From the NCBI GenBank assembly GCA_041691135.1, contig JBEPVF010000001.1, positions 1 through 64,000 on the forward strand: DNA of 64,000 nucleotides, given 5' to 3'. Positions 1 through 64,000 of the stretch are shown in pieces; position 1 is the first letter of the stretch, and each line of letters begins with the position of its first letter. Origin of the DNA: Candidatus Peribacteria bacterium. GTDB taxonomy: Bacteria > Patescibacteriota > Gracilibacteria > Peribacterales > Peribacteraceae. Both the position numbers and the translations under genes were made by a program. The notes beneath the pieces were generated by a model. The model searched no databases. It worked only from the letters and a program-made list of their open reading frames with translations, and was not told the DNA's origin.

Positions 1-347
1 TCGGCATCATGAACATCATGCTCGTGTCCGTCACCGAACGAACGCGCGAGATCGGCTTGCGCAAAGCGGTGGGTGCGACGCGCAGAAATATCCTCTTTCA
101 GTTCCTGTTCGAGTCGATTTTGCTCACGGTCATCGGCGGCCTCATCGGTATGGCTGGCGGCGTTGCATTGGCCTATCTGGCAGCTCTGATTGTCACGAAA
201 CTTCTGTCGACGTACGTCTTTGCCATTTCGCTTCCCGCCATGATAGTCGCATTCATTATGGCTGTGCTGACCGGCCTTGTCTTCGGCGTTTCGCCGGCTC
301 GTCGCGCGGCGTCACTGCATCCGATGGAAGCGTTGCGGTATGAATAG
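1..347 (+). CDS. MacB/FtsX-family ABC transporter permease (5'-truncated by window edge)
   Basis: GIMNIMLVSVTERTREIGLRKAVGA motif and C-terminal P.EALRYE. Confidence 0.92.
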   Translation, partial: GIMNIMLVSVTERTREIGLRKAVGATRRNILFQFLFESILLTVIGGLIGMAGGVALAYLAALIVTKLLSTYVFAISLPAMIVAFIMAVLTGLVFGVSPARRAASLHPMEALRYE

Positions 348-376
348 TATGTATCGATCATCCTCTCTGTAATTTC

Positions 377-1591
377 ATGTTACTTCACGACACTGTTACA
401 ACGGCCATTCGCGGCATCACGGTCAATAAGACCCGATCGATGCTCACCATGCTCGGCATCATCATCGGTGTCGGCTCGGTGGTGCTGATGGTGTCGATGG
501 GACGCAGTTTCCAGAACTACATCCTGACACAGATCGCGTCGATCGGAACCAACACGATGGATATCGCGCCGGTAGGTCTGCAGAAATTCGGCGGCAACTT
601 GGAGTCGCTCACGTTCGACGACTTCGATGCGGTTAAAAAACTTTCCACTGTCGAAAATGTGACACCGATTATCCTGGTCGGAAAGCCGGTGAAGTTCGGC
701 AAAGATGAAACGTCGCCGATGGTGATGGGAACCACCGAGCAGATTTTTCCGAACTATGCGCTCAAGCTCGATCATGGTCGTTTGCTGGACCAGAGTGATG
801 TGGATGGAGCCAAACACGTCGTGGTCTTGGGTGGAAAAACAGCTACGGATCTGTTCGGCAATGTGGAGCCGGTCGGTCAACGGGTGACTATCGGCGAAAT
901 ACCGTTTCAGGTAATCGGCGTACTGCAAACACAGGGCTCGGCGCTCCTCTCCAGTCTGGATACGCCGGTCTACATTCCGTTCAACACGGCCAAACAGATG
1001 ACCGCTCAAAACTACCTTACCTTCATGACACTCAAGACAGTGGGGGATGCATCGGTTGCCAAGCAGGATGTGACCGAACTGCTGCGTCAGCGCCACAAGA
1101 TTAAAAATCCCGAGAACGATCCGGACAAAGACGACTTCATCGCCCGCAGTGCAGAGCAAGTGACGAGCATCGTGGGATCGGTCACATTGGGTCTGACAAT
1201 TTTCCTCTCGCTGGTAGCAGCGATCTCTCTGCTCGTCGGCGGCATCGGCATCATGAACATCATGCTCGTGTCCGTCACCGAACGAACGCGCGAGATCGGT
1301 CTGCGCAAAGCAGTCGGTGCTCGTCGTCAGGATATTTTGCTGCAGTTCCTGCTCGAAGCAGTTTCCCTCACGTTAGCCGGCGGCATTATCGGTATTCTCG
1401 GCGGCCTCAGCGTCGGCTGGGTGCTGTCGCGCATCGCTTCAAAAGTCCTGGGCACCTTCGCCTTCGCCGTCTCGATTCCTTCCATTCTGCTGGCCGTAGG
1501 GATGGCTATGGGCATCGGTTTGGTCTTCGGTATTTACCCGGCCAAGCGTGCCGCCGAGTTGAGTCCGATGGAAGCGTTGCGGTATGAATAG
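377..1591 (+). CDS. MacB/FtsX-family ABC transporter permease
   Basis: RSMLTMLGIIIGVGSVV N-terminus, periplasmic domain, NIMLVSVTERTREIG motif. Confidence 0.95.
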   Translation: MLLHDTVTTAIRGITVNKTRSMLTMLGIIIGVGSVVLMVSMGRSFQNYILTQIASIGTNTMDIAPVGLQKFGGNLESLTFDDFDAVKKLSTVENVTPIILVGKPVKFGKDETSPMVMGTTEQIFPNYALKLDHGRLLDQSDVDGAKHVVVLGGKTATDLFGNVEPVGQRVTIGEIPFQVIGVLQTQGSALLSSLDTPVYIPFNTAKQMTAQNYLTFMTLKTVGDASVAKQDVTELLRQRHKIKNPENDPDKDDFIARSAEQVTSIVGSVTLGLTIFLSLVAAISLLVGGIGIMNIMLVSVTERTREIGLRKAVGARRQDILLQFLLEAVSLTLAGGIIGILGGLSVGWVLSRIASKVLGTFAFAVSIPSILLAVGMAMGIGLVFGIYPAKRAAELSPMEALRYE

Positions 1592-1599
1592 CCACTAAT

Positions 1600-2145
1600 C
1601 TACGACAAAATCGCAAGCATCTCGTCAACGATTGCCTCGGGAGTTTTGTTATCCGTTTGAATCACAAATGATGTGCCTGATTCCAATTGGAACGGTGTCG
1701 GATCGATCATCTGTTCTTCGATCAAATCCAAAAACTTCTGATCATCAGCTTCATCCCGTCCGCGTGCAATCGCTCTGGTATGCCTTAGTATTTTGCTCGT
1801 TTCCAACCAGAACATCACGATCTTATTGTCATGCTTTTTCGTTGCTTCCACTACGGCATCCAGTTCCTGCTGATTCCATATAAGACCGTCGATGATAATA
1901 TTTTGGCATTTTTCTTCGATAAACGTGTTCATCACTGCCAGACTATTTTTCAATTTCACGCGACCGATCTTCGCCCTTCCTTCCTCAATCTGCATGTCGA
2001 AGGGTTTGATGCGAAATAAGTCATCGGCTCCAAAAATGGCGACATCGTCTAGTTTATCCCTCAATAGCTGCGCGCAGGTTGTTTTGCCTGAGCCGCCAAA
2101 GCCACTGATCAGAATGATTCTTTGCATAGGTTTAAGAAAAGCCAT
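1600..2145 (-). CDS. P-loop nucleoside/nucleotide kinase-like (AAA family) protein
   Basis: IILISGFGGSGKTT Walker A, IIIDG Walker B-like, RAIARGR lid. Confidence 0.75.
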   Translation of the reverse strand: MAFLKPMQRIILISGFGGSGKTTCAQLLRDKLDDVAIFGADDLFRIKPFDMQIEEGRAKIGRVKLKNSLAVMNTFIEEKCQNIIIDGLIWNQQELDAVVEATKKHDNKIVMFWLETSKILRHTRAIARGRDEADDQKFLDLIEEQMIDPTPFQLESGTSFVIQTDNKTPEAIVDEMLAILS

Positions 2146-2168
2146 AGTAAATGCCCATTCTCAATACA

Positions 2169-2197
2169 TTGTACAGTAGAGCATTTTCCCATAAAAT
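2169..2197 (+). promoter_or_regulatory. sigma70-type promoter of the host tRNA-Tyr
   Basis: TTGTAC-17 bp-TAAAAT, 38 bp upstream of the tRNA 5' end. Confidence 0.55.
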
Positions 2198-2235
2198 CAC
2201 TTTAGTTGCAGGTCTGTGAGTGCTGTTCTTTATGT

Positions 2236-2307
2236 GGGTCGGTACCGAAGTGGTCAAACGGGCCTGACTGTAAATCAGGTGGCTTACGCCTTCGCTGGTT
2301 CGAGCCC
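2236..2307 (+). pseudogene. 5' part of the host tRNA-Tyr(GTA), split by island A (B arm of attL-A)
   Basis: GGGTCGG acceptor 5' strand, D arm, CCTGA-CTGTAAA-TCAGG anticodon arm, variable arm, GCTGG-TTCGAGC, then non-tRNA sequence; the missing 3' strand is at 18154-18169. Confidence 0.95.
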
Positions 2308-2332
2308 TTCCCAAACTAGTTCGACAAAGACG
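2283..2332. other. attL of island A (crossover dinucleotide CC at 2306-2307)
   Basis: AAACTAGTTCGACAAAGACG (2313-2332) is an 18/20 inverted repeat of 18129-18148; both lie 5 bp from a CC. Confidence 0.88.
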
Positions 2333-2448
2333 CGAGGCGAGAGGACATCAGAAGAGAAGTCTACGAGTTGAAATACCGTTACCCACAGTCACAATCAGTT
2401 CTTTCTCTCCATCGTTAAAACAGGTTAAAAAGCATTAGTTTTCATCAT

Positions 2449-2534
2449 GGGTCGGTAGCGAAGTGGTCAAACGCAGCAGACTGTAAATCTGCCGGCTTAC
2501 GCCTTCAAAGGTTCAAATCCTTTCCGGCCCACCA
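2449..2534 (+). tRNA. tRNA-Tyr(GTA), complete, element-encoded replacement copy
   Basis: Full cloverleaf: GGGTCGG/CCGGCCC acceptor, GCAGA-CTGTAAA-TCTGC, long variable arm, AAAGG-TTCAAAT-CCTTT, encoded ACCA. Confidence 0.97.
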
Positions 2535-2564
2535 GAATACATTTTAATCCTGATAATAACCTCT

Positions 2565-2729
2565 ATGGCAGACGAAATGACACCTCAGGAAGCCGAAGAG
2601 TTGTTTGTGAATCAAGCAGCCCATCTTTTGCTAGCACTGGCTGGCATCAAACATCTGCCCTCACCGAAGGCAAATCATCTTCAGATTGATGACGTTTTTC
2701 CTCCTGTCACACGAAAGAAATCCCGCTAA
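2565..2729 (+). CDS. small hypothetical protein (54 aa, MADEMTPQEAEELFVNQAAHLLL...)
   Basis: ORF read manually (below the track cutoff); first of a tight co-directional cluster. Confidence 0.5.
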   Translation: MADEMTPQEAEELFVNQAAHLLLALAGIKHLPSPKANHLQIDDVFPPVTRKKSR

Positions 2730-2732
2730 AAC

Positions 2733-2906
2733 ATGCCTCTTCGTAAGCCAACAATTAGGCCTGATGTTATCTATACCTATTCATCAGATAACGAGAAAAC
2801 TCAGCAATTGATGTTAGAAGTAGTAGAGTTGATTTTGTCTCAATCCGATAGGACTACAGATATACAAGCAATTCACCAAAACCAATGCCAAGAATTGCAA
2901 ACATAA
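2733..2906 (+). CDS. small hypothetical protein (57 aa, MPLRKPTIRPDVIYTYSSD...)
   Basis: ORF read manually, starts 3 bp after the previous stop. Confidence 0.45.
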   Translation: MPLRKPTIRPDVIYTYSSDNEKTQQLMLEVVELILSQSDRTTDIQAIHQNQCQELQT

Positions 2907-3652
2907 CTGATGGCGACGGCATTGTGCCTAGATGGCGAGGTTGGCCTATTCAGGCCTGGCAGGCTGACCGTTGTGAGTTTTGCTGTGAAGAAAATAAGAA
3001 GGGGTCGAGAAAAAGAAAATTGGAATACAACCGCTATAAGAAAATCGAGATTTACCGCTACGTGAAAAAGAAAGATAAAGAAAAATGTATTAAGTACATC
3101 GGAAAAGCCTTTGAGATTCAGCAGAAAAGCCCTGAAATAACGACTCAGCTTTTTCTTGCGATGCGAGGACGGATAACCTATTTCGATAGGACTAGTTGGT
3201 ATCGAAAAGTGAAATTCATCCCAGCAGCAGCAGTTGAACGGGCTTTAATGTCTGCCAATCAACACCTTTATTTCCATCCCTTCGTAGAAATAATTAAAAA
3301 GCGTGGGAGTTATTTCCTCATTCATATCTATGAAGTTGCCAATGTGCCAACCGAAGACATAAAGATAGAAATTGTTTTCTTGGCTGATACGTTGGACAAT
3401 CTTGGCCCAAAAGAAAACCATAGGAAAAACATCGAAAAAATTAAATCTATGATGGAAATAGCACGCAAAATAGATAAAGTATTTCCTTTATATGTAACAA
3501 CCGACCACACGACCAAGCCTGGACGTGTACGTATAAATACTCTGATAAGACGCAGCGAAAAATTCCTGACTTCGAAGGAAAAACGAGAGTTAAAAATGAA
3601 ACGCTATATAAAGAAGAGTTTTGATGATTTACCGCTAGATTGGATGCATTAA
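2885..3652 (+). CDS. uncharacterised island protein, homologous to 19793-20437
   Basis: 255-aa ORF; shares HP(F/I)V, G..FLIH.Y, K(I/V)EIV and P.Y(V/I)TT motifs with the island B protein. Confidence 0.75.
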   Translation: MPRIANITDGDGIVPRWRGWPIQAWQADRCEFCCEENKKGSRKRKLEYNRYKKIEIYRYVKKKDKEKCIKYIGKAFEIQQKSPEITTQLFLAMRGRITYFDRTSWYRKVKFIPAAAVERALMSANQHLYFHPFVEIIKKRGSYFLIHIYEVANVPTEDIKIEIVFLADTLDNLGPKENHRKNIEKIKSMMEIARKIDKVFPLYVTTDHTTKPGRVRINTLIRRSEKFLTSKEKRELKMKRYIKKSFDDLPLDWMH

Positions 3653-4278
3653 AAGATACGGGGATAATAGCGGCGTATATTTAACTGACAGATTCGTTCA
3701 AAAGGCTGTCTGCTTCCGATTTATGATTGATTCAACCTTCTTTGAAACCTTGCTTATGGCATTACTAAATATCCTTCAGGATTACAGTAGGCAATTGATG
3801 AATAGAATTATAGGCAGATAGAGACATATATTAACTGGTAAATTCATCAAATTTCTCAAAACTGCAAAAGTGCAAAAGTCTCTATATGAAGCCAATAAAC
3901 GCCCTACAAGGCCAGCGTTTTTTGGACAAGCCTCTGTGCCTGTTTAGAAAAATAAAAACTCAACGGCGACCCCAAAGAATGCGTCCACGACAAATCGAGT
4001 GTGTGAGATGGTCATGGCCAAGCGAATGATTTTAAAATCCTGAGTTGCAACGCGTGGTAACAGGGGTAAGCGTTCTAACTAGCCCTAGTGTTTTCTCTAG
4101 CCCTAGAGTTTCCACTTGGGCTGGTACGCAGATTTTCTTTATCTACCTACTGCTTAGTGGACTACATCGTACGATGGGGGGGGGTGCCATTCTACAATGG
4201 GGGCTGTCTTCGTTAATGTCGTTCCTATCAGAGGGGGTCTAAGTTGTAAGCCATGTAATCGAGGTCTATTGTCGGGAC

Positions 4279-4842
4279 ATGGATACGACACTCACGCCAT
4301 CTTGCAATGTAGGTCGTTCAGCCAACGTCTCTCTGGAAAGGATTCAGGAACGCAAAGAATTCATTATCGCCGCGTGTCTCGCTGGTCTGACCAAGGAAAG
4401 CATTCTTCGGCAAGTAAATTTACTTAGTGATGAAAAGCAATGGGGCAAACTCGGAAGTGTGCGAAGCATCGAACGCGCGATTGCTGGACACTTCAATGAG
4501 GAGAATAGAATGTCGCTTCCTGAACTTCAGTCCTATCAAGCTGGCTTGCGTGAAGCCGCTTTCGCGCAGCAGGAATTGCTAATTGAAAAAGCCGTGCTGC
4601 ATCTATATAAGACCAAAGAGTTTCAGCCCTTTGAATACATGCAGGAAATTCTTGGAATTTTTAGGATGATGCAGCGATTGGTTGAGAATCGAGGATGGAA
4701 TTATTCAAAACTGCCCGTGAAACGTATGGCGCAATGTGGATTCATCCCCCAGAGACGGCGGAACAAAGACGCATGGTCAGCTTGGAGTTGCCATATGGAA
4801 TATGAAAGAAAGCGAGAAGCTGAGGACACCTATAATGCATAA
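4279..4842 (+). CDS. HTH-containing hypothetical protein (terminase small subunit-like layout)
   Basis: RKEFIIAACLAGLTKESILRQVN...SVRSIERAI HTH-like segment followed by long helices. Confidence 0.5.
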   Translation: MDTTLTPSCNVGRSANVSLERIQERKEFIIAACLAGLTKESILRQVNLLSDEKQWGKLGSVRSIERAIAGHFNEENRMSLPELQSYQAGLREAAFAQQELLIEKAVLHLYKTKEFQPFEYMQEILGIFRMMQRLVENRGWNYSKLPVKRMAQCGFIPQRRRNKDAWSAWSCHMEYERKREAEDTYNA

Positions 4843-4919
4843 TAGGTGCGCCTTATTTTGCTTGTCCTGTAGCCAAAATGCTTGATTCTCCAGTGGAAAG
4901 ACACAAAAATAGGAGGTAA

Positions 4920-5177
4920 ATGGATACTTCAGGAGGCCAAATAAAACGGCCAGATTTGAACGTAGAAAAAATGCTGAAGTCACCACAGGAGATTGCCCTG
5001 CTTCAGCAAATTAGAGATTCCAACGATGCCATCAAGCATCTAGAAGCTGAGTATCTTTCCCTATTCAGGCAGGGGAAAATTGATGCCTGCGTGAAGAAGC
5101 ACAGGGGAATTGAGTTTGCTAAAAAATATATCAACGGACTCTGTGCGAAACATAAGAAACTCTACAGGCGACGGTAG
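4920..5177 (+). CDS. small basic helical hypothetical protein
   Basis: 85-aa ORF with a strong AGGAGGT RBS. Confidence 0.6.
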   Translation: MDTSGGQIKRPDLNVEKMLKSPQEIALLQQIRDSNDAIKHLEAEYLSLFRQGKIDACVKKHRGIEFAKKYINGLCAKHKKLYRRR

Positions 5178-5218
5178 ACCTATTATGCGTAATATGCCTT
5201 TCCCAATACTCCTAAAAT

Positions 5219-5986
5219 ATGACAAGTACCCCGACAGCAGAGGCATTAATCGGATACTCACGTATCTCAACTGATGGCCAACGAGACGGATATGGTATCA
5301 AAATTCAGGAGGAGAGAATCAATGCGTATGCCGAAGCGAAGGGTTTGCCCGTCATGCGTATGTTCAGAGACGAGGGCGTTAGCGGTTCCCTCAAAGACCG
5401 CCCTGCGCTGCTTCAGCTATTGAATTACATAGAAGAAAACAGGCACATGCAGCTGGGTGTTTGTTTCCTACGACTAGACCGCCTTTCGCGTTCCCTCGTC
5501 GTGTCCGAACAACTTATAGCTGATTTTCAGAAACGTGGAATTGCCGTTATCTCTCTAGAGGAACCTGACCTGTTATCCAACGAACCCAACCGCAAGTTAT
5601 TCAGACAATTTAAGGCCATGATGGCGGAGTACGAAAAGGAGATGATTACAGCCCGCATGAGTGCAGGTCGCTTGAAGAAGGTAGAAAGCGGCGGCGGTTA
5701 CGCTGGAGGTCGAGTAGCTTTCGGTTTCAGGGCAAACGGGGACGATTACGTCCCTGTTCCCGAGGAAATTACTGTAGTACGTGAGATATTTAGACTCCGT
5801 AGGAAGCCTCGAAACGGGGAAAGGCTAGGGTATCTGCGCATCGCTAACATCTTGAACGAAAAATACGCTGCCATCCGTACGTTTAACCCTATGACCGTGA
5901 GATACATAGCAAACAACCCGTTTTATAAAGGATTTCAGGGCTATGGGGCTGTCAGTAGATACGATGCGCGGCTGAAAGTGGCCTGA
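5219..5986 (+). CDS. serine recombinase (catalytic plus short recombinase domain, no zinc ribbon)
   Basis: GYSRISTDGQ catalytic Ser, DEGVSG..DRPAL, RLDRLSR, GGRVAFGF, NPFYKG. Confidence 0.93.
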   Translation: MTSTPTAEALIGYSRISTDGQRDGYGIKIQEERINAYAEAKGLPVMRMFRDEGVSGSLKDRPALLQLLNYIEENRHMQLGVCFLRLDRLSRSLVVSEQLIADFQKRGIAVISLEEPDLLSNEPNRKLFRQFKAMMAEYEKEMITARMSAGRLKKVESGGGYAGGRVAFGFRANGDDYVPVPEEITVVREIFRLRRKPRNGERLGYLRIANILNEKYAAIRTFNPMTVRYIANNPFYKGFQGYGAVSRYDARLKVA

Positions 5987-5989
5987 CCA

Positions 5990-6023
5990 AAGTATCAACT
6001 TAATTAAAACGAGGTTGATACTT
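5990..6023. terminator. hairpin between convergent genes
   Basis: AAGTATCAAC / GTTGATACTT 10-bp inverted repeat. Confidence 0.45.
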
Positions 6024-6062
6024 ATCTTTGAATAACCGCTTTACGAAGCGATATAAATGCTT

Positions 6063-6299
6063 TTACTTCTTTGTGAAGCTGAAAACGAATCCAACAAACC
6101 AATGCACGATATTGACGTAAAGCATGAAAATATCAGAGAAGATTGTTGGGCGAATCCGTATTGCGAGTACCGCTGCCAGAAACAAGAACAGGATGATTAT
6201 GATGCCTTTGATGGAAAATGACTGCTTTCTCATAAGTATGTCAACGTACCGCTTTCCTTCAGGATGCGCAAACTCTCTAGGGTCTAGGGGAGGAATCAT
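6063..6299 (-). CDS. small membrane protein
   Basis: 78 aa with two hydrophobic segments. Confidence 0.55.
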   Translation of the reverse strand: MIPPLDPREFAHPEGKRYVDILMRKQSFSIKGIIIILFLFLAAVLAIRIRPTIFSDIFMLYVNIVHWFVGFVFSFTKK

Positions 6300-6481
6300 A
6301 TAAAATACAACCGCAACCCGATACTCTTTATAAATGCGTGCCTGTCATTATTGGCATTCCTACGTCGTAAGGGGCAACCCTGCGCGGCCGTAGGACATGC
6401 CTTCAGGCATCGAGTACGGGTTGCCCGCCTGGGTTGTCCCTTTGGACTTGAAGGTGGTTTTATCCCCTTCATCTCTTTTTT

Positions 6482-7783
6482 ATGGATTTGGCTTATTTGA
6501 TGCGAAAGTGCGCAATCACTTTTGTCGTCCTTACACTTCTGCCCCTCCATGCGGGCGCAGCCTCTTTGAGTGATATTGCTGGAGATGCACATCAAAACTC
6601 CATCGAATTCTTGCAACAGCGCGGCGTGATTAGTGGCTATCCCGATGGCACATTTCGCCCACAGCAAACTCTCAATAGAGGAGAACTCATGAAAATTCTG
6701 GTTGCAGGGCAAGGAATTGACCCCGACGCTACAACTTATCGCAATTGTTTCAGCGACATTGGCAACGAGTGGTATGCAAAATATGTTTGCTACGCCTTAG
6801 AGAAGAAATGGGTGTTGGGTTATCCCGATGGAACCTTTCGTCCAGAACAGACGGTGACAAGGGCTGAGGCAATAAAAATGCTTATCACCACCCAAGGGAT
6901 TCCTGTCTCCGATAGCGCGCGACAATTTGCTGATGTTATGCCCTATGAATGGTTCTGCAACTACGTGAACGCGGGTGCAGCCAAAGGACTGATTGACACG
7001 GCTAGCCCTTATTTTAATCCGAATGATGGCATGACGCGCAGTGATGTAAGTGAAAGTATTTTTCGTGCCATCGCCATGAAAGAGACGGGTAAGACAAAAT
7101 TCACTAACGACCTTCGTTCACAACTTTCCCTAATTGCAGATTCTTCCGCTTCCAGTACCAGCAGCCATGCGCAAAATAGCATTCCATCCTCCCCGTTGTA
7201 TAACAACACGACGAGTTCTTCATCAAGTTCTAGTCGGGTTCAGCAGAATTCACTTACTCAGAATACCCCCCAGCACTCAGGTATTCTAACGGTTCAACAC
7301 AAAAATACTAGTTATACCATTCCGTACGGCACCAAAAAAGGCCTCTTCGACGAAATGTTCTTCAGCGCAATGAACGGCGACGTCAAAGTCACATCCATTC
7401 CCTTGAAACTCTCTCTATCCATTAACAACGTGCCTCGCAGCTTTATCAATGCAACCTTTTATTTGGAAGTAGATGGGTCTGTCGTACAAACCATCGTGGT
7501 AGATGGTTCGACGTACAACAAGGAAATTACGTTCAGTGACCCTAGCGGCTTGTTCACCATCCCTGATGGTGGTCAGAAGGACGTGAAGTTCTACCTTGAT
7601 GCTATAATCGACAAAGAGAGTTGTGGTGCGGACAATATTGACGACAGCATGTTCCCGACCAAAGTGGGGACGGACGCTAGTGGGTTTGGCAACGAAGCCT
7701 CCGAATTTACTGCCACTTTTTCAAAAATCGAATTTGTGGGGAGTTCAGCGTGTGGGAGTGAATATAATTGGTGGGAAAACTAA
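6482..7783 (+). CDS. secreted S-layer homology (SLH) domain protein
   Basis: Signal peptide, GYPDGTFRP.Q.(L/V).R.E SLH repeats, Ser-rich linker, beta-rich C-terminal domain. Confidence 0.9.
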   Translation: MDLAYLMRKCAITFVVLTLLPLHAGAASLSDIAGDAHQNSIEFLQQRGVISGYPDGTFRPQQTLNRGELMKILVAGQGIDPDATTYRNCFSDIGNEWYAKYVCYALEKKWVLGYPDGTFRPEQTVTRAEAIKMLITTQGIPVSDSARQFADVMPYEWFCNYVNAGAAKGLIDTASPYFNPNDGMTRSDVSESIFRAIAMKETGKTKFTNDLRSQLSLIADSSASSTSSHAQNSIPSSPLYNNTTSSSSSSSRVQQNSLTQNTPQHSGILTVQHKNTSYTIPYGTKKGLFDEMFFSAMNGDVKVTSIPLKLSLSINNVPRSFINATFYLEVDGSVVQTIVVDGSTYNKEITFSDPSGLFTIPDGGQKDVKFYLDAIIDKESCGADNIDDSMFPTKVGTDASGFGNEASEFTATFSKIEFVGSSACGSEYNWWEN

Positions 7784-7976
7784 AATTGAATGTGAGGAGG
7801 TTTTCAGTGATTGAAGGCCTCCTTAGTTCTTGGCAAGCCCCACAAATGCCAATGTCGCGTAACTCTTGGCACAATACCTGATGATTGTGTGGCGACTTGC
7901 ACGTTTTCGGGGCAGTAAAATATGCGAGGAGAAGCAAACTTGGGTTTTGGTGCATTTCCTTATAGAATTCGCATAA

Positions 7977-9914
7977 ATGAATATGAAAAAACCGCCAAAA
8001 CTCTCTGGCCAGTCATTCAACCCACAAGAGGCCTTATTAGGCCTTCTAAAGGAAAAATGCCCTGAAGCCTTCAGTGATGGGAAAATTGATGTAAAAAAAC
8101 TCAAAGCAACCCTTGGGGAGTCCGTTGATGTAAATGGTGAACGCTACGGTCTATCGTGGGCTGGAAAAAATGATTGTTTCAGGCATATTCAGGAACCGAC
8201 AACGGCAACCCTTAAGCCATTGCGACAGAAGTCCGTTGATTTCGATGGAACTAAAAATATCTTTATTGAGGGTGATAATTTACAGGCATTAAAAATTCTT
8301 CAGAAATCCTACTATGGTCAGGTTAAAACTATTTATATAGACCCTCCATATAATACGGGCAGTGATAGCTTTATCTATCCTGACCGTTTTCAGGAGTCAA
8401 AGGAAGAATATATGGAACGTATCGGTCAGAAGGAAGAAGGACACCTAACGCGTGACGGAATGTGGCAGAAAAACAGTAAGGACAATGGTCATTATCATAG
8501 TAATTGGCTTTCAATGATGTTTCCGCGACTGTTCCTAGCACGGAACCTCTTACGGCAAGATGGTGTTATTTTTGTTAGCATTGATGACCATGAGGTACAA
8601 AATTTAAAAATGATAATGGATGAAGTTTTTGGTCCTGACAATTGGGTTGGAACAATCGTTTGGAACAATGTTACTGACAACAACCCAACGAATATTGCTA
8701 TCGAACATGAATATATCCATTGTTACGCACGCAACAAATCAAGCCTAGAATCAGTTTGGAAATCCCGTTCTTCAGATGTTAAGGAAATGCTTGTAAAAGT
8801 TGGTACTGAATTGACGAAAAAATATAAAGACTCAGGAGGATTAGCAGATGCTTATCAAAAGTGGTTTAAGCAAAATAAAGACTATTTATGGCCTCTAGAT
8901 AGGTACAAATATATTGATAATGGTGGTGTTTATACAGGTAGCCAGAGTGTGCATAACCCTGGCAGAGAAGGCTACAGATATGACGTATTACATCCAGTTA
9001 CCAAAAAACCAACTAAGCAGCCTCTTATGGGCTATAGATTTCCCGAAGAGACAATGAAAAAACTTTTAGAGGAAGGTAAGATTTTATTTGGAGAGGATGA
9101 AAACAAGATTATTGAATTGAAAGTCTATGCTAGTGAATATGAAGACAAACTACCTAGTATCTTAACGTTAGATGGCAGGTTGGGGGCTTACGAATTAAGA
9201 GATTTATTTACTGGATACAAGAAACTTTTTGATAATCCAAAACCCACAGCAGTAGTCAAACAATTGCTTAGTTTTAATACGGGTGGAAATGATTTGATTT
9301 TAGATTTCTTTGCGGGTTCAGGAACCACTGCCGATGCGGTGATGCAATTGAATTCGGAAGACAAAGGTCAACGCAGGTGTATTTCGGTTCAACTACCCGA
9401 AGAGTGCGAGAAAGATAGTGAGGCAATGCAGGCTGGCTTTAAAACTATTGCAGATATAGCAATGGAACGGATTCGTCGTGCAGGAAAGAAATTTGCAAAT
9501 ACTGACGCTGGCTTTAAAACTTTTGTTGTTGACGATAGTAACTTCAAAATATGGCGTTCTGACTTGAAGGGTCCAGACGAATTGGCAGCACAAATGGAAA
9601 TGTTTATAGACAACGTAAAAAAGGAAAGTACGCAGGAAAATGTTCTATGTGAGTTAATGCTGAAAACAGGCTTAGACCTAAATACGTCAGTACAAAAAAT
9701 AGAAAGCAAGACTGGTGCTTATTTCAAGCTAAACGGTGGTAAATTGATTGTATGCATTCAGGAAGGCATTACTGAAGCATTGGCCGACAAGATATTAACT
9801 GAGAAGCCAGATAAATTTATCTGCTTGGATAAAGCATTCGAGAGTAATGACCAGTTAAAGACAAACGTATTGCTTCAGATGGAACAGGCAGGTGTTGATT
9901 TCCTTGTAATTTAA
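7977..9914 (+). CDS. mod: type III R-M methyltransferase subunit
   Basis: IEGDNL..LK, YIDPPYNTG, DFFAGSGTT, ERIRRA; followed by res. Confidence 0.95.
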   Translation: MNMKKPPKLSGQSFNPQEALLGLLKEKCPEAFSDGKIDVKKLKATLGESVDVNGERYGLSWAGKNDCFRHIQEPTTATLKPLRQKSVDFDGTKNIFIEGDNLQALKILQKSYYGQVKTIYIDPPYNTGSDSFIYPDRFQESKEEYMERIGQKEEGHLTRDGMWQKNSKDNGHYHSNWLSMMFPRLFLARNLLRQDGVIFVSIDDHEVQNLKMIMDEVFGPDNWVGTIVWNNVTDNNPTNIAIEHEYIHCYARNKSSLESVWKSRSSDVKEMLVKVGTELTKKYKDSGGLADAYQKWFKQNKDYLWPLDRYKYIDNGGVYTGSQSVHNPGREGYRYDVLHPVTKKPTKQPLMGYRFPEETMKKLLEEGKILFGEDENKIIELKVYASEYEDKLPSILTLDGRLGAYELRDLFTGYKKLFDNPKPTAVVKQLLSFNTGGNDLILDFFAGSGTTADAVMQLNSEDKGQRRCISVQLPEECEKDSEAMQAGFKTIADIAMERIRRAGKKFANTDAGFKTFVVDDSNFKIWRSDLKGPDELAAQMEMFIDNVKKESTQENVLCELMLKTGLDLNTSVQKIESKTGAYFKLNGGKLIVCIQEGITEALADKILTEKPDKFICLDKAFESNDQLKTNVLLQMEQAGVDFLVI

Positions 9915-9915
9915 A

Positions 9916-11607
9916 ATGCTTAAAGAAATTTACATCAGTAATTTTCGGTCAATAAAAGAGTTGCATTTGCAGCCGAAAAATCTTTGTGCCCTTATAGGGG
10001 CTAACAGTGCTGGTAAATCCAATATTCTTAAAGCTATTGATTTGGTATTAGGTGAAGGCTGGGCGACTAAAGCTAAAGTGGCTAAGGAACTATTTTATGA
10101 CTTGTCTCAGCCAATAGAAATTCATATTAGTCTTTTGGAGTCAATTCCTTGGCAGTACTACGGTAGGAACGTGCAAGTAAACAAAATTACTTTGCATATG
10201 ACTTATGCACCACTGTCTTGTGAAGTGCGTCTTTGGTCTAATCATCCAAGTGACAATAGTGGTAAGGGTTATTATTTAAACGATGAATTTAAGAAGTCCT
10301 GTCACTTTATCTATGTGCCTTCGATTCGAAGGCTAGAAGCACAGATGTATGTTTCCAATTGGACTCTATTAGGAAAACTAATGCGTACAATTTATGAAGA
10401 ATATGTACGTCATTACGATAATGATGAAGATAGGCTGAAATCTGAGTTTAAAACAATAATGCAGCCCCCAAAGGAGTTTTTGGAAGCAGATTTTGACCAA
10501 AATAAAATTACATTTGCTAGATTCAGCAGTGTTTTCATACGCCACTGTCAGGCAAATAGTGCAGGGCTGGCAGATGGCTTTATGCCCAACCTTAATATCT
10601 ACAATCCAAATTGGTTCTATAAAACACTTCAGATATGTATCCAAGAAGACTCTTCAGATAAAGTATTTGATGCTGAAGAAGTAGGTTCAGGGATGCAAAA
10701 TTTAATTTTACTTTCTATCTTTCAGACTTACGCTGAACTTGTAGGCGGACGGGCGATATTGGCTATAGAAGAACCAGAGTTATTTCTCTACCCGCAGGCA
10801 CAAAGGCATCTTTACAAAAGTTTTAGAGAACTTACAAAAAACTCGGTTGATGATAGTACTGGTGAAATTAGCAGAAAAGGCACCCAAATTTTTTACACGA
10901 CACATAACCCCAATTTTGTTGATGCCCAAAGGGCAGACGAAATCGAATTAATAGCAAAAAATCGAGAAACTGGAACGCATATCTTAGAAAAAAGTGAATT
11001 AATTACATCAGAATTTTTGAAACAGGCACAATTCGCTACTTACACGCACTTCAATACGGAAAGAAATGAATTGTTTTTTGCTAAGAAAATTTTATTAGTC
11101 GAGGGTGCAAGCGACAAAATTTTGTTTGCAACTTTATGCAAAGAAAAATGGGGTATTGATACTGACAAGACAGGAATTTCTATTATTGAGTGTGGCGGAA
11201 AATTAGGCGTATTGTTTTTTATAGGGGTATGCCGACTATCGGGAATTGAAAAGTTTTTTGCAGTTTGGGATAGTGATAATGATTCCTCAGAAGAAGTTAG
11301 AGATGAACATAGCCAATTTCAGTATACCACTGAAAATGGTAGGGGGCTGCAAATAGCAGGCACTCTTGAACAATTCCTGCAAACTAAATTCCCTGCTTCC
11401 TTGTTTAGGGCAAAATATAAAGTTAAGGATGCTTATGATTGGGCATGTACCGTAGTTGTTGAAGAAATACCTATTGAGTTTGATGGGGTCAGGAATTTTC
11501 TTGGTTCTGAAGCCGCCTCCACTCCTGAAGAGGAAACACAAGTAGAGGAAGTAGTGACCACAGTTGCTTATTCAAGTGATATTAGAATCGAAGACTTACC
11601 ATTCTAA
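9916..11607 (+). CDS. OLD-family ATP-dependent nuclease (ABC ATPase + TOPRIM)
   Basis: ISNFRSI, GANSAGKS, GSG signature, IEEPELFLYP, TTH, FFAKKILLVEGASD, D.D TOPRIM motif. Confidence 0.92.
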   Translation: MLKEIYISNFRSIKELHLQPKNLCALIGANSAGKSNILKAIDLVLGEGWATKAKVAKELFYDLSQPIEIHISLLESIPWQYYGRNVQVNKITLHMTYAPLSCEVRLWSNHPSDNSGKGYYLNDEFKKSCHFIYVPSIRRLEAQMYVSNWTLLGKLMRTIYEEYVRHYDNDEDRLKSEFKTIMQPPKEFLEADFDQNKITFARFSSVFIRHCQANSAGLADGFMPNLNIYNPNWFYKTLQICIQEDSSDKVFDAEEVGSGMQNLILLSIFQTYAELVGGRAILAIEEPELFLYPQAQRHLYKSFRELTKNSVDDSTGEISRKGTQIFYTTHNPNFVDAQRADEIELIAKNRETGTHILEKSELITSEFLKQAQFATYTHFNTERNELFFAKKILLVEGASDKILFATLCKEKWGIDTDKTGISIIECGGKLGVLFFIGVCRLSGIEKFFAVWDSDNDSSEEVRDEHSQFQYTTENGRGLQIAGTLEQFLQTKFPASLFRAKYKVKDAYDWACTVVVEEIPIEFDGVRNFLGSEAASTPEEETQVEEVVTTVAYSSDIRIEDLPF

Positions 11608-11608
11608 A

Positions 11609-14296
11609 ATGAAGCTTCACTTTGACCCAAATCAGGCATATCAATTGGACGCAATCAATGCGATTGTGGACGTTTTCAGAGGGCAGCCGCTTGAAAAGGG
11701 CGACTTCGCCGTGGAAATGAAGCAGCCCGACGGCCAAATGAAAATTGAGGGTGATTTAGCTATTGGTAATTGTCTTCAGCTAGACCAAAGCACGATTGTC
11801 CAAAACTTGAATGCTATTCAGGAAAGAAATGGTGTGGAGAAAACAATGGTTCCAGTTGGATTCGTACAGCCCTTTAATGCCCCGATGAAACAGACTGCTA
11901 TCTGGAAAGAAGGTATGAATTTCTCCGTAGAGATGGAGACAGGGACAGGAAAGACGTATGTATATCTTCGCACCATTCACGAATTGCATCGCACCTATGG
12001 CTTCAGAAAATTTGTCATCGTTGTTCCCAGTGTCGCTATCAAAGAGGGTGTTATGAAGAATCTAGAAATCACCAAGGAACACTTCGGACTGCTGTTTGGG
12101 AACCCTGAAATGGATTTCTATGTGTACGACTCAAAGAAGCGCGGATTACTTCGTCAGTTCGCCACAACGAATGCCCTGCAAATCCTCGTCATCAATATTG
12201 ATTCCTTCGCCAAAGAAGACACGAATATCATCTACCAGAAAAGCGACTGGGGAGTACCTATTCGTTATGTACAGGGCGTAAGGCCGATTGTGATTGTGGA
12301 TGAACCCCAGAATATGGAAACGGACATACGTAAGAAGGCCATAGAAAATCTGCATCCCCTTTGCACTCTGCGCTACAGCGCAACCCACAAATACCATTAC
12401 AACTTGGTCTACAAGCTTGACCCTGTGAAAGCCTACGACTTGGGACTGGTGAAGAAAATTGAAGTGGATAGCGTGGTGACTGCGGATAACTTCAATGCCG
12501 CATTCGCACAACTCAAAGCTGTCACTAGCAAAAAAATGACGGTTACAGCAAAGCTGGCCATTGATGTTGCGGCAGATAGTGGTGTGAAACGAAAAGACGT
12601 TACAGTTCGAGTTGGGGCAGACCTCTACACGCTTTCAGAGAATCGTGACGTGTACCGTGACGGCTTTATCGTGGAGGAGATAGACGTGACAGGCCAGTTC
12701 ATTCGTTTCAGTAATGGCCAGCAGCTTTCCGTAGGACAGACTCAGGGGGAACTCACGGATGATGTTCAAAAGTTTCAGTTGAAGAAGGCTATCCAAAATC
12801 ATTTGGAGAAGGAACGGAAGATGGCAGGAATGGGTATTAAGGTGCTTACACTGTTCTTTATTGACCGAGTATCGAATTACCGTAGTTACGAGGCCGACAC
12901 ATTGAAGAAGGGCAAATTTGCAGTCTGGTTCGAGGAATTGTGCCGCGAGATGCTTACTCGGCCTCAATACAAAGGATTACTGCAATCCGACCTGACGGCG
13001 GTGCATAACGGCTATTTTTCCGAGGATAAGAAAGGTAACTGGAAGGATACGCGTGGTGATACTCAGGCCGACGACGACACTTACAGTTTAATTATGAGGG
13101 ACAAGGAAAAACTATTGTCACTCGATACGCCCCTGCGATTCATCTTCAGCCACTCGGCATTACGAGAAGGCTGGGATAACCCGAATGTCTTTCAAATTTG
13201 TACGCTGAACGAAAGCACTTCGGAGATGAAAAAGCGTCAGGAAATCGGACGTGGATTGCGCTTGCCTGTGAATCAGGAGGGCAACCGCATATTTGATGAG
13301 AATATCAACGTACTCACGGTAGTGGCCAACGAAAGCTACGACGATTTCGCCAGAAAGCTGCAAACCGAAATTGAGGACGACTGCGGTGTGGACTTCACTG
13401 GTCGTATCAAGAAAAAAGAAGATAAGCGTAAGGTAACGCTTCGCAAGGGCTATCAACTCGATGCAAATTTTAAAGACTTGTGGGAGAGGATTAAGCACAA
13501 AACTCGCTATAAGGTTCAGTACTCCACGGATGGCCTTGTAGAGAGTGCGGGACAAACTCTCTCAGAAATCACGGTAACGCCTCCGCGTATTCGTTCTGTG
13601 CGCGTTCAACTAGGCATGTCATCTGAAGGAATTGAAGCCAAATTACTTTCGGCTGATGAAAAATTGGTGCAAGTAGAGATTAATGCGGTTCCAGATATTC
13701 TTGGGGGCATTCAGGGTAAAACCAAACTTAGCAGAGATACGATTTTTAGAATTATTAAACGTTCGGGAAAACTCAAAGAAATCCTAAAGAATCCGCAACA
13801 ATTCATGGACAGTGCGGCAACCATCATCACAACCACCATGAAGAAACTGATGGTGGATGGAATCAAATATGAAAAGCTAGCAGGACAAGAATGGGCAATG
13901 CGTTTATTTGAAAATGAGGAATTAGAGGCATACTTGTCAGATTTATACACAGTTCAACAGCCTAAAAAAACTCTATGGGATTATCTTCAGGTGGATTCCA
14001 CCGTGGAAAGCACCTTCGCCAAAGACTTAGAAAGCCGCGAAGATGTGCAGTTCTTCATCAAGTTGCCGTGGTGGTTCAAGATTGAAACTCCCATTGGGGG
14101 CTACAATCCCGACTGGGCAATTGTCTTTGAAAACGATAAGCGCGTGTATTTTGTGGCTGAAACCAAATCATCACTTAATGCAGATGACTTGAGAGTGCAG
14201 GAGGAATTGAAAATACAATGTGGTGCGAGGCATTTCGCCACCATGGACGACGTAAAATTTCAGAAAGTGACAAAACTAAGTGAAATCATTCTCTGA
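11609..14296 (+). CDS. res: type III R-M restriction subunit (helicase-nuclease)
   Basis: VEMETGTGKTYVYL, DEPQ, LRYSATH, ALREGWDNPNVFQIC, QEIGRGLRL, YNPDW..AETK; start reset to the ATG at 11609. Confidence 0.96.
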   Translation: MKLHFDPNQAYQLDAINAIVDVFRGQPLEKGDFAVEMKQPDGQMKIEGDLAIGNCLQLDQSTIVQNLNAIQERNGVEKTMVPVGFVQPFNAPMKQTAIWKEGMNFSVEMETGTGKTYVYLRTIHELHRTYGFRKFVIVVPSVAIKEGVMKNLEITKEHFGLLFGNPEMDFYVYDSKKRGLLRQFATTNALQILVINIDSFAKEDTNIIYQKSDWGVPIRYVQGVRPIVIVDEPQNMETDIRKKAIENLHPLCTLRYSATHKYHYNLVYKLDPVKAYDLGLVKKIEVDSVVTADNFNAAFAQLKAVTSKKMTVTAKLAIDVAADSGVKRKDVTVRVGADLYTLSENRDVYRDGFIVEEIDVTGQFIRFSNGQQLSVGQTQGELTDDVQKFQLKKAIQNHLEKERKMAGMGIKVLTLFFIDRVSNYRSYEADTLKKGKFAVWFEELCREMLTRPQYKGLLQSDLTAVHNGYFSEDKKGNWKDTRGDTQADDDTYSLIMRDKEKLLSLDTPLRFIFSHSALREGWDNPNVFQICTLNESTSEMKKRQEIGRGLRLPVNQEGNRIFDENINVLTVVANESYDDFARKLQTEIEDDCGVDFTGRIKKKEDKRKVTLRKGYQLDANFKDLWERIKHKTRYKVQYSTDGLVESAGQTLSEITVTPPRIRSVRVQLGMSSEGIEAKLLSADEKLVQVEINAVPDILGGIQGKTKLSRDTIFRIIKRSGKLKEILKNPQQFMDSAATIITTTMKKLMVDGIKYEKLAGQEWAMRLFENEELEAYLSDLYTVQQPKKTLWDYLQVDSTVESTFAKDLESREDVQFFIKLPWWFKIETPIGGYNPDWAIVFENDKRVYFVAETKSSLNADDLRVQEELKIQCGARHFATMDDVKFQKVTKLSEIIL

Positions 14297-14527
14297 TTTG
14301 TAGGCATCACACAAACGCTATCGAATCCCTACAATACCCTTTACGGGATTTAAATTTCCAGGACATACATTTTACTGTGAGTACAACGTCAGGGGCGCCT
14401 CAATTGAAGCTAGGGGCATACAGGGGCATGTCCAATAGTAAGGCATAAAGCTGTGACGGGGTTTAGGGTAGTTCAGTTGTGAATTTCGCGTTTGTACACG
14501 AGGACAAGCAAGCTATTCTGGGTTGCA

Positions 14528-16051
14528 ATGTACATAACAGCGTCGATTCTTTACGATTACCTGTGCTGTCCGCATCGCGTTTGGAGAGATAGGTACGGCC
14601 CCCAAGATGAAAAAATACAAGAAACAAACCCTTTTGTTTCATTGCTTTGGGAAAGAGGCGTAAGGCATGAGAAAGAAATGGTAATGAAATTGGGTGAATT
14701 AGTGGATATTAGCAAAGGTTCAATCGAGGAACGCATCGCCCAGACGACAGAGGCCATGAAGAATGACACGCCGCTTATCTATCAGGGTGTCATCATGTAC
14801 GGCGACTTGCTGGGCATCCCTGACTTGCTGCGAAAGTTACCTGATGGTTTCTATGTACCTGTGGATATTAAATCAGGGTCAGGAATGGAAGGCGCGGACG
14901 AAGAGGTGGGAGAAGAAGGAAAACCTAAAAAACACTATGCGGTTCAACTCTGCTTGTACGTCGAAGTGCTTTGCCGTCTGGGGTTTGCAAAAGAGAAGCG
15001 CGGCATCATTTTGGACATAGACAGACAAGAGGTGGAATACATCCTCGACCAACCGCGAGGAAAAAAGTCCCCTGAGACGTGGTGGGATTTATACGAAGAT
15101 TTGAAAGAAGAAGTGAAACCGCTTCTTCAGGGGACGAAGAAAAATAAGCCCGCGATGGCTGGGTGCTGCAAGCTGTGTCCGTGGTTCAACAGTTGCAAGA
15201 AATGGTGCAAAGAATCTGATGACCTCACATCGTTGCCTGGACTTGGGCGAAGCAGAAGGGACACGATTAACGATGATTTGAAGATTGAAACCGTAACCCA
15301 GCTTATCTCTCTTGATGTCCAAACAGTGCTGGAAAGGAAAAAGAAGGAGAAAGTGTTTATGAGTGGGATAGCGGAGAAAACGCTTACCAGCTTCCTAAAA
15401 CGTGCAACGATTTTCAAAGTAACCCAGAAGCCCGTTCTGTATCAGCCTGTTACCTTTCCAGTCGTCTCAACGGAGTTGTTTTTTGACATTGAAGACGACC
15501 CGACACAGGAATTTGTCTATCTGCATGGCGTTTATGAAAGAAAAGGGAAGGAGGAGAAATTTTATTCTTTTGTGGCTAAAGACCAGACTTCAGAGGCGGA
15601 AGAAGCATCTTGGAAAGATTTTTGGAACTATATCTGGTCGCTTCCGAAGGATGATTACGCGGTGTATTACTATTCTCATCACGAAAAGACGACGTACACG
15701 CGCATGAGAAAGAAGTACCCAACTGTTATTGATGAAAACACTCTCAATGCGTTTTTTGAGAATCCCAATGTCATTGACCTGTATTCGGCAGTTGTGAGGC
15801 CATTCACCGACTGGCCGCTGTGGAGTTATTCGCTGAAAGAAATAGCACAGTATCTTGGTTTCAAATGGAGAGATGAAACCCCGTCAGGCGCACTTTCGAT
15901 TCAATGGTTTAACGATTACATGGAAACAAAGGACGAAAGTATTTTGAAAAGAATTCTTGAATACAACGAGGATGACTGCAAAGCCACAATGGTTTTGAAG
16001 GATGGTTTGGCTAAATTGGCTTTGGAAACTGTCAAAGTGCCAATAAAATGA
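14528..16051 (+). CDS. TM0106-family RecB-like nuclease with RNase H-like domain
   Basis: CPHR, GIPDLL..PVDIK, QLCLY, C..CPW...C, FFDIE, YSLK, YNEDDC. Confidence 0.88.
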   Translation: MYITASILYDYLCCPHRVWRDRYGPQDEKIQETNPFVSLLWERGVRHEKEMVMKLGELVDISKGSIEERIAQTTEAMKNDTPLIYQGVIMYGDLLGIPDLLRKLPDGFYVPVDIKSGSGMEGADEEVGEEGKPKKHYAVQLCLYVEVLCRLGFAKEKRGIILDIDRQEVEYILDQPRGKKSPETWWDLYEDLKEEVKPLLQGTKKNKPAMAGCCKLCPWFNSCKKWCKESDDLTSLPGLGRSRRDTINDDLKIETVTQLISLDVQTVLERKKKEKVFMSGIAEKTLTSFLKRATIFKVTQKPVLYQPVTFPVVSTELFFDIEDDPTQEFVYLHGVYERKGKEEKFYSFVAKDQTSEAEEASWKDFWNYIWSLPKDDYAVYYYSHHEKTTYTRMRKKYPTVIDENTLNAFFENPNVIDLYSAVVRPFTDWPLWSYSLKEIAQYLGFKWRDETPSGALSIQWFNDYMETKDESILKRILEYNEDDCKATMVLKDGLAKLALETVKVPIK

Positions 16052-16111
16052 TTTCAGAATCGCGAAATTGCTTTTGAAAAGCAGTCGAAAGACATTATTA
16101 TAAAAGTGCAA

Positions 16112-16345
16112 ATGTCCAAAACTCCTACACCAAAGACTAAATCATTTTGTGTTATTGGTGCTGTCCAATATGAGATGCTTGAAACGCACGAAAAAAACTT
16201 TCAAATTGCAAGCTGGTTCCATCGCCATTGTTCGCATTCAGAGGACAACCCCGAATTGGAACAGGTGATGCTAGATAAGACGCGACCGAATGGTTACCAC
16301 GAAGACGGCGACAAAATTTATGTCCTTTCACGTATGCCAAAATGA
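16112..16345 (+). CDS. small hypothetical protein translationally coupled to LSR-A
   Basis: ATGA overlap with the integrase start at 16342. Confidence 0.5.
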   Translation: MSKTPTPKTKSFCVIGAVQYEMLETHEKNFQIASWFHRHCSHSEDNPELEQVMLDKTRPNGYHEDGDKIYVLSRMPK

Positions 16346-18123
16346 AAGATAGCAGAATTGAGTTTCGTGCTGTGGGGTACATTAGAGAATCCACCAGAAC
16401 CCAAACTGTTGGAGGCTATCGTGCGGGTTATCAGAAAGAGAGAATTGAAGGTTATTGTAGAAAGCATGGTTTTAAACTTGTGAAAATGTTTGAGGATTCA
16501 GGGAGTGGGAAAGATGTCAGACATAGGCCTAACTTTGAGATGATGCTTGCCTATGCGAAAGCAAATGATATTCAGTTTATCGTTGTTGAAGACATCAACA
16601 GGTTTTACCGCGAGTTTAAAGATGGCATGGACTTAGAAAAAAAGCTTTACGATGAAAACGACATCATTGCAATCGACCCTGAGGATTACAACCCGCGTGA
16701 ATACAAGGAATCAGGATTCAGCCCCCAAGCGTGGCGGCAACGCGCACATCGTCGCGTGGATGCTGAGGGAGAAAGAAGGGACATAATCGAAAGAGTGACT
16801 CAGGGGTATCAAAAGAAAAAAGACGGCCAGATGTACGTTGGGCCGCTGCCTTATGCTGTTGAGTGGGTTGACCCTGATTTCCCAAAATACATCAGGTATA
16901 AAAAACATGAAGGCAAGGTGGTGCAGGAAATTTTTAACTTGTACATGACTGGAATGGGCTGCACTGCGATTGCCAAACAGCTAAACGAGAAAGGCTACGT
17001 CATCGAGGAAGGTAAAAGAGTTGAATTGACACGTAAGAGTGGCCTTCCCTATTTCAAGCGCATCACAAAAAACGTACCTTTTACGTTTGACCGTATCCGC
17101 CATATTTTAAGTAATAAAACCTACATTGGTCGCCAAAACACAGGCACTTCGCTACGTTTGTTTACACTCGATGCAAACGACGAAGAGGTCTTAATATCGC
17201 CATTAATTGATGATGATACTTTCAGTAAGGCGAGGGAACAATTAAAGATAAATCGACGTGGCAAAAACCCTAACAATAAAAATAGTAGACAGACAAACCG
17301 TGTTTATCTCTTTCAGGGCATCGTGAGACACGCCGATTGTGGTAGCCCAATGTACGGGGTTCCTGAAAAGTTACGCAACGGCGAAGTTACAAGGCGATAT
17401 CAATGTTCTGCGAGTAAACAGGGGACATGTAATGCTAGGCTGAAGTCACTACGTGCTGATGAAGTTGAATCCCAAATAATTGAGTTATTAAAAGAGATAA
17501 AATTAAAGAGTATTGGGGAAATAGAGTCTGAGTTACGGGAGATTATTAAAATTACCGCAGCCGAGTTAAGCAGGCCACAATCGTTTGAAAATCTAACTCT
17601 TGCCGACAAGGCCGAATTAAAATCTTTAAAAGACGCATTGGGTAATGCTTATGATTGGTTGCTTGCCGAACAAAAGACGGTCATGGAGGAAAGACTGCAA
17701 AAAATTGAACAGAAAGCTAAGGACAAAAGCGTTGAAATGCTTAGGTACTACGATTTCCAAGAGATGAGGCGTATGTTTGTTGACTTATCACAATCATTCA
17801 CCGACCTTCAAAATCTCGCTGCCCGTCAGGAATTACTCAGTATCTTGTTTCAGAAAGTTTTGATTGGGAAGCCGTTGCCCAAGCAACCACATGAACATGC
17901 CAAGGCATTTCACTGGATGAAAGGCGCGGTAGCCGATTATGAGGCATTCAGGGATGCAACAAAGCTAAAAACATTGTTACGACAATTCACGCCCATGCTT
18001 TTTGAGGAGATTCATGTTGGTGACGGCGATGAAGATTCACCAATTAAGAAGGTAATCTTTAAGCCCACAGGGCTATTCCTGTTGATGACTGATGGAGTTC
18101 GTAACTCTAAAAAAAAGAGTTGA
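16342..18123 (+). CDS. large serine recombinase/integrase of island A (LSR-A)
   Basis: YIREST catalytic motif, RP.FE.ML, N..YIG, HADCGSPM...YQC...C zinc ribbon, coiled coil; abuts attR-A. Confidence 0.92.
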   Translation: MKDSRIEFRAVGYIRESTRTQTVGGYRAGYQKERIEGYCRKHGFKLVKMFEDSGSGKDVRHRPNFEMMLAYAKANDIQFIVVEDINRFYREFKDGMDLEKKLYDENDIIAIDPEDYNPREYKESGFSPQAWRQRAHRRVDAEGERRDIIERVTQGYQKKKDGQMYVGPLPYAVEWVDPDFPKYIRYKKHEGKVVQEIFNLYMTGMGCTAIAKQLNEKGYVIEEGKRVELTRKSGLPYFKRITKNVPFTFDRIRHILSNKTYIGRQNTGTSLRLFTLDANDEEVLISPLIDDDTFSKAREQLKINRRGKNPNNKNSRQTNRVYLFQGIVRHADCGSPMYGVPEKLRNGEVTRRYQCSASKQGTCNARLKSLRADEVESQIIELLKEIKLKSIGEIESELREIIKITAAELSRPQSFENLTLADKAELKSLKDALGNAYDWLLAEQKTVMEERLQKIEQKAKDKSVEMLRYYDFQEMRRMFVDLSQSFTDLQNLAARQELLSILFQKVLIGKPLPKQPHEHAKAFHWMKGAVADYEAFRDATKLKTLLRQFTPMLFEEIHVGDGDEDSPIKKVIFKPTGLFLLMTDGVRNSKKKS

Positions 18124-18124
18124 G

Positions 18125-19681
18125 TCACCGTCTTTGTCGAATCAGTTTAACAACCAGCCCGGCCCACCATTCAAAACAGACAGCCTTCTTCTCAGCCTGA
18201 CGGAAAGGAGCTCTTGGCTGCCAGCTCAAGATTTTTGCTTGTACGGAATAGTTCGATGCAAAGGAATTGAGAATCGCCTGCCTGATTTTGGGCGATCCAT
18301 ATAGAAATGCTTCTCGAAGCAGATCCATGAGTTCAAAGCTGCGTATGACTTTTTCGATCCACGCTGTACCTCTATCGTGGAGCTGGTTTGTAGCAGCCTG
18401 CAATTCATCGCGCCGTGCTTTGAGCTGGGATAGCTGGACATCTACGGCATCAGCCATGCCCATCTCGACTGCCTTATCGCGCTGACGAAAGAGAGAACCT
18501 ATTTCCTGCTGCACCTTGGCGTATTCGGCTTGCAGGCTTTCTCGACGTTCAATTTCGTTCTCGCTTTTCTCCTCGTGGATTTTCAACAGTCTTTCCCTAA
18601 GGTTTCCTAAATCGCTCTGGCTCAAAGTCACCTCAGAAAGAATGCCATGCAATTGAGCCTCTACTTCGTTTTGTGAGATTATGACTCCACATTTGGTTTC
18701 TGAGTTTTTGCATTCGTAGTAAATGTACTTTCCCTTAGCTCGATATGAGCAAAGTGAGCGGCCGCAGAGCGGGCAACGAAGTACGTTTGCGTAATGGAAA
18801 AGCTCACGGAGTGTTGGAATCTTTGGACGAGCCGCATTGCTGTTTCGCCCCGCAAGGACAAGTTGCGTACGATTCCACAGGTCTTCAGGCACGATGGCTT
18901 TGTGACGCCCCTTGCTAATTTTGTTGTTGAACCGGACGCAGCCTTTGTAGATGGGGTCATGGAGGATGTTGTTAATGGCTGTGACTCCTAGGACATTGTT
19001 TCTCTTGCTCCGGAGGCCAATTCTTTTCGCTTCTTTTACCAAGTCTCGCAAGGAATAGCTGCCGCTTATAACTAGTTGAAAGAGGCGTAGGATATGCGGA
19101 GCACGCTCAGGATCCACTTCCAATACAGGAGTGCCATCGGGCAGTTTGATGTTGTTGTACCCCGGTCCCACCGGCCCCATATGTTTCCCTTCCGCAGAAC
19201 GCATTTCCATAGCTTTCAAAATACGGTCGCCTTTGTCCCTACTGTCTTTCCAGCTCATGGCGTTCTCTAGGGTGAGCATGAAGATGGTGTTGGAGTCTGC
19301 ACCTGTGTAGCGTTTCCCGTCTGTGATATCCATCGCCTGGATTCCTCCATCGACGAGGCGCTGCACAAAGGCCCCTGAATCAGCGTGGTTGCGGCTGATG
19401 CGATTGGGATGAACGACGATGATCCCTCTCACCTCTCCCTTGTCTGCCATCGTCATTATCTGATTGAACGTGGGACGACCCGGACGGTATGCGCTCTGCG
19501 ACTCTTCCATTACTTTCAAAGGATAATGAGCTGTGTCTGGCAGTGTTGCGTGATGCCCCTCGATCATTTGTCGTTGGTCTTGCAATGTATGCACCTGCTT
19601 ATCTTCTGTATCGGTTGATTTTCGACAGTACCCGATCCAGTACTGAGTGGCAGCCTGTGTTTTCTTCTTTTTCCGTGGCAT
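18125..19681 (-). CDS. large serine recombinase/integrase of island B (LSR-B), with a non-native C-terminus
   Basis: YCRKST, PNRISRN, DPIYKG, H.AIV, CPLCG...YYEC...C; the last codons read antisense through the tRNA 3' end and attR-A. Confidence 0.93.
   Translation of the reverse strand: MPRKKKKTQAATQYWIGYCRKSTDTEDKQVHTLQDQRQMIEGHHATLPDTAHYPLKVMEESQSAYRPGRPTFNQIMTMADKGEVRGIIVVHPNRISRNHADSGAFVQRLVDGGIQAMDITDGKRYTGADSNTIFMLTLENAMSWKDSRDKGDRILKAMEMRSAEGKHMGPVGPGYNNIKLPDGTPVLEVDPERAPHILRLFQLVISGSYSLRDLVKEAKRIGLRSKRNNVLGVTAINNILHDPIYKGCVRFNNKISKGRHKAIVPEDLWNRTQLVLAGRNSNAARPKIPTLRELFHYANVLRCPLCGRSLCSYRAKGKYIYYECKNSETKCGVIISQNEVEAQLHGILSEVTLSQSDLGNLRERLLKIHEEKSENEIERRESLQAEYAKVQQEIGSLFRQRDKAVEMGMADAVDVQLSQLKARRDELQAATNQLHDRGTAWIEKVIRSFELMDLLREAFLYGSPKIRQAILNSFASNYSVQAKILSWQPRAPFRQAEKKAVCFEWWAGLVVKLIRQRR
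18129..18180. other. attR of island A (CC at 18154-18155), overlapping the remnant of attL of island B
   Basis: CGTCTTTGTCGAATCAGTTT-AACAA-CC followed by the tRNA 3' strand. Confidence 0.88.
18154..18169 (+). pseudogene. 3' part of the split host tRNA-Tyr
   Basis: CCAGC-CCGGCCC-ACCA pairs with GCTGG (2294-2298) and GGGTCGG (2236-2242); it does not match the T-stem of the copy at 2449. Confidence 0.93.
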
Positions 19682-19686
19682 AGAGG

Positions 19687-19790
19687 GGAGTGGGAAGCTT
19701 GTTAATCACCTGTTATTTACCTGTTAATTCAATGCCCACAGTGGGCGCTCCAGCTTCCCACTCCGCATAGACGGCGTGGTGGAGCGCCCA
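19687..19790 (-). promoter_or_regulatory. structured leader/operator upstream of LSR-B
   Basis: Two perfect interleaved inverted repeats (13 bp and 11 bp) plus three TGTTA repeats at 11-bp period. Confidence 0.6.
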
Positions 19791-19792
19791 TT

Positions 19793-20437
19793 CTAGGCAC
19801 TTGAAACAACGTCTAAGGTCGGAAGTGGGAAGCACTGACTAGCATACAACTGTGTCGGCATGGTACGCGAGAGATACTCGGAAATCGTGCTGAATTTTGC
19901 CTCGTGATGTACCCAAGGAGCCAATGGTGTCGTGATATATGAGGGGACTAAGTACTCATGGCATTCCAAAGAACTTGCTACGGCACGAAGTGGTAATTCT
20001 TCGATGGAATCCGGCAGGTCAGGGACGACAATTTCCACTTTCATCACTGGATCCGGCTCAAACTTGTAGGCGTGAATCAGAAAGGGTCTGCCATTCCACA
20101 GGATGCCGCGTGTGACGATAGGGTGCTGACGACTATGTCTATCAACACGCCTGGCTACTTCTGCTGCCAGCTTCGTCCAGTGGATTCTTTCGGAAGGCCA
20201 GAAAGGTGAGTGCTCCCAGCCTTCTAATTCATTGGAAGCTTTACGGAGCGTGCGAGCAGTCAGTTCTTCTCTCTTGAATAACCGATATACCTGCAAGATG
20301 TCTCCTCGGTCATGAATGGCGGCCGTATTCGCATGACGTAAGCAAATATTCCCCATGGAGTGGATCTCCATGAGGTAGTCGTGAATAGCTTCACTTGCGA
20401 GGGACAGGCCGTCGTTTGGATCATGGGCTTCTTCCAC
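19793..20437 (-). CDS. uncharacterised island protein, homologous to 2885-3652
   Basis: Shared motifs HPIV, GRPFLIHAY, KVEIV, PSYITT. Confidence 0.72.
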   Translation of the reverse strand: MEEAHDPNDGLSLASEAIHDYLMEIHSMGNICLRHANTAAIHDRGDILQVYRLFKREELTARTLRKASNELEGWEHSPFWPSERIHWTKLAAEVARRVDRHSRQHPIVTRGILWNGRPFLIHAYKFEPDPVMKVEIVVPDLPDSIEELPLRAVASSLECHEYLVPSYITTPLAPWVHHEAKFSTISEYLSRTMPTQLYASQCFPLPTLDVVSSA

Positions 20438-20490
20438 GATCCTATTTCTATCCTTGGGGTAGCTGCCATGCGTTGGTCACTGTTGGCAGT

Positions 20491-21618
20491 TCAGACTAGT
20501 CGCTCCACTCCGGGGGTAGTGCATTCAAAGAGGAGATCAGGCAGATTTTTTTGCCGCTTGGCCCATCGATTCAATGCTCTAACAGCCTGATAAAGCTTCT
20601 TCCAATTGCCGAAGGGATCGAGGTTATATGAGGTAGGTCGCCATTCATTCCAGATAGTTTCACAGTCCACGATGCTGCCAACTTGTTGGCAGTGAGCGTA
20701 GAGTTTGTCGCTCAGCTTCGCGTAATCATAATTTTTAGGAAGCAAAAATTCATCATCGTCATACTTTAGGCGGAAATCTCCTAAATATCGCACCGTCATT
20801 CTTCGGCTGTTGCTCTTTGGACTAGTAGATTGAGTCGCCTCCTGCTGCGCCATAAACAGCGTCAGATCCTTGTAGACCAACTCAAAGTCGTCTTTGATGC
20901 TCTTCACAGCTGGTTTGCCGATAATAAATTGTGGTCTTTGAATGGCATCATATACAGAATCAAAAGCACGAACATGGAGCGCGAACATCGATTGATTGAG
21001 GATCATATCCAACCGATCCATGTCTTCCTCGATCTTTTGAATCAAGTCGCTTGCCTCCGGCGTAACAGTCATTTTTGGAGGCTGAAGTTCAAGGTCTATA
21101 AATATGCGTATTACCTCGTATTGAACTAGAAAGGGGAAAGACGATGTACGGGTGAACGCCTCAATTTGATAAAAATGGTCGCCAAACATTCCGCCGAATA
21201 CTTCCCATTTTTCCCGATGCACAAAGAGGTCGAGCATCTGCTGTGAAGAAAGCCACTCAGGGTCCTTATGTCCCGACCTTGCCCAATGGTTGAAATGCTT
21301 TTCTTTCGATACAATTTTTTCTCGCTCGATCAACGGGTATAGGTCTTCCAGTGATTTATGAATTCCATCGATTAAATCAGTAAATTCCGAACTGACTGCT
21401 AGACGAGGATAAAATTCAGCTCTGCGCATAAATTCTTCGTGAAGGGCAAGATTTCTCCCTAGAAACGGGTAAAACTCATATACTAAGGCATTTCCGAACT
21501 GAGTCTCATTATCAAGAGACATGACGTGATCATGTATATCACCTAGTTCCTGCCGAATCAGCGAAGGAGTGGGAAGCATATCGCCATAATGGCAGATTCC
21601 TGCCTGTCTCAGAAGCAC
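20491..21618 (-). CDS. hypothetical protein, possible C-terminal winged HTH
   Basis: 375-aa ORF; C-terminal LYQAVRALNRWAK segment after a beta-hairpin-like region. Confidence 0.6.
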   Translation of the reverse strand: MLLRQAGICHYGDMLPTPSLIRQELGDIHDHVMSLDNETQFGNALVYEFYPFLGRNLALHEEFMRRAEFYPRLAVSSEFTDLIDGIHKSLEDLYPLIEREKIVSKEKHFNHWARSGHKDPEWLSSQQMLDLFVHREKWEVFGGMFGDHFYQIEAFTRTSSFPFLVQYEVIRIFIDLELQPPKMTVTPEASDLIQKIEEDMDRLDMILNQSMFALHVRAFDSVYDAIQRPQFIIGKPAVKSIKDDFELVYKDLTLFMAQQEATQSTSPKSNSRRMTVRYLGDFRLKYDDDEFLLPKNYDYAKLSDKLYAHCQQVGSIVDCETIWNEWRPTSYNLDPFGNWKKLYQAVRALNRWAKRQKNLPDLLFECTTPGVERLV

Positions 21619-21635
21619 CGAATTTTGCCGAATTT

Positions 21636-22220
21636 CTATAACCGGCTAAATAGCGCGTCATGCATTGCAATGATCTCTTCCGGGGAGTGATTGCCCTGTG
21701 CCTTCAGGTATCTCCTATATGACCGAGTTGGCATTCCACGGTAGTATTGGCGTTTTATCTGGGGGTACAACTGATCTGAGAGCCAGATATTTTTCAAGAC
21801 ACGGAACTTTTGGTCGTACCAGCACTGTGATTGATACCAGCAGCCTGTGCAGTGCCTGCAAACGTAGTACTTGCCCCAGTTGTAGAGGATACGACAGCGT
21901 CGGCCACAACCTACTACAGGGCATTGGAACCACCAGCGCTTAGCGCCGTAATTACAGGGCGTTGTAACCATAGAAATACGGTACTTCAAGGACTCCCATT
22001 CCTCCCCATGCCGTCTGTGCCGGTAATCAAGTTCCATGTAAAAATGGTCGTCATCACTCTGATCAAGGGAGTATCGAACGGACGATTGAACTACACCGTG
22101 CCGAAGCCAATTCAGGACACCTGAATGACTATGATTGTCGAGCAATTGCCATTCTTTGAATCGCTTCATGTCGATTGAATCAAGACTATCTATTTGTGTG
22201 CTGTCGGCGTATTTAGGCAT
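21636..22220 (-). CDS. Cys-rich zinc-finger protein typical of integrative elements
   Basis: PCNYG.KRWWFQCP..GCGRR..ILY...YVCRHC...YQSQ. Confidence 0.75.
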   Translation of the reverse strand: MPKYADSTQIDSLDSIDMKRFKEWQLLDNHSHSGVLNWLRHGVVQSSVRYSLDQSDDDHFYMELDYRHRRHGEEWESLKYRISMVTTPCNYGAKRWWFQCPVVGCGRRCRILYNWGKYYVCRHCTGCWYQSQCWYDQKFRVLKNIWLSDQLYPQIKRQYYRGMPTRSYRRYLKAQGNHSPEEIIAMHDALFSRL

Positions 22221-22328
22221 GTTGGGATCTCGAAATCATTAGAGATAGTATACCTCCTTGTTCTCCCTAAATTTAAATAAGACCAAAAGTGGTGGTAGAC
22301 TTTAAGTACCTATTCCCTTACTTGTTCA

Positions 22329-22712
22329 ATGAAAATCCACAATCAATTCTGGGGCTCTACGATTGGCTTGGCAGTTGGCTGGATAGCTATCCTGGCATTT
22401 TTTGGCGGGGCCGCCAAAGGTGAGCCGAATGCTTTCCTTGAAATGGGGCTGGCTTTACTATTTGGTACATATGCCTATCGTTCGTTAAAGCGTCGTCTCT
22501 TGGGACTTAAGGCGACAACGCGTTGGAGTGTACTATTAGAATATACATCTCTGTTTATCGTAGTTTGGGTTTTCTTAGGTGGATTAGGAAATGGCAGAGG
22601 AGTTGATAGGCCATTTGAGTATTTTATCTTTCCGCTTTGGACATTCATTGCTTACGTCTTTATAGCAATTGTGGGCAGAAAGAACGCATCTCAGTTGGTT
22701 ACTATTTCCTAA
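22329..22712 (+). CDS. 4-TM membrane protein
   Basis: Four hydrophobic segments in 127 aa. Confidence 0.7.
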   Translation: MKIHNQFWGSTIGLAVGWIAILAFFGGAAKGEPNAFLEMGLALLFGTYAYRSLKRRLLGLKATTRWSVLLEYTSLFIVVWVFLGGLGNGRGVDRPFEYFIFPLWTFIAYVFIAIVGRKNASQLVTIS

Positions 22713-22716
22713 GGGC

Positions 22717-23694
22717 ATGTCACTTATATATGGAATCAAAACCCAAGATGGAGTCTATTTGGCTTCTGATACGCGCTTAACTAAGAGAACCGATTCAGGT
22801 GCTGTTACTTACGAAGATGATTTTTGCAAATTCCATACCTTCGGAAAATTCATGTACTCGGTCGTCGCAGGCGACGCAAATTTGGCAAGTTACTTGCTGC
22901 AAAAAATTCATGCATCCGATCTAATAAAGTGTGGCTATTCCGAATTTAGAAAGAAAGTCGAAGAATTTATCAGAAATGAAGTAGGGCTCTACCCGAAAGT
23001 TTCACGTGCTCCTCATGTTGTATTCATATTTGCCGGTCAAGATCCAGACAGAAAGGATGAAATGAGTATGGATAAATGGAAGGAATACGCTTTGTTCATG
23101 CAAAATGGGCAGAACATTAGTGTTCCGGTGCGTATGACTGAACCCCTAAAAGAAGCCCTCTTAAAGGCGGCTACTGAAAAAAAACAGGGCAAGATTCTTG
23201 AGCTCAATAAACCATACATAGGTTTGTTTTCTCTTGAAGTTAAGGTGTCAAAAAGCATTGAAATAACGATTGTCGATTCTGAATGGGCAAGCTACTTGAT
23301 GTTTGGTCCAAAAGGACTCACAGCTAAAGACGCACCTCCTGATTTAGTCGTAAAGCTAGACTTAGGAAAGAAAAGTCCCGGCCTTACTAAACGTGAGGTA
23401 ATTTTTCAAAATACCGCCGAATTGATCTTTTTCTTCTTCAAAATGATTCCAAAACATAAGTTAAATACAGTGGGAGGCGCCATCTTCACAGCCTACATTG
23501 GTGAATGGGGTGCACTGTTTCCTGAAGGTGAACTAGGAATCTTGCAGCCAGATGGAAGTCCTCCCCAGCCTGTCAGCTATGTCTTAGAATATGAAGGAAA
23601 ATTCTGTGTGAAAACTGGCGATAAAATTAAACCCTTACGCTTTGTGAGTTCGTTCTATCAGTCAGGTAGTCAAATGGATCTAAGCCTTATTTAA
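22717..23694 (+). CDS. Ntn-hydrolase / proteasome beta-like fold protein
   Basis: M-SLIYGI...GVYLASDTRLT N-terminus, K(F)H..., AGD, TVGG.I; start reset to the ATG at 22717. Confidence 0.65.
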   Translation: MSLIYGIKTQDGVYLASDTRLTKRTDSGAVTYEDDFCKFHTFGKFMYSVVAGDANLASYLLQKIHASDLIKCGYSEFRKKVEEFIRNEVGLYPKVSRAPHVVFIFAGQDPDRKDEMSMDKWKEYALFMQNGQNISVPVRMTEPLKEALLKAATEKKQGKILELNKPYIGLFSLEVKVSKSIEITIVDSEWASYLMFGPKGLTAKDAPPDLVVKLDLGKKSPGLTKREVIFQNTAELIFFFFKMIPKHKLNTVGGAIFTAYIGEWGALFPEGELGILQPDGSPPQPVSYVLEYEGKFCVKTGDKIKPLRFVSSFYQSGSQMDLSLI

Positions 23695-23770
23695 CTCGCC
23701 ACCACCCTATAAATTAATTGCCTCTTATCCTCATAGACTCTTCTATTTAAACAGATAGAATCAACCATAC

Positions 23771-24175
23771 ATGTTTCAAAAGGGTTTTCTTCTCTTGGCC
23801 TTCGCCACAAACATCATCCTTGGCAGCGTTTGCATGATGCCAATGGCGATGGCCGCTGAACCGCTGCATAACGACGCAAATGTTATGGGGCAGATGGTGA
23901 CCCCTATCGCTCCTATGTCCCATGCCGACTGTACCCATTGTTCACATCGCTCAGAGAAAAAAGAACAAAAGCCTTCATCGTGTACCGGACACTGTCTCTC
24001 ACAGGCAACAAATGCGAATTCGACGAATGTGGTCGCAGGATCAACTCAATTGATAGCCACTCTCCCTACTGCCTTTCCGCTTCCATGGAGCGGGAATGAA
24101 AGTGCAGTGACGCCTCTGACGATCAATACATCACCACCGCTTAATCCCAGCCATTCTGTCGTGCTGAGATTGTGA
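23771..24175 (+). CDS. secreted Cys/His/Met-rich metal-binding protein
   Basis: Signal peptide, CMMPMAM, HADCTHCSH, CTGHC; first gene of the copper cluster. Confidence 0.6.
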   Translation: MFQKGFLLLAFATNIILGSVCMMPMAMAAEPLHNDANVMGQMVTPIAPMSHADCTHCSHRSEKKEQKPSSCTGHCLSQATNANSTNVVAGSTQLIATLPTAFPLPWSGNESAVTPLTINTSPPLNPSHSVVLRL

Positions 24176-24236
24176 AACAGGAAATATTTCTGCCGAGTCA
24201 TACTCACTATTGTTTTACCTGTTTTCACTTATCACT

Positions 24237-25598
24237 ATGATCGAATCATCACATCAGCGCTGCGCATCATTCCGTATAAACGGTATGACATGTGCCAGCT
24301 GCGAGCTTCTCTTGGAACGGAAACTTAAAGCGGTTACGGGCGTCAAAGAAGTGACTATCAATCACAGGACAGGCATCGCCCGGGTGACGGCTGACACCAA
24401 TGCACTCCCAAGCTATGAGCGTATTGCCTCGGTTATCCGCAAAGCTGGCTACTCGCTTGCCGACGAAGAAGCGCCGACAGTCTCGTCTGTTGCGCAGGAT
24501 AAACGAAAATGGATGGAGATTGGCGGCTCGCTTCTCATAATCTTTGCTGTCTATAAGTTCCTGCAAGCGTTTGATCTGGTATCACTGGCGCCTTCTACCT
24601 CTGGCGCACTTTCCTTCGGCGGAATCTTGGTCATCGGACTCGTGGCAGGGACTAGCAGTTGTTTAGCGGTAGCTGGTGGTCTGCTCATTGCCATGGCAGC
24701 CAAATACAATGAAGTCCATCAGGCAGAGACCACATGGGACAAGCTCAAACCGCTCTTACATTTCAATATAGGACGGCTGGCCTCTTACTTTTTCCTCGGC
24801 GGCCTCGTGGGATTACTGGGGCAATCCATCACACTCTCAACAAAGATGACGGGGTATATGAGTATCGGTATCGCGCTGGTGATGCTGTATCTCGCCCTCA
24901 CAATCCTCCAGCTCATTCCGAAGGGTAGCTTTCCCATCCGACCGCCCAAGCGTCTCTCTCACTGGATAGCAGGACTTTCCGAGAGCAGACACCCTGCGGC
25001 ACCTTTTGCTCTCGGTGCGCTGACATTCTTCTTACCGTGTGGCTTTACGCAATCGCTTCAGCTCGTCGCGCTGGCATCGGGGAGCTTTATCACTGGGGCA
25101 CTGACGATGTTCACGTTTGCGTTGGGGACACTGCCATCACTGCTCGGCATCAGTGCCATTTCCTCAATTGTCAGGGGAAACAATTCACGGCTACTCCTTC
25201 GCTTCGCCGGTACCTTCGTATTCGTATTGGCACTCGCCAATATCAATAGCGGGTTTGCCCTCACGGGAATCAATCTTGCATCGGCTTTCAGTAGTCCGCC
25301 GCAAGCTCCCGCCGTTGTACCTGTAATTAGTGGAAACGTGCAGGAGGTATCGATGAAAGTTACGACCGCTGGCTATGAGCCGAGCAACCTCACCATTAAG
25401 GCAGGCATTCCGGTGAAGTGGATGATCGACGGCAGCCAAGCGTACGGCTGCACCAGCCAGATCGTCATTCCCGAACTCAATGTGTCACAGTCGCTATCGC
25501 AAGGCATCAACGAAGTGAATTTTACGGCACCGAATCCGGGACAACTCGCGTTCAGTTGTTCGATGGGCATGGTGCGCGGTTCGTTTACCGTTATTTAA
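24237..25598 (+). CDS. HMA + DsbD_2/TauE-like membrane domain + cupredoxin-like domain protein
   Basis: GMTCASC, SSCLAVAGG, FNIGRL, FFLPCGFTQ, F.LGT.P, FSCSMGM. Confidence 0.88.
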   Translation: MIESSHQRCASFRINGMTCASCELLLERKLKAVTGVKEVTINHRTGIARVTADTNALPSYERIASVIRKAGYSLADEEAPTVSSVAQDKRKWMEIGGSLLIIFAVYKFLQAFDLVSLAPSTSGALSFGGILVIGLVAGTSSCLAVAGGLLIAMAAKYNEVHQAETTWDKLKPLLHFNIGRLASYFFLGGLVGLLGQSITLSTKMTGYMSIGIALVMLYLALTILQLIPKGSFPIRPPKRLSHWIAGLSESRHPAAPFALGALTFFLPCGFTQSLQLVALASGSFITGALTMFTFALGTLPSLLGISAISSIVRGNNSRLLLRFAGTFVFVLALANINSGFALTGINLASAFSSPPQAPAVVPVISGNVQEVSMKVTTAGYEPSNLTIKAGIPVKWMIDGSQAYGCTSQIVIPELNVSQSLSQGINEVNFTAPNPGQLAFSCSMGMVRGSFTVI

Positions 25599-25617
25599 TT
25601 TTTTTTCTTCCTTCTGT

Positions 25618-25782
25618 ATGGGTTCTCTCAATTGGCAAGATATTCCCGCTGAGTCTCCGTCGCCGTTGGCATCTGATTCTGCACATCCACTTACGGCGAG
25701 CTCATCGAGCCCATGGTTCGCTGTCACGATGGGGCTCATGGGCTTCATCGTTGGCTATATGCTGGCAAATCTCTCTTTCTAA
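25618..25782 (+). CDS. small single-TM protein (54 aa)
   Basis: ORF read manually; fills the operon gap; WFAVTMGLMGFIVGYML. Confidence 0.45.
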   Translation: MGSLNWQDIPAESPSPLASDSAHPLTASSSSPWFAVTMGLMGFIVGYMLANLSF

Positions 25783-25799
25783 TTCTTTCGCTTCTCCCT

Positions 25800-26015
25800 A
25801 TGAATACCACCGTCTCCATACCTGGTATCCACTGCCCATCCTGTGCGGCTCTTATCAAGGATGTCAGCAGTGAATTTCCAGCAATCAAGCAAATTGATGT
25901 TGATGTAAATACTAAGAAAGTCACGCTCGACCATGATGAAAACTTCGACATGCAGCAATGGACAACTGAAATCGAAGCTCTTGATGAGAAATACAAAGTT
26001 CAATCCGCTTCCTAA
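25800..26015 (+). CDS. copZ: copper chaperone (HMA domain)
   Basis: IPGIHCPSC, 71 aa, directly before the ATPase. Confidence 0.82.
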
Positions 26016-26022
26016 TTTTACC

Positions 26023-29000
26023 ATGACCTCCCAATGCACTCTCTCCATCACCGGTATGCACTGCGCCAGTTGCAGTGCCCTCATCACTCGTAAGCTCAAG
26101 AAAACTGCTGGTGTGGAGGATGCGAACGTGAATCTCGCAACCTCAAAAGCAAGTGTTTGCTTTGATCCATCCATGGTGCACGAGCATGATCTTGTGGCGG
26201 CAGTAAAATCCGCTGGCTACGGTGCAGAGGTGCGAAGCGAGCATGACCATCACGGTGTAGAGTTAGACCGCAAACGACAAGAAGCAGAAATCACAGAATA
26301 CCGAAATAGGTTTCTTTGGGCGCTCATTTTGAGCCTGCCCTTGCTCGGCTTCATGATTCTGTCGTTCTTTCCGAGTCTGCCGTTCCATACGACTTTGATG
26401 CCGTATATGGGAATTATCTCGCTCATTCTCGCAACGCCCGTAGAGTTCTGGCTTGGCCGAGGGTATTTCAAAGGGTTCTGGTCGAGCATCCGTATGCTCT
26501 CGTTTGGGATGGATAGCCTTGTAGCTATCGGCACTCTCACGGCCTACCTCTACAGCGTCTATAACCTCGCCCGGCACGTTATCACGACTGGCACAGTTTT
26601 AGGTGAGATACCTGATCTGTATTTTGAAGTTGCCGCGCTGCTCATCACCTTTGTCCTGCTTGGAAAATGGATGGAGGCACGGGCAAAAGGACGAACGAGC
26701 GAGGCGATTCAGAAACTGATGAGTCTTCAGGCGAAAACTGCCAGAGTGCTCCGCGATGGGCAGACCGTGGATATTCCGATTGAGGAAGTGCAGATCGGCG
26801 ATACCGTACTTGTCCGTCCCGGTGAGAAAATCCCCGTCGATGGCTCTGTGCTCAAAGGGCTGACATCTATCGATGAATCAATGCTGACTGGCGAGAGTAT
26901 TCCAGTAGAGAAGAAAGAAGGTGATCGTGTGTTTGGCGCGACGATCAATGGCAATGGCTCTATTGAATTCAAAGCCGAAAGAATAGGAAGTGAAACAGCG
27001 CTTGCTCGTATTATTAAATTCGTAGAAGAAGCCCAAGGCTCCAAAGCGCCCATCCAAGACTTTGCGGATTGGGTGTCTTCATGGTTTGTCCCTGCCGTCA
27101 TCATCATTGCCATCGTCACGCTCATTGGCTGGCTCTTTGCCGGGGCTACAGTCACATTTGCTTTGCTTGCCGCCGTATCCGTCCTTGTCATTGCCTGTCC
27201 TTGTGCGCTCGGTCTTGCAACACCAACTGGCATCATGGTTGCGACCGGCAAGGGTGCTGAATATGGAATTCTTATTCGTGGCGGCGCGCCACTGGAAGCG
27301 GCAAACAAAATTAATGTCATTGTGTTCGATAAGACAGGCACGCTTACCAAGGGGAAACCCGAAGTGACCGATGCTCTCGGCCTGACTATGGATGGGATGG
27401 ACGCGTTGCGCATCGCGGCCAGCCTGGAGCAAGGCTCCGAGCACCCGCTGGCCGACTCCATTCTGAGACGCGCCAAGGAGCAGAATCTTGTCCTAAGCGA
27501 GGTCACGCAGTTTCAAGCCGTACCCGGGCGTGGTATCCAGGGCATTGTGGACGGCACAGAGTACTTCTTCGGAAATCGCAAGATGATCGAACGCCTGAAG
27601 GTGAGCATCGGAGAAAGGGAGGATTGGATCACGGCCATTGAAACGCAAGGGAAGACCGTGATGCTACTTTCCGATGCTACAAAGATCATCGGCATCGTCG
27701 CCGTGGCCGACACGATCAAAGACACCTCCAAAGAAGCGGTCAGCCAGCTCAAACACTTAGGCCTGCAGGTCTATATGATCACGGGCGATAATAAGCGAAC
27801 AGCAGAGGCTATTGCACGTCAGGCGGGCATTGAAAACATCCTTGCCGAAGTGCTGCCGGAACAAAAAGCCAGCGAGATAAAGAAGCTACAAGCCCAAGGA
27901 AAGAAAGTGGCTATGGTCGGTGACGGTATCAATGATAGCCCAGCGCTCGCGCAGGCAGAACTTGGCATTGCTATGGGCAGCGGCACGGATATTGCCATGG
28001 AGACCGGAGGCATCGTGCTTGTGCGGAATGATTTGCGCGACGTAGTGACGGCTATCCGGCTAAGCAAAGCAACAGTGAACAAAGTGAAGCAGAACCTATT
28101 CTTTGCCTTGTTCTACAACGTGATCGGTATCCCCATTGCCGCACGTCTCTTGATGCACTGGGGCATTGTGCTGCGACCAGAGCTGGCAGGGCTTGCCATG
28201 GCATTCAGCTCCGTTTCCGTTGTCACCAATTCACTCCTCCTCAAAGGTTTCCACCCGACACGTAGAAACTGGCTCTCGGATATCGCGCCATTCGTCATGA
28301 TCATCGGCTTTACGGCTGTCTTCTTTCTTTTCGCACAGATTAGCGGTGCTACACAAATGGTTCCTGCTACTAGTGAATCAGTTACGAATAGTGACCATTC
28401 GATGGTAAGCGGTGAGCATGGAATGGTCATGAAACCAGGAACACTCCATCTCACCGTACAGGAAGAACATGGAAATTCGCCTGATGACATCGCCTTCTCT
28501 ATTCATGAAGGAACCAGTGTCTTTGAAAATTATGGCATCAGTCATACACAGAAGATGCACTTCATTGTCGTACGCGACGACCTGCAATATTTCAGCCACC
28601 TGCATCCAACTATAGACAACCAAGGGATCTGGCATGCCGCTTTCACACCGAAAGCAGGTGGTACCTATTGGCTCTATGCGGACTTTGCAGATCAGCAAGG
28701 CGGCTCCTACTATCCGCGCTTTGAAAAGACCTTTGCAGGCGATAAGGGACGCTATGAAGTGGTGAAGAATTTCGCTATCTCGAAGACCGTTGACGGCTAT
28801 CTCATCAGCTACGAGCCAACTATTTCCGGCAATATTATGACATTTAAATACAGCATCCTTGATTCACATGGAACACCTGTAGCATTGGAGGATTATCTAG
28901 GAGCAAAAGGACATAGTATTTTACTTACGCAGAACGGAGACTTTATTCATACGCATACCGAAACAGATCCGCCGTCTTTCTCTACGACCGTTGCGCTAAA

Positions 29001-29076
29001 CACGTTCTACCGAATGTTCACACAGTTCCAGATTAATGGAAAAGTAGAAACAGTTGCTTTTGATTGGCAATCTTAA
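26023..29076 (+). CDS. copA: Cu(I)-translocating P1B-1 ATPase with a fused C-terminal His-rich domain
   Basis: GMHCASC, TGES, CPC, DKTGT, HP, GDGIND, YN and M..SS motifs. Confidence 0.93.
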
Positions 29077-29168
29077 TCCACAATCTTTTACTAATTTTAT
29101 GCGCTCTTACGTGTCCAGATGCGGCGGTCGCGGCAAATGATGGAGAGGTAAGATACACTGTCAGCGGT

Positions 29169-29552
29169 ATGACACTACGCCCCATTGTTCTTACAGCCAT
29201 ACCCTTATTCATTCTTCACGCTGTGGAAGAGTATTTTACGAACTTCTACCATGTCGATGAGTCCTATCTGTGGGTAAGAAATACGATCCTACTGGGGATA
29301 AGCAACGATACCTTGGCGTTCGTGGCATATCAGACAGTGTTCATACTCTTGCTTCTCATAGCCTATGTCTTTGTGCAAAGGCAAAAGGTGGTTGCTGTTT
29401 TGATCGGTCTTGTTTTTGTCTTAGAGCTTAGTCATCTTTTCCTTGGTCTTATGGAAGGACGCTACTATCCCGGTCTAGTATCTTCTCTGCCACTCATAGG
29501 AGTCGGCTTTGTCTACTGGCATACTCTTCTCTACCGTAGCACTTCATCATGA
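29169..29552 (+). CDS. HXXEE-domain membrane protein
   Basis: LHAVEEY and Y.PGL motifs, four TM segments. Confidence 0.75.
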   Translation: MTLRPIVLTAIPLFILHAVEEYFTNFYHVDESYLWVRNTILLGISNDTLAFVAYQTVFILLLLIAYVFVQRQKVVAVLIGLVFVLELSHLFLGLMEGRYYPGLVSSLPLIGVGFVYWHTLLYRSTSS

Positions 29553-29668
29553 AATACATTTTTACTGTGCTATTCATGGGGGCAGTCTTCCTTACTGCTT
29601 GTTCTAGTTCTAACTCGGGATCCTCCTTCGGTGAACACATGCAGAGAGGCATAAGCCACATCAAATAG
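29549..29668 (+). CDS. small lipoprotein (39 aa)
   Basis: MKYIFTVLFMGAVFLTAC lipobox; ATGA overlap with the upstream gene. Confidence 0.45.
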   Translation: MKYIFTVLFMGAVFLTACSSSNSGSSFGEHMQRGISHIK

Positions 29669-29757
29669 CCGATAATACTGACAGCTCTTCCATCCGGTAC
29701 GGCGGCGCCATGGCACATGCGTGTCATTTTTAAAGGCTAGGTGATGCTCAATTACGT

Positions 29758-29850
29758 CTAAATAGCTAATCCTAAGAGGTTTGTCGCTTCTCGCAATCTA
29801 TCAAATGTCTCTGCTATTTCGGTTCGAGCGTCGTACAATTCTGACCACCA
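29758..29850 (-). pseudogene. stranded C-terminal segment of LSR-B (WWSELYDARTEIAETFDRLREATNLLGLAI*) within attR-B
   Basis: In frame with the LSR-B ...FEWW codons when joined at CCACCAT. Confidence 0.72.
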
Positions 29851-29910
29851 TCAATATAGCGAAAAAGCAGTAGCAACTTTCCGGAAATCTATAAAGAAAT
29901 AATAAATGAA

Positions 29911-29937
29911 ACCGTCCTGCTGCTAGAGCAGGACGGT
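29911..29937. terminator. strong hairpin, likely a bidirectional terminator (original tRNA-Tyr downstream region)
   Basis: ACCGTCCTGCT / AGCAGGACGGT 11-bp stem about 60 bp past attR-B. Confidence 0.7.
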
Positions 29938-29961
29938 CTCGCCTCTTCTCGTTCCAGAGGA

Positions 29962-30333
29962 TCACGCTACGGCAGTCTGCCAAGGTCGATCGATCATGTG
30001 CCAGACGATCAGGCAGATCACGGTCGTCGCCAGGCACGCGAGGCCGGGGAGCACTTCCATGATAGTGGGTTGATGAAGCCCCAGGGCCAATGCCGTGGTA
30101 GCCAGGCTGGCGATCAGGATCCCGTAAGGGGCTGTCGCCGCTGCAGTGATGAGTAATGCCCGTGGCAGAATACGTCGGCTCATGATGCACAATGACCAGA
30201 CGGCGAAGGCCAGGGCGGCAAGCGTGATGGCGGCGCTTTTTGGTTCCAGTGCGCAATTTTCCACTTGCATCCAGCCGAGCAGTTCCGCCATTGCCATACC
30301 TGCGGCCGCAATTCCGAACAACTCACGTCGCAT
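29962..30333 (-). CDS. membrane protein
   Basis: Hydrophobic 123-aa ORF with an AGGAGG RBS. Confidence 0.65.
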   Translation of the reverse strand: MRRELFGIAAAGMAMAELLGWMQVENCALEPKSAAITLAALAFAVWSLCIMSRRILPRALLITAAATAPYGILIASLATTALALGLHQPTIMEVLPGLACLATTVICLIVWHMIDRPWQTAVA

Positions 30334-30549
30334 AGATTCCTCCTACAGAGAAGTGACGATTGACCAATACCGGCGCGGCCGGCACCTTGGTCAAGGTTTA
30401 CGATAACACTATTTAGAATAATTGGTAGAGGCATAAACAGAAGCTGCCCCCCGGCAGCTTCGTGTTCTTCCCTATTCCCTTAATTGAATGTGAATATGAC
30501 TGTTAAGAAAGATCTGCCGTAAGTATACGTCGCGGATATTAAGAGGACC

Positions 30550-31749
30550 TTAAGAAGCTTTGTGCGAACCGGTAGACGAAAAATGCACAGTGAAGGTTGT
30601 GCCCTTCTTCTCTTGGCTCTGGACCGTCACCGTCCAGCCGTGCAGATCCACGATGCGTTTGACCAGCGAGAGGCCGAGGCCGAACCCTTCTTTGGAGCGG
30701 GAGGTGTCAGATTGATAGAATCGTTCGAAGACGCGGGGCAGATCTCCGCTGGCGATACCGATTCCCGTATCGGATACCGACAACGCATGTGCGTTCAGCG
30801 CCACGTGAACCGTGCCGTCGGCCTTATTGAACTTAATGGCATTGGAGATGAAGTTTTGGATCACTTGACGCAATAATGATGCATCGCCTTGGACGTGGAT
30901 ATCCGGCGCAATGGCCGTTTCGATGGCGACGCTTCGCTCGGCGGCGAGCGGCTGAAATTTTTTGACGGTCGACGATGCCAAATCCGACAAATTGACGGCA
31001 TTCATCTCGAGCGCAAACACATCCAGTCGCGCCAGCTCCAGCAGCCGGTCGACCAGGCTGGCGATCTCTTTCAAGTCATCTTTGGCTGACATGATTCCCT
31101 CACGATATTGTTTGGTTTTGAGTGCCACATCGAGTGACGATCCGAGGACGGCCAGCGGCGTGCGTAACTCATGGCTTGCATCCTGCGTGAACTGGTTCAA
31201 CCGCGCGAACATTTCTTCGGCCGGGTTCAGGCTGCGCTTGGCGAAATACCAGCCGACGAAATAGGTAAGCCCGGAAATAGCGATGCTGACGAGCAGATAG
31301 AGCAAGGCCCTCAGCGGTAAATCGCCCAGTCGCTGGCGGTCCACTTCGGCCAGTTGAATATAGCCCGTCACCTGTCCGCCGCCCAAAATGGCGCTGGTCA
31401 GGACGGTATAGTCATCGTTCTGCACGGTGAGATTCGACAGACCTTCGTGCTTGGTGAACGGTACATCCTCAAATACCCCGCCCGTATAAATGGCAGTGCC
31501 GCTGGCATCGGTCACGCGAACACGTTCGTTGAAGGATGGCGGCAGCGTCGGTCCGATGTCGAGCAGGTTATTGTGCGCATGATCGACGATGAGCTGGGCG
31601 TTGCGTGCCAGCCGGAACGACGTATCGTGACGGGCATTGCTGAAATCTGCCGCCAGGAACAACACTCCATTGACCAAAAATAACAAAAAAACGAAACCTG
31701 TGAACTGCAGTGCCAGGGAGCGGCTTATCTTTTTGAACATACAACCCAA
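30550..31749 (-). CDS. sensor histidine kinase
   Basis: DASHELRTPL, N.ISNAIKF, DTGIGI, FERFYQ, GFGLGL. Confidence 0.95.
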   Translation of the reverse strand: MGCMFKKISRSLALQFTGFVFLLFLVNGVLFLAADFSNARHDTSFRLARNAQLIVDHAHNNLLDIGPTLPPSFNERVRVTDASGTAIYTGGVFEDVPFTKHEGLSNLTVQNDDYTVLTSAILGGGQVTGYIQLAEVDRQRLGDLPLRALLYLLVSIAISGLTYFVGWYFAKRSLNPAEEMFARLNQFTQDASHELRTPLAVLGSSLDVALKTKQYREGIMSAKDDLKEIASLVDRLLELARLDVFALEMNAVNLSDLASSTVKKFQPLAAERSVAIETAIAPDIHVQGDASLLRQVIQNFISNAIKFNKADGTVHVALNAHALSVSDTGIGIASGDLPRVFERFYQSDTSRSKEGFGLGLSLVKRIVDLHGWTVTVQSQEKKGTTFTVHFSSTGSHKAS

Positions 31750-31751
31750 GG

Positions 31752-31830
31752 GGAAGCACGAAGCGCGAAATTTGGAATTCTAAAAATTTCCTCGGTCCTT
31801 CGAATTTCGCATTTCTGATTTCGGATTTCC
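31752..31830. repeat. heptamer-periodic palindromic repeat
   Basis: AAGCACG AAGCGCG AAATTTG GAATTCT ... TTCGAAT TTCGCAT TTCTGAT TTCGGAT. Confidence 0.65.
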
Positions 31831-31866
31831 ATAACTGAGGAAAGAAAGGGAAGAAACCGAGCAGGT

Positions 31867-32532
31867 TTAGGATTCCGCCTCGACCATATATCCTTTTCCC
31901 GGGACGGTACGAATGACATCCTTGCCGAGCTTACGCCGCAGATAGGCGATGTGCACGTCGACCGTTTGCGAGAACATCAGTTCGTCGCGTCCGCCCCATA
32001 CGTGTTCGATGATGCGCGAGCGTTCTTGTACGATACCTTTATTGTGCAAGAGAAAGGAAAGCAATGAATATTCCTTGGGCGACAGACTAATTACTTTCTT
32101 CCCTTTGCGCACTTCCTGTGTATTGGTATCCAGTGTGATGTTGCCAACACTCAGACGGGGATCTTTCTCCGTGCCGTTGCGCCGCAGAAGTGCACGGACA
32201 CGTGCCAGGAGTTCTTCCAGATCAAACGGCTTGGTGAGGTAATCGTCGGCGCCGATATTCAAGCCGTGCACCACTTCCTGCTGCTTGGTGCGTGCGGTGA
32301 GCATGAGGATCGGCATGTTCTTCTTGTGTTCACGCAACATCGAACAGATAACATAGCCATCCATGCCCGGCAAATTGATGTCCAGAATCAGGAGATCCAT
32401 ATCGATGGTCATGGCCTTCTCGAAGCCTTCTTTTCCATCGTGAGCGAGCGTGACCGCGTAATGCTCCAGTTCCAGAAACTGCTTGATGTTGTGGGCCAGT
32501 TTTTCCTGATCTTCGATAATAAGGATGTGCAT
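31867..32532 (-). CDS. OmpR-family response regulator
   Basis: ILIIED, LDINLPG.DG, GADDYLTKPF, VDVHIAYLRRKL. Confidence 0.96.
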   Translation of the reverse strand: MHILIIEDQEKLAHNIKQFLELEHYAVTLAHDGKEGFEKAMTIDMDLLILDINLPGMDGYVICSMLREHKKNMPILMLTARTKQQEVVHGLNIGADDYLTKPFDLEELLARVRALLRRNGTEKDPRLSVGNITLDTNTQEVRKGKKVISLSPKEYSLLSFLLHNKGIVQERSRIIEHVWGGRDELMFSQTVDVHIAYLRRKLGKDVIRTVPGKGYMVEAES

Positions 32533-32573
32533 GCGAGTGGGTAAATCTCTTCCTTCACTATAGGGTATCTGTA

Positions 32574-32643
32574 TTAAGGTCACATTAAGAAGAGAATCCA
32601 GCCTGGTATACAGATTTGCAAAATTGCCTTAATCTGCTCTTAA
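32574..32643. promoter_or_regulatory. two TTAAG-N6-TTAAG boxes in opposite orientation in the divergent promoter
   Basis: TTAAG at 32574 and 32585; CTTAA at 32628 and 32639. Confidence 0.55.
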
Positions 32644-32682
32644 TTTGCTTTCTCTATACTGGAAGATACTTTCCCCTCTCCT

Positions 32683-33036
32683 ATGAAAAAATTACATCCG
32701 ATGTCTTTTGGCCTGGGTTTCGCCTCCGGCCTCGTGGTTCTGGTCGTTGTCGTCGCTGCCATGCACATGATGAGCCCCCGCGGACCCAGAGGTTTTGCCG
32801 GCGGCTTCGGCGGAGGCACACAGAACGTCGGACGTATGGCGCAACGATTCGGTATGACGCAGGATGAACTGCAGAAAGAATTGGATAGCGGTAAAACCAT
32901 CCAGCAGGTTGCCACCGAACATGGTGTTCAGTTTGGCGGACGCGGACAGAATCCGTCTGCTGCAGGCAATGTAAATAGTGGGACAGGCAGTGCTGCCCAA
33001 AGTTCTTCCATTACGAGCACATCATCTCATTCATAG
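32683..33036 (+). CDS. membrane-anchored Gly-rich hypothetical protein
   Basis: N-terminal TM; MAQRFGMT.DELQKEL.SGKTI.Q.A.EHG. Confidence 0.7.
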   Translation: MKKLHPMSFGLGFASGLVVLVVVVAAMHMMSPRGPRGFAGGFGGGTQNVGRMAQRFGMTQDELQKELDSGKTIQQVATEHGVQFGGRGQNPSAAGNVNSGTGSAAQSSSITSTSSHS

Positions 33037-33051
33037 TTTTTCAATTTTTGT

Positions 33052-35109
33052 ATGACCACTTCTCCACGTCGTTTGCTTACATCTTTGATGACCAGATTCC
33101 GGTCTCTGCGAAGTCGTATTCTATGGCGCAGCTACCTTGCCGGTTTTTTGATCCCCGTCGTTCTAGGCAGCGGCTACATGGCCTTTGCGCAGGGCGGGAC
33201 AACTGGCCAAACGACAACGAGTACGTCGAGTGTGCAGCGCCGCACGCTTGAATCATCGGTAAAAGCGGTCGGCAAAGTGACCTATGCCAATGAACAACAG
33301 CTGCGTTTTAATCAGAAAGGAACGGTTGCCAAAGTGAGTTTTAAACTGGGCGATCACGTTAAGGCGGGTCAGGTTATTGCCGAACTCGACAAATCGAGCG
33401 TATCGGCCGACGTGCGCTCGGCGCAGTTGTCGGTAGGTGCTAGTGCTCTTCAATTGCAGCAATTGCAATCGCAGAAATCAACGGATCTGCTGAATGCGCA
33501 GAATGCTTTGAACGATACGCAGCGTCAACTGACGGCAGCGCAAAATGCACTCGCCGTATCACAGGAGCAATTGCCGACCGCATTGGCTCAGGCGCAACGT
33601 GCTGTCCAAGACAAGCAGTCTGCTCTGCAGCAGGCGCAACTCGATCTGGTCAAAGCCAAGACGACCGAAGTGCAGAGCCTCGCCATTACATCGCAATCGA
33701 TACTCGCCTCCTCTGACGGATTGCTCGATTCGATCTACAGCGTCGTGACGCGCAGCAAGGAATCGCGGCCAACGCAGTCGAACTACGAGCTGACAGTCGA
33801 TCACTTCATGTACAACGATCCGACGATGGCCCAGCAAGTGGTGTATGACTACCTCGATGCGGTGAATGCATCGCAGAAAATGCACACGCAGTACGGTACG
33901 TCTCTGGCCACCGAACAAGATGCGGCCAAGCTCGTGCAGGCATTGGACGACTCTCAGGATTTGGCACAGAAAATTTACAAACTCGGCGAAGATACTTACC
34001 AGATGATGCAAGGCGCCGCCACTGATACATCCATCTTCACGTCGGCTGATTTGAATTCCCTTCGTTCTACCATCACATCCGACCGGTCCAAGGCGACCGA
34101 TCTGGTGAGTCAAATCCAAACCGCGCAGGCGGACCTGACAGCAGTGTCATCGTCCGGCGGCATTCCGAGTGCGACGCTCAAGCAGAAGCAGGATGCGGTG
34201 ACAACGGCTCAGAACGCGTTCTCGCAGGCGTCCGAAAATTTGCAGGTCCTTCAGACCAAAAATCCGGCCGATCTGCAGGCGCAAATTTCAGCCCTCAAAA
34301 AAACGGAGGATGATCTGAAGGCTAAGGAGGCGGCGCTGGCCATGACGTCTTCGAATGACGATGTAAGCATTAGGCTGAAGCAGAACGATGTGGCGCAGAA
34401 ATCGACATCGCTGCAGAAAACAGCCAAGGTGCTGGCGGATTACCAGCTGACCGCTCCGTTCGACGGCGTGGTCACGCATATGGATTATAAAGTGGGCGAC
34501 AATCTGCTCGATACCACCGAAGATAAATTCGCGACGCTCGAGAATCCGGATTTCATCATCGTCACCATTCCGCTTGATCAAATGGATGTCGTGCGCGTGC
34601 AAAAAGATATGCCCGCCACCGTTATCTTTGATGCTGTTCCCGGACAAACGTTCGACGGTGTGATCGACGAAATCGATTCGACGCCGATGGAACAGTCGGG
34701 TGTCGTGTCGTACAACGTGTCCGTGAAATTACCGACACCCAAGAATCTGACACTGCTCTCGGGCATGACGGCGACGGTGCAAATACAGACAAGTAAGAAG
34801 GATAATGCATTGGTTGTGCCGAATCTCGCTCTGCGATATCAGGGCAGTACTGCGACCGTACAGTTGGCCAACGGACAACGCGTGGATGTCCAGACCGGCG
34901 TGACCGATGGTCAGTACACCGAGATCACATCAGGGTTGCAGGAGGGCCAGAGCGTCGTATCGATGAATTTGCCGACCGCTTCCGCGGGTGCCGGAAACAA
35001 TCAAAACGCAGCTCAGCAGCTGTTGCGCGGCGCGGGCGGATTCGGCGGAGGCGGAGGATTCACCGTGGGTACCAGGGCAGGCGGAGGTGGCGGTAACCGT
35101 ACTCCCTAA
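33052..35109 (+). CDS. efflux membrane-fusion (HlyD/MacA-like) protein
   Basis: G.V..V.FK.GD.VKAGQVIA.LD lipoyl half, long coiled coil, APFDGVV, GMTA. Confidence 0.9.
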   Translation: MTTSPRRLLTSLMTRFRSLRSRILWRSYLAGFLIPVVLGSGYMAFAQGGTTGQTTTSTSSVQRRTLESSVKAVGKVTYANEQQLRFNQKGTVAKVSFKLGDHVKAGQVIAELDKSSVSADVRSAQLSVGASALQLQQLQSQKSTDLLNAQNALNDTQRQLTAAQNALAVSQEQLPTALAQAQRAVQDKQSALQQAQLDLVKAKTTEVQSLAITSQSILASSDGLLDSIYSVVTRSKESRPTQSNYELTVDHFMYNDPTMAQQVVYDYLDAVNASQKMHTQYGTSLATEQDAAKLVQALDDSQDLAQKIYKLGEDTYQMMQGAATDTSIFTSADLNSLRSTITSDRSKATDLVSQIQTAQADLTAVSSSGGIPSATLKQKQDAVTTAQNAFSQASENLQVLQTKNPADLQAQISALKKTEDDLKAKEAALAMTSSNDDVSIRLKQNDVAQKSTSLQKTAKVLADYQLTAPFDGVVTHMDYKVGDNLLDTTEDKFATLENPDFIIVTIPLDQMDVVRVQKDMPATVIFDAVPGQTFDGVIDEIDSTPMEQSGVVSYNVSVKLPTPKNLTLLSGMTATVQIQTSKKDNALVVPNLALRYQGSTATVQLANGQRVDVQTGVTDGQYTEITSGLQEGQSVVSMNLPTASAGAGNNQNAAQQLLRGAGGFGGGGGFTVGTRAGGGGGNRTP

Positions 35110-35118
35110 TACTGCTTC

Positions 35119-35790
35119 ATGATCACGCTGCGCAACATCACCAAATCGTATCCGCTTGGCAAAGAGCAGCTCCTGATTCTGAAAGGTGTGAGCCTGACGA
35201 TCAACGCCGGTGAATTCGTGGCCATCATGGGACCGTCCGGATCGGGCAAATCCACACTGATGAACATCATCGGTCTGCTTGATACGCCGAGCGACGGTTC
35301 GTATCTGCTGGAAAAGAAAGAAGTGGCCAATCTGAGTGAAAATGAACAGGCCGATGTGCGCAGTCGCCGCATCGGATTCGTGTTTCAGTCATTCAATTTG
35401 CTGCCGCGAATGGATGCGCTGCGCCAGGTGATGCAGCCGATGTTGTATCAGGGCGTGCACCGCACCGATGCCGAGCGCCGGGCCCGCGAAGCCCTCCACG
35501 CGGTGGGTCTGAGCGAACGCATCTCGCACAATCCCAATGAACTGTCCGGCGGACAACAGCAGCGTGTTGCCATCGCGCGGGCACTGGGAACGAATCCGGC
35601 ACTCATCCTGGCCGATGAGCCGACCGGTGCCCTGGATACTCACACCGGGGAAGAAGTGATGGGCATTCTGCGCAATCTGAATGGCCATGGAAAAACAATC
35701 GTCATGGTCACGCATGAACCGCGCGTTGCTTCGTATGCCGATCGCGCCATTCATATCCAGGACGGACTCATTCAAACTGATCACTCATGA
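35119..35790 (+). CDS. MacB/LolD-type ABC ATP-binding protein
   Basis: [32 protein letters not shown]. Confidence 0.96.
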
Positions 35791-37016
35791 ATATTCTCGA
35801 GAACATCCGCAATGCGCTCGGCGCCATCGGCTCCAACAAACTGCGCTCGGCCCTTACGATGCTCGGCATCATCATCGGCGTGGCATCGGTGGTTCTGATG
35901 ATCGCCATCGGCCAGGGTGCCCAGCGCGGCGTTACCTCGCGTATCGAAAGTCTGGGGACGAATCTGATTACGGTGTCGCCCGGCAGTCCGAATCAGACGA
36001 ACGTGCGTTTCGGCGGGGGAGGGGGCGGAACGGCAAGCGCGACGCTGAAGCAGGATGATGTGACGGCGATTCAGACGGCTGTCCAGGGCATCAAAGCGAT
36101 TGAGCCGGAGTATCGGAATCGTCAGCAAGTGATTGCCGGCAGCCAAAATCTGAATACCAGCATCATCGGCACGACGCCCGAGTACCTCACCGTGCGCAAT
36201 TCGCCGCTCGCATACGGAAGCTTTATTACTGAGCAGAATCTGCTCAACGGCGATAAGGTAGCCGTGCTCGGCACGCAGACGGTGGCCAGTTTGTTTCCCG
36301 ACGATCCCAGCCCGCTTGGCAAAGACGTGCGCATCGGTACCAACATCTTCACCGTCATCGGCGTGATGCAGACCAAAGGGCAACAAGGCGTGACGAACCA
36401 AGACGACATGATCCTCATACCGCTCACTACCATGCAGCGGCGATTTGTGGGACAGGCCGTCGTCAGTTCCATTTCCGTCTCGGTCACGAATCAAAAAGAC
36501 ATGGACTTGGTGCAGCGTGAGATCACGGCAGTTCTTTTAAATGCACATGGTATCACCGACGCCAGTAAGCAGGACTTTACCGCGCTGAATCAGGCTGATG
36601 CGGTGCAGACATTGAATCAGGTGACAGGCATCTTCACGCTCCTTCTGGGCGGCATCGCCGCCATTTCGCTCCTGGTCGGCGGCATCGGTGTGATGAATAT
36701 CATGCTCGTGTCGGTCACCGAGCGAACGCGCGAGATCGGCATTCGCAAAGCCATCGGTGCCAAGAAGCGCGATATCATGCTCCAATTTTTGGTGGAATCG
36801 ATGGTACTCAGTGTATTGGGAGGAGTCATCGGCGTAGCGATCAGCCTGATCGGATCGTGGATCGTCAAGTCACAATTCAATTTGGATGCAACGATTTCAC
36901 TTTTATACGTCGTACTTGCCACGTTTTTCTCTATCGGAGTCGGTGTATTTTTTGGTATGCTGCCGGCCTACAAAGCGGCGCGTCTGCGGCCTATCGAAGC
37001 CCTCCGCTACGAATAA
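35787..37016 (+). CDS. MacB-family ABC permease
   Basis: NKLRSALTMLGIIIG, NIMLVSVTERTREIG. Confidence 0.95.
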   Translation: MNILENIRNALGAIGSNKLRSALTMLGIIIGVASVVLMIAIGQGAQRGVTSRIESLGTNLITVSPGSPNQTNVRFGGGGGGTASATLKQDDVTAIQTAVQGIKAIEPEYRNRQQVIAGSQNLNTSIIGTTPEYLTVRNSPLAYGSFITEQNLLNGDKVAVLGTQTVASLFPDDPSPLGKDVRIGTNIFTVIGVMQTKGQQGVTNQDDMILIPLTTMQRRFVGQAVVSSISVSVTNQKDMDLVQREITAVLLNAHGITDASKQDFTALNQADAVQTLNQVTGIFTLLLGGIAAISLLVGGIGVMNIMLVSVTERTREIGIRKAIGAKKRDIMLQFLVESMVLSVLGGVIGVAISLIGSWIVKSQFNLDATISLLYVVLATFFSIGVGVFFGMLPAYKAARLRPIEALRYE

Positions 37017-37057
37017 CATCCTCATTCTTTTCTTTATTTTTTCTCACATTCCTCATC

Positions 37058-37603
37058 ATGAAAAAAGTTCTTCTCTTCCCGGCTGCAGCCAGCCTGCTGT
37101 TGCTCGTCGCTTGCAGCGGTACTACCACGACTACGTCTACTGATGGCTCTTCTTCCACTGATACAACGATGTCCGCACCATCCGACATCGGTACTACTGG
37201 TGATGCAATGAGCGCTGACAACAGTATGAGTGATGACTCGATGTCCGCCATTAGTGAATCCAGTGATACCGAAACGTCTGATGATTCTTCCTCTGCCGCA
37301 ACATCCACTAAGCCTGTTTCTGATGTACGCGTGATCAATGTCACAGCCGACAACTTCAAATTCACGCCGAATATCATCACGGTGAAGAAGGGCGAAAAGG
37401 TGGTTGTGCATTTGTCGGATGCCAATGGTGTTCACGGTTTCGGAAGCAAGGATCTCGGTTTCAATGTGACGATCAATCCGGGTGAAACAAAGGACGTCAC
37501 GATTCCGACCGACAAAGCCGGAACCTTTTCCTTCCGCTGCACGGTTCCGTGCGGTCCTGGACACATGGATATGACCGGACAGATCATTATTCAAGAGGCG
37601 TAG
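37058..37603 (+). CDS. cupredoxin-domain lipoprotein
   Basis: LVAC lipobox, Ser/Thr linker, HG..., FRCTVPCGPGHMDM CuA-like motif. Confidence 0.85.
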   Translation: MKKVLLFPAAASLLLLVACSGTTTTTSTDGSSSTDTTMSAPSDIGTTGDAMSADNSMSDDSMSAISESSDTETSDDSSSAATSTKPVSDVRVINVTADNFKFTPNIITVKKGEKVVVHLSDANGVHGFGSKDLGFNVTINPGETKDVTIPTDKAGTFSFRCTVPCGPGHMDMTGQIIIQEA

Positions 37604-37622
37604 TTTCTATTGAGATGTACGT

Positions 37623-37655
37623 AAAAAAGAGTGACTTCTCAGTCACTCTTTTTTT
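37623..37655. terminator. bidirectional rho-independent terminator
   Basis: AAAAAAGAGTGACT-TCTC-AGTCACTCTTTTTT. Confidence 0.85.
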
Positions 37656-37675
37656 AATTGAAAATTGAGAATTTT

Positions 37676-39469
37676 TTAAAATTTCTGCTTCTCCCACAGT
37701 TCGTAGAATCGTCCCTTTTTCGCGTACAGTTCATCGAAGTTGCCTTCTTCGATAATCTGTCCGTTCTCCAGTACCAAAATGCGATCCATCTCGCGGATCG
37801 TCGTCAGCCGGTGGGCAATCACGACGGCCGTGACCGACTGGAAGAATTGATGGAGCGAGTCGCGGATCTTCTCTTCGGATTCCAGATCCAAATGCGATGT
37901 GGCTTCGTCCAGAAATAGCAGCTGTGGTTGCTTGTACACGGCTCGTGCGATGCCGAGGCGCTGCTTTTCGCCGCCCGAAAGCTTGATGCCCTTTTCGCCG
38001 ATAAGAGTGTCGAGGCCTTGGGGAAGTTTGTTCAGAAAATCATCGACGTGCGCGACGGCGATCGATTCCTGCAGTCGCTTCTTTTCGTTCGATGCATCCT
38101 GCGTCGCCAATACGATATTGTCCCGCAACGAGAAGTTGAAGACCTCCGTGTCTTGTAGTACAACCGCCGTGTGCTGAAACATCGATGTCCGTTTAATATC
38201 GCGCAGAGGAACGCCGTCAAACAAAATTTCGCCGTCGTAGTTCTCGTATTCTTTAAGGAGCAATTTGAACAGCGTTGATTTGCCGGCGCCCGATAAACCT
38301 ACGACACCGGTCCGTTCGCCGCGAGTAATCGTAAACGAGATGTTTTTCAAAACAGGTTTTGTTCCGTACGAAAATGACAAATTTTTCACAGTCAATTTCT
38401 TCCAATTTTTGGGAAACTCGCGTTTGCCTACCTCGCTATCGATGCCGATGGGTTCATCCAAAATCTGTTTCATGCGCCAGAAGCCGTACTTGCCGATGAC
38501 AAAATCAAGCGACACGCGCGACAGTTGATTGATGGATTCCCAGATGTAGTTGAAGTAGTTGTAGAACAGCACCAGGAATCCCACTTCATACCAACCGTGG
38601 ATGATGCCGTACACAATGTAGAACAGAATACCGAGGCGAAATATTTGTCCCCACATATTCACCACCGCGTCGCGGGTGCGGAACCAGGCGATACGTCGGC
38701 GGATAGTGAGGAACCATTGGCCAAATTTTACGCTTACCAAAGCCAAAAGTCCGTTTCCCATCCCCAGCACCTTCACGCTGCGGATGTTGTTGAGAATCTC
38801 GAATTCCAGTCCGGCCACTTCTTCCTCCATCTGCGTCGTCACATTGGCTGCCTCGCCGGCCTTACTGGTGAGATAAAATGCGATAGCGATATAGCTGACA
38901 AGAAAAAGAATCGTAAGCAGTCCGATGAGCAGATCGAAACGCGCAAGGATGAAGATCATGCCCACGAAATTGACCGCGCAGTCGATGATATTGTCGAACC
39001 AAATACGGATGACTTTATCAATGCCTTCGCCGCCCCGTTGTATGCGCTTGAGTTTATTGCCCGAGTTTTCTTTCTCGTGCCAGCGCATGTCGAGCAGCAG
39101 TAAATGTTCCAGTGTTTTTTGCATGCTACTGAGTGCCACGCGCTCGGCGGTCTGGTATCCATAGTGCGCCGCCACTTCCAGACCGATGTAATGAAATGTC
39201 GAAATGAGTGCCCAGAGCGTTCCAATCCACAGGAGCGGTGTCAGATCATCGCCCGGTTGGTACCGGGCAAAAAACGTGACGATCGATGCCAATGCGTACG
39301 GCGGATAGAGCCAGATAACCTGGCCGATAAAGCGCAACAACGATGCAAACCAGAATGAGGTTCGGTACGGACGAATCAGCGGCAGCAAATCGCGCACCAG
39401 AGCGACAGTGCCGTAGGTCGCCGATTCTTCACGTTTGTAGTATTTCACGGAGTCGGCATGGTACAGCAT
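37676..39469 (-). CDS. ABC exporter, fused permease/ATPase
   Basis: TM domain plus GLSGAGKS, LSGGEKQR, LDEATS. Confidence 0.93.
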   Translation of the reverse strand: MLYHADSVKYYKREESATYGTVALVRDLLPLIRPYRTSFWFASLLRFIGQVIWLYPPYALASIVTFFARYQPGDDLTPLLWIGTLWALISTFHYIGLEVAAHYGYQTAERVALSSMQKTLEHLLLLDMRWHEKENSGNKLKRIQRGGEGIDKVIRIWFDNIIDCAVNFVGMIFILARFDLLIGLLTILFLVSYIAIAFYLTSKAGEAANVTTQMEEEVAGLEFEILNNIRSVKVLGMGNGLLALVSVKFGQWFLTIRRRIAWFRTRDAVVNMWGQIFRLGILFYIVYGIIHGWYEVGFLVLFYNYFNYIWESINQLSRVSLDFVIGKYGFWRMKQILDEPIGIDSEVGKREFPKNWKKLTVKNLSFSYGTKPVLKNISFTITRGERTGVVGLSGAGKSTLFKLLLKEYENYDGEILFDGVPLRDIKRTSMFQHTAVVLQDTEVFNFSLRDNIVLATQDASNEKKRLQESIAVAHVDDFLNKLPQGLDTLIGEKGIKLSGGEKQRLGIARAVYKQPQLLFLDEATSHLDLESEEKIRDSLHQFFQSVTAVVIAHRLTTIREMDRILVLENGQIIEEGNFDELYAKKGRFYELWEKQKF

Positions 39470-39540
39470 GTTGGCTTTTAGTTCACTGATTCGTTCGTCT
39501 CATAGAGAAATGTCACCCTGAGTCCCAGCTCATACATAAA

Positions 39541-39565
39541 AAGAAGGGCACCGAATGCCCTTCTT
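39541..39565 (-). terminator. terminator hairpin
   Basis: AAGAAGGGCA-CCGAA-TGCCCTTCTT. Confidence 0.7.
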
Positions 39566-39578
39566 AACGCTATTCCTG

Positions 39579-39839
39579 TTATTTTGCCGGCTGTGGCGCG
39601 GTATTGGTAGCCGGTGGCGGACTCACCTTGGGTACATTCACATTGATGTCATACTGTTGCGGCGTGCCGGTGGCTGGTGCGGTGCTGAAATTAAAAGGAT
39701 AGGCGCGGGCAAGGAACAGCGCGAATCCAGCCACAATCAGAATGAGGAGCAGAGCCACGATCCACATGCCCGATGCGTCGCTCGAGTCGGTTTCCTCGAC
39801 ATGCCGTTCCACAATTGCCGGTTGACGGATAGTTGCCAT
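39579..39839 (-). CDS. small single-TM protein
   Basis: MATIRQPAIVERHVE...GMWIVALLLILIVAGF. Confidence 0.6.
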   Translation of the reverse strand: MATIRQPAIVERHVEETDSSDASGMWIVALLLILIVAGFALFLARAYPFNFSTAPATGTPQQYDINVNVPKVSPPPATNTAPQPAK

Positions 39840-39908
39840 AAGAAAAGAAGGGAATTGAATAAAAAGGAAAGCAGTATTGTTGACGGCGAGTATCTTGTTT
39901 TCTGTCAA

Positions 39909-40790
39909 TTAAGGCTGGCCAAGTGTGTACTTGCGTAATTGGTTTCGAAAATGTTGGTACAAATCATCATTGTTCGGAACAACTGCTTTTCGCAGGACGC
40001 ACGTGAGAGCCCTGTTTTCGATGACTTGTGTGAATTCATGATCACCCATTTTCAGCTGGGCGAGACGATCAAACGCGGCTTGCGGAGCCATGAAACCAAG
40101 CCGGCCAACACTGATCGTATCGCCGTCACAGACAAATGATCGGCGTTTAGCGTCAGCGTCAGGACGAGTGTTTGTCCTACCAGCCTGCCATACCAATGTC
40201 TGATACAACTCAGATCGATGAAAGTTTGTATCGATTGAATTGATTCTCGTTTGATTAAAGTATTCCAATTCCATGATCATGTTTGCATCTTCGTCACTGG
40301 CCGGTACGAAGCCCTGACTCTTGAAAAAATTCATCACTGGCAACTGTTGCACCGTCGCTTGCAAATGAATGGCTCTATTTCGCTTTTTCGCTGTCTCCTG
40401 AGCGCATGATTCAATTACATCCAGCATTTTCTCGCCAATCCGCGGTCCTTCCCGATGCATGATGTCCCAGAAAGTCGAATTCCCTTTCACTTTTTCTTCA
40501 ATAACGAATACGGCGTGATCCCGCTCTTCTCTTCCTTCTTGGCTGGAAAGTGCAAGCCGTAACTGTATGGTGCCGTACTCCTCGCTTGGCATAAGGGACA
40601 GGCGCAGGATTTTGGTTGGACTGCCGCCAATACGAATGCTTTCCGGGTATTGTGATTCGCCATTGAGTGCTGCCTGAATGTACTCGGCTGCCAGCTTACC
40701 TGCATCCTCTGCCGATGTTTGCCACTCGTTCAATGCGTCATACGAAAGAGACGGCTCGATAAGACTGTCTGTTGCAGACATCATTGACAT
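39909..40790 (-). CDS. hypothetical protein (possible degenerate GNAT fold)
   Basis: IGEKML...NFFKSQGF segment. Confidence 0.55.
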   Translation of the reverse strand: MSMMSATDSLIEPSLSYDALNEWQTSAEDAGKLAAEYIQAALNGESQYPESIRIGGSPTKILRLSLMPSEEYGTIQLRLALSSQEGREERDHAVFVIEEKVKGNSTFWDIMHREGPRIGEKMLDVIESCAQETAKKRNRAIHLQATVQQLPVMNFFKSQGFVPASDEDANMIMELEYFNQTRINSIDTNFHRSELYQTLVWQAGRTNTRPDADAKRRSFVCDGDTISVGRLGFMAPQAAFDRLAQLKMGDHEFTQVIENRALTCVLRKAVVPNNDDLYQHFRNQLRKYTLGQP

Positions 40791-40882
40791 ACCGGTTCAA
40801 TGTACAGACGTCGCTTTCCATCACTAAACAGAAAGAGTAAGAAATTCACTTTTGCTCTACCTGAAGAGAAAAACTCATCGCA

Positions 40883-42754
40883 TCAGAACCAACACTTCAC
40901 GAGCAGCACGCGCAATGCATTGAAGATCACCACGACATCAATCACTTCCTGTAACAGTGCACCGACTACCGGCAGAATGAAGCCGAATGTGGCCAGCAGC
41001 ATCAGTACGATGCTCAAGCCGATGCCGATGAAGATACTTTGCTTGGCGATGGCTAGTACTTGATTGCCCAAGCACAGTGCTTCGCCCACGCGTTCGATCT
41101 GATCCACCATGATCACAATATCGCTGGCCTCGGCCGAGGCGGTAGAACCGTGTGCACCCATCGCAATTCCCACGTCCGCTGCGGCCAGGGCCGGCGCATC
41201 GTTCACGCCATCGCCCACCATCACGACCGGCGAGTATGTCTGCTTTAATCTTTGCACTTCTTCCACTTTTTGCTCAGGCAACGCTTCGGCCAGCACATCA
41301 TCGTCATTCAATCCGATCTCGCGCGCCACTCGCAATGCGGGTACTCGCTTGTCGCCGGTGAGCATCATTATTTTTTGAATATTGAGTCCGCGCATGCCGT
41401 GGAACAAATGCTTCACCTGACTGCGAACGTGATCGGCAAAACGAATGGCACCCAGCACACCTTGCTTTGTCGCCAGATAGACCGTCATCGCTCCTTCTGT
41501 TTCGGCGCGGTCGTGCTCCTGTTTTGTTTTGTCGTCGATGGGAATTCCTTCGGACTGCAAAAATTTCAAACTGCCGAAGCAGTATTCTTTGCCGTCGATC
41601 ATGCCGCGTACACCTTTGCCGAGGCTTTCGTGAAACTCATCCGGAAACGCCAGGTCGATCTTTTTGTCATGCGCATGCTCGACAATGGCTCGCGCCAGCA
41701 CGTGCGTCGATAGCTGATCCAGTGACGCTGCAATTCTGATGATATCCTCTGGTTTCTGATCACTGGCCTCTGATGCATGCACCATGACTTTTTCCACCGT
41801 CGGTACACCCAAGGTCAGCGTTCCCGTCTTATCGAATACTAAGCAGCGCGCGTCGCCAAGCTTTTCCAACACGCCGCCGTTCTTGACGATGATGCCGCGC
41901 TTGGCTGCCCGGCTGATGCCGGACGAGAAGGCAATCGGCGTCGCCAGGATAAGCGGGCACGGCGTCGCGACGACCAGGACGGCCAGAGCACGCACCGGAT
42001 CATGGCTCAACAGCCAGGCGCTGATGGCGAGAATAAAAGTGAGACTGGTGAACCATACGCTGTAGCGATCGGCTAACCGTACAAACGGCGCCTTTTTCGC
42101 TTCGGCTTCTTTGATCAGGCGAATGATCTGTTGGTACTTGCTTTCGTGACTCGTTTTGAGCGCCATGATCTCGAGCACACCGTCTTTGGACACGCTGCCG
42201 CTCATCACGTGCGCGTGTTTGAACTTTTCGACGAGCATCGCTTCGCCGGTAAGCGCGGATTCGTCCACCATTGCCGTCCCGCTCACCACTTCGCCGTCGA
42301 CCGGTATGGTCTCGCCCGGTTTGACCAACACGACATCACCCGGGTGCACATTCTCGGCCGCGATGTCGCGTACAGTTTCTCCTTCTTTCTTATGGGCGAT
42401 AGTTGGTGCGTTCGAAATCAATGCCGTCAGCTCTCGGCGTGCCCGTCCCAACGCGAACCATTCCAGTGCCTCTCCGCCCGATAACATCAGGAGAATCACC
42501 GTGCCGGCCAGGTACTGATGAAACAGCAGCGATGCGACGATGGCGACGATGGCAATCAGGTCCACACCGAAATGACGGTTCAGGAGGGATTTGAGGATAT
42601 CGAGCAGTAAGGGTGCAGCGCCCACGACCAGCGTGACGATCAAAATCGTGTCACTCATCTGAGGATTATGGCTTGCGTAAGCCAATCCAGATGCCCATAG
42701 TCCGGCAAGTACAAAAGCGGGGATGACGGTACGGATGGAGAAAGGAAAGTGCAT
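40883..42754 (-). CDS. heavy-metal P1B ATPase (P1B-5-like motifs)
   Basis: TGE, ATPCPLILA, DKTGT, GDGVND, QEVID. Confidence 0.92.
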   Translation of the reverse strand: MHFPFSIRTVIPAFVLAGLWASGLAYASHNPQMSDTILIVTLVVGAAPLLLDILKSLLNRHFGVDLIAIVAIVASLLFHQYLAGTVILLMLSGGEALEWFALGRARRELTALISNAPTIAHKKEGETVRDIAAENVHPGDVVLVKPGETIPVDGEVVSGTAMVDESALTGEAMLVEKFKHAHVMSGSVSKDGVLEIMALKTSHESKYQQIIRLIKEAEAKKAPFVRLADRYSVWFTSLTFILAISAWLLSHDPVRALAVLVVATPCPLILATPIAFSSGISRAAKRGIIVKNGGVLEKLGDARCLVFDKTGTLTLGVPTVEKVMVHASEASDQKPEDIIRIAASLDQLSTHVLARAIVEHAHDKKIDLAFPDEFHESLGKGVRGMIDGKEYCFGSLKFLQSEGIPIDDKTKQEHDRAETEGAMTVYLATKQGVLGAIRFADHVRSQVKHLFHGMRGLNIQKIMMLTGDKRVPALRVAREIGLNDDDVLAEALPEQKVEEVQRLKQTYSPVVMVGDGVNDAPALAAADVGIAMGAHGSTASAEASDIVIMVDQIERVGEALCLGNQVLAIAKQSIFIGIGLSIVLMLLATFGFILPVVGALLQEVIDVVVIFNALRVLLVKCWF

Positions 42755-42836
42755 GAATAGAGGCTAAATGATTCCAGTGAACCATCATAGGCCGGAAGTG
42801 CTTGACCGGCTACTGCGGCGTTAGGAGAATGCAGGC

Positions 42837-43739
42837 ATGTCCCCCGTATTCCACATTGCGGCTTTCTACAAGTTTGTGCCGATTCCCTTGGAAGAGATTG
42901 CGAAGCGCCAATCTCAATTGCATGAATTTTTGATGAGTCATGATCTGCGGGGTCTGCTCCTGATCGCACCCGAAGGTATCAATGGGACGTGCGCCGGATC
43001 TACCGCAGGAATAGAGGCACTTAAAAAAATGCTCACCGAAACGTATGGCGACATCACCTTCAAAGACAGCTCTGCCGCCGCACAACCCTTTAAACGTTTG
43101 AAGGTGGATGTGCGTGAGGAAGTTGTGGCGATCGGAAATCCGTCTCTTGTGCCTGAGCAGGCCGATGATCATGTATCGCCTGCCGAGTGGGATCGGATAC
43201 TTGAAAACGAAGATGTGATCGTTCTCGACGTACGCAATACCTACGAGACGGAGATCGGCACATTTGCTTCGGCCATCGATCCTCAACTGTCGCAATTTCA
43301 GGAATTTCCATCCTACGTTGCCAAGTCGGATCTGCCGAAAGATAAAAAAGTGCTGATGTACTGCACGGGTGGCATCCGTTGCGAAAAAGCGGCCTTGGAA
43401 ATGCGCCGTCAGGGATATCAACATGTCTATCAGCTCGATGGCGGCATCTTGGGTTATCTGGCCGCGCGACCGCAGAGCAAATTTGTCGGGGAGTGTTTTG
43501 TGTTCGATCACCGTGTGTCGGTGAATCAGGAATTACTTCCGTCCGAGCGCTATGCATTGTGTCCGCACTGCGGCGATCCCGGTGATGTGACGATCGCATG
43601 CAGTCGCTGCCAGACCGAAAATAAAATATGTGGGCGATGCAACCGCGATGAAAATCGTCGGACCTGCAGCAAGGATTGTCGGCATCATGTTGAGCGCCAA
43701 ACACAGACGAAAAGTCAGCAAAGAGCTGCCGTCTCTTAA
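42837..43739 (+). CDS. trhO: rhodanese-domain tRNA uridine(34) hydroxylase
   Basis: FYKF, EGINGT, DVRN.YE..IG.F, YCTGGIRCEKA, GECFVFD.R. Confidence 0.9.
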   Translation: MSPVFHIAAFYKFVPIPLEEIAKRQSQLHEFLMSHDLRGLLLIAPEGINGTCAGSTAGIEALKKMLTETYGDITFKDSSAAAQPFKRLKVDVREEVVAIGNPSLVPEQADDHVSPAEWDRILENEDVIVLDVRNTYETEIGTFASAIDPQLSQFQEFPSYVAKSDLPKDKKVLMYCTGGIRCEKAALEMRRQGYQHVYQLDGGILGYLAARPQSKFVGECFVFDHRVSVNQELLPSERYALCPHCGDPGDVTIACSRCQTENKICGRCNRDENRRTCSKDCRHHVERQTQTKSQQRAAVS

Positions 43740-43885
43740 AGTATATTAAAAAATAATTATAATATTAGTTCAATACGATGATGAACAAGATCCGAACTCA
43801 TGAGGGCGTGTTTGTTTGTAGTGCAAGCCGACAACGCGCTTCAGATACTTTCGGTGGCCGACCCTTGCCTGGGTAAGGTGTACAC

Positions 43886-44251
43886 GTGTACACTAACGGC
43901 ATGTTCACCTCGATGACCGATTTGGCCCTCCAGAATCAGCGATCCAGGATCGTCATCGATTGGTCGGACTTGTGTACTGATGATCGCTCGGACACCGGTG
44001 GAACTGAGGTGGACGAGATGCTCCAGTGGGTGCACACGTACCCGCGGCGTTCGGACATCCATGTCTACCTCCAGAGTCCCAAGCGAACGGAGGCAGGACG
44101 TCGTCTCAAGAACACGCTGCAGGCACTGGGATGCACGGTGACCGTCAAGCTTGCCTCATCTGTTCGTCAACGTGCTCTGGAAGGGACGCGCGCAGCACTG
44201 AGTCTTCCGTCTCCTGCGTTTCTGAATGATTTTGTCGGAGCATGCGCATAG
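43886..44251 (+). CDS. hypothetical protein
   Basis: 121-aa ORF occupying an otherwise empty gap. Confidence 0.45.
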   Translation: MYTNGMFTSMTDLALQNQRSRIVIDWSDLCTDDRSDTGGTEVDEMLQWVHTYPRRSDIHVYLQSPKRTEAGRRLKNTLQALGCTVTVKLASSVRQRALEGTRAALSLPSPAFLNDFVGACA

Positions 44252-44460
44252 GAGACACTTACATTGTTATGATCTGAAGGAAAACGGAGAATGGAAACAC
44301 AGAGCGGAGAAAAGGCGCGGCGGAACGCGTCTTTTCTAATAGGCGGTTGGAACATTTTTGTTGAAAATCATTACAAATAACTTGCATTCGCTGACGGTAA
44401 CGCAAAGCGATCTTTGTACGATATGCATTCGAACGCCAGTTTTCGATTATACTAACGTGT

Positions 44461-45663
44461 ATGCGCTGGCGGTCACTCTTTCCGCTCATGTTTCTTGCGG
44501 CAATTGTTCATCTGAACACGGCACACGCCGCCTCGCTTTCGTTGGCGGATGTGCGTCCGTCAAACCTTGCGTACGGTGCGATTACCTATGTGGTGGGCCA
44601 TAATATTATGGAGGCGGACAAGGACCAGAAGTTTCATCCCGACCGCCTGCTCAATCGGGCGGAATTCATAAAAACAGTGGTTAGCGCATCGGCGTCGGCC
44701 GCACAGGTCGATGATTGCCGTTTCCCCAAAAAGCGGCCGTATGCCGATGTTCCGTCTGGACTGTGGTTCGGACCGGCTCTATGTGTGGCCTATCAACATG
44801 GTTGGGTGGTGAGCAACAGCGGTAAATTCCGACCTGCCGATACGATATCAAGAGCAGAGGCAGCCAAGATATTGGCGCAGGCTTTTGGCCTGCATTTGCC
44901 TGATCCAAAAAAAGGAGATGCCTGGTATGTTCCGGCCATTACGGCTCTCACGAATGCTCATGCGCTCACCGTTTCCGTGCCGCCCACCACATCTATGACG
45001 CGCGCCAATCTGGCGCAGATCATCTGGCGCCTCCGGGTCCCTCCGCCTGTTCCCAAGGCGCCGATTGCCAAAAAAAAAGCGGCGAACATAAGTGTAAAAG
45101 TTGTCACGGCGGCGATGAAATGCGACGGGTTTACGGATGAAAACATTCCGCAGGTGGATCTGGCGGAGGTACGCCGCGTGTGGCTGTCGTGGATCAACGA
45201 TGCGCGCGCCGATCAGGAATTGTCCGCCTATCAGTACGAATCACAACTCAATCGTACTGCGACGACCTGGTCGCGTGAGGCCAAGGAGCGCGGCTCCATC
45301 ACCCACAAGCGGCCGGGACAAACTGCTTACTACGATTACACACTGATGGCCAAGTGGTTTGAGAATCTCGGTCTGGAATTCAAGAACGTGAAGGGCATGA
45401 CCTTTACGGAGAATATCGGTTGGGGATACTACAAATGCGGCGGCGCCGATGATTGTACGCAAGCGCTCATTGATGGAGTACGCTCAACGTTTGATATGTA
45501 TATGGCCGAGAAGCCCAAATCGTACCGACCGCATTACAACAGCATCATGAATCCGGAGTTCAAGCTCATTGGCATGGGCGTGGCAGTGGACAATGGAAAG
45601 TACTACGTGACCACTCATTACGGCACCGAAATTACATCGCAGCCACCACCGGTATGTCAGTAA
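44461..45663 (+). CDS. SLH + CAP (SCP) domain secreted protein
   Basis: SLH repeats; WIN.AR, ITH, ENIG, HY..IMNP.F..IGMG. Confidence 0.85.
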   Translation: MRWRSLFPLMFLAAIVHLNTAHAASLSLADVRPSNLAYGAITYVVGHNIMEADKDQKFHPDRLLNRAEFIKTVVSASASAAQVDDCRFPKKRPYADVPSGLWFGPALCVAYQHGWVVSNSGKFRPADTISRAEAAKILAQAFGLHLPDPKKGDAWYVPAITALTNAHALTVSVPPTTSMTRANLAQIIWRLRVPPPVPKAPIAKKKAANISVKVVTAAMKCDGFTDENIPQVDLAEVRRVWLSWINDARADQELSAYQYESQLNRTATTWSREAKERGSITHKRPGQTAYYDYTLMAKWFENLGLEFKNVKGMTFTENIGWGYYKCGGADDCTQALIDGVRSTFDMYMAEKPKSYRPHYNSIMNPEFKLIGMGVAVDNGKYYVTTHYGTEITSQPPPVCQ

Positions 45664-45716
45664 TTTGCAGGATTCGCCAGTCTGTTCTAGGCTAAGAGCA
45701 CCTTCCTCCGGTTTCT

Positions 45717-46121
45717 ATGCAGTGGCAGGAAAAAGTTCACGCGCCTAAACCGACGATTCGCCATGGTCTGCTGTCGCTCGTTTCTTCGATATTCAGCTTA
45801 CTGGGGATGACATTGTTTCTCATATTGCTCTTGTACCAGCTCAAAACGTGGCTCGAAACTGGTTTCTGGCCGTCGTTGCCGGTTCGGATTCTGTTGGTGG
45901 ATGTGCTGCATCTGTCGGCTATCACGGATTATACGTCGTGGTACAACGCGCCGACCAAATGGTTCGGTTTGCATACGATGGCCAAAGCCTTCGTCGAAGA
46001 CCTGCCGCTATCTATTTTCTTTTTGGTGCTCGGTAAACTCATTGCCATCTTGGTCGATGGCATTGCCCATTTTATTCCACAATCAAGAAACAAAGTGATT
46101 ACGATGGCGAACTTTAAATAA
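45717..46121 (+). CDS. membrane protein
   Basis: Hydrophobic segments, WL.TG.W motif. Confidence 0.6.
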   Translation: MQWQEKVHAPKPTIRHGLLSLVSSIFSLLGMTLFLILLLYQLKTWLETGFWPSLPVRILLVDVLHLSAITDYTSWYNAPTKWFGLHTMAKAFVEDLPLSIFFLVLGKLIAILVDGIAHFIPQSRNKVITMANFK

Positions 46122-46165
46122 CCGCCGAAGCATTCGTAGGACATTATTCTTTGTAGTGAAGTGAT

Positions 46166-47191
46166 TTATTCTCCAGCGAGCGGATGCATCTGTTTGCGAA
46201 CAACAATCCAGAGTACAGCCGTGCTGAGGATAATCACCACCCACAGACCAGGGCCGCTATTGGCGGTGCTGGGTGTGTGCTGAATTTGTGACGCACCTGC
46301 ATGTAAGGCATCGCGCTTTAGGGATCCATCGGGATTGAAGGCGTCGGGGATCGGTTGACCGTTGGCATCGAAAGGATGTGTGTAATTGCTGCCGACCACA
46401 TAGGGGTTTTGCGGCAGAGCGGTACCGACGTTATTTTCTTCGGCCGATGCAGCGGGAACGGCATTCACGGGCTGCTCGGGAGCCGATGGGAGAAGACCGG
46501 ACGCAGTATCCGATGGCGGCGTCTGATCGAAGAGGGAAGGATCAGACGACACAGAGTCGTTGATGGAATCAGTTATATCTGTTGCAAACGAAACAGGATG
46601 AACAGTTTCCGCTGGTTGAGTATCGCTTGTTGGTTGCGAAACCGGTTGTCCGTTACCCTGAATATTGATCGTTCCGGCCAAGCCAGAATTGGTGGTCGAA
46701 GCGTACGTGTATGTTCCGGGAATTTGCGCGGCTGATAATGTCACACTTTGCGTGGCGCCCGGAAAAATAGCCGGAGTGCTCATCGGCGTGCCATCGGCTA
46801 CGAACAGCGTCTGTGATTCCAGCAGCTGTGGAATATCCGTGTCATTCCGGAAGGTGATGATTTGTCCAGGTTGGGCGGTAATACTTGCCGGGTCCACGCC
46901 AGTCTTTGTCAGGGCAATGGTGAGATCCTGCGGTGCAGTAGTGGCTGGGGGAGTCGTGACATTGATCTGGGCACGCATGCCGTTGATCTGTTGGTAAATA
47001 TCGTCCCAGCCATTCGAGTAGGTGATGCCGAGTACGACGGCAATCACGATGCCGATGGCGGCTGCCGGACGGCGGGACATATGTCCCGTGGCAATCGGAA
47101 TCGACATGTGTGACGAGTGTGACGGCGTGACAACCGCAGAGAGCGGAGCATCATCATCGCCGGTGGCATCCCAGTGCGGATGGAGATCCAT
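46166..47191 (-). CDS. cupredoxin-like fold surface protein with C-terminal TM anchor
   Basis: P.SITAQPGQ.ITF.N...PGTYTY...G.I; SGP-TM-basic tail. Confidence 0.65.
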   Translation of the reverse strand: MDLHPHWDATGDDDAPLSAVVTPSHSSHMSIPIATGHMSRRPAAAIGIVIAVVLGITYSNGWDDIYQQINGMRAQINVTTPPATTAPQDLTIALTKTGVDPASITAQPGQIITFRNDTDIPQLLESQTLFVADGTPMSTPAIFPGATQSVTLSAAQIPGTYTYASTTNSGLAGTINIQGNGQPVSQPTSDTQPAETVHPVSFATDITDSINDSVSSDPSLFDQTPPSDTASGLLPSAPEQPVNAVPAASAEENNVGTALPQNPYVVGSNYTHPFDANGQPIPDAFNPDGSLKRDALHAGASQIQHTPSTANSGPGLWVVIILSTAVLWIVVRKQMHPLAGE

Positions 47192-47192
47192 A

Positions 47193-48395
47193 TTAATGTG
47201 CGGATGAAGAGAGCTGCCGGCGGAACGCGAACAGGGTACCGATGCCTGCCGATGCAATCAGCAACAGAACGAACAGAGAGGGGAGTCCTGACTGTCCAGG
47301 CACGCCACTCGTGCCAATGGTTTTTCCTGTGAGCGGATTCTTACCGGTGCTGCCCGGAATTTTCCCCAACATGGGCGATGTGGACGTGGCCGGACTTCCG
47401 ACCTTCACGCCGACTTCCTGACTGAAGGCGCTCTCCTGATTGCTCTGATTCACGCCACGGACGGCCAGGTAGTACACCGTGTCCAGCGGCAAACCGCGCA
47501 ATGCCAGCGAGGTGATATCGGTTCCCACGCTCTTGCGTTGCAGATATTCGCCGGACTTCGTGCCGTAATAGACATTGTAACCTTGCAGCTCCGATGAACG
47601 GAGAGGATCCCATGCCACATAGATGGCGCTTCCTTCGGTCGTCACCGTCACGTGCTGCACTTGTAACAGGGTGAACGAACTTTGGACCGGAGCAGTGTCC
47701 GGTTGCTGGATGGTTGCCGGAGCAGAGCTGGCTTGCGTGCTGGCTTCTGAAGCATTGCTGCTGGTTGTAGCAGTGGCGCCGGTTGTTTGCAGGTACACGT
47801 GGAGTGAACTCTGTTGGGGTGCCAGCAAGTTCTGTTCGGTGGCTGCGTTTCCTGTCGTTACGTATGTATGTCCGTCCGTTCCCGACTTCACATCGAACAA
47901 ACTCAGTACGGTTGATCCGCCGCCGGGAACACTTTTGACGTGCAGCGTGATGCGGGCGATAGGCACAACGAAGCCTGATACGGGCTGCGTGGTGTTCATC
48001 GCTTGAATCTTAATGTAGCCGTCCTGTGCCGACACATCCGCTTCGCCTGGCGTAGTAACCGGGAACGATGGGGAGACGGTAACGGTATTACCATCAAGTA
48101 CACCCGAGTCGTAAGCGACCCAAGCGCGCACATGTTGTATCGGCGTGCCTGATGTATTGATGTATACCAGATCCATGTCGAGCGTATCACCGGTATGCAA
48201 AGGAGGAGTCTGAAGCGTGTGCGGATCTTCTACCAAATACTGCGGACATTGTTCCTGATCCTGCAATTCGCAGTGCGGGCGCAGCAGCAATTGTCCATCG
48301 GCATCGGCGGCGATGCTTACGTTGGGCAGGAATGAGCAGAGCATGCTGATCATCACAAGTAATACATTCCAACGATTGAATGAAGATGTTTTCAT
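47193..48395 (-). CDS. cohesin-like + fibronectin type III surface protein with C-terminal TM anchor
   Basis: VAYDSGVL...IARITLHVK cohesin-like strands; W.P....GYNVYYG...L..DTVYYLAVRGVN FN3. Confidence 0.72.
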   Translation of the reverse strand: MKTSSFNRWNVLLVMISMLCSFLPNVSIAADADGQLLLRPHCELQDQEQCPQYLVEDPHTLQTPPLHTGDTLDMDLVYINTSGTPIQHVRAWVAYDSGVLDGNTVTVSPSFPVTTPGEADVSAQDGYIKIQAMNTTQPVSGFVVPIARITLHVKSVPGGGSTVLSLFDVKSGTDGHTYVTTGNAATEQNLLAPQQSSLHVYLQTTGATATTSSNASEASTQASSAPATIQQPDTAPVQSSFTLLQVQHVTVTTEGSAIYVAWDPLRSSELQGYNVYYGTKSGEYLQRKSVGTDITSLALRGLPLDTVYYLAVRGVNQSNQESAFSQEVGVKVGSPATSTSPMLGKIPGSTGKNPLTGKTIGTSGVPGQSGLPSLFVLLLIASAGIGTLFAFRRQLSSSAH

Positions 48396-48727
48396 TGGCG
48401 GGGGGTGAGGGAGGCGAGAAGCCACAGCGCATCGCGCAGAGTAAGTTCGTGGTCCCCATCAAGGTCGGTGATTTTCCACTGCGTGGCCGCCGCATCATCC
48501 TGTCCGAGTACGGAAAGGAGCGATAATATACTTTCGCGATCAATGGCGGGTTTGGAATTCATATTGCTTGTATCGGCAGGAGTACGTGCGCTTGCCGAAC
48601 CGGGCACGAGAGCGTCCAGGGTATCCGGCGTATACAGACCCGCGGCAAAAGAACTGACAATCGATAGAATGCCGATGACCGACAGGCTCAGAAATATACG
48701 AAACTTGGGATGTATGTGTATGCGCAT
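48392..48727 (-). CDS. small secreted protein with a dockerin/EF-hand-like motif
   Basis: DLDGDHELTLRDALWLL. Confidence 0.55.
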   Translation of the reverse strand: MRIHIHPKFRIFLSLSVIGILSIVSSFAAGLYTPDTLDALVPGSASARTPADTSNMNSKPAIDRESILSLLSVLGQDDAAATQWKITDLDGDHELTLRDALWLLASLTPRQ

Positions 48728-48865
48728 TTCCTCTTATTATAGCCGTTTTTACGGTTTCCCTCAATCGTGTGGAAGTTGACCTAAGTATTAATATATGTCG
48801 TAAATTATAATAAGAATCTTCCAATCCGTCTCCACCGAATGCATTGAATAGGGCAGTATACGTAT

Positions 48866-49834
48866 ATGGCTGCTTTATACTTCTTTACCGGCGAAAATGA
48901 GTACGTTCTGCGGCTCGAGAAACACAAATGGATGCAGGAATTCATTCAAAAGCACGGAGCCGATAATTTGCTTCTCTTAGATGGTGCCACCCTCGTATTC
49001 CGGGCCCTCCTCGACGAAGTCTCCGTCGCTCCTTTTATCGCGGCGAAGCGACTGGTGATCATTAACGGCATGCCGAAGTTTTCGAAAGAAGAAATAGAAT
49101 CACTCGAGCGTGATATGCATGAGGATACGATTCTTGTTATCAGTGATCCCAAACCCGACAAGCGCCTGGCCGGTACCAAATCTCTGCTTGCGACGGCGAC
49201 GGTCAAAGAGTTTCCGGTACTCAGCGGGAATGCATTGCAGTCATGGGTGCAGTCGCAGATCACAGCCGGCGGCAAAGCAATAGATCCGGCGGCTCTTACG
49301 CTGCTCCTTCTCCGTGTTGGTGATAATCAGGACATGCTGTATCAGGAAGTGGCGAAGCTCACGCTCGGTGTCGTCGCTGAACGGATTACTGCAAGGGATG
49401 TTGAGCGGCTCACGCTGGCGTCGGCGGAACAGGAAGTATGGACACTCACAAATTTACTCGCCGGCGGAAAACGCGAAGAAGCATTGGTCTTTGCTTCCTC
49501 GCTGCTTGATCGCGGGGAAGACGCCTTTTCGGTCTGGGCCATTCTGCTCTGGATGCTCAAAAATCTGGTGGCCACCGTCGCAGCCGTGGACGAAGGAAAA
49601 CGTAATCCGGCAGTTATTGCCAGCGAGTATGGCGTGCCGTTCCCCTCGGCAAAGACATTATTGCCGTGCGCGCAGGGTATCCGGATCGCATCACTCGGAA
49701 CATTCGTCGCCTGGGCCGCCGAAACGGACATCGCCCTCAAAACGGGAGGCTATCGTGCCACGCAGGAATTTCCGCAAGAAGTGAGAGCGTTGATTGATCG
49801 GTTTGTGATCGGATTTTCGACACTCGTTCACTGA
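48866..49834 (+). CDS. holA: DNA polymerase III delta subunit
   Basis: LYFFTGENEY, PF.A.KRLVI, DKR, QEVAKL, D.ALKTG. Confidence 0.88.
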   Translation: MAALYFFTGENEYVLRLEKHKWMQEFIQKHGADNLLLLDGATLVFRALLDEVSVAPFIAAKRLVIINGMPKFSKEEIESLERDMHEDTILVISDPKPDKRLAGTKSLLATATVKEFPVLSGNALQSWVQSQITAGGKAIDPAALTLLLLRVGDNQDMLYQEVAKLTLGVVAERITARDVERLTLASAEQEVWTLTNLLAGGKREEALVFASSLLDRGEDAFSVWAILLWMLKNLVATVAAVDEGKRNPAVIASEYGVPFPSAKTLLPCAQGIRIASLGTFVAWAAETDIALKTGGYRATQEFPQEVRALIDRFVIGFSTLVH

Positions 49835-49938
49835 AGACGAAGCACTAAGGGCCAAACAAAAACCAAATACAAAAAGAAAACGTTTCGTTTTTGAAGAAGT
49901 ATTCTTCGTACTTTCCTGTCTCTTGGTTTTTCGAGTTT
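49834..49938. repeat. degenerate heptamer-periodic palindromic repeat
   Basis: GAAGACG AAGCACT AAGGGCC AAACAAA AACCAAA TACAAAA followed by a T-rich mirror arm. Confidence 0.45.
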
Positions 49939-50316
49939 TTATGCCGACTGAATTTTCTCCAGAATCGCATCTGCACTATCATCTCCCTGATCCGACAGTT
50001 CCTGCTTCTTTAATTCTTCACGTCGCTGCCGGCGGTCTTCGGCAGTCTGAGGATTCGGTTGGGCTATCTGCTCGATCTGTTTGGAGTATTTGTCATCGAT
50101 CGCCGCAAGTTGGTGCTTCTCGTTTTCCAAAATTTCCTTCAGGTTCTGAATCTGATCAGGAGTCATCACCGGCAGGATGTTGATCCAGTACTGCCGTTCC
50201 TCATTATTCATGCTCTCGGATTGCTTAATCAATTCGATGAGATCGCCATGCTGAGCTTGAACGTCAGCTGGAATGGTAAGTCCGCTCTGGCCAGTGCTTG
50301 TCGTATTGTCCGTCAT
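49939..50316 (-). CDS. hypothetical helical protein
   Basis: LIELI..SESM..EERQYW..ILP.M. Confidence 0.7.
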   Translation of the reverse strand: MTDNTTSTGQSGLTIPADVQAQHGDLIELIKQSESMNNEERQYWINILPVMTPDQIQNLKEILENEKHQLAAIDDKYSKQIEQIAQPNPQTAEDRRQRREELKKQELSDQGDDSADAILEKIQSA

Positions 50317-50430
50317 CAGACAAAGATTACGGCGAATGAGTGAAAAGTGCAAAAAAGCCGGACGCTATCTCTGGACGATCATTAAACGCTCAATCGTTTG
50401 AATCGGCCGAAGACATCTGGATTTCGGTTG

Positions 50431-50982
50431 CTATGACACCTGCAGAACCTCGTATTCCACGATTCCCGACGGCGTCGTCACGTCCACCGTATCGCCTTTC
50501 TGCCTGCCGAGCAGGGATTTACCGATAGGCGATTCGTTGCTGATTTTGTGATCAAGCGGATCAGCTTCGGTGGTGCCGACGATGGTGTACTTCTCGGCTG
50601 CTTCGTTGCCACTCTGATTTTGCAGAGACACGGTCGATCCGATATCTATGACCTTGCCGCCGCGTTTCGTCGTTTCGACCTTTTTCTCCGAGATAATCTT
50701 GGCATTCTTCACTTTCTGCTCGAGTTCCAAAATGCGTCCTTCTACGAAGGCTTGCTCATTTTTGGCTTCTTCGTATTCGGAGTTTTCGGAGAGGTCTCCG
50801 TAGGAAATCGCTTCCTTCAAGCGCTGCGCCACTTCTTGGCGACGAGCAGTCTTGAGTTCATCCAGTTCATCTTTCAACTTCTTCAGTCCTTCTTTGGTGA
50901 CAAGAGTTTGATCGTCGTCGCCAAAATTTCCGTCACCGGAAGAAGCTTGGTCGTCGTCGAGGAGAATATCATCATCAGCCAT
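50431..50982 (-). CDS. greA: transcription elongation factor GreA
   Basis: GDLSENSEYEEAK, IS.ESPIGKSLLG. Confidence 0.96.
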   Translation of the reverse strand: MADDDILLDDDQASSGDGNFGDDDQTLVTKEGLKKLKDELDELKTARRQEVAQRLKEAISYGDLSENSEYEEAKNEQAFVEGRILELEQKVKNAKIISEKKVETTKRGGKVIDIGSTVSLQNQSGNEAAEKYTIVGTTEADPLDHKISNESPIGKSLLGRQKGDTVDVTTPSGIVEYEVLQVS

Positions 50983-51129
50983 GAGAAAAACGGGGAAAGC
51001 TCGGGTATTGTAGTGAATTAACAGGTGTTGGCAAGTTGAAGAAACCGATGAAGTCGAGGGAACCGCAGAAGCCGAGGAGATGAGGATTATCCGAGGGCGA
51101 CCTCTTATTTTCTACTCCTGGTGCCATTA

Positions 51130-54100
51130 TTAACTTTCCCTCAACAAATCCGGCCAACGCATGGTGGGGAGATCTTCGACCTTCTCTTGGACCAGGGCCT
51201 CAACCAAGCGTTTGGCGAGTTGCACGTTGGTGACGAGTGAAATGCCATGATCAGTGGCGATGCGGCGGATGAAGTAGCCGTCGGTTTGTTCGGGCGTGCT
51301 GAAGTGCGTGGGGATATTGATGACCAGATCAATGCGCTTCTGTTCCAGGTACTCGCGGATATTGGGACTGCGCGGTTCGGAAACCTTATGCAGTAACGCC
51401 GAAGGAATATTGCGGCTGGTCAAAAATTCGTGCGTGCGCTCGGTGGCGAAGAAGGAGTATCCCAGTTCATGCAGTTGTTGGATGGATGGCAGCATGTCCA
51501 TCTTGTCTTCGAGCGAGCCGATGGTGACCAGAATATTCTTCTTTGGAATTTTGAAGCCGACGGCGAGCATCGAAATGAGCAATGCCTGCTCGGCGTTCGT
51601 GCCGAAACTCGCAACTTCGCCGGTGCTGGCCATCTCCACGCCCAATCGCGGGTCCGCGCCTTTGAGTCGGCTGAAACTGAACTGAGCGGCTTTGACACCG
51701 ACGTGATCGAGGTCGATGGTCTGATAGCGTTGATCGGTCGGTGCAACTCCAAGCAAAGCCTGTGTCGCCAATGCCGCGAAGTTCACGCCTGTCACTTTGC
51801 TGGCGAATGGAAAACTCCGGCTTGCGCGCAAGTTGCATTCGATCACTTTGAGTCGGTTGTTTTTTGCTAATAACTGAAGGTTGAACGGCCCGGAAATCTC
51901 CAGACCAAGACAGATATTTTTGGCGATCTGCTTCAGTTGTCTCAGCGTGGCGACGTTCACCCGCTGCGGTGGCAATACAATGGTCGCATCTCCCGAGTGC
52001 ACGCCTGCATTTTCGATGTGTTCCGAGATGGCGTACAGCAGCAATTTGCCGTTTTGCGCCACGCCGTCGAACTCGATTTCCTTGGCGCCCAGCTCGAATT
52101 TCGAGATCACGACCGGCGCCTCTTTACTCACCAGCGCCGCCTGCTTGATGAATTCTTCCAGATCATCGCTGGAGTGCACCACGGCCATTGCCGCTCCGGA
52201 TAACACGTAACTCGGACGGACGATGACGGGATAGCCTACGCTCGTCGCGAATGTTTTGGCTGAGGCGATGTCGGCAAATTCCTTCCACTCCGGCTGGTCC
52301 ACTTTTATGTCATCCAGAAGCGTGCTGAACTTATGCCGGCTCTCGGCGCGGTCAATGCTTTCGGGCGACGTGCCGAGGATCGGAATACCTTTGGCCGCCA
52401 GTTTCTTGGCGAGCGAATTCGGAATCTGTCCGCCCATCGATACCACCACGCCCATCGGTTGTATCAACTCGATGATATCGCGGACGCGTTCTTCGGTCAG
52501 CTGCTCGAAGAACAATGTATCGCACTCATCGTAATCGGTGCTTACCGTTTCCGGATTCGAGTTGATCATCACCACTTTGTATCCCTGTCGCTGCAGTTCA
52601 TGCGTAGCCTGCACGCAGCACCAGTCGAATTCGACCGAAGAACCGATGGAATAGGGGCCGCCTCCTAAGACGATCACATACGGGTGGTCGGCGGCCAGTG
52701 ATGAGCTGTCAGAATGTTCTTTCTCTTCACCGCTGATCAATGACTTCTGATCACTGAATACGACGTCATGCTCTTCTGCATGGTATGTCATGTATAAATA
52801 ATTCGTATGCGCCGGAAATTCTCCACCGAGTGTGTCGACTTGTTTGATGAACGGCGTGATGTTCCATTCTTTGCGCATGTTGCGAATGTCTTCCGCTTTC
52901 GTTTCGCGAAGCTGCGCGATGGATGTGTCGGAGAAACCGGCTCGTTTTGCGGTGCGGAGCGTCTCCCGATCAAGCGGCGAAAGCTTATTCTTGAACATGT
53001 CGCGCGCCAATTGACCGCAATTGCGGACGCGCTGAAGGAACCAAGGATCAATGCCGGTGGCGATATTCACTTCTTCCACCGACCAGTCGCCCTGCAATAC
53101 TTGTGCCACCGCGAACAGACGCCGCGGAGTGGGGCGCTTTACTTCCCGATTCACATCCTCGAACTGGATAGGCACCGGATACAGACCGTCGGCGCCGATG
53201 TTGAGCATGCGTATTGCTTTTTGCAGTGCTTCCTCGAACGTGCGGCCGAGCGCCATCACTTCGCCTACTGATTTCATCTCGCTCGTCACCTGATCCGATA
53301 CGAAGCGGAATTTCTGTAAATCCCAGCGTGGCATTTTGACAGCCACGTAGTCGAGCGACGGTTCGAAGTCGGCGCTCGTCACTTGCGTGATGGCGTTTTT
53401 GAGTGCCGGTAATGTGTGGCCAAGCGCCAGTTTGGCGGCGACGAACGCGAGCGGATAACCGGTTGCCTTGGACGCCAGAGCCGAACTGCGGCTGAGACGC
53501 GCGTTAACTTCGATCACGCGATACTTGCGCGACTTGGGATGCAATGCGTACTGAATGTTGCACTCACCCACGATCTGTAGATGGCGAATCACTTTGAGCG
53601 CGATATTGCGGAGCATCTGGTACTCAAAATTATCAAGCGTCTGACTCGGCGCCACCACGATCGATTCGCCGGTGTGAATGCCGAGCGGATCGACGTTCTC
53701 CATGTTGCAGACAGTGATGCAGTTGTCGACGCCGTCGCGCACGACTTCGTACTCGATCTCTTTCCAGCCGGTCAGATCTTCTTCGATCAGCACTTGATGC
53801 GATTCCACGAAGGCAACTTTGAGCAGCTCTTTCAATTCCTCCTCATTCTGCGCCCGTCCGCTTCCTTTACCGCCGAGTGCGAAGGCGGCGCGCGTGATCA
53901 CCGGGTAACCGATTTTGATGGCAGCGGCCAAGGCGGTGTCCATGGATTCACATGCTTCGGAGACGGGCATCTCGACACCGATGCTGCGGAGTTCCTGATT
54001 GAAGAGCGCACGGTCCTCGGTTTTCCGAATGCTCTCTACCGGTGTCCCCAGTACCTGAATGCCGTATTTTTCCAGGATTCCGGAATCATTGAGTTGTACG

Positions 54101-54444
54101 CCGCAATTGAGCGCCGTCTGTCCGCCAAAGCTCAGCGCGATGGCATCGGGCTTCTCCTTCTTAATGATGTCTTCCACGAACTGCGGCGTCACCGGCACGA
54201 AGTATACGCAGTCTGCCAATCCCCAGCTCGTCTGATTGGTGGCGATGTTGGGGTTGATGAGCACGATTCGTTTCCCCTCTTCCTTAAATGCTTTGATGGC
54301 CTGGCTGCCGGAGTAATCGAATTCACCGGCCTCGCCGATCTTGAGCGCCCCCGATCCGAGCAGCAGAATCGTCTTAATTTTTGAAAAATCAGCCCCCGTG
54401 CCCTGTTCAGGCTTCGGAGAGCCGGTTACGTTCGCTGCGGTCAT
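51130..54444 (-). CDS. carB: carbamoyl-phosphate synthase large subunit
   Basis: GSG.LKIGEAGEFDYSG, two ATP-grasp halves, NPETVSTDYD, MGS domain. Confidence 0.97.
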   Translation of the reverse strand: MTAANVTGSPKPEQGTGADFSKIKTILLLGSGALKIGEAGEFDYSGSQAIKAFKEEGKRIVLINPNIATNQTSWGLADCVYFVPVTPQFVEDIIKKEKPDAIALSFGGQTALNCGVQLNDSGILEKYGIQVLGTPVESIRKTEDRALFNQELRSIGVEMPVSEACESMDTALAAAIKIGYPVITRAAFALGGKGSGRAQNEEELKELLKVAFVESHQVLIEEDLTGWKEIEYEVVRDGVDNCITVCNMENVDPLGIHTGESIVVAPSQTLDNFEYQMLRNIALKVIRHLQIVGECNIQYALHPKSRKYRVIEVNARLSRSSALASKATGYPLAFVAAKLALGHTLPALKNAITQVTSADFEPSLDYVAVKMPRWDLQKFRFVSDQVTSEMKSVGEVMALGRTFEEALQKAIRMLNIGADGLYPVPIQFEDVNREVKRPTPRRLFAVAQVLQGDWSVEEVNIATGIDPWFLQRVRNCGQLARDMFKNKLSPLDRETLRTAKRAGFSDTSIAQLRETKAEDIRNMRKEWNITPFIKQVDTLGGEFPAHTNYLYMTYHAEEHDVVFSDQKSLISGEEKEHSDSSSLAADHPYVIVLGGGPYSIGSSVEFDWCCVQATHELQRQGYKVVMINSNPETVSTDYDECDTLFFEQLTEERVRDIIELIQPMGVVVSMGGQIPNSLAKKLAAKGIPILGTSPESIDRAESRHKFSTLLDDIKVDQPEWKEFADIASAKTFATSVGYPVIVRPSYVLSGAAMAVVHSSDDLEEFIKQAALVSKEAPVVISKFELGAKEIEFDGVAQNGKLLLYAISEHIENAGVHSGDATIVLPPQRVNVATLRQLKQIAKNICLGLEISGPFNLQLLAKNNRLKVIECNLRASRSFPFASKVTGVNFAALATQALLGVAPTDQRYQTIDLDHVGVKAAQFSFSRLKGADPRLGVEMASTGEVASFGTNAEQALLISMLAVGFKIPKKNILVTIGSLEDKMDMLPSIQQLHELGYSFFATERTHEFLTSRNIPSALLHKVSEPRSPNIREYLEQKRIDLVINIPTHFSTPEQTDGYFIRRIATDHGISLVTNVQLAKRLVEALVQEKVEDLPTMRWPDLLRES

Positions 54445-54600
54445 GTCCGCGGCAGAGTAGGGGAGAATTGAAGCGTGGGCAAGCGAAAGAAAATCATCCG
54501 CTCACTGATTTTGCACTCATAAACGTACCTCGCATCGTGCAAGTCTTTTTTTGGCGTAACTCTCCTGACAAAAACATCCGTATGGTACAGTGACGTTCAG

Positions 54601-55452
54601 ATGAAATACGCATTCCCTCTCACATTGTTGTCATTCGCCATTGTTCCCAACGCATTGGCGGCGAGTGGCAGTTACGTGTCGCTTCAGAAGAATCTCCAGA
54701 CCGTGTCGCCGCTGCTGCAGCAGGATGTGGATCAATTGCATCAGGAAGACAATGATGCGCAGGAAATCGAAGCGAAAGATCTGTTTCCGCTCAGCGACTC
54801 CGGCGCCACGGATCAGCGGCCGAGTGTCCAGCCGGGACAGAAAAATTTGACGGTGGTGATCGGCACGGCGAGCGTTACTTTTTCCGACGTACCGCTTGTC
54901 AGTTGGTTTGCACCATATGTGCGGGAAGCGGCCGAGCGGGGGATTGTGTCGGGGTATAAAGATGCGAACGGAAATTATTTGGGTATCTACGGGCCGGAAA
55001 GAAATGTGTCCGTGGAGGAGCTGGCAAAAATGGCGGTGAAGGCCGCATTGATCGTGGAATCATCCTGCGGAACGACCGTCAAGAATCCGGGTGCGCAGAC
55101 CAGCTGGTCGCGCCCCTACATCACATGTGCCGAACAGGCGAATTGGTCGATCTATAATGATGAGAATCTGCGCATTACCCGGCCTGCCACGCGTGCCGAA
55201 GTCATAGCCACATTGATGGATGCCTTCAAGATCGAATACAGCGACCGCATCGTCGCCGGGTCCGTCTTCAAGGACGTGAAGGATTCCACTCGTTTCGCTT
55301 CGGCTATCGAGAAGGCCATTGTCGACGGGATCGTATCCGGGTATACCAATCCGGATGGCTCGAGGACCGGTTACTTCGGACCGAATAACCCGGTAACTCG
55401 TGCGGAAGTGGCAAAGATGATCACCATGGTTATCCAGAAATATTCTCAATGA
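54601..55452 (+). CDS. SLH-domain protein
   Basis: FSDVP..WFA.YV, GIVSGY, TRAEVAKM. Confidence 0.88.
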   Translation: MKYAFPLTLLSFAIVPNALAASGSYVSLQKNLQTVSPLLQQDVDQLHQEDNDAQEIEAKDLFPLSDSGATDQRPSVQPGQKNLTVVIGTASVTFSDVPLVSWFAPYVREAAERGIVSGYKDANGNYLGIYGPERNVSVEELAKMAVKAALIVESSCGTTVKNPGAQTSWSRPYITCAEQANWSIYNDENLRITRPATRAEVIATLMDAFKIEYSDRIVAGSVFKDVKDSTRFASAIEKAIVDGIVSGYTNPDGSRTGYFGPNNPVTRAEVAKMITMVIQKYSQ

Positions 55453-55515
55453 GGAATTCAAGGGATCCGACCATTCTGAAAAATCGCGGTACACAATTCT
55501 CGTTAGATTCTTTTG

Positions 55516-56514
55516 CTACGCATTCCCTCTCTCTTGCGCCAAATGTTCTTCCAGATGTTGGTCTGACGGATGTGTTCCCAGAAATTCCAGTGTGATCGTT
55601 CCCAGCAGAATCAAAAATCCGCCGGCAATGTGATACCAGTGCAGCGGCTCGTGTAAGTACAAATGCGCGAACAGCATGGCACCGATGATTTCGAAAGAAA
55701 TGAAGAATGAAACGGTCGAAACGGGCAGCCTATCCATGGCCTGATAGAAGGTGAAAATATTTACAAACTGCGCAATGAAACAATAGCCGAGCAGCGCGGG
55801 AATCAGGAACAGAGGAAAAGCATGTATTTCCTGACCGAAGGTTTCCGGCAAAAACGGCGCCAGGAGAAAGAATGCCGCAATACTGGTGATCGATCGCCAG
55901 AGAATAACAATTTCGGCCGGTATGCCGTGCAGGTACATTCTGAACAACATGCTGCCGACCGCGTAGACGAAACAGGAGAGTATAATCAACAGATCCCCCG
56001 AATGGAGTTTCATGCCGATGGACCCGCCGTGAAGCATGATGCACAGTATGCCGATGACGATGATGATGCCGCCGATCACATGTCCGCGAGTCCATTGCTC
56101 CTTCAGGAAAATAAAAGCCAGAAAAAGCATGAATATCATTTCCATCCTGCCGAACAGGGCCGAATTGATGGCGGTAGTCGTCTGCAGTCCGGTGAACCAA
56201 AGGAAAGGAGCGAGAACGCCACTCGTGACGCCTACGGCTATCAGTATCGGCCAGGTCCTGCGCGGAATGTGCGTCAGTTTTTTGACCGACGGCAGGACGC
56301 CGAACGAAAACAGCACTATGACGGCGATCAACGTCTGGCTTACGAATAGCAAGGACAGCGGAGAAAGAGCCGACGAAATATTCTTGGCGAAGCCATTATA
56401 GGTCGAACTCGAAAGGACTGTGATGATCAATGAGCCCCAGCCAATCGTTGTCTCCGTCAACAGAGTCGGACGGCGCCATGTGAAGGCCGGTATCTGACGG
56501 AGAGAAATGTGCAT
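55516..56514 (-). CDS. EamA/DMT-family transporter
   Basis: About 10 TM segments, LAFIFLKE and LHEPL repeats. Confidence 0.88.
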   Translation of the reverse strand: MHISLRQIPAFTWRRPTLLTETTIGWGSLIITVLSSSTYNGFAKNISSALSPLSLLFVSQTLIAVIVLFSFGVLPSVKKLTHIPRRTWPILIAVGVTSGVLAPFLWFTGLQTTTAINSALFGRMEMIFMLFLAFIFLKEQWTRGHVIGGIIIVIGILCIMLHGGSIGMKLHSGDLLIILSCFVYAVGSMLFRMYLHGIPAEIVILWRSITSIAAFFLLAPFLPETFGQEIHAFPLFLIPALLGYCFIAQFVNIFTFYQAMDRLPVSTVSFFISFEIIGAMLFAHLYLHEPLHWYHIAGGFLILLGTITLEFLGTHPSDQHLEEHLAQERGNA

Positions 56515-56566
56515 TTGAAGTAATATTATAACATAAAAATAGGATTATTGGAATAGAGCAACCTAT

Positions 56567-56675
56567 GAAGAACCAAGAGCCCAGAGCCAAACAGGCACGA
56601 AATTCGAAATGCGAAAAATCCAATTGTTCGTCCTTTGCGGTTCGAATTTTGAATTCACTGATTCTTGGCTCTTTT
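56567..56675. repeat. heptamer-periodic palindromic repeat
   Basis: AAGAACC AAGAGCC CAGAGCC ... CACGAAA TTCGAAA TGCGAAA ... TTCGAAT TTTGAAT ... TTCTTGG CTCTTTT. Confidence 0.6.
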
Positions 56676-56699
56676 CCGACGAAACTGTACTCTCCCTGC

Positions 56700-57149
56700 A
56701 TGCCAAATTTTCTTCGCGAATTCAAGGCGTTTGCCGCCCGTGGCAATGTGATCGATATGGCCGTCGGTATTGCGATCGGTGCGGCGTTCGGCAAGATCGT
56801 CTCGTCGTTCGTCGATGATATTCTGATGCCGCCACTGGGAGTGGTGGCGGGTAAAGTGGATTTTGCCGATCTCTACTTCAATTTGTCGGGTGGTCACTAT
56901 AGCTCGCTCGCGCAGGCTAAGGCGGCCGGTGCGGCGACGTTGAACTACGGACTCTTCGTCAATCAGGTCATTAATTTTTTGATTGTGTCCTTCGCGATTT
57001 TTCTGATGTTACGCCAGATCAATAAACTGAAAAGAGGCACGAAACAAAACGAAGCACCCACGCTTCGCGATTGTCCCTTCTGTCTGTCAGCCATTCCGGT
57101 AAAGGCAACACGGTGCTCGGCCTGCACGTCGCAGCTGTCTGCAGCTTAA
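56700..57149 (+). CDS. mscL: large-conductance mechanosensitive channel with C-terminal Zn-ribbon
   Basis: [29 protein letters not shown]...RC..CTS. Confidence 0.95.
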
Positions 57150-57184
57150 TGAATAGCTGCGCTGTACAAATATACCGAGGTAGT

Positions 57185-57405
57185 AGTGATCGCCATCAGT
57201 GTTCCTGCTATTGCCAGATAGAAGAGCGGGTTATCCGTGGTCAGCCGATGCCAGTATGGGAGAGTGTGCATACGAGAGAGGAATAAAGTCTCCTTCGGAA
57301 CCCTGGTCACTAGTCCTCTTGTTTCCTATCTTCCTGTTCCAGAGAAAGAAAGGAAGGAAGAGGAGGTCGAAGGCCCGAAGGAGCACATCCGATGACGCGG
57401 TCGCT
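57185..57405 (+). ncRNA. candidate structured ncRNA (possibly 6S-like; unassigned)
   Basis: 5' and 3' ends pair over three segments with G.U wobbles; internal purine/pyrimidine hairpin; no credible ORF. Confidence 0.4.
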
Positions 57406-57593
57406 GAACGCTTTCTTACCGAAAGTCCTTGCCTGATACCGTAAAAAATGCGGAATCCCTTTTGTAGAGCGGATTTATCGATTATCTGACCATAAAAAAA
57501 CGATTCGTACAAAGTATATTTGCTGAAACTTCATGGCGGATCGGTAGTGTTGGTCTTTGTCAGGAATTTTTATTTTTTACTCCTTGTACTTAT

Positions 57594-58061
57594 ATGAAAC
57601 GCACGTTGCTTGCAGCAGCCACGGCTGTCCTGCTCACAGTTTCTTTGACAGCGCCGGCCTTTGCTGACGATACCAGTTCATCCTCCTCCTCATCTTCGGC
57701 GATGAATCACCTGACGGCTGATAAAAAGGTGGCAAAAAAATCAGTTGATTCTGTCTGTGCTCAAACAGCTGTCGATACACGTGAAGCAGCGCTCGGTACT
57801 GCCATCGGTGCATTTGGGACGAGCTTGTCGGCGGCATACGCCACTCGCGCCACCGCTCTGCATACTGCATGGAGCTTGACGGATGTGAAGCAACGCAGGA
57901 CATCGGTCAAAGCGGCCTGGAAAACTTTCCGCGATGCGAAGAAGGGTGCTGCCAAAGGCTGGAGCGATGCGCGTAAAGCGGCGTGGAGTGCATTTTCTGC
58001 CAGTGCCAAAACATGTAAGGGAGTGGATACCACACTCGAGGATGCCAATGCTGACCAGTAG
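57594..58061 (+). CDS. secreted helical protein
   Basis: Signal peptide AFA, Ser linker, Ala/Lys/Trp helices with a Cys pair. Confidence 0.75.
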   Translation: MKRTLLAAATAVLLTVSLTAPAFADDTSSSSSSSSAMNHLTADKKVAKKSVDSVCAQTAVDTREAALGTAIGAFGTSLSAAYATRATALHTAWSLTDVKQRRTSVKAAWKTFRDAKKGAAKGWSDARKAAWSAFSASAKTCKGVDTTLEDANADQ

Positions 58062-58076
58062 GAATATGTGTTCTTC

Positions 58077-58105
58077 AAAAGCCGTCCAGATGGACGGCTT
58101 TTTTT
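58077..58105 (+). terminator. rho-independent terminator
   Basis: AAAAGCCGTCC-AGAT-GGACGGCTTTTTTT. Confidence 0.85.
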
Positions 58106-58169
58106 GAATCTATTGTGTGAATGCAAAAAAAGAGCGAGGGCCTAGAATCCCCGCTCTTTCTATTCTCTG

Positions 58170-58268
58170 CTACTGATTGTCCATCTTGCTGCTACTGCCG
58201 CTACTGGACGAAGAGCCTTGCTGCTCGGTATTTTGACCTTGCTGCTGACCTTGCTGGCGATTTTCCAT
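58170..58268 (-). CDS. tiny Gln/Ser-rich peptide (MENRQQGQQQGQNTEQQGSSSSSGSSSKMDNQ)
   Basis: ORF read manually; CAGCAAGG repeats; followed by a hairpin plus T-tract on the minus strand. Confidence 0.35.
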   Translation of the reverse strand: MENRQQGQQQGQNTEQQGSSSSSGSSSKMDNQ

Positions 58269-58434
58269 ACACAATGGGGGAAAGAGAAATAGAAAGTAGA
58301 ATTGCTTCCGATCGGTGCGCATACTCCATGACGATTACCGACAGCGGCCTCTTACAGAACGGTTGAATTTTGTGGCGAGCGGTATAGAAAGGCGATTGAA
58401 TCGTTTGTCTTTTGCGGGTAGCGTGGTGTCGTCT

Positions 58435-59811
58435 ATGAAGAAGATGCGCACCGAAGGCGATTCGCTCGGTGATGTCTCGATTCCGGCTGATCGTCTGTAT
58501 GGCGCTTCCACCGCGCGCGCAGTGGAGAATTTTCGCGTGAGTGCTCTGCGATTGCCGACTTCCTTTGTACACAGCCTCGCCCGCATCAAACGTGCGGCTG
58601 CCCAGGCGAATGCGGAGTTGGAACTGCTTACCGCTGATCGCTGCGATGTCATCTGCGCAGCGTGCGATGCGATCGTTGATGGAAAATACGACGAAGAGTT
58701 TGTACTGGACGTGTTCCAAACCGGTTCCGGTACCAGTACGAATATGAATATGAACGAAGTGATTGCAAATGTAGCGAACCAGGCGCTCGGCAGAGCATTG
58801 GGTTCGCATGATCCCGTGCATCCTAATGATCACGTGAACCTGGGTCAGTCGAGCAACGATGTATTTCCGACGGCGATGCACGTAGCGGCAGTCGTCGTCA
58901 TGACGCGCGAGTTGCTGCCAGCATTGGAAAAATTGAAACAATCATTGGATCAAAAAGCGAAAGCATGGCGGCCGATTTTTAAAAACGGACGCACGCATTT
59001 GCAGGATGCGACGCCTGTATCCCTGGGCGAGGAGTTTTCCGCTTACGCCGAGCAGATCCGTAAAGCGGTCATCCGTTTGCAGCAAGCGCGTGATGAGCTG
59101 CTGGAGTTGCCGCTGGGCGGGACAGCCGTGGGGACTGGCATCAATACACATCCGAATTTCTCGGCGTTGGTGCTGAAGCGACTCTCGAAGGAAGATGGTG
59201 TGACGTACCGCGAGGCGTCGAATCACTTTGAGGCGAATGCCAGTCGCGATGCATGCGTCGCCGTCAGCGGCGCACTCAAGACAATGGCAGTTTCACTGTC
59301 GAAAATTGCGGACGACATTCGTTGGATGTCATCGGATGTGATCGGCGAACTTCGTCTTCCGGTCATGCAACCCGGCAGCAGTATTATGCCGGGGAAGGTG
59401 AATCCAGTCATTTGCGAATCACTTCTACAAGTTTGTGCCCGAGTAATCGGCAACGATACGACCGTCACCTTGGCCGGATTGGGCGGTAACTTCGAGCTCA
59501 ACACCATGTTGCCGGTTATGACGCATGCATTGCTTGAATCGCTGGCGATTCTAAGCGGTGCAGTGACCATGTTCGATATGAAATGCGTGCAATTACTGGA
59601 GGCATGTGACGAGCGCATGAAAGAGAAACTCGCACGCAACCCGATGCTCGCCACGGCACTCGTGCCGCTCGTCGGCTACGATCGTGCCGCATTGATCGCA
59701 AAAAAAAGCCGCGACGAGCACATGTCTGTGCGCGATGCGGCTGTTGCTGCCGGGGTTGCCGCGGATGAAGTGGATCGATTGCTTGCGTCCGCCTTACAGA
59801 GACACGATTAA
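58435..59811 (+). CDS. fumC: class II fumarate hydratase
   Basis: QTGSGTSTNMN, HPNDHVN..QSSND, GRTHLQDA, GSSIMPGKVNP. Confidence 0.9.
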   Translation: MKKMRTEGDSLGDVSIPADRLYGASTARAVENFRVSALRLPTSFVHSLARIKRAAAQANAELELLTADRCDVICAACDAIVDGKYDEEFVLDVFQTGSGTSTNMNMNEVIANVANQALGRALGSHDPVHPNDHVNLGQSSNDVFPTAMHVAAVVVMTRELLPALEKLKQSLDQKAKAWRPIFKNGRTHLQDATPVSLGEEFSAYAEQIRKAVIRLQQARDELLELPLGGTAVGTGINTHPNFSALVLKRLSKEDGVTYREASNHFEANASRDACVAVSGALKTMAVSLSKIADDIRWMSSDVIGELRLPVMQPGSSIMPGKVNPVICESLLQVCARVIGNDTTVTLAGLGGNFELNTMLPVMTHALLESLAILSGAVTMFDMKCVQLLEACDERMKEKLARNPMLATALVPLVGYDRAALIAKKSRDEHMSVRDAAVAAGVAADEVDRLLASALQRHD

Positions 59812-59823
59812 GAAAACCAGGGC

Positions 59824-60105
59824 TTAGTAGGTCGAGTAATAAGATGACGACTCAGGCGATCCCGTACCGGTCATATCGCCTATGCTGGATGTTTGCCCAT
59901 AGTCTTCGCTGACGCTGGAATAGTCATCCGATGCATAGGATCCGTTCGTGGTTGCACCCGTATCAGCTGTATTGCTGCAAGCAACAACAAACAGAGCGGA
60001 CAGGAAGACAAGGCCAGTGGATGCCGATGATGTGCGGGCAGAAGTGTGCATATGTTCGTTGGAGACGAATGGGCGTCCTGTTTCTTGCAGGGATTTCTCT
60101 GTCAA
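59824..60105 (-). CDS. small putative lipoprotein
   Basis: LFVVAC lipobox, Ser/Thr/Tyr-rich tail; start uncertain. Confidence 0.45.
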   Translation of the reverse strand: MTEKSLQETGRPFVSNEHMHTSARTSSASTGLVFLSALFVVACSNTADTGATTNGSYASDDYSSVSEDYGQTSSIGDMTGTGSPESSSYYSTY

Positions 60106-60329
60106 CGCCCGCTAGCGATTATTGCAATTTACTTAAAAATGTTTTTATTTGTCATAACTACAAAATGCAATAATAGACAAAAACGGCTTCAAATTTTGAG
60201 GAATCTCGGTCGCTTTATCTATTGCAAATCAATTTAAATTTCTTGCAATAAAATGTTTGTAAGTCTTGTCTCCCTTTCCGTCTATGCCTAGCCTCGGGAA
60301 GCTCCCTTATTTTTTACCCCCGCAACCGC

Positions 60330-62222
60330 ATGCGGAAATTTTCTTTCGTCTTGCACAGAGATGTGCAACGCTTTCCCCGAAAAATCGCCACCTCTCTTTT
60401 GGTGCTAACACTATGCTCCACTTTGGCGTGGGCATGGTCAACTGGTCCGGTCGTGAAGGCTGCCGATCAGAGTCCCAACCTCGAAAGCTGGTGGCCGGCT
60501 GATGGCGCCAAGCTGTCTGGTGTTCAGCCTTTTAAGGCGCTCATGAAGGATCGCGCCGCGGATACGTACGATATGTATTGGCAAGTCGATGGCGGTCAGC
60601 TCAATCCAATGCAAACCAATTCGCAAGATGACCCGCATAAAGAGTCGCAGGTGGATCTATCGAGCTGGAATTGGAATGCCTCCGGAAAATATAGCATCAC
60701 CTTTGTGGCTGTGGACCCGCAGGGACAAACTGTCGGCCAACGGACTCTGACAATCCAGAAGGATGGCGTGACACCCGTGGTGGCCCAAGCTCCTTCAAGC
60801 AGTTCGTCTTCCAGTCAAAGCAGCATAAGCTCTTTCTCTTCATCCCTGATTTCTTCGTCAATCAATCAAACGGCGAGTGTCGCATCGGTAAATTCACAAT
60901 CGACTTCGTCAGCCGTTTCGGTTGCGAGCAGCACACCCGTCGCCCAGCAGAGGAAGCTCAATATTTGGTGGCCGATCAACGGCGTAACAGTACAGGGCAG
61001 TCAGCCGCTTAAGGCGCAGTTGGAAAACACTGACATGCAAGCCTACAACGTAACATGGGATGTCGACGGCGGTCAGTTGAACCCGATGGTCAGTAATTAT
61101 AAAGATGCGCCGCACAAAGAGGCACAGGTCGATGTAAGCGGTTGGAAGTGGCATGGCAGCGGTCCGTACGTTCTCACCTTTAGAGCAACGGACGCCAACA
61201 AGCATCTCATTGCAACGCAAAGTGTGACGATATATAACGGATCACCTGATCAAATCGGCGTACCGGTATCGTCTGTACAGTCGACATTGTCGAACTCAAC
61301 ATCATCGAATTCATCGCAGATTGTGGTTAATTTGGGCCCGACGAATAATCTTTTTGCCGGGGCGAAATTATACGTGAATCAGAATTCCGATGCCAAACAT
61401 CAGGCCGATGCATGGCGACAGAGTCGTCCGGCGGATGCGGTGCAATTGGATAAGATCGCCGCGCAGCCCGAGACGTGGTGGTTCGGCAACTGGAACAGCA
61501 ACCTTTCCGGTGATGTGAGCAACGCGATCAATACGGCAAAAAATCAAAATGCCCTTCCGGTCTTCGTCGCCTATAATATCCCGCAGCGTGATTGCGGCGG
61601 TTATTCATCCGGTGGTTCATCGGACAGCGATGCGTACCGTACATGGATCCGCACGCTTGCCAGTGGCATCGGCAACAATAAAGCTGTCGTTATCCTCGAG
61701 CCCGATGCGTTGGCAGGCATGACGTGTCTGTCTCAGGGCGATCAGGATACACGCGTGTCACTCCTCAAGGAGGCGGTGCAAACGCTGAAATCGCAGGGCA
61801 ACGTCGCGGTGTATCTCGATGCCGGACATCCGGGCTGGATAGACAGCGCCGATATGGCATCCCGGCTGAAGCGTGCAGGCATTGACCAAGCCGACGGGTT
61901 TGCACTGAATGTTTCAAACTTCAGTACCGATGATGCGAACAAGTCCTACGGGGAGGCCATCTCGCGCAACGTGAACGGCAAACACTTCATCGTCGACACG
62001 GGACGCAATGGACTCGGCCCGGCGGGCAATAACGAATGGTGTAACCCGTGGGGACGTGCACTCGGTCGCAAACCGACGACGGATACCGGCAACGGTCTGA
62101 TCGATGCCTACCTGTGGGTGAAGGGGCCGGGCGGTTCCGATGGGCAATGCAACGGCGGTCCGGCAGCCGGAATTTGGTGGGGGGACTATGCATTGGGCTT
62201 GGCGCAGAAGGCGGCTTGGTAA
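60330..62222 (+). CDS. glycoside hydrolase family 6 with two tandem N-terminal beta-domains
   Basis: Y.IPQRDCG, ILEPDAL, YLDAGH.GW, NVSNF, DTGRNG, WCNP.GR, WVK.PG.SDG. Confidence 0.93.
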   Translation: MRKFSFVLHRDVQRFPRKIATSLLVLTLCSTLAWAWSTGPVVKAADQSPNLESWWPADGAKLSGVQPFKALMKDRAADTYDMYWQVDGGQLNPMQTNSQDDPHKESQVDLSSWNWNASGKYSITFVAVDPQGQTVGQRTLTIQKDGVTPVVAQAPSSSSSSSQSSISSFSSSLISSSINQTASVASVNSQSTSSAVSVASSTPVAQQRKLNIWWPINGVTVQGSQPLKAQLENTDMQAYNVTWDVDGGQLNPMVSNYKDAPHKEAQVDVSGWKWHGSGPYVLTFRATDANKHLIATQSVTIYNGSPDQIGVPVSSVQSTLSNSTSSNSSQIVVNLGPTNNLFAGAKLYVNQNSDAKHQADAWRQSRPADAVQLDKIAAQPETWWFGNWNSNLSGDVSNAINTAKNQNALPVFVAYNIPQRDCGGYSSGGSSDSDAYRTWIRTLASGIGNNKAVVILEPDALAGMTCLSQGDQDTRVSLLKEAVQTLKSQGNVAVYLDAGHPGWIDSADMASRLKRAGIDQADGFALNVSNFSTDDANKSYGEAISRNVNGKHFIVDTGRNGLGPAGNNEWCNPWGRALGRKPTTDTGNGLIDAYLWVKGPGGSDGQCNGGPAAGIWWGDYALGLAQKAAW

Positions 62223-62308
62223 ATGGAAATAAAAAATCAGAAGATAAAATTCAGCTACCGCACAACTCCCAATGTTCGAATGATTGCATTGGGAGTTGGC
62301 CGTGGCAT

Positions 62309-64000
62309 TCACACTGTTATCCCGTTCGCATTCTCGGTGTGGCTCCACTGCCACAACATAAACCAGTACCAACTTTTTTCGTAGAACGAGGATGAGTTGG
62401 GCAGTCGCAATTCGCCGGGTGCGAAGACGAATGACTCCAGTACACTCTTGGCTTGCGACGGGTTCGTTACGGTCCACACGCTAACCGGTGCGGCGAGCGA
62501 ACCCATATCAAAGTGGCAGGTGTCGGTGGTCGAAGAGAAAATGTACAAATTGCAGAGGCGATTGTCGCTGTTCCATTCGGTATCGTACGCGGTGATCTTG
62601 CTAAGATAGCTGCTCGCGGCCGGGTCATGCGATGTTGTGGAGTCCTGTGCGACGCGCCACAGCGTTCGAAATGCATCGAATGACACGTCGAGACTGCCGG
62701 GCTTGGCGCTGAACGGCGCGTAGGTATTCGTGCTCAGATCAAGCTGCATCCAATCGGGCGGCATGTATTTGCCTTTCTGACTTTCCACCAATTGCGAACC
62801 GGCCAGCAAGTCCTGATACCCCGTTTGTATCACGCCTTGCCAATCGTGCGATGGATCGAACTGTGCGAACAAGCGGTACGCCTGGGGAGAAAAATAGGAT
62901 GGATTGATGACCAGTGTGCCCGATTCGCTGGCCCAATTGCCGGCGATGACATGTCTGCCGCTGTCGGAAACTGCTGTTTCCCGTGACCAAATTCCGGCGA
63001 TGATGGGCTTGGCATCCGCAATGTACGCCGGCTTCGCCCATCGTTGTCCGGCCAGTAGCAGCGTGTTTGCCATATCCGTGTCGGCGTCGGTGGCTGAATT
63101 GGAATCATCGATCACCGCTCGTCCTGCTGCATCCACCGTGAACTTCCAGGCGAACAATCCGTCGGGCCGTCGTAAGTGCGTCTTCGTCCACTGCCATACA
63201 CGGTCGAATGTTTCGGGATCATCCACGCGCAGCGCCTGCATCATCGCATAACTCTGTGATTCGGTATTGCCTTTGCGGTTTTCATCCAGATAGTAGCCGT
63301 TCTCAAAATCAGGTTTCAGGCGGTTCCAATAAAAATCAAGCAGCTCACTCTTTACCGTGCCTTTGGAATCGGCCAGTTCCTGTGCCGTCAACTTGATCGG
63401 TTGAGGTTCGCGCATCGTTGCGTAGACAGTGGAGGGATTCCAGTTGCTCAGGGCCGGATTGAGCGCTGGAATAGTACTGACACTGTATCCGCGTTTTTTT
63501 ACGGCTTGCAGCAGGTGGTTCTCGTTGAGTTTGTACAGACGCCGCTCGCCGTTTTGGAGGACAAGATCGTAGTACTGCGTAAATTCTTTCGAATCGCCCC
63601 ATTGGCGCAGGACCGGTTCGTGCTGCTTTGCCCAGTCGTCACGTTGTTTGGTGGGATCGTGCATGATCACCCACTGCGCGAAGAACCATGGCTCCTTCAT
63701 GACCTGGTCGAAGTAGCGGTAGTTGCCCTCATAAATATAATCGTTGAGTGGCACGCCCGCCGCGGCAAAAATAGGATCGTTGTCCACGCGGGCCGACAGA
63801 ACTTTACCGTTGGTGTAGTGAGCTTTGAGATAGTCTGCCACCTCGATCTGTGCCGCAACCGGCGAATTGAAATTACGCCTGATCACATCGAAGTGACCGA
63901 TGAACACGATGCGAATGAACTGATAGGCCATGAAGATGATGAGCAATCCAAGCAGCACCCGTCCGAGTGAGCGGATGAACGAGTGGAGCCATACACGTGC
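62309..64000 (-). CDS. membrane-anchored protein with a C-terminal glycoside hydrolase family 8 domain (N-terminus likely beyond window)
   Basis: TESQSYAM, FDRVWQWT..HL, FAWK, SATDAD, NPSYFSP, SFDAFR. Confidence 0.88.
   Translation of the reverse strand, partial: ARVWLHSFIRSLGRVLLGLLIIFMAYQFIRIVFIGHFDVIRRNFNSPVAAQIEVADYLKAHYTNGKVLSARVDNDPIFAAAGVPLNDYIYEGNYRYFDQVMKEPWFFAQWVIMHDPTKQRDDWAKQHEPVLRQWGDSKEFTQYYDLVLQNGERRLYKLNENHLLQAVKKRGYSVSTIPALNPALSNWNPSTVYATMREPQPIKLTAQELADSKGTVKSELLDFYWNRLKPDFENGYYLDENRKGNTESQSYAMMQALRVDDPETFDRVWQWTKTHLRRPDGLFAWKFTVDAAGRAVIDDSNSATDADTDMANTLLLAGQRWAKPAYIADAKPIIAGIWSRETAVSDSGRHVIAGNWASESGTLVINPSYFSPQAYRLFAQFDPSHDWQGVIQTGYQDLLAGSQLVESQKGKYMPPDWMQLDLSTNTYAPFSAKPGSLDVSFDAFRTLWRVAQDSTTSHDPAASSYLSKITAYDTEWNSDNRLCNLYIFSSTTDTCHFDMGSLAAPVSVWTVTNPSQAKSVLESFVFAPGELRLPNSSSFYEKSWYWFMLWQWSHTENANGITV

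Follow-up and report, generated by a model that had tools for sequence, protein, structure and literature searches.

The locus described here raises the question of whether one integrated island can determine when another one leaves. The window, i.e., the whole analysed stretch of 64,000 nucleotides from a Candidatus Peribacteria bacterium, carries two islands, A and B, in a single host gene for tRNA-Tyr. According to a preliminary description, the crossovers of the two islands lie about 10 bp apart in this tRNA and their integrase genes converge with stops 1 bp apart. Both statements were confirmed. The crossovers are CC at 18154-18155 for A and CCACCAT at 18164-18170 for B, with 8 nt separating A's CC from the CCACCA core of B, and the stop of the A integrase, IntA (18121-18123, forward strand), is followed by that of the B integrase, IntB (18125-18127, reverse strand). 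The anatomy, the families and the boundaries of the nested islands were established. The host gene (tRNA#1) was found in two pieces, and the features of this gene and of island A are as follows.

2235-2307, forward strand: 5' part of tRNA#1, through the T-loop (ARAGORN)
18154-18169, forward strand: orphan 3' end of tRNA#1, its last 16 nt (T-stem 3' strand, acceptor 3' strand and CCA), starting with A's CC
2308-18153, forward strand: island A, 15,848 bp counting one CC copy
2306-2307, forward strand: crossover dinucleotide CC of attL-A, the sole identity common to both junctions
2308-2332, forward strand: P' arm of A, complementary to 18129-18153 at 20 of 25 positions
18129-18153, forward strand: P arm of A, kept in G184, G200 and G084
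2449-2534, forward strand: tRNA#2, intact island-borne tRNA-Tyr (ARAGORN; Rfam 62.5 bits, all standard pairs)
5219-5986, forward strand: short second serine recombinase, 255 aa (Pfam Resolvase 8.5e-32, partial Recombinase; PHROG integrase)
7977-9914, forward strand: DNA methylase (Pfam N6_N4_Mtase)
9916-11607, forward strand: OLD-family ATPase/TOPRIM nuclease (Pfam AAA_15 and OLD-like_TOPRIM)
11564-14296, forward strand: type III restriction helicase-endonuclease (Pfam ResIII and RE_endonuc)
16342-18123, forward strand: IntA, large serine recombinase, 593 aa (Pfam Resolvase, Recombinase and Zn_ribbon_recom, all above cut-off)

The 5' part of tRNA#1 agrees with the intact tRNA-Tyr of relatives as far as position 2307, reaches only 35.6 bits with the Rfam tRNA model, and has its T-stem and acceptor pairs broken. 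Joined together, the two pieces give the T arm and acceptor end that are present intact in the relative G015, and the T-stem strand of the 3' piece pairs with tRNA#1, not with tRNA#2. Besides the three known pieces no further tRNA-Tyr 3' fragments were found in the window, so the crossover of B does not lie deep inside the tRNA. The 5' part is the tRNA-side arm of attL-A, and within it lies the outer arm that attL-B has lost by displacement, with the T-loop 9-mer GGTTCGAGC at 2297-2305. The junction sequences bear out the earlier claim that A was inserted inside the attL of B, and the coordinates given for the displacement of this T-loop arm by 15.8 kb hold.

The distance from the CC at 2306-2307 to that at 18154-18155 is 15,848 bp. 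The arms of A are inverted around CC at 20 of 25 positions, a level reached by none of 200,000 random 25-mer pairs from the window. Such imperfect inverted arms, together with attL and attR having only a dinucleotide in common, are what is expected of serine-integrase att sites; the same organization was seen in G184, and the integrase-side end matches in G200 and G084. The CC position is reused in three related islands. The A-type islands of G184, G200 and G084 all have the arm, CC and a tRNA-Tyr 3' fragment beside the integrase, and close to the opposite end they carry a tRNA-Tyr gene that is intact; the one in G184, which belongs to another genus, occupies the same site and has an IntA of 84% identity. 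Island A was missing after tRNA-Tyr in five relatives (G003, G005, G015, G016 and G017), whose empty sites consist of an intact tRNA-Tyr followed by homologues of window genes from about 41-47 kb onward, the starting point varying with the relative. The cargo of A includes a type III restriction-modification system. tRNA#2 is complete, with T-loop and CCACCA end, and is the sole intact tRNA-Tyr among the 50 tRNA calls in the assembly.

Island B starts at the CCACCA end of tRNA#1 and comprises the following features.

18170-29844: island B, 11,681 bp core to core (18170-29850)
18164-18170, forward strand: attL-B core, CCACCA plus T, the same 7-mer as at 29845-29851
29845-29851, forward strand: attR-B core, CCACCA plus T, spanned by a 5,146-nt contig of run X1
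18125-19681, reverse strand: IntB frame as it stands, 518 aa (Pfam, above cut-off: Resolvase, 53 bits; Recombinase, 43.8 bits)
19793-20437, reverse strand: 214-aa protein beside IntB, no family assigned (tblastx conservation)
24210-25598, forward strand: HMA-DsbD-cupredoxin fusion (Pfam)
25933-29076, forward strand: copper P-type ATPase (TIGR01511 621.5 bits against a cut-off of 397, NCBIfam)
29064-29552, forward strand: HXXEE protein (Pfam)
29758-29850, reverse strand: orphan coding piece, 30 aa and a stop, no start codon, conserved in relatives

The copper cargo ascribed to B in the preliminary description was found in place: the ATPase scores above the TIGR01511 cut-off and an HMA domain is present, as for copper P1B-type ATPases, while its 668.6 bits lie below the CopA equivalog cut-off of 1316. 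The second CCACCAT, at 29845-29851, bounds the island and adjoins the orphan coding piece, of which counterparts are conserved at the far ends of six related islands; the far end of B was thus located independently, via the conserved orphan peptide. Inverted-repeat searches for the right end of B returned chance-level matches only, because the arms of B are too weakly symmetric. In a dyad-symmetry scan of the rebuilt attP sites the symmetry was likewise too weak to place the crossover centre of B, so positions relative to it are known only to within a few bases. Next to B on its right side, 11 kb (29851-40882) consist of more non-syntenic DNA with no recombinase. The flank found downstream of the tRNA in G015 and G001 had no match in the window.

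By their resolvase, recombinase and zinc-ribbon domains both IntA and IntB are large serine recombinases, the Zn_ribbon_recom score of IntB (21.4 bits) being below the Pfam cut-off of 25.3. In the alignment both have, near the N terminus, a Y-x-R-x-S-T stretch, which we take to be the catalytic serine motif. Residues 1-504 of the IntB frame come from B, residues 505-506 (WW) from the CCACCA core, and residues 507-518 are encoded by the tRNA remnant and A's P arm. The stop at 18125 is a by-product of the insertion of A, since the frame leaves B, passes the tRNA remnant and enters A's arm. A search of IntB against solved structures by sequence gave no match at E <= 0.001, and relatives were not found in viral contigs. 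Three relatives with 54-56% identity occur in metagenome contigs, one of them abutting tRNA-Tyr; none of the three shows a pre-A state or a circular form.

Among the best relatives of IntB, the tRNA 3' end abuts the integrase 3' end at 17 of 19 loci, in a fixed register, and all 19 family junctions inspected sit at complete tRNAs. The family uses six tRNA species (Tyr, Asn, Val, His, Ala and Ile); tRNA-Tyr is the target of the three nearest relatives and of one metagenome contig. In seven of seven islands attL and attR have only the last 6 nt of the tRNA in common. In this family attP lies within the reading frame of the integrase, and the far end of an island is therefore marked by a conserved orphan C-terminal tail. 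Tail peptides were recovered from 6 of the 12 related stretches and, once, from the window, the relatives matching 13-17 of the 30 residues of the window's peptide. The orphan piece, which is the P arm of attR-B as well, would be joined to IntB as its C-terminal end only after excision, when the island is circular. At their far ends G140, G084 and G164 carry tRNA fragments, which were considered as attR of the family and rejected, since the tail peptide puts the true attR at a distance of 80 bp to about 1 kb from them; these fragments are older scars. The 214-aa neighbour of IntB is conserved at 42-53% identity (tblastx) in 11 of 12 related stretches, and in the twelfth, the truncated stretch G204, at 52% over a shorter match of 85 aa. 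It had no match in Pfam, PHROG or NCBIfam, and we regard it as a candidate partner or directionality factor of IntB.

The crossover of A falls between the tRNA T-loop and the core of B, and hence the outer half of the tRNA-side arm of attL-B has been removed. Eleven tRNA-side bases beside the B core were left in place, and beyond them A's P arm now stands where the outer arm was. GGTTCGAGC occurs a second time in the orphan piece, at 29821-29829; measured from its end, the core is 15 nt away in the P arm, where the 9-mer is also coding, and 10 nt away in the rebuilt tRNA arm. For the LI integrase, the zinc-ribbon (ZD) motif occupies positions 16-24 of attP and 11-19 of attB, and substitutions in it impair binding and integration (PMC3783163). 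As the identical P-arm copy lies 5 bp farther out, just as published for LI integrase, the T-loop 9-mer may be the motif read by the zinc-ribbon domain of IntB. The present attL-B arm agrees with the 9-mer at only 3 of 9 positions in the attB register, and it is without a match in the attP register as well. That the 9-mer is a DNA-binding motif is a confounded reading, because the P-arm copy also encodes the conserved A-R-T-E of the tail; moreover, in three of seven islands the agreement with the host T-loop extends to no more than 6 of 9 positions.

We consider it fairly probable that two unrelated large serine recombinase islands are stacked at this tRNA, that B came first and A second, and that the exit of B needs prior excision of A. 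The earlier claim that B arrived first is backed by the logic of the sequence, as B sits on the orphan fragment and tRNA#2 on A is unused. B-type islands need an intact tRNA 3' half, and had A been there before, its intact tRNA-Tyr (2449-2534) would have been the expected target for B. According to the proposed course of events, B (11.7 kb, with the copper ATPase cargo) would have integrated first, within the last six tRNA bases, CCACCA, in the mode in which its relatives integrate at other tRNAs. This would have cut a conserved tail of 28 residues off IntB and left it at the far end of B. A (15.8 kb, with the restriction-modification cargo and the spare tRNA-Tyr) would have integrated later at CC, the start of the T-stem 3' strand, breaking the host tRNA, for which tRNA#2 would take over. 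In doing so it would have swapped the tRNA-side half-site of attL-B beyond about position 11, including the 9-mer, for its own arm. The present attL-B would then not support the assembly of IntB, and consequently B with its copper genes could be excised only after a precise excision of A, an event that would restore the tRNA as well. This dependence of B on the departure of A is predicted by the published half-site model of large serine integrases (PMC3783163). The arrangement looks like a chance pile-up with a consequence and not like an evolved "lock" system, given that, among the A-type loci compared, it is present in this one genome only, and an IntB-like gene follows none of the three others.

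It may also be that A and B are fixed relics in which a factor is missing or dead, so that B would be immobile even without A and no excision would be ordered. We hold this to be unlikely, though it has observations on its side. The contigs of run X1, compared over 11000-30999, contained no excision joints or alternative forms of A or B; depth was near-equal (20.3 for A, 17-19 for B); no directionality factor for either island was recognised with Pfam, PHROG or NCBIfam; and the non-syntenic DNA at 29851-40882, lacking a recombinase, shows that material does become fixed at this site. However, contigs drop rare variants and are unable to show rare events. The frames of both integrases are open and of full length, the arms typical of each family are kept at all four junctions, the orphan tail of B is in frame and conserved, and the 84% identity of IntA to the copy in another genus points to recent spread.

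Less probable still, in our judgement, is that IntB tolerates the altered arm, the eleven remaining tRNA bases being sufficient for B to excise with A present. The core and the inner half-site are untouched, the use of six tRNA species with differing inner arms speaks for flexible recognition, and the coding constraint on the motif weakens our reading of it. On the other hand, the T-loop is the one feature that all targets of the family have in common besides the CCA end, and it is exactly the T-loop that A removes; for LI integrase, both binding and integration are disrupted by substitutions in the outer motif of attB (PMC3783163). The opposite order of arrival, A first and B later at the CCACCA of an orphan 3' fragment, appears very improbable. 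Neither event is dated directly in the sequence, and A-type islands insert whatever follows the tRNA, the flanks differing at four of four loci, but the orphan fragment is without the T-loop half, a complete tRNA-Tyr stands unoccupied on A 15.6 kb away, and complete tRNAs were the rule at the family junctions (19 of 19). That the juxtaposition is an artefact of assembly or binning is hardly credible, even for a metagenome-assembled genome in 35 contigs with 92% completeness and with tRNA-linked islands often breaking assemblies (the contigs of G002 and G004 end inside the integrase), as a separately built 19,253-nt contig of run X1, which may itself be the source of the window, covers 11000-21729 with zero differences, single X1 contigs bridge the A/B junction and attR-B, and the junctions follow the att logic of both families base for base.

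The reading with B first and its exit dependent on A can be set beside known systems. Closest are the Dehalococcoides ssrA islands, which carry the large serine recombinase DsiB (McMurdie et al., 2011, PMC3146451). Like IntB, DsiB has a length of about 520-540 aa and is encoded on the reverse strand at the left island edge. In both the 3' end overlaps attL, which means that the stop codon is not fixed, and the authors proposed that DsiB is maybe fully functional only on the circular form (PMC3146451). In both systems several cargo islands are stacked at one tRNA-like gene, near the T-loop or 3' end. The ssrA islands, however, target ssrA (tmRNA) and have a 20-bp direct repeat (PMC3146451), whereas the IntB family targets ordinary tRNA genes and has a core of 6-7 nt. 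Their module includes a small serine recombinase, DsiA, while the 214-aa neighbour of IntB is without a resolvase domain, and no ParB, Mom or RNA-polymerase-domain genes were recognised among the 5-6 genes beside IntB with Pfam, PHROG and NCBIfam. In addition, unlike in the ssrA islands as described there, the second island, A, belongs to another integrase family and uses another crossover, inside the attL of B.

With the integrases of Listeria A118 (LI), Bxb1 and phiC31, island A has in common a 2-bp non-palindromic crossover between imperfect inverted arms and an attL and attR with only the dinucleotide in common, and B may share with LI integrase a 9-bp motif that lies 5 bp farther out in the attP-type than in the attB-type arm (Rutherford et al., 2013, PMC3783163). 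Unlike for those phage enzymes, the targets of A and B are tRNA genes, and the integrase gene of B spans attP. Apart from the recombinases, the 10 island proteins tested gave no PHROG match to phage genes. Integration gives the Mx8 integrase gene a new 3' end (PMC6070905) and is reported to split the gene of SSV-type archaeal integrases (PMC7253208). As with IntB, the gene is of full length on the excised form only; Mx8 and SSV have tyrosine recombinases, whereas IntB is a serine recombinase with about 30 C-terminal residues exchanged. Helper-embedded PICI satellites are reported to sit in a prophage late gene, where they are nested and their excision is ordered (PMC10111431). There, as here, one element lies inside a functional part of another, and the inner must exit before the outer completes its cycle. 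With the PICIs the interruption affects a gene of the outer element, and the pairing is a recurrent and apparently adaptive one (PMC10111431), whereas what is interrupted in B is the recombination site itself, in a single genome and by an island unrelated to it. Tandem accretion arrays of islands at tRNA genes have the same att core around each island and leave the neighbours' sites intact; here the crossovers of A and B differ, and A is placed within attL-B. In open-access full text we found no published description of a serine-integrase island inside the attL of another, nor of a tRNA-breaking island with a spare tRNA.

A broader view is possible, and we offer it tentatively: the T-loop and the CCA end may be a generic landing pad for the whole serine-integrase clade, with an exit order and a doubly anchored block as results. 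The zinc-ribbon domain of the clade would read the universal GGTTCGA T-loop, and the integrase gene, being cut at attP, would give a full-length enzyme on the free circle only, which would amount to a built-in directionality switch. A second, unrelated integrase family would use the same tRNA 9 bp upstream; its spare tRNA would pay for the breakage of the tRNA and make imprecise loss of A lethal. The newcomer would disarm the attL of the resident, so that the islands could leave in one strict order only, and the defence and copper-resistance genes would form a doubly anchored block of 27.5 kb.

If the block on the exit of B is real, the locus would be a clean natural case of one mobile element controlling the mobility of another in cis, by editing its recombination site and not via a gene product. 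It would also be one route by which accessory genes, here for copper export, become fixed in small genomes. The by-products are perhaps weightier than the single nested case. Firstly, there is a widespread clade of serine integrases that target tRNA ends and have attP within their gene; it offers many attB/attP pairs of natural origin that follow one simple logic, and these should interest those who study or engineer integrase specificity and directionality. Secondly, there is the small A-type family, which breaks the sole tRNA-Tyr gene and carries the replacement with it, implying selection against all but precise excision.

Two tRNA-Tyr genes were called by ARAGORN in the window, which is the initial 64 kb of a 325-kb contig in an assembly of 1.74 Mb, 35 contigs and 92% completeness. 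The copy carried on island A (2449-2534) scored 62.5 Rfam bits with every standard pair present, and the host copy (2235-2319) scored 35.6 bits with pairs of the T stem and the acceptor stem broken. Genuine tRNA sequence of the host copy ends at 2307, and its missing end was located at the other side of island A. Joined, the two pieces reproduce the 3' half of the tRNA-Tyr that the relative G015 has intact, and no other fragments of the host gene were found elsewhere within the 64-kb window. The insertion between them is 15,848 bp long. The sole sequence shared by its junctions (2306-2307 and 18154-18155) is CC, and the crossover was fixed to these bases by the count of C's at each junction. 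The arms just inside the junctions, 2308-2332 and 18129-18153, are complementary at 20 of 25 positions, a level reached by none of 200,000 random 25-mer pairs drawn from the window. Such a layout is classical for the attP of a large serine recombinase (LSR) after cleavage at a 2-bp crossover. The features of island A and its target were as follows.

18154-18169, missing end of the host tRNA-Tyr: T-stem strand complementary to the host copy and not to the island copy, acceptor 3' strand, CCA
16342-18123, integrase IntA, 593 aa: Resolvase, Recombinase and zinc ribbon
5219-5986, second, short serine recombinase, 255 aa: complete catalytic domain, partial recombinase domain
Cargo: SLH protein, methylase, OLD-family nuclease, type III restriction helicase-endonuclease, RNase-H-fold protein

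The short recombinase either stems from an earlier insertion, as a truncated integrase, or acts with IntA as a pair of the CcrA/CcrB kind. In the type III-like system, the OLD-family ATPase/TOPRIM nuclease gene (9916-11607) separates the methylase from the restriction subunit and overlaps the start of the latter, a notable arrangement of defence genes.

Relatives of IntA were rare, occurring in three of 199 other family genomes (E <= 1e-40). At all three loci (L060 from G184, L061 from G200 and L062 from G084) the arm, CC and a tRNA-Tyr 3' fragment were found beside the integrase, with an intact tRNA-Tyr gene near the opposite end. Both junctions are visible in G184, a member of a different genus with 84% identity in IntA; the contig of G200 stops at the intact tRNA, which limits the view to the integrase-side junction, and that of G084 begins within the broken tRNA. 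Taken with the window, these loci indicate that A-type islands interrupt tRNA-Tyr at one fixed CC and supply a replacement. In G184 the copy on the island does not differ from the host tRNA as rebuilt. Of the 50 tRNA calls in the assembly, none but the island copy in the window is an intact tRNA-Tyr, so the cell should not survive an imprecise loss of island A. We found no tRNA-breaking island with a spare tRNA in open-access main text.

The neighbouring island B and the region to its right comprised the following.

18125-19681, minus strand, integrase IntB, an LSR of 518 aa
Adjoining IntB, protein of 214 aa without known family, next to the integrase in 12 of 12 related stretches
18164-18170 (attL) and 29845-29851 (attR), cores CCACCAT
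Cargo: HMA-DsbD-cupredoxin fusion, P-type ATPase, HXXEE protein
29851-40882, about 11 kb outside B: small membrane protein, two-component system, HlyD/MacB-type (MacAB-type) pump, cupredoxin, ABC exporter, two unknowns

IntB shares 21% identity with IntA and had matches in 106 of 200 family genomes (E <= 1e-20). At 17 of the 19 loci of the best matches the 3' end of a tRNA gene meets the 3' end of the integrase (Ala four; Tyr, Asn, Val and His three each; Ile one); at the other two no tRNA was seen, and a contig end truncates one of these loci. Conserved integrase codons lay at a constant distance from CCA, and tRNA-Tyr is the target of the nearest relatives (45-55% identity) and of one metagenome contig (54%). 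The 214-aa neighbour was conserved at 42-53% identity in 11 of the 12 stretches, and at 52% over a shorter match in the truncated G204.

Inverted-repeat searches did not find the far end of island B. It was revealed by tblastx, in which window positions 29695-29850 matched a short segment that two related islands have conserved near their far end. In translation this segment gives a frame that lacks a start codon, has W-W-S-E-L-Y-D-A-R-T-E-I as its first residues and ends at a stop. Such an orphan peptide occurred once in the window and once each in six of the 12 related stretches (G140, G098, G093, G164, G084, G013); it was not found in G015, G180 and G056 (16-40 kb scanned), nor in G064, G010 and G204, whose stretches are short. 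Its W-W codons correspond to CCACCA read on the opposite strand. What attL and attR had in common was, in each of the seven cases, precisely the six 3'-terminal bases of the tRNA and little else, CCACCA or, for tRNA-Asn, GAGCCA, and the islands measured 4.9-12.6 kb, B itself being 11,681 bp. Orphan tail and shared core at the island ends thus indicate that the integrase frame spans attP. On the circle the conserved 28-residue tail would close the IntB frame, and after integration the frame would run on into the tRNA in antisense. At least six tRNA species are targeted by this LSR clade, at their final 6 nt, in this family of small genomes (L023-L041, L042-L055); the integrase frame spans attP and integration leaves a conserved tail of about 30 aa at the far end. 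In the window the IntB frame crosses a 10-nt tRNA remnant into the arm of A and stops at 18125, which accounts for the 1-bp spacing of the two integrase stops pointed out in the preliminary description. The copper cargo proposed there also held: the P-type ATPase, within the bounds of B (18170-29850), passes the copper-subfamily cut-off (TIGR01511, 621.5 vs 397 bits). Its frame (25933-29076) has 1047 aa; family models stop near residue 775, and about 270 C-terminal residues are matchless.

The nearest described system is the Dehalococcoides ssrA islands, several of which lie in tandem at ssrA. Their LSR DsiB (540 aa, reverse strand) always overlaps attL with its 3' end and was suggested to be complete only on the circle (PMC3146451). 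Island B differs in targeting tRNAs, in its core of 6-7 bp instead of 20 bp, and in its accessory genes. Integrase genes spanning attP are also described for Mx8 (PMC6070905) and SSV-type archaeal elements (PMC7253208), but those are tyrosine recombinases, whereas IntB is a serine recombinase. Nested elements with ordered excision are known from helper-embedded satellites (PMC10111431); a serine-integrase island interrupting the attL of another was not found in open-access main text.

The CC of A lies eight bases left of the core of B, so that both crossovers fall in one tRNA and A sits inside attL-B, as had been claimed and as the junction sequences bear out. Of the tRNA-side arm only 18154-18163 survives; the outer part, including the T-loop GGTTCGAGC (now 2297-2305), was displaced by 15.8 kb, with the arm of A in its place. 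An identical GGTTCGAGC occurs in the P arm of B (29821-29829), 15 nt from the core as against 10 nt in the rebuilt tRNA arm. This resembles the Listeria LI integrase, whose zinc-ribbon motif occupies attP positions 16-24 and attB positions 11-19, likewise 5 bp further out in attP; motif substitutions harm binding and integration, and the minimal attB is some 10 bp shorter than attP (Rutherford et al., PMC3783163). P-arm motif and host T-loop agreed at 8-9 of nine positions in four of seven islands and at 6 of nine in three. The P-arm motif doubles as the codons for the conserved tail residues A-R-T-E, which confounds its reading as a binding motif. A symmetry scan did not place the centre of the B site. 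In the attB register the replacement derived from A agrees with the motif at 3 of 9 positions, and the attP register gives no better match. Under a half-site model, the zinc-ribbon domain of IntB could no longer seat on the tRNA side of attL-B, and excision of B would probably depend on prior, precise exit of A, which would also restore the tRNA.

Had A arrived first, the complete target for B would have been the tRNA on island A, which is unoccupied, rather than the orphan fragment that B holds; all 19 family junctions inspected were at complete tRNAs. A-type islands insert regardless of the sequence past the tRNA, the flanks differing at four of four loci. Hence B probably arrived first and A second, in agreement with the order previously proposed. 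One public run, possibly the source of the window itself, covers the stretch as contigs: one of 19,253 nt spans 11000-21729 and one of 5,146 nt spans 25299-30444, both with zero differences. No alternative joints occurred in its contigs, which would not reveal rare excision. The run supports contiguity of the A/B stretch.

The tRNA-Tyr neighbourhood was compared in eight relatives (G001-G005, G015, G016, G017). Five of them (G003, G005, G015, G016, G017) have a homologue of the permease gene 377-1591 followed by an intact tRNA-Tyr, and 1.5-6 kb further on homologues of window genes begin (from about 41-47 kb, depending on the relative); by this gene order, the DNA of the window from roughly 2.3 to 41 kb is inserted or variable. 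G001, G002 and G004, which belong to the same genus, have the tRNA on a different contig, in inverted orientation relative to those genes, as if the segment of tRNA plus island had been inverted. Their tRNA-Tyr (G001:C21, G002:C32, G004:C24; L017-L019) faces away from the genes downstream in the window and the five relatives, and two of these contigs terminate within an integrase gene. Immediately past CCA, G002 has the end of an IntB-like gene (41% identity over 115 aa) and G004 a nucleotide motif common to G064. The region 29851-40882 lacks a recombinase, and past their tRNA-Tyr the relatives have no counterpart to it; it may be a fixed island of greater age, likewise metal-themed. Direct repeats at 1-148, 1245-1392 and 36685-36832 were rejected as att sites, being paralogous MacB/FtsX permease genes (377-1591, 35787-37016). 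Incomplete extra copies of the 3' ends of tRNAs, some 19-30 nt long and apart from serine-integrase junctions, were seen near integration sites in G001 (20 nt, about 95 nt past tRNA-Tyr in L017) and, beyond the respective attR, in G140, G084 and G164; they look like scars of earlier, other integrations at the same tRNAs.

All details of the observation itself were confirmed. Judged from sequence, the putative nested lock of the preliminary description is a reasonable interpretation, better grounded than before. The nesting was found in one genome, and an IntB-like gene followed the A-type island at none of the three other loci. It is best regarded as accidental, though with a consequence that can be predicted, and the more general result is the two island families that underlie it.
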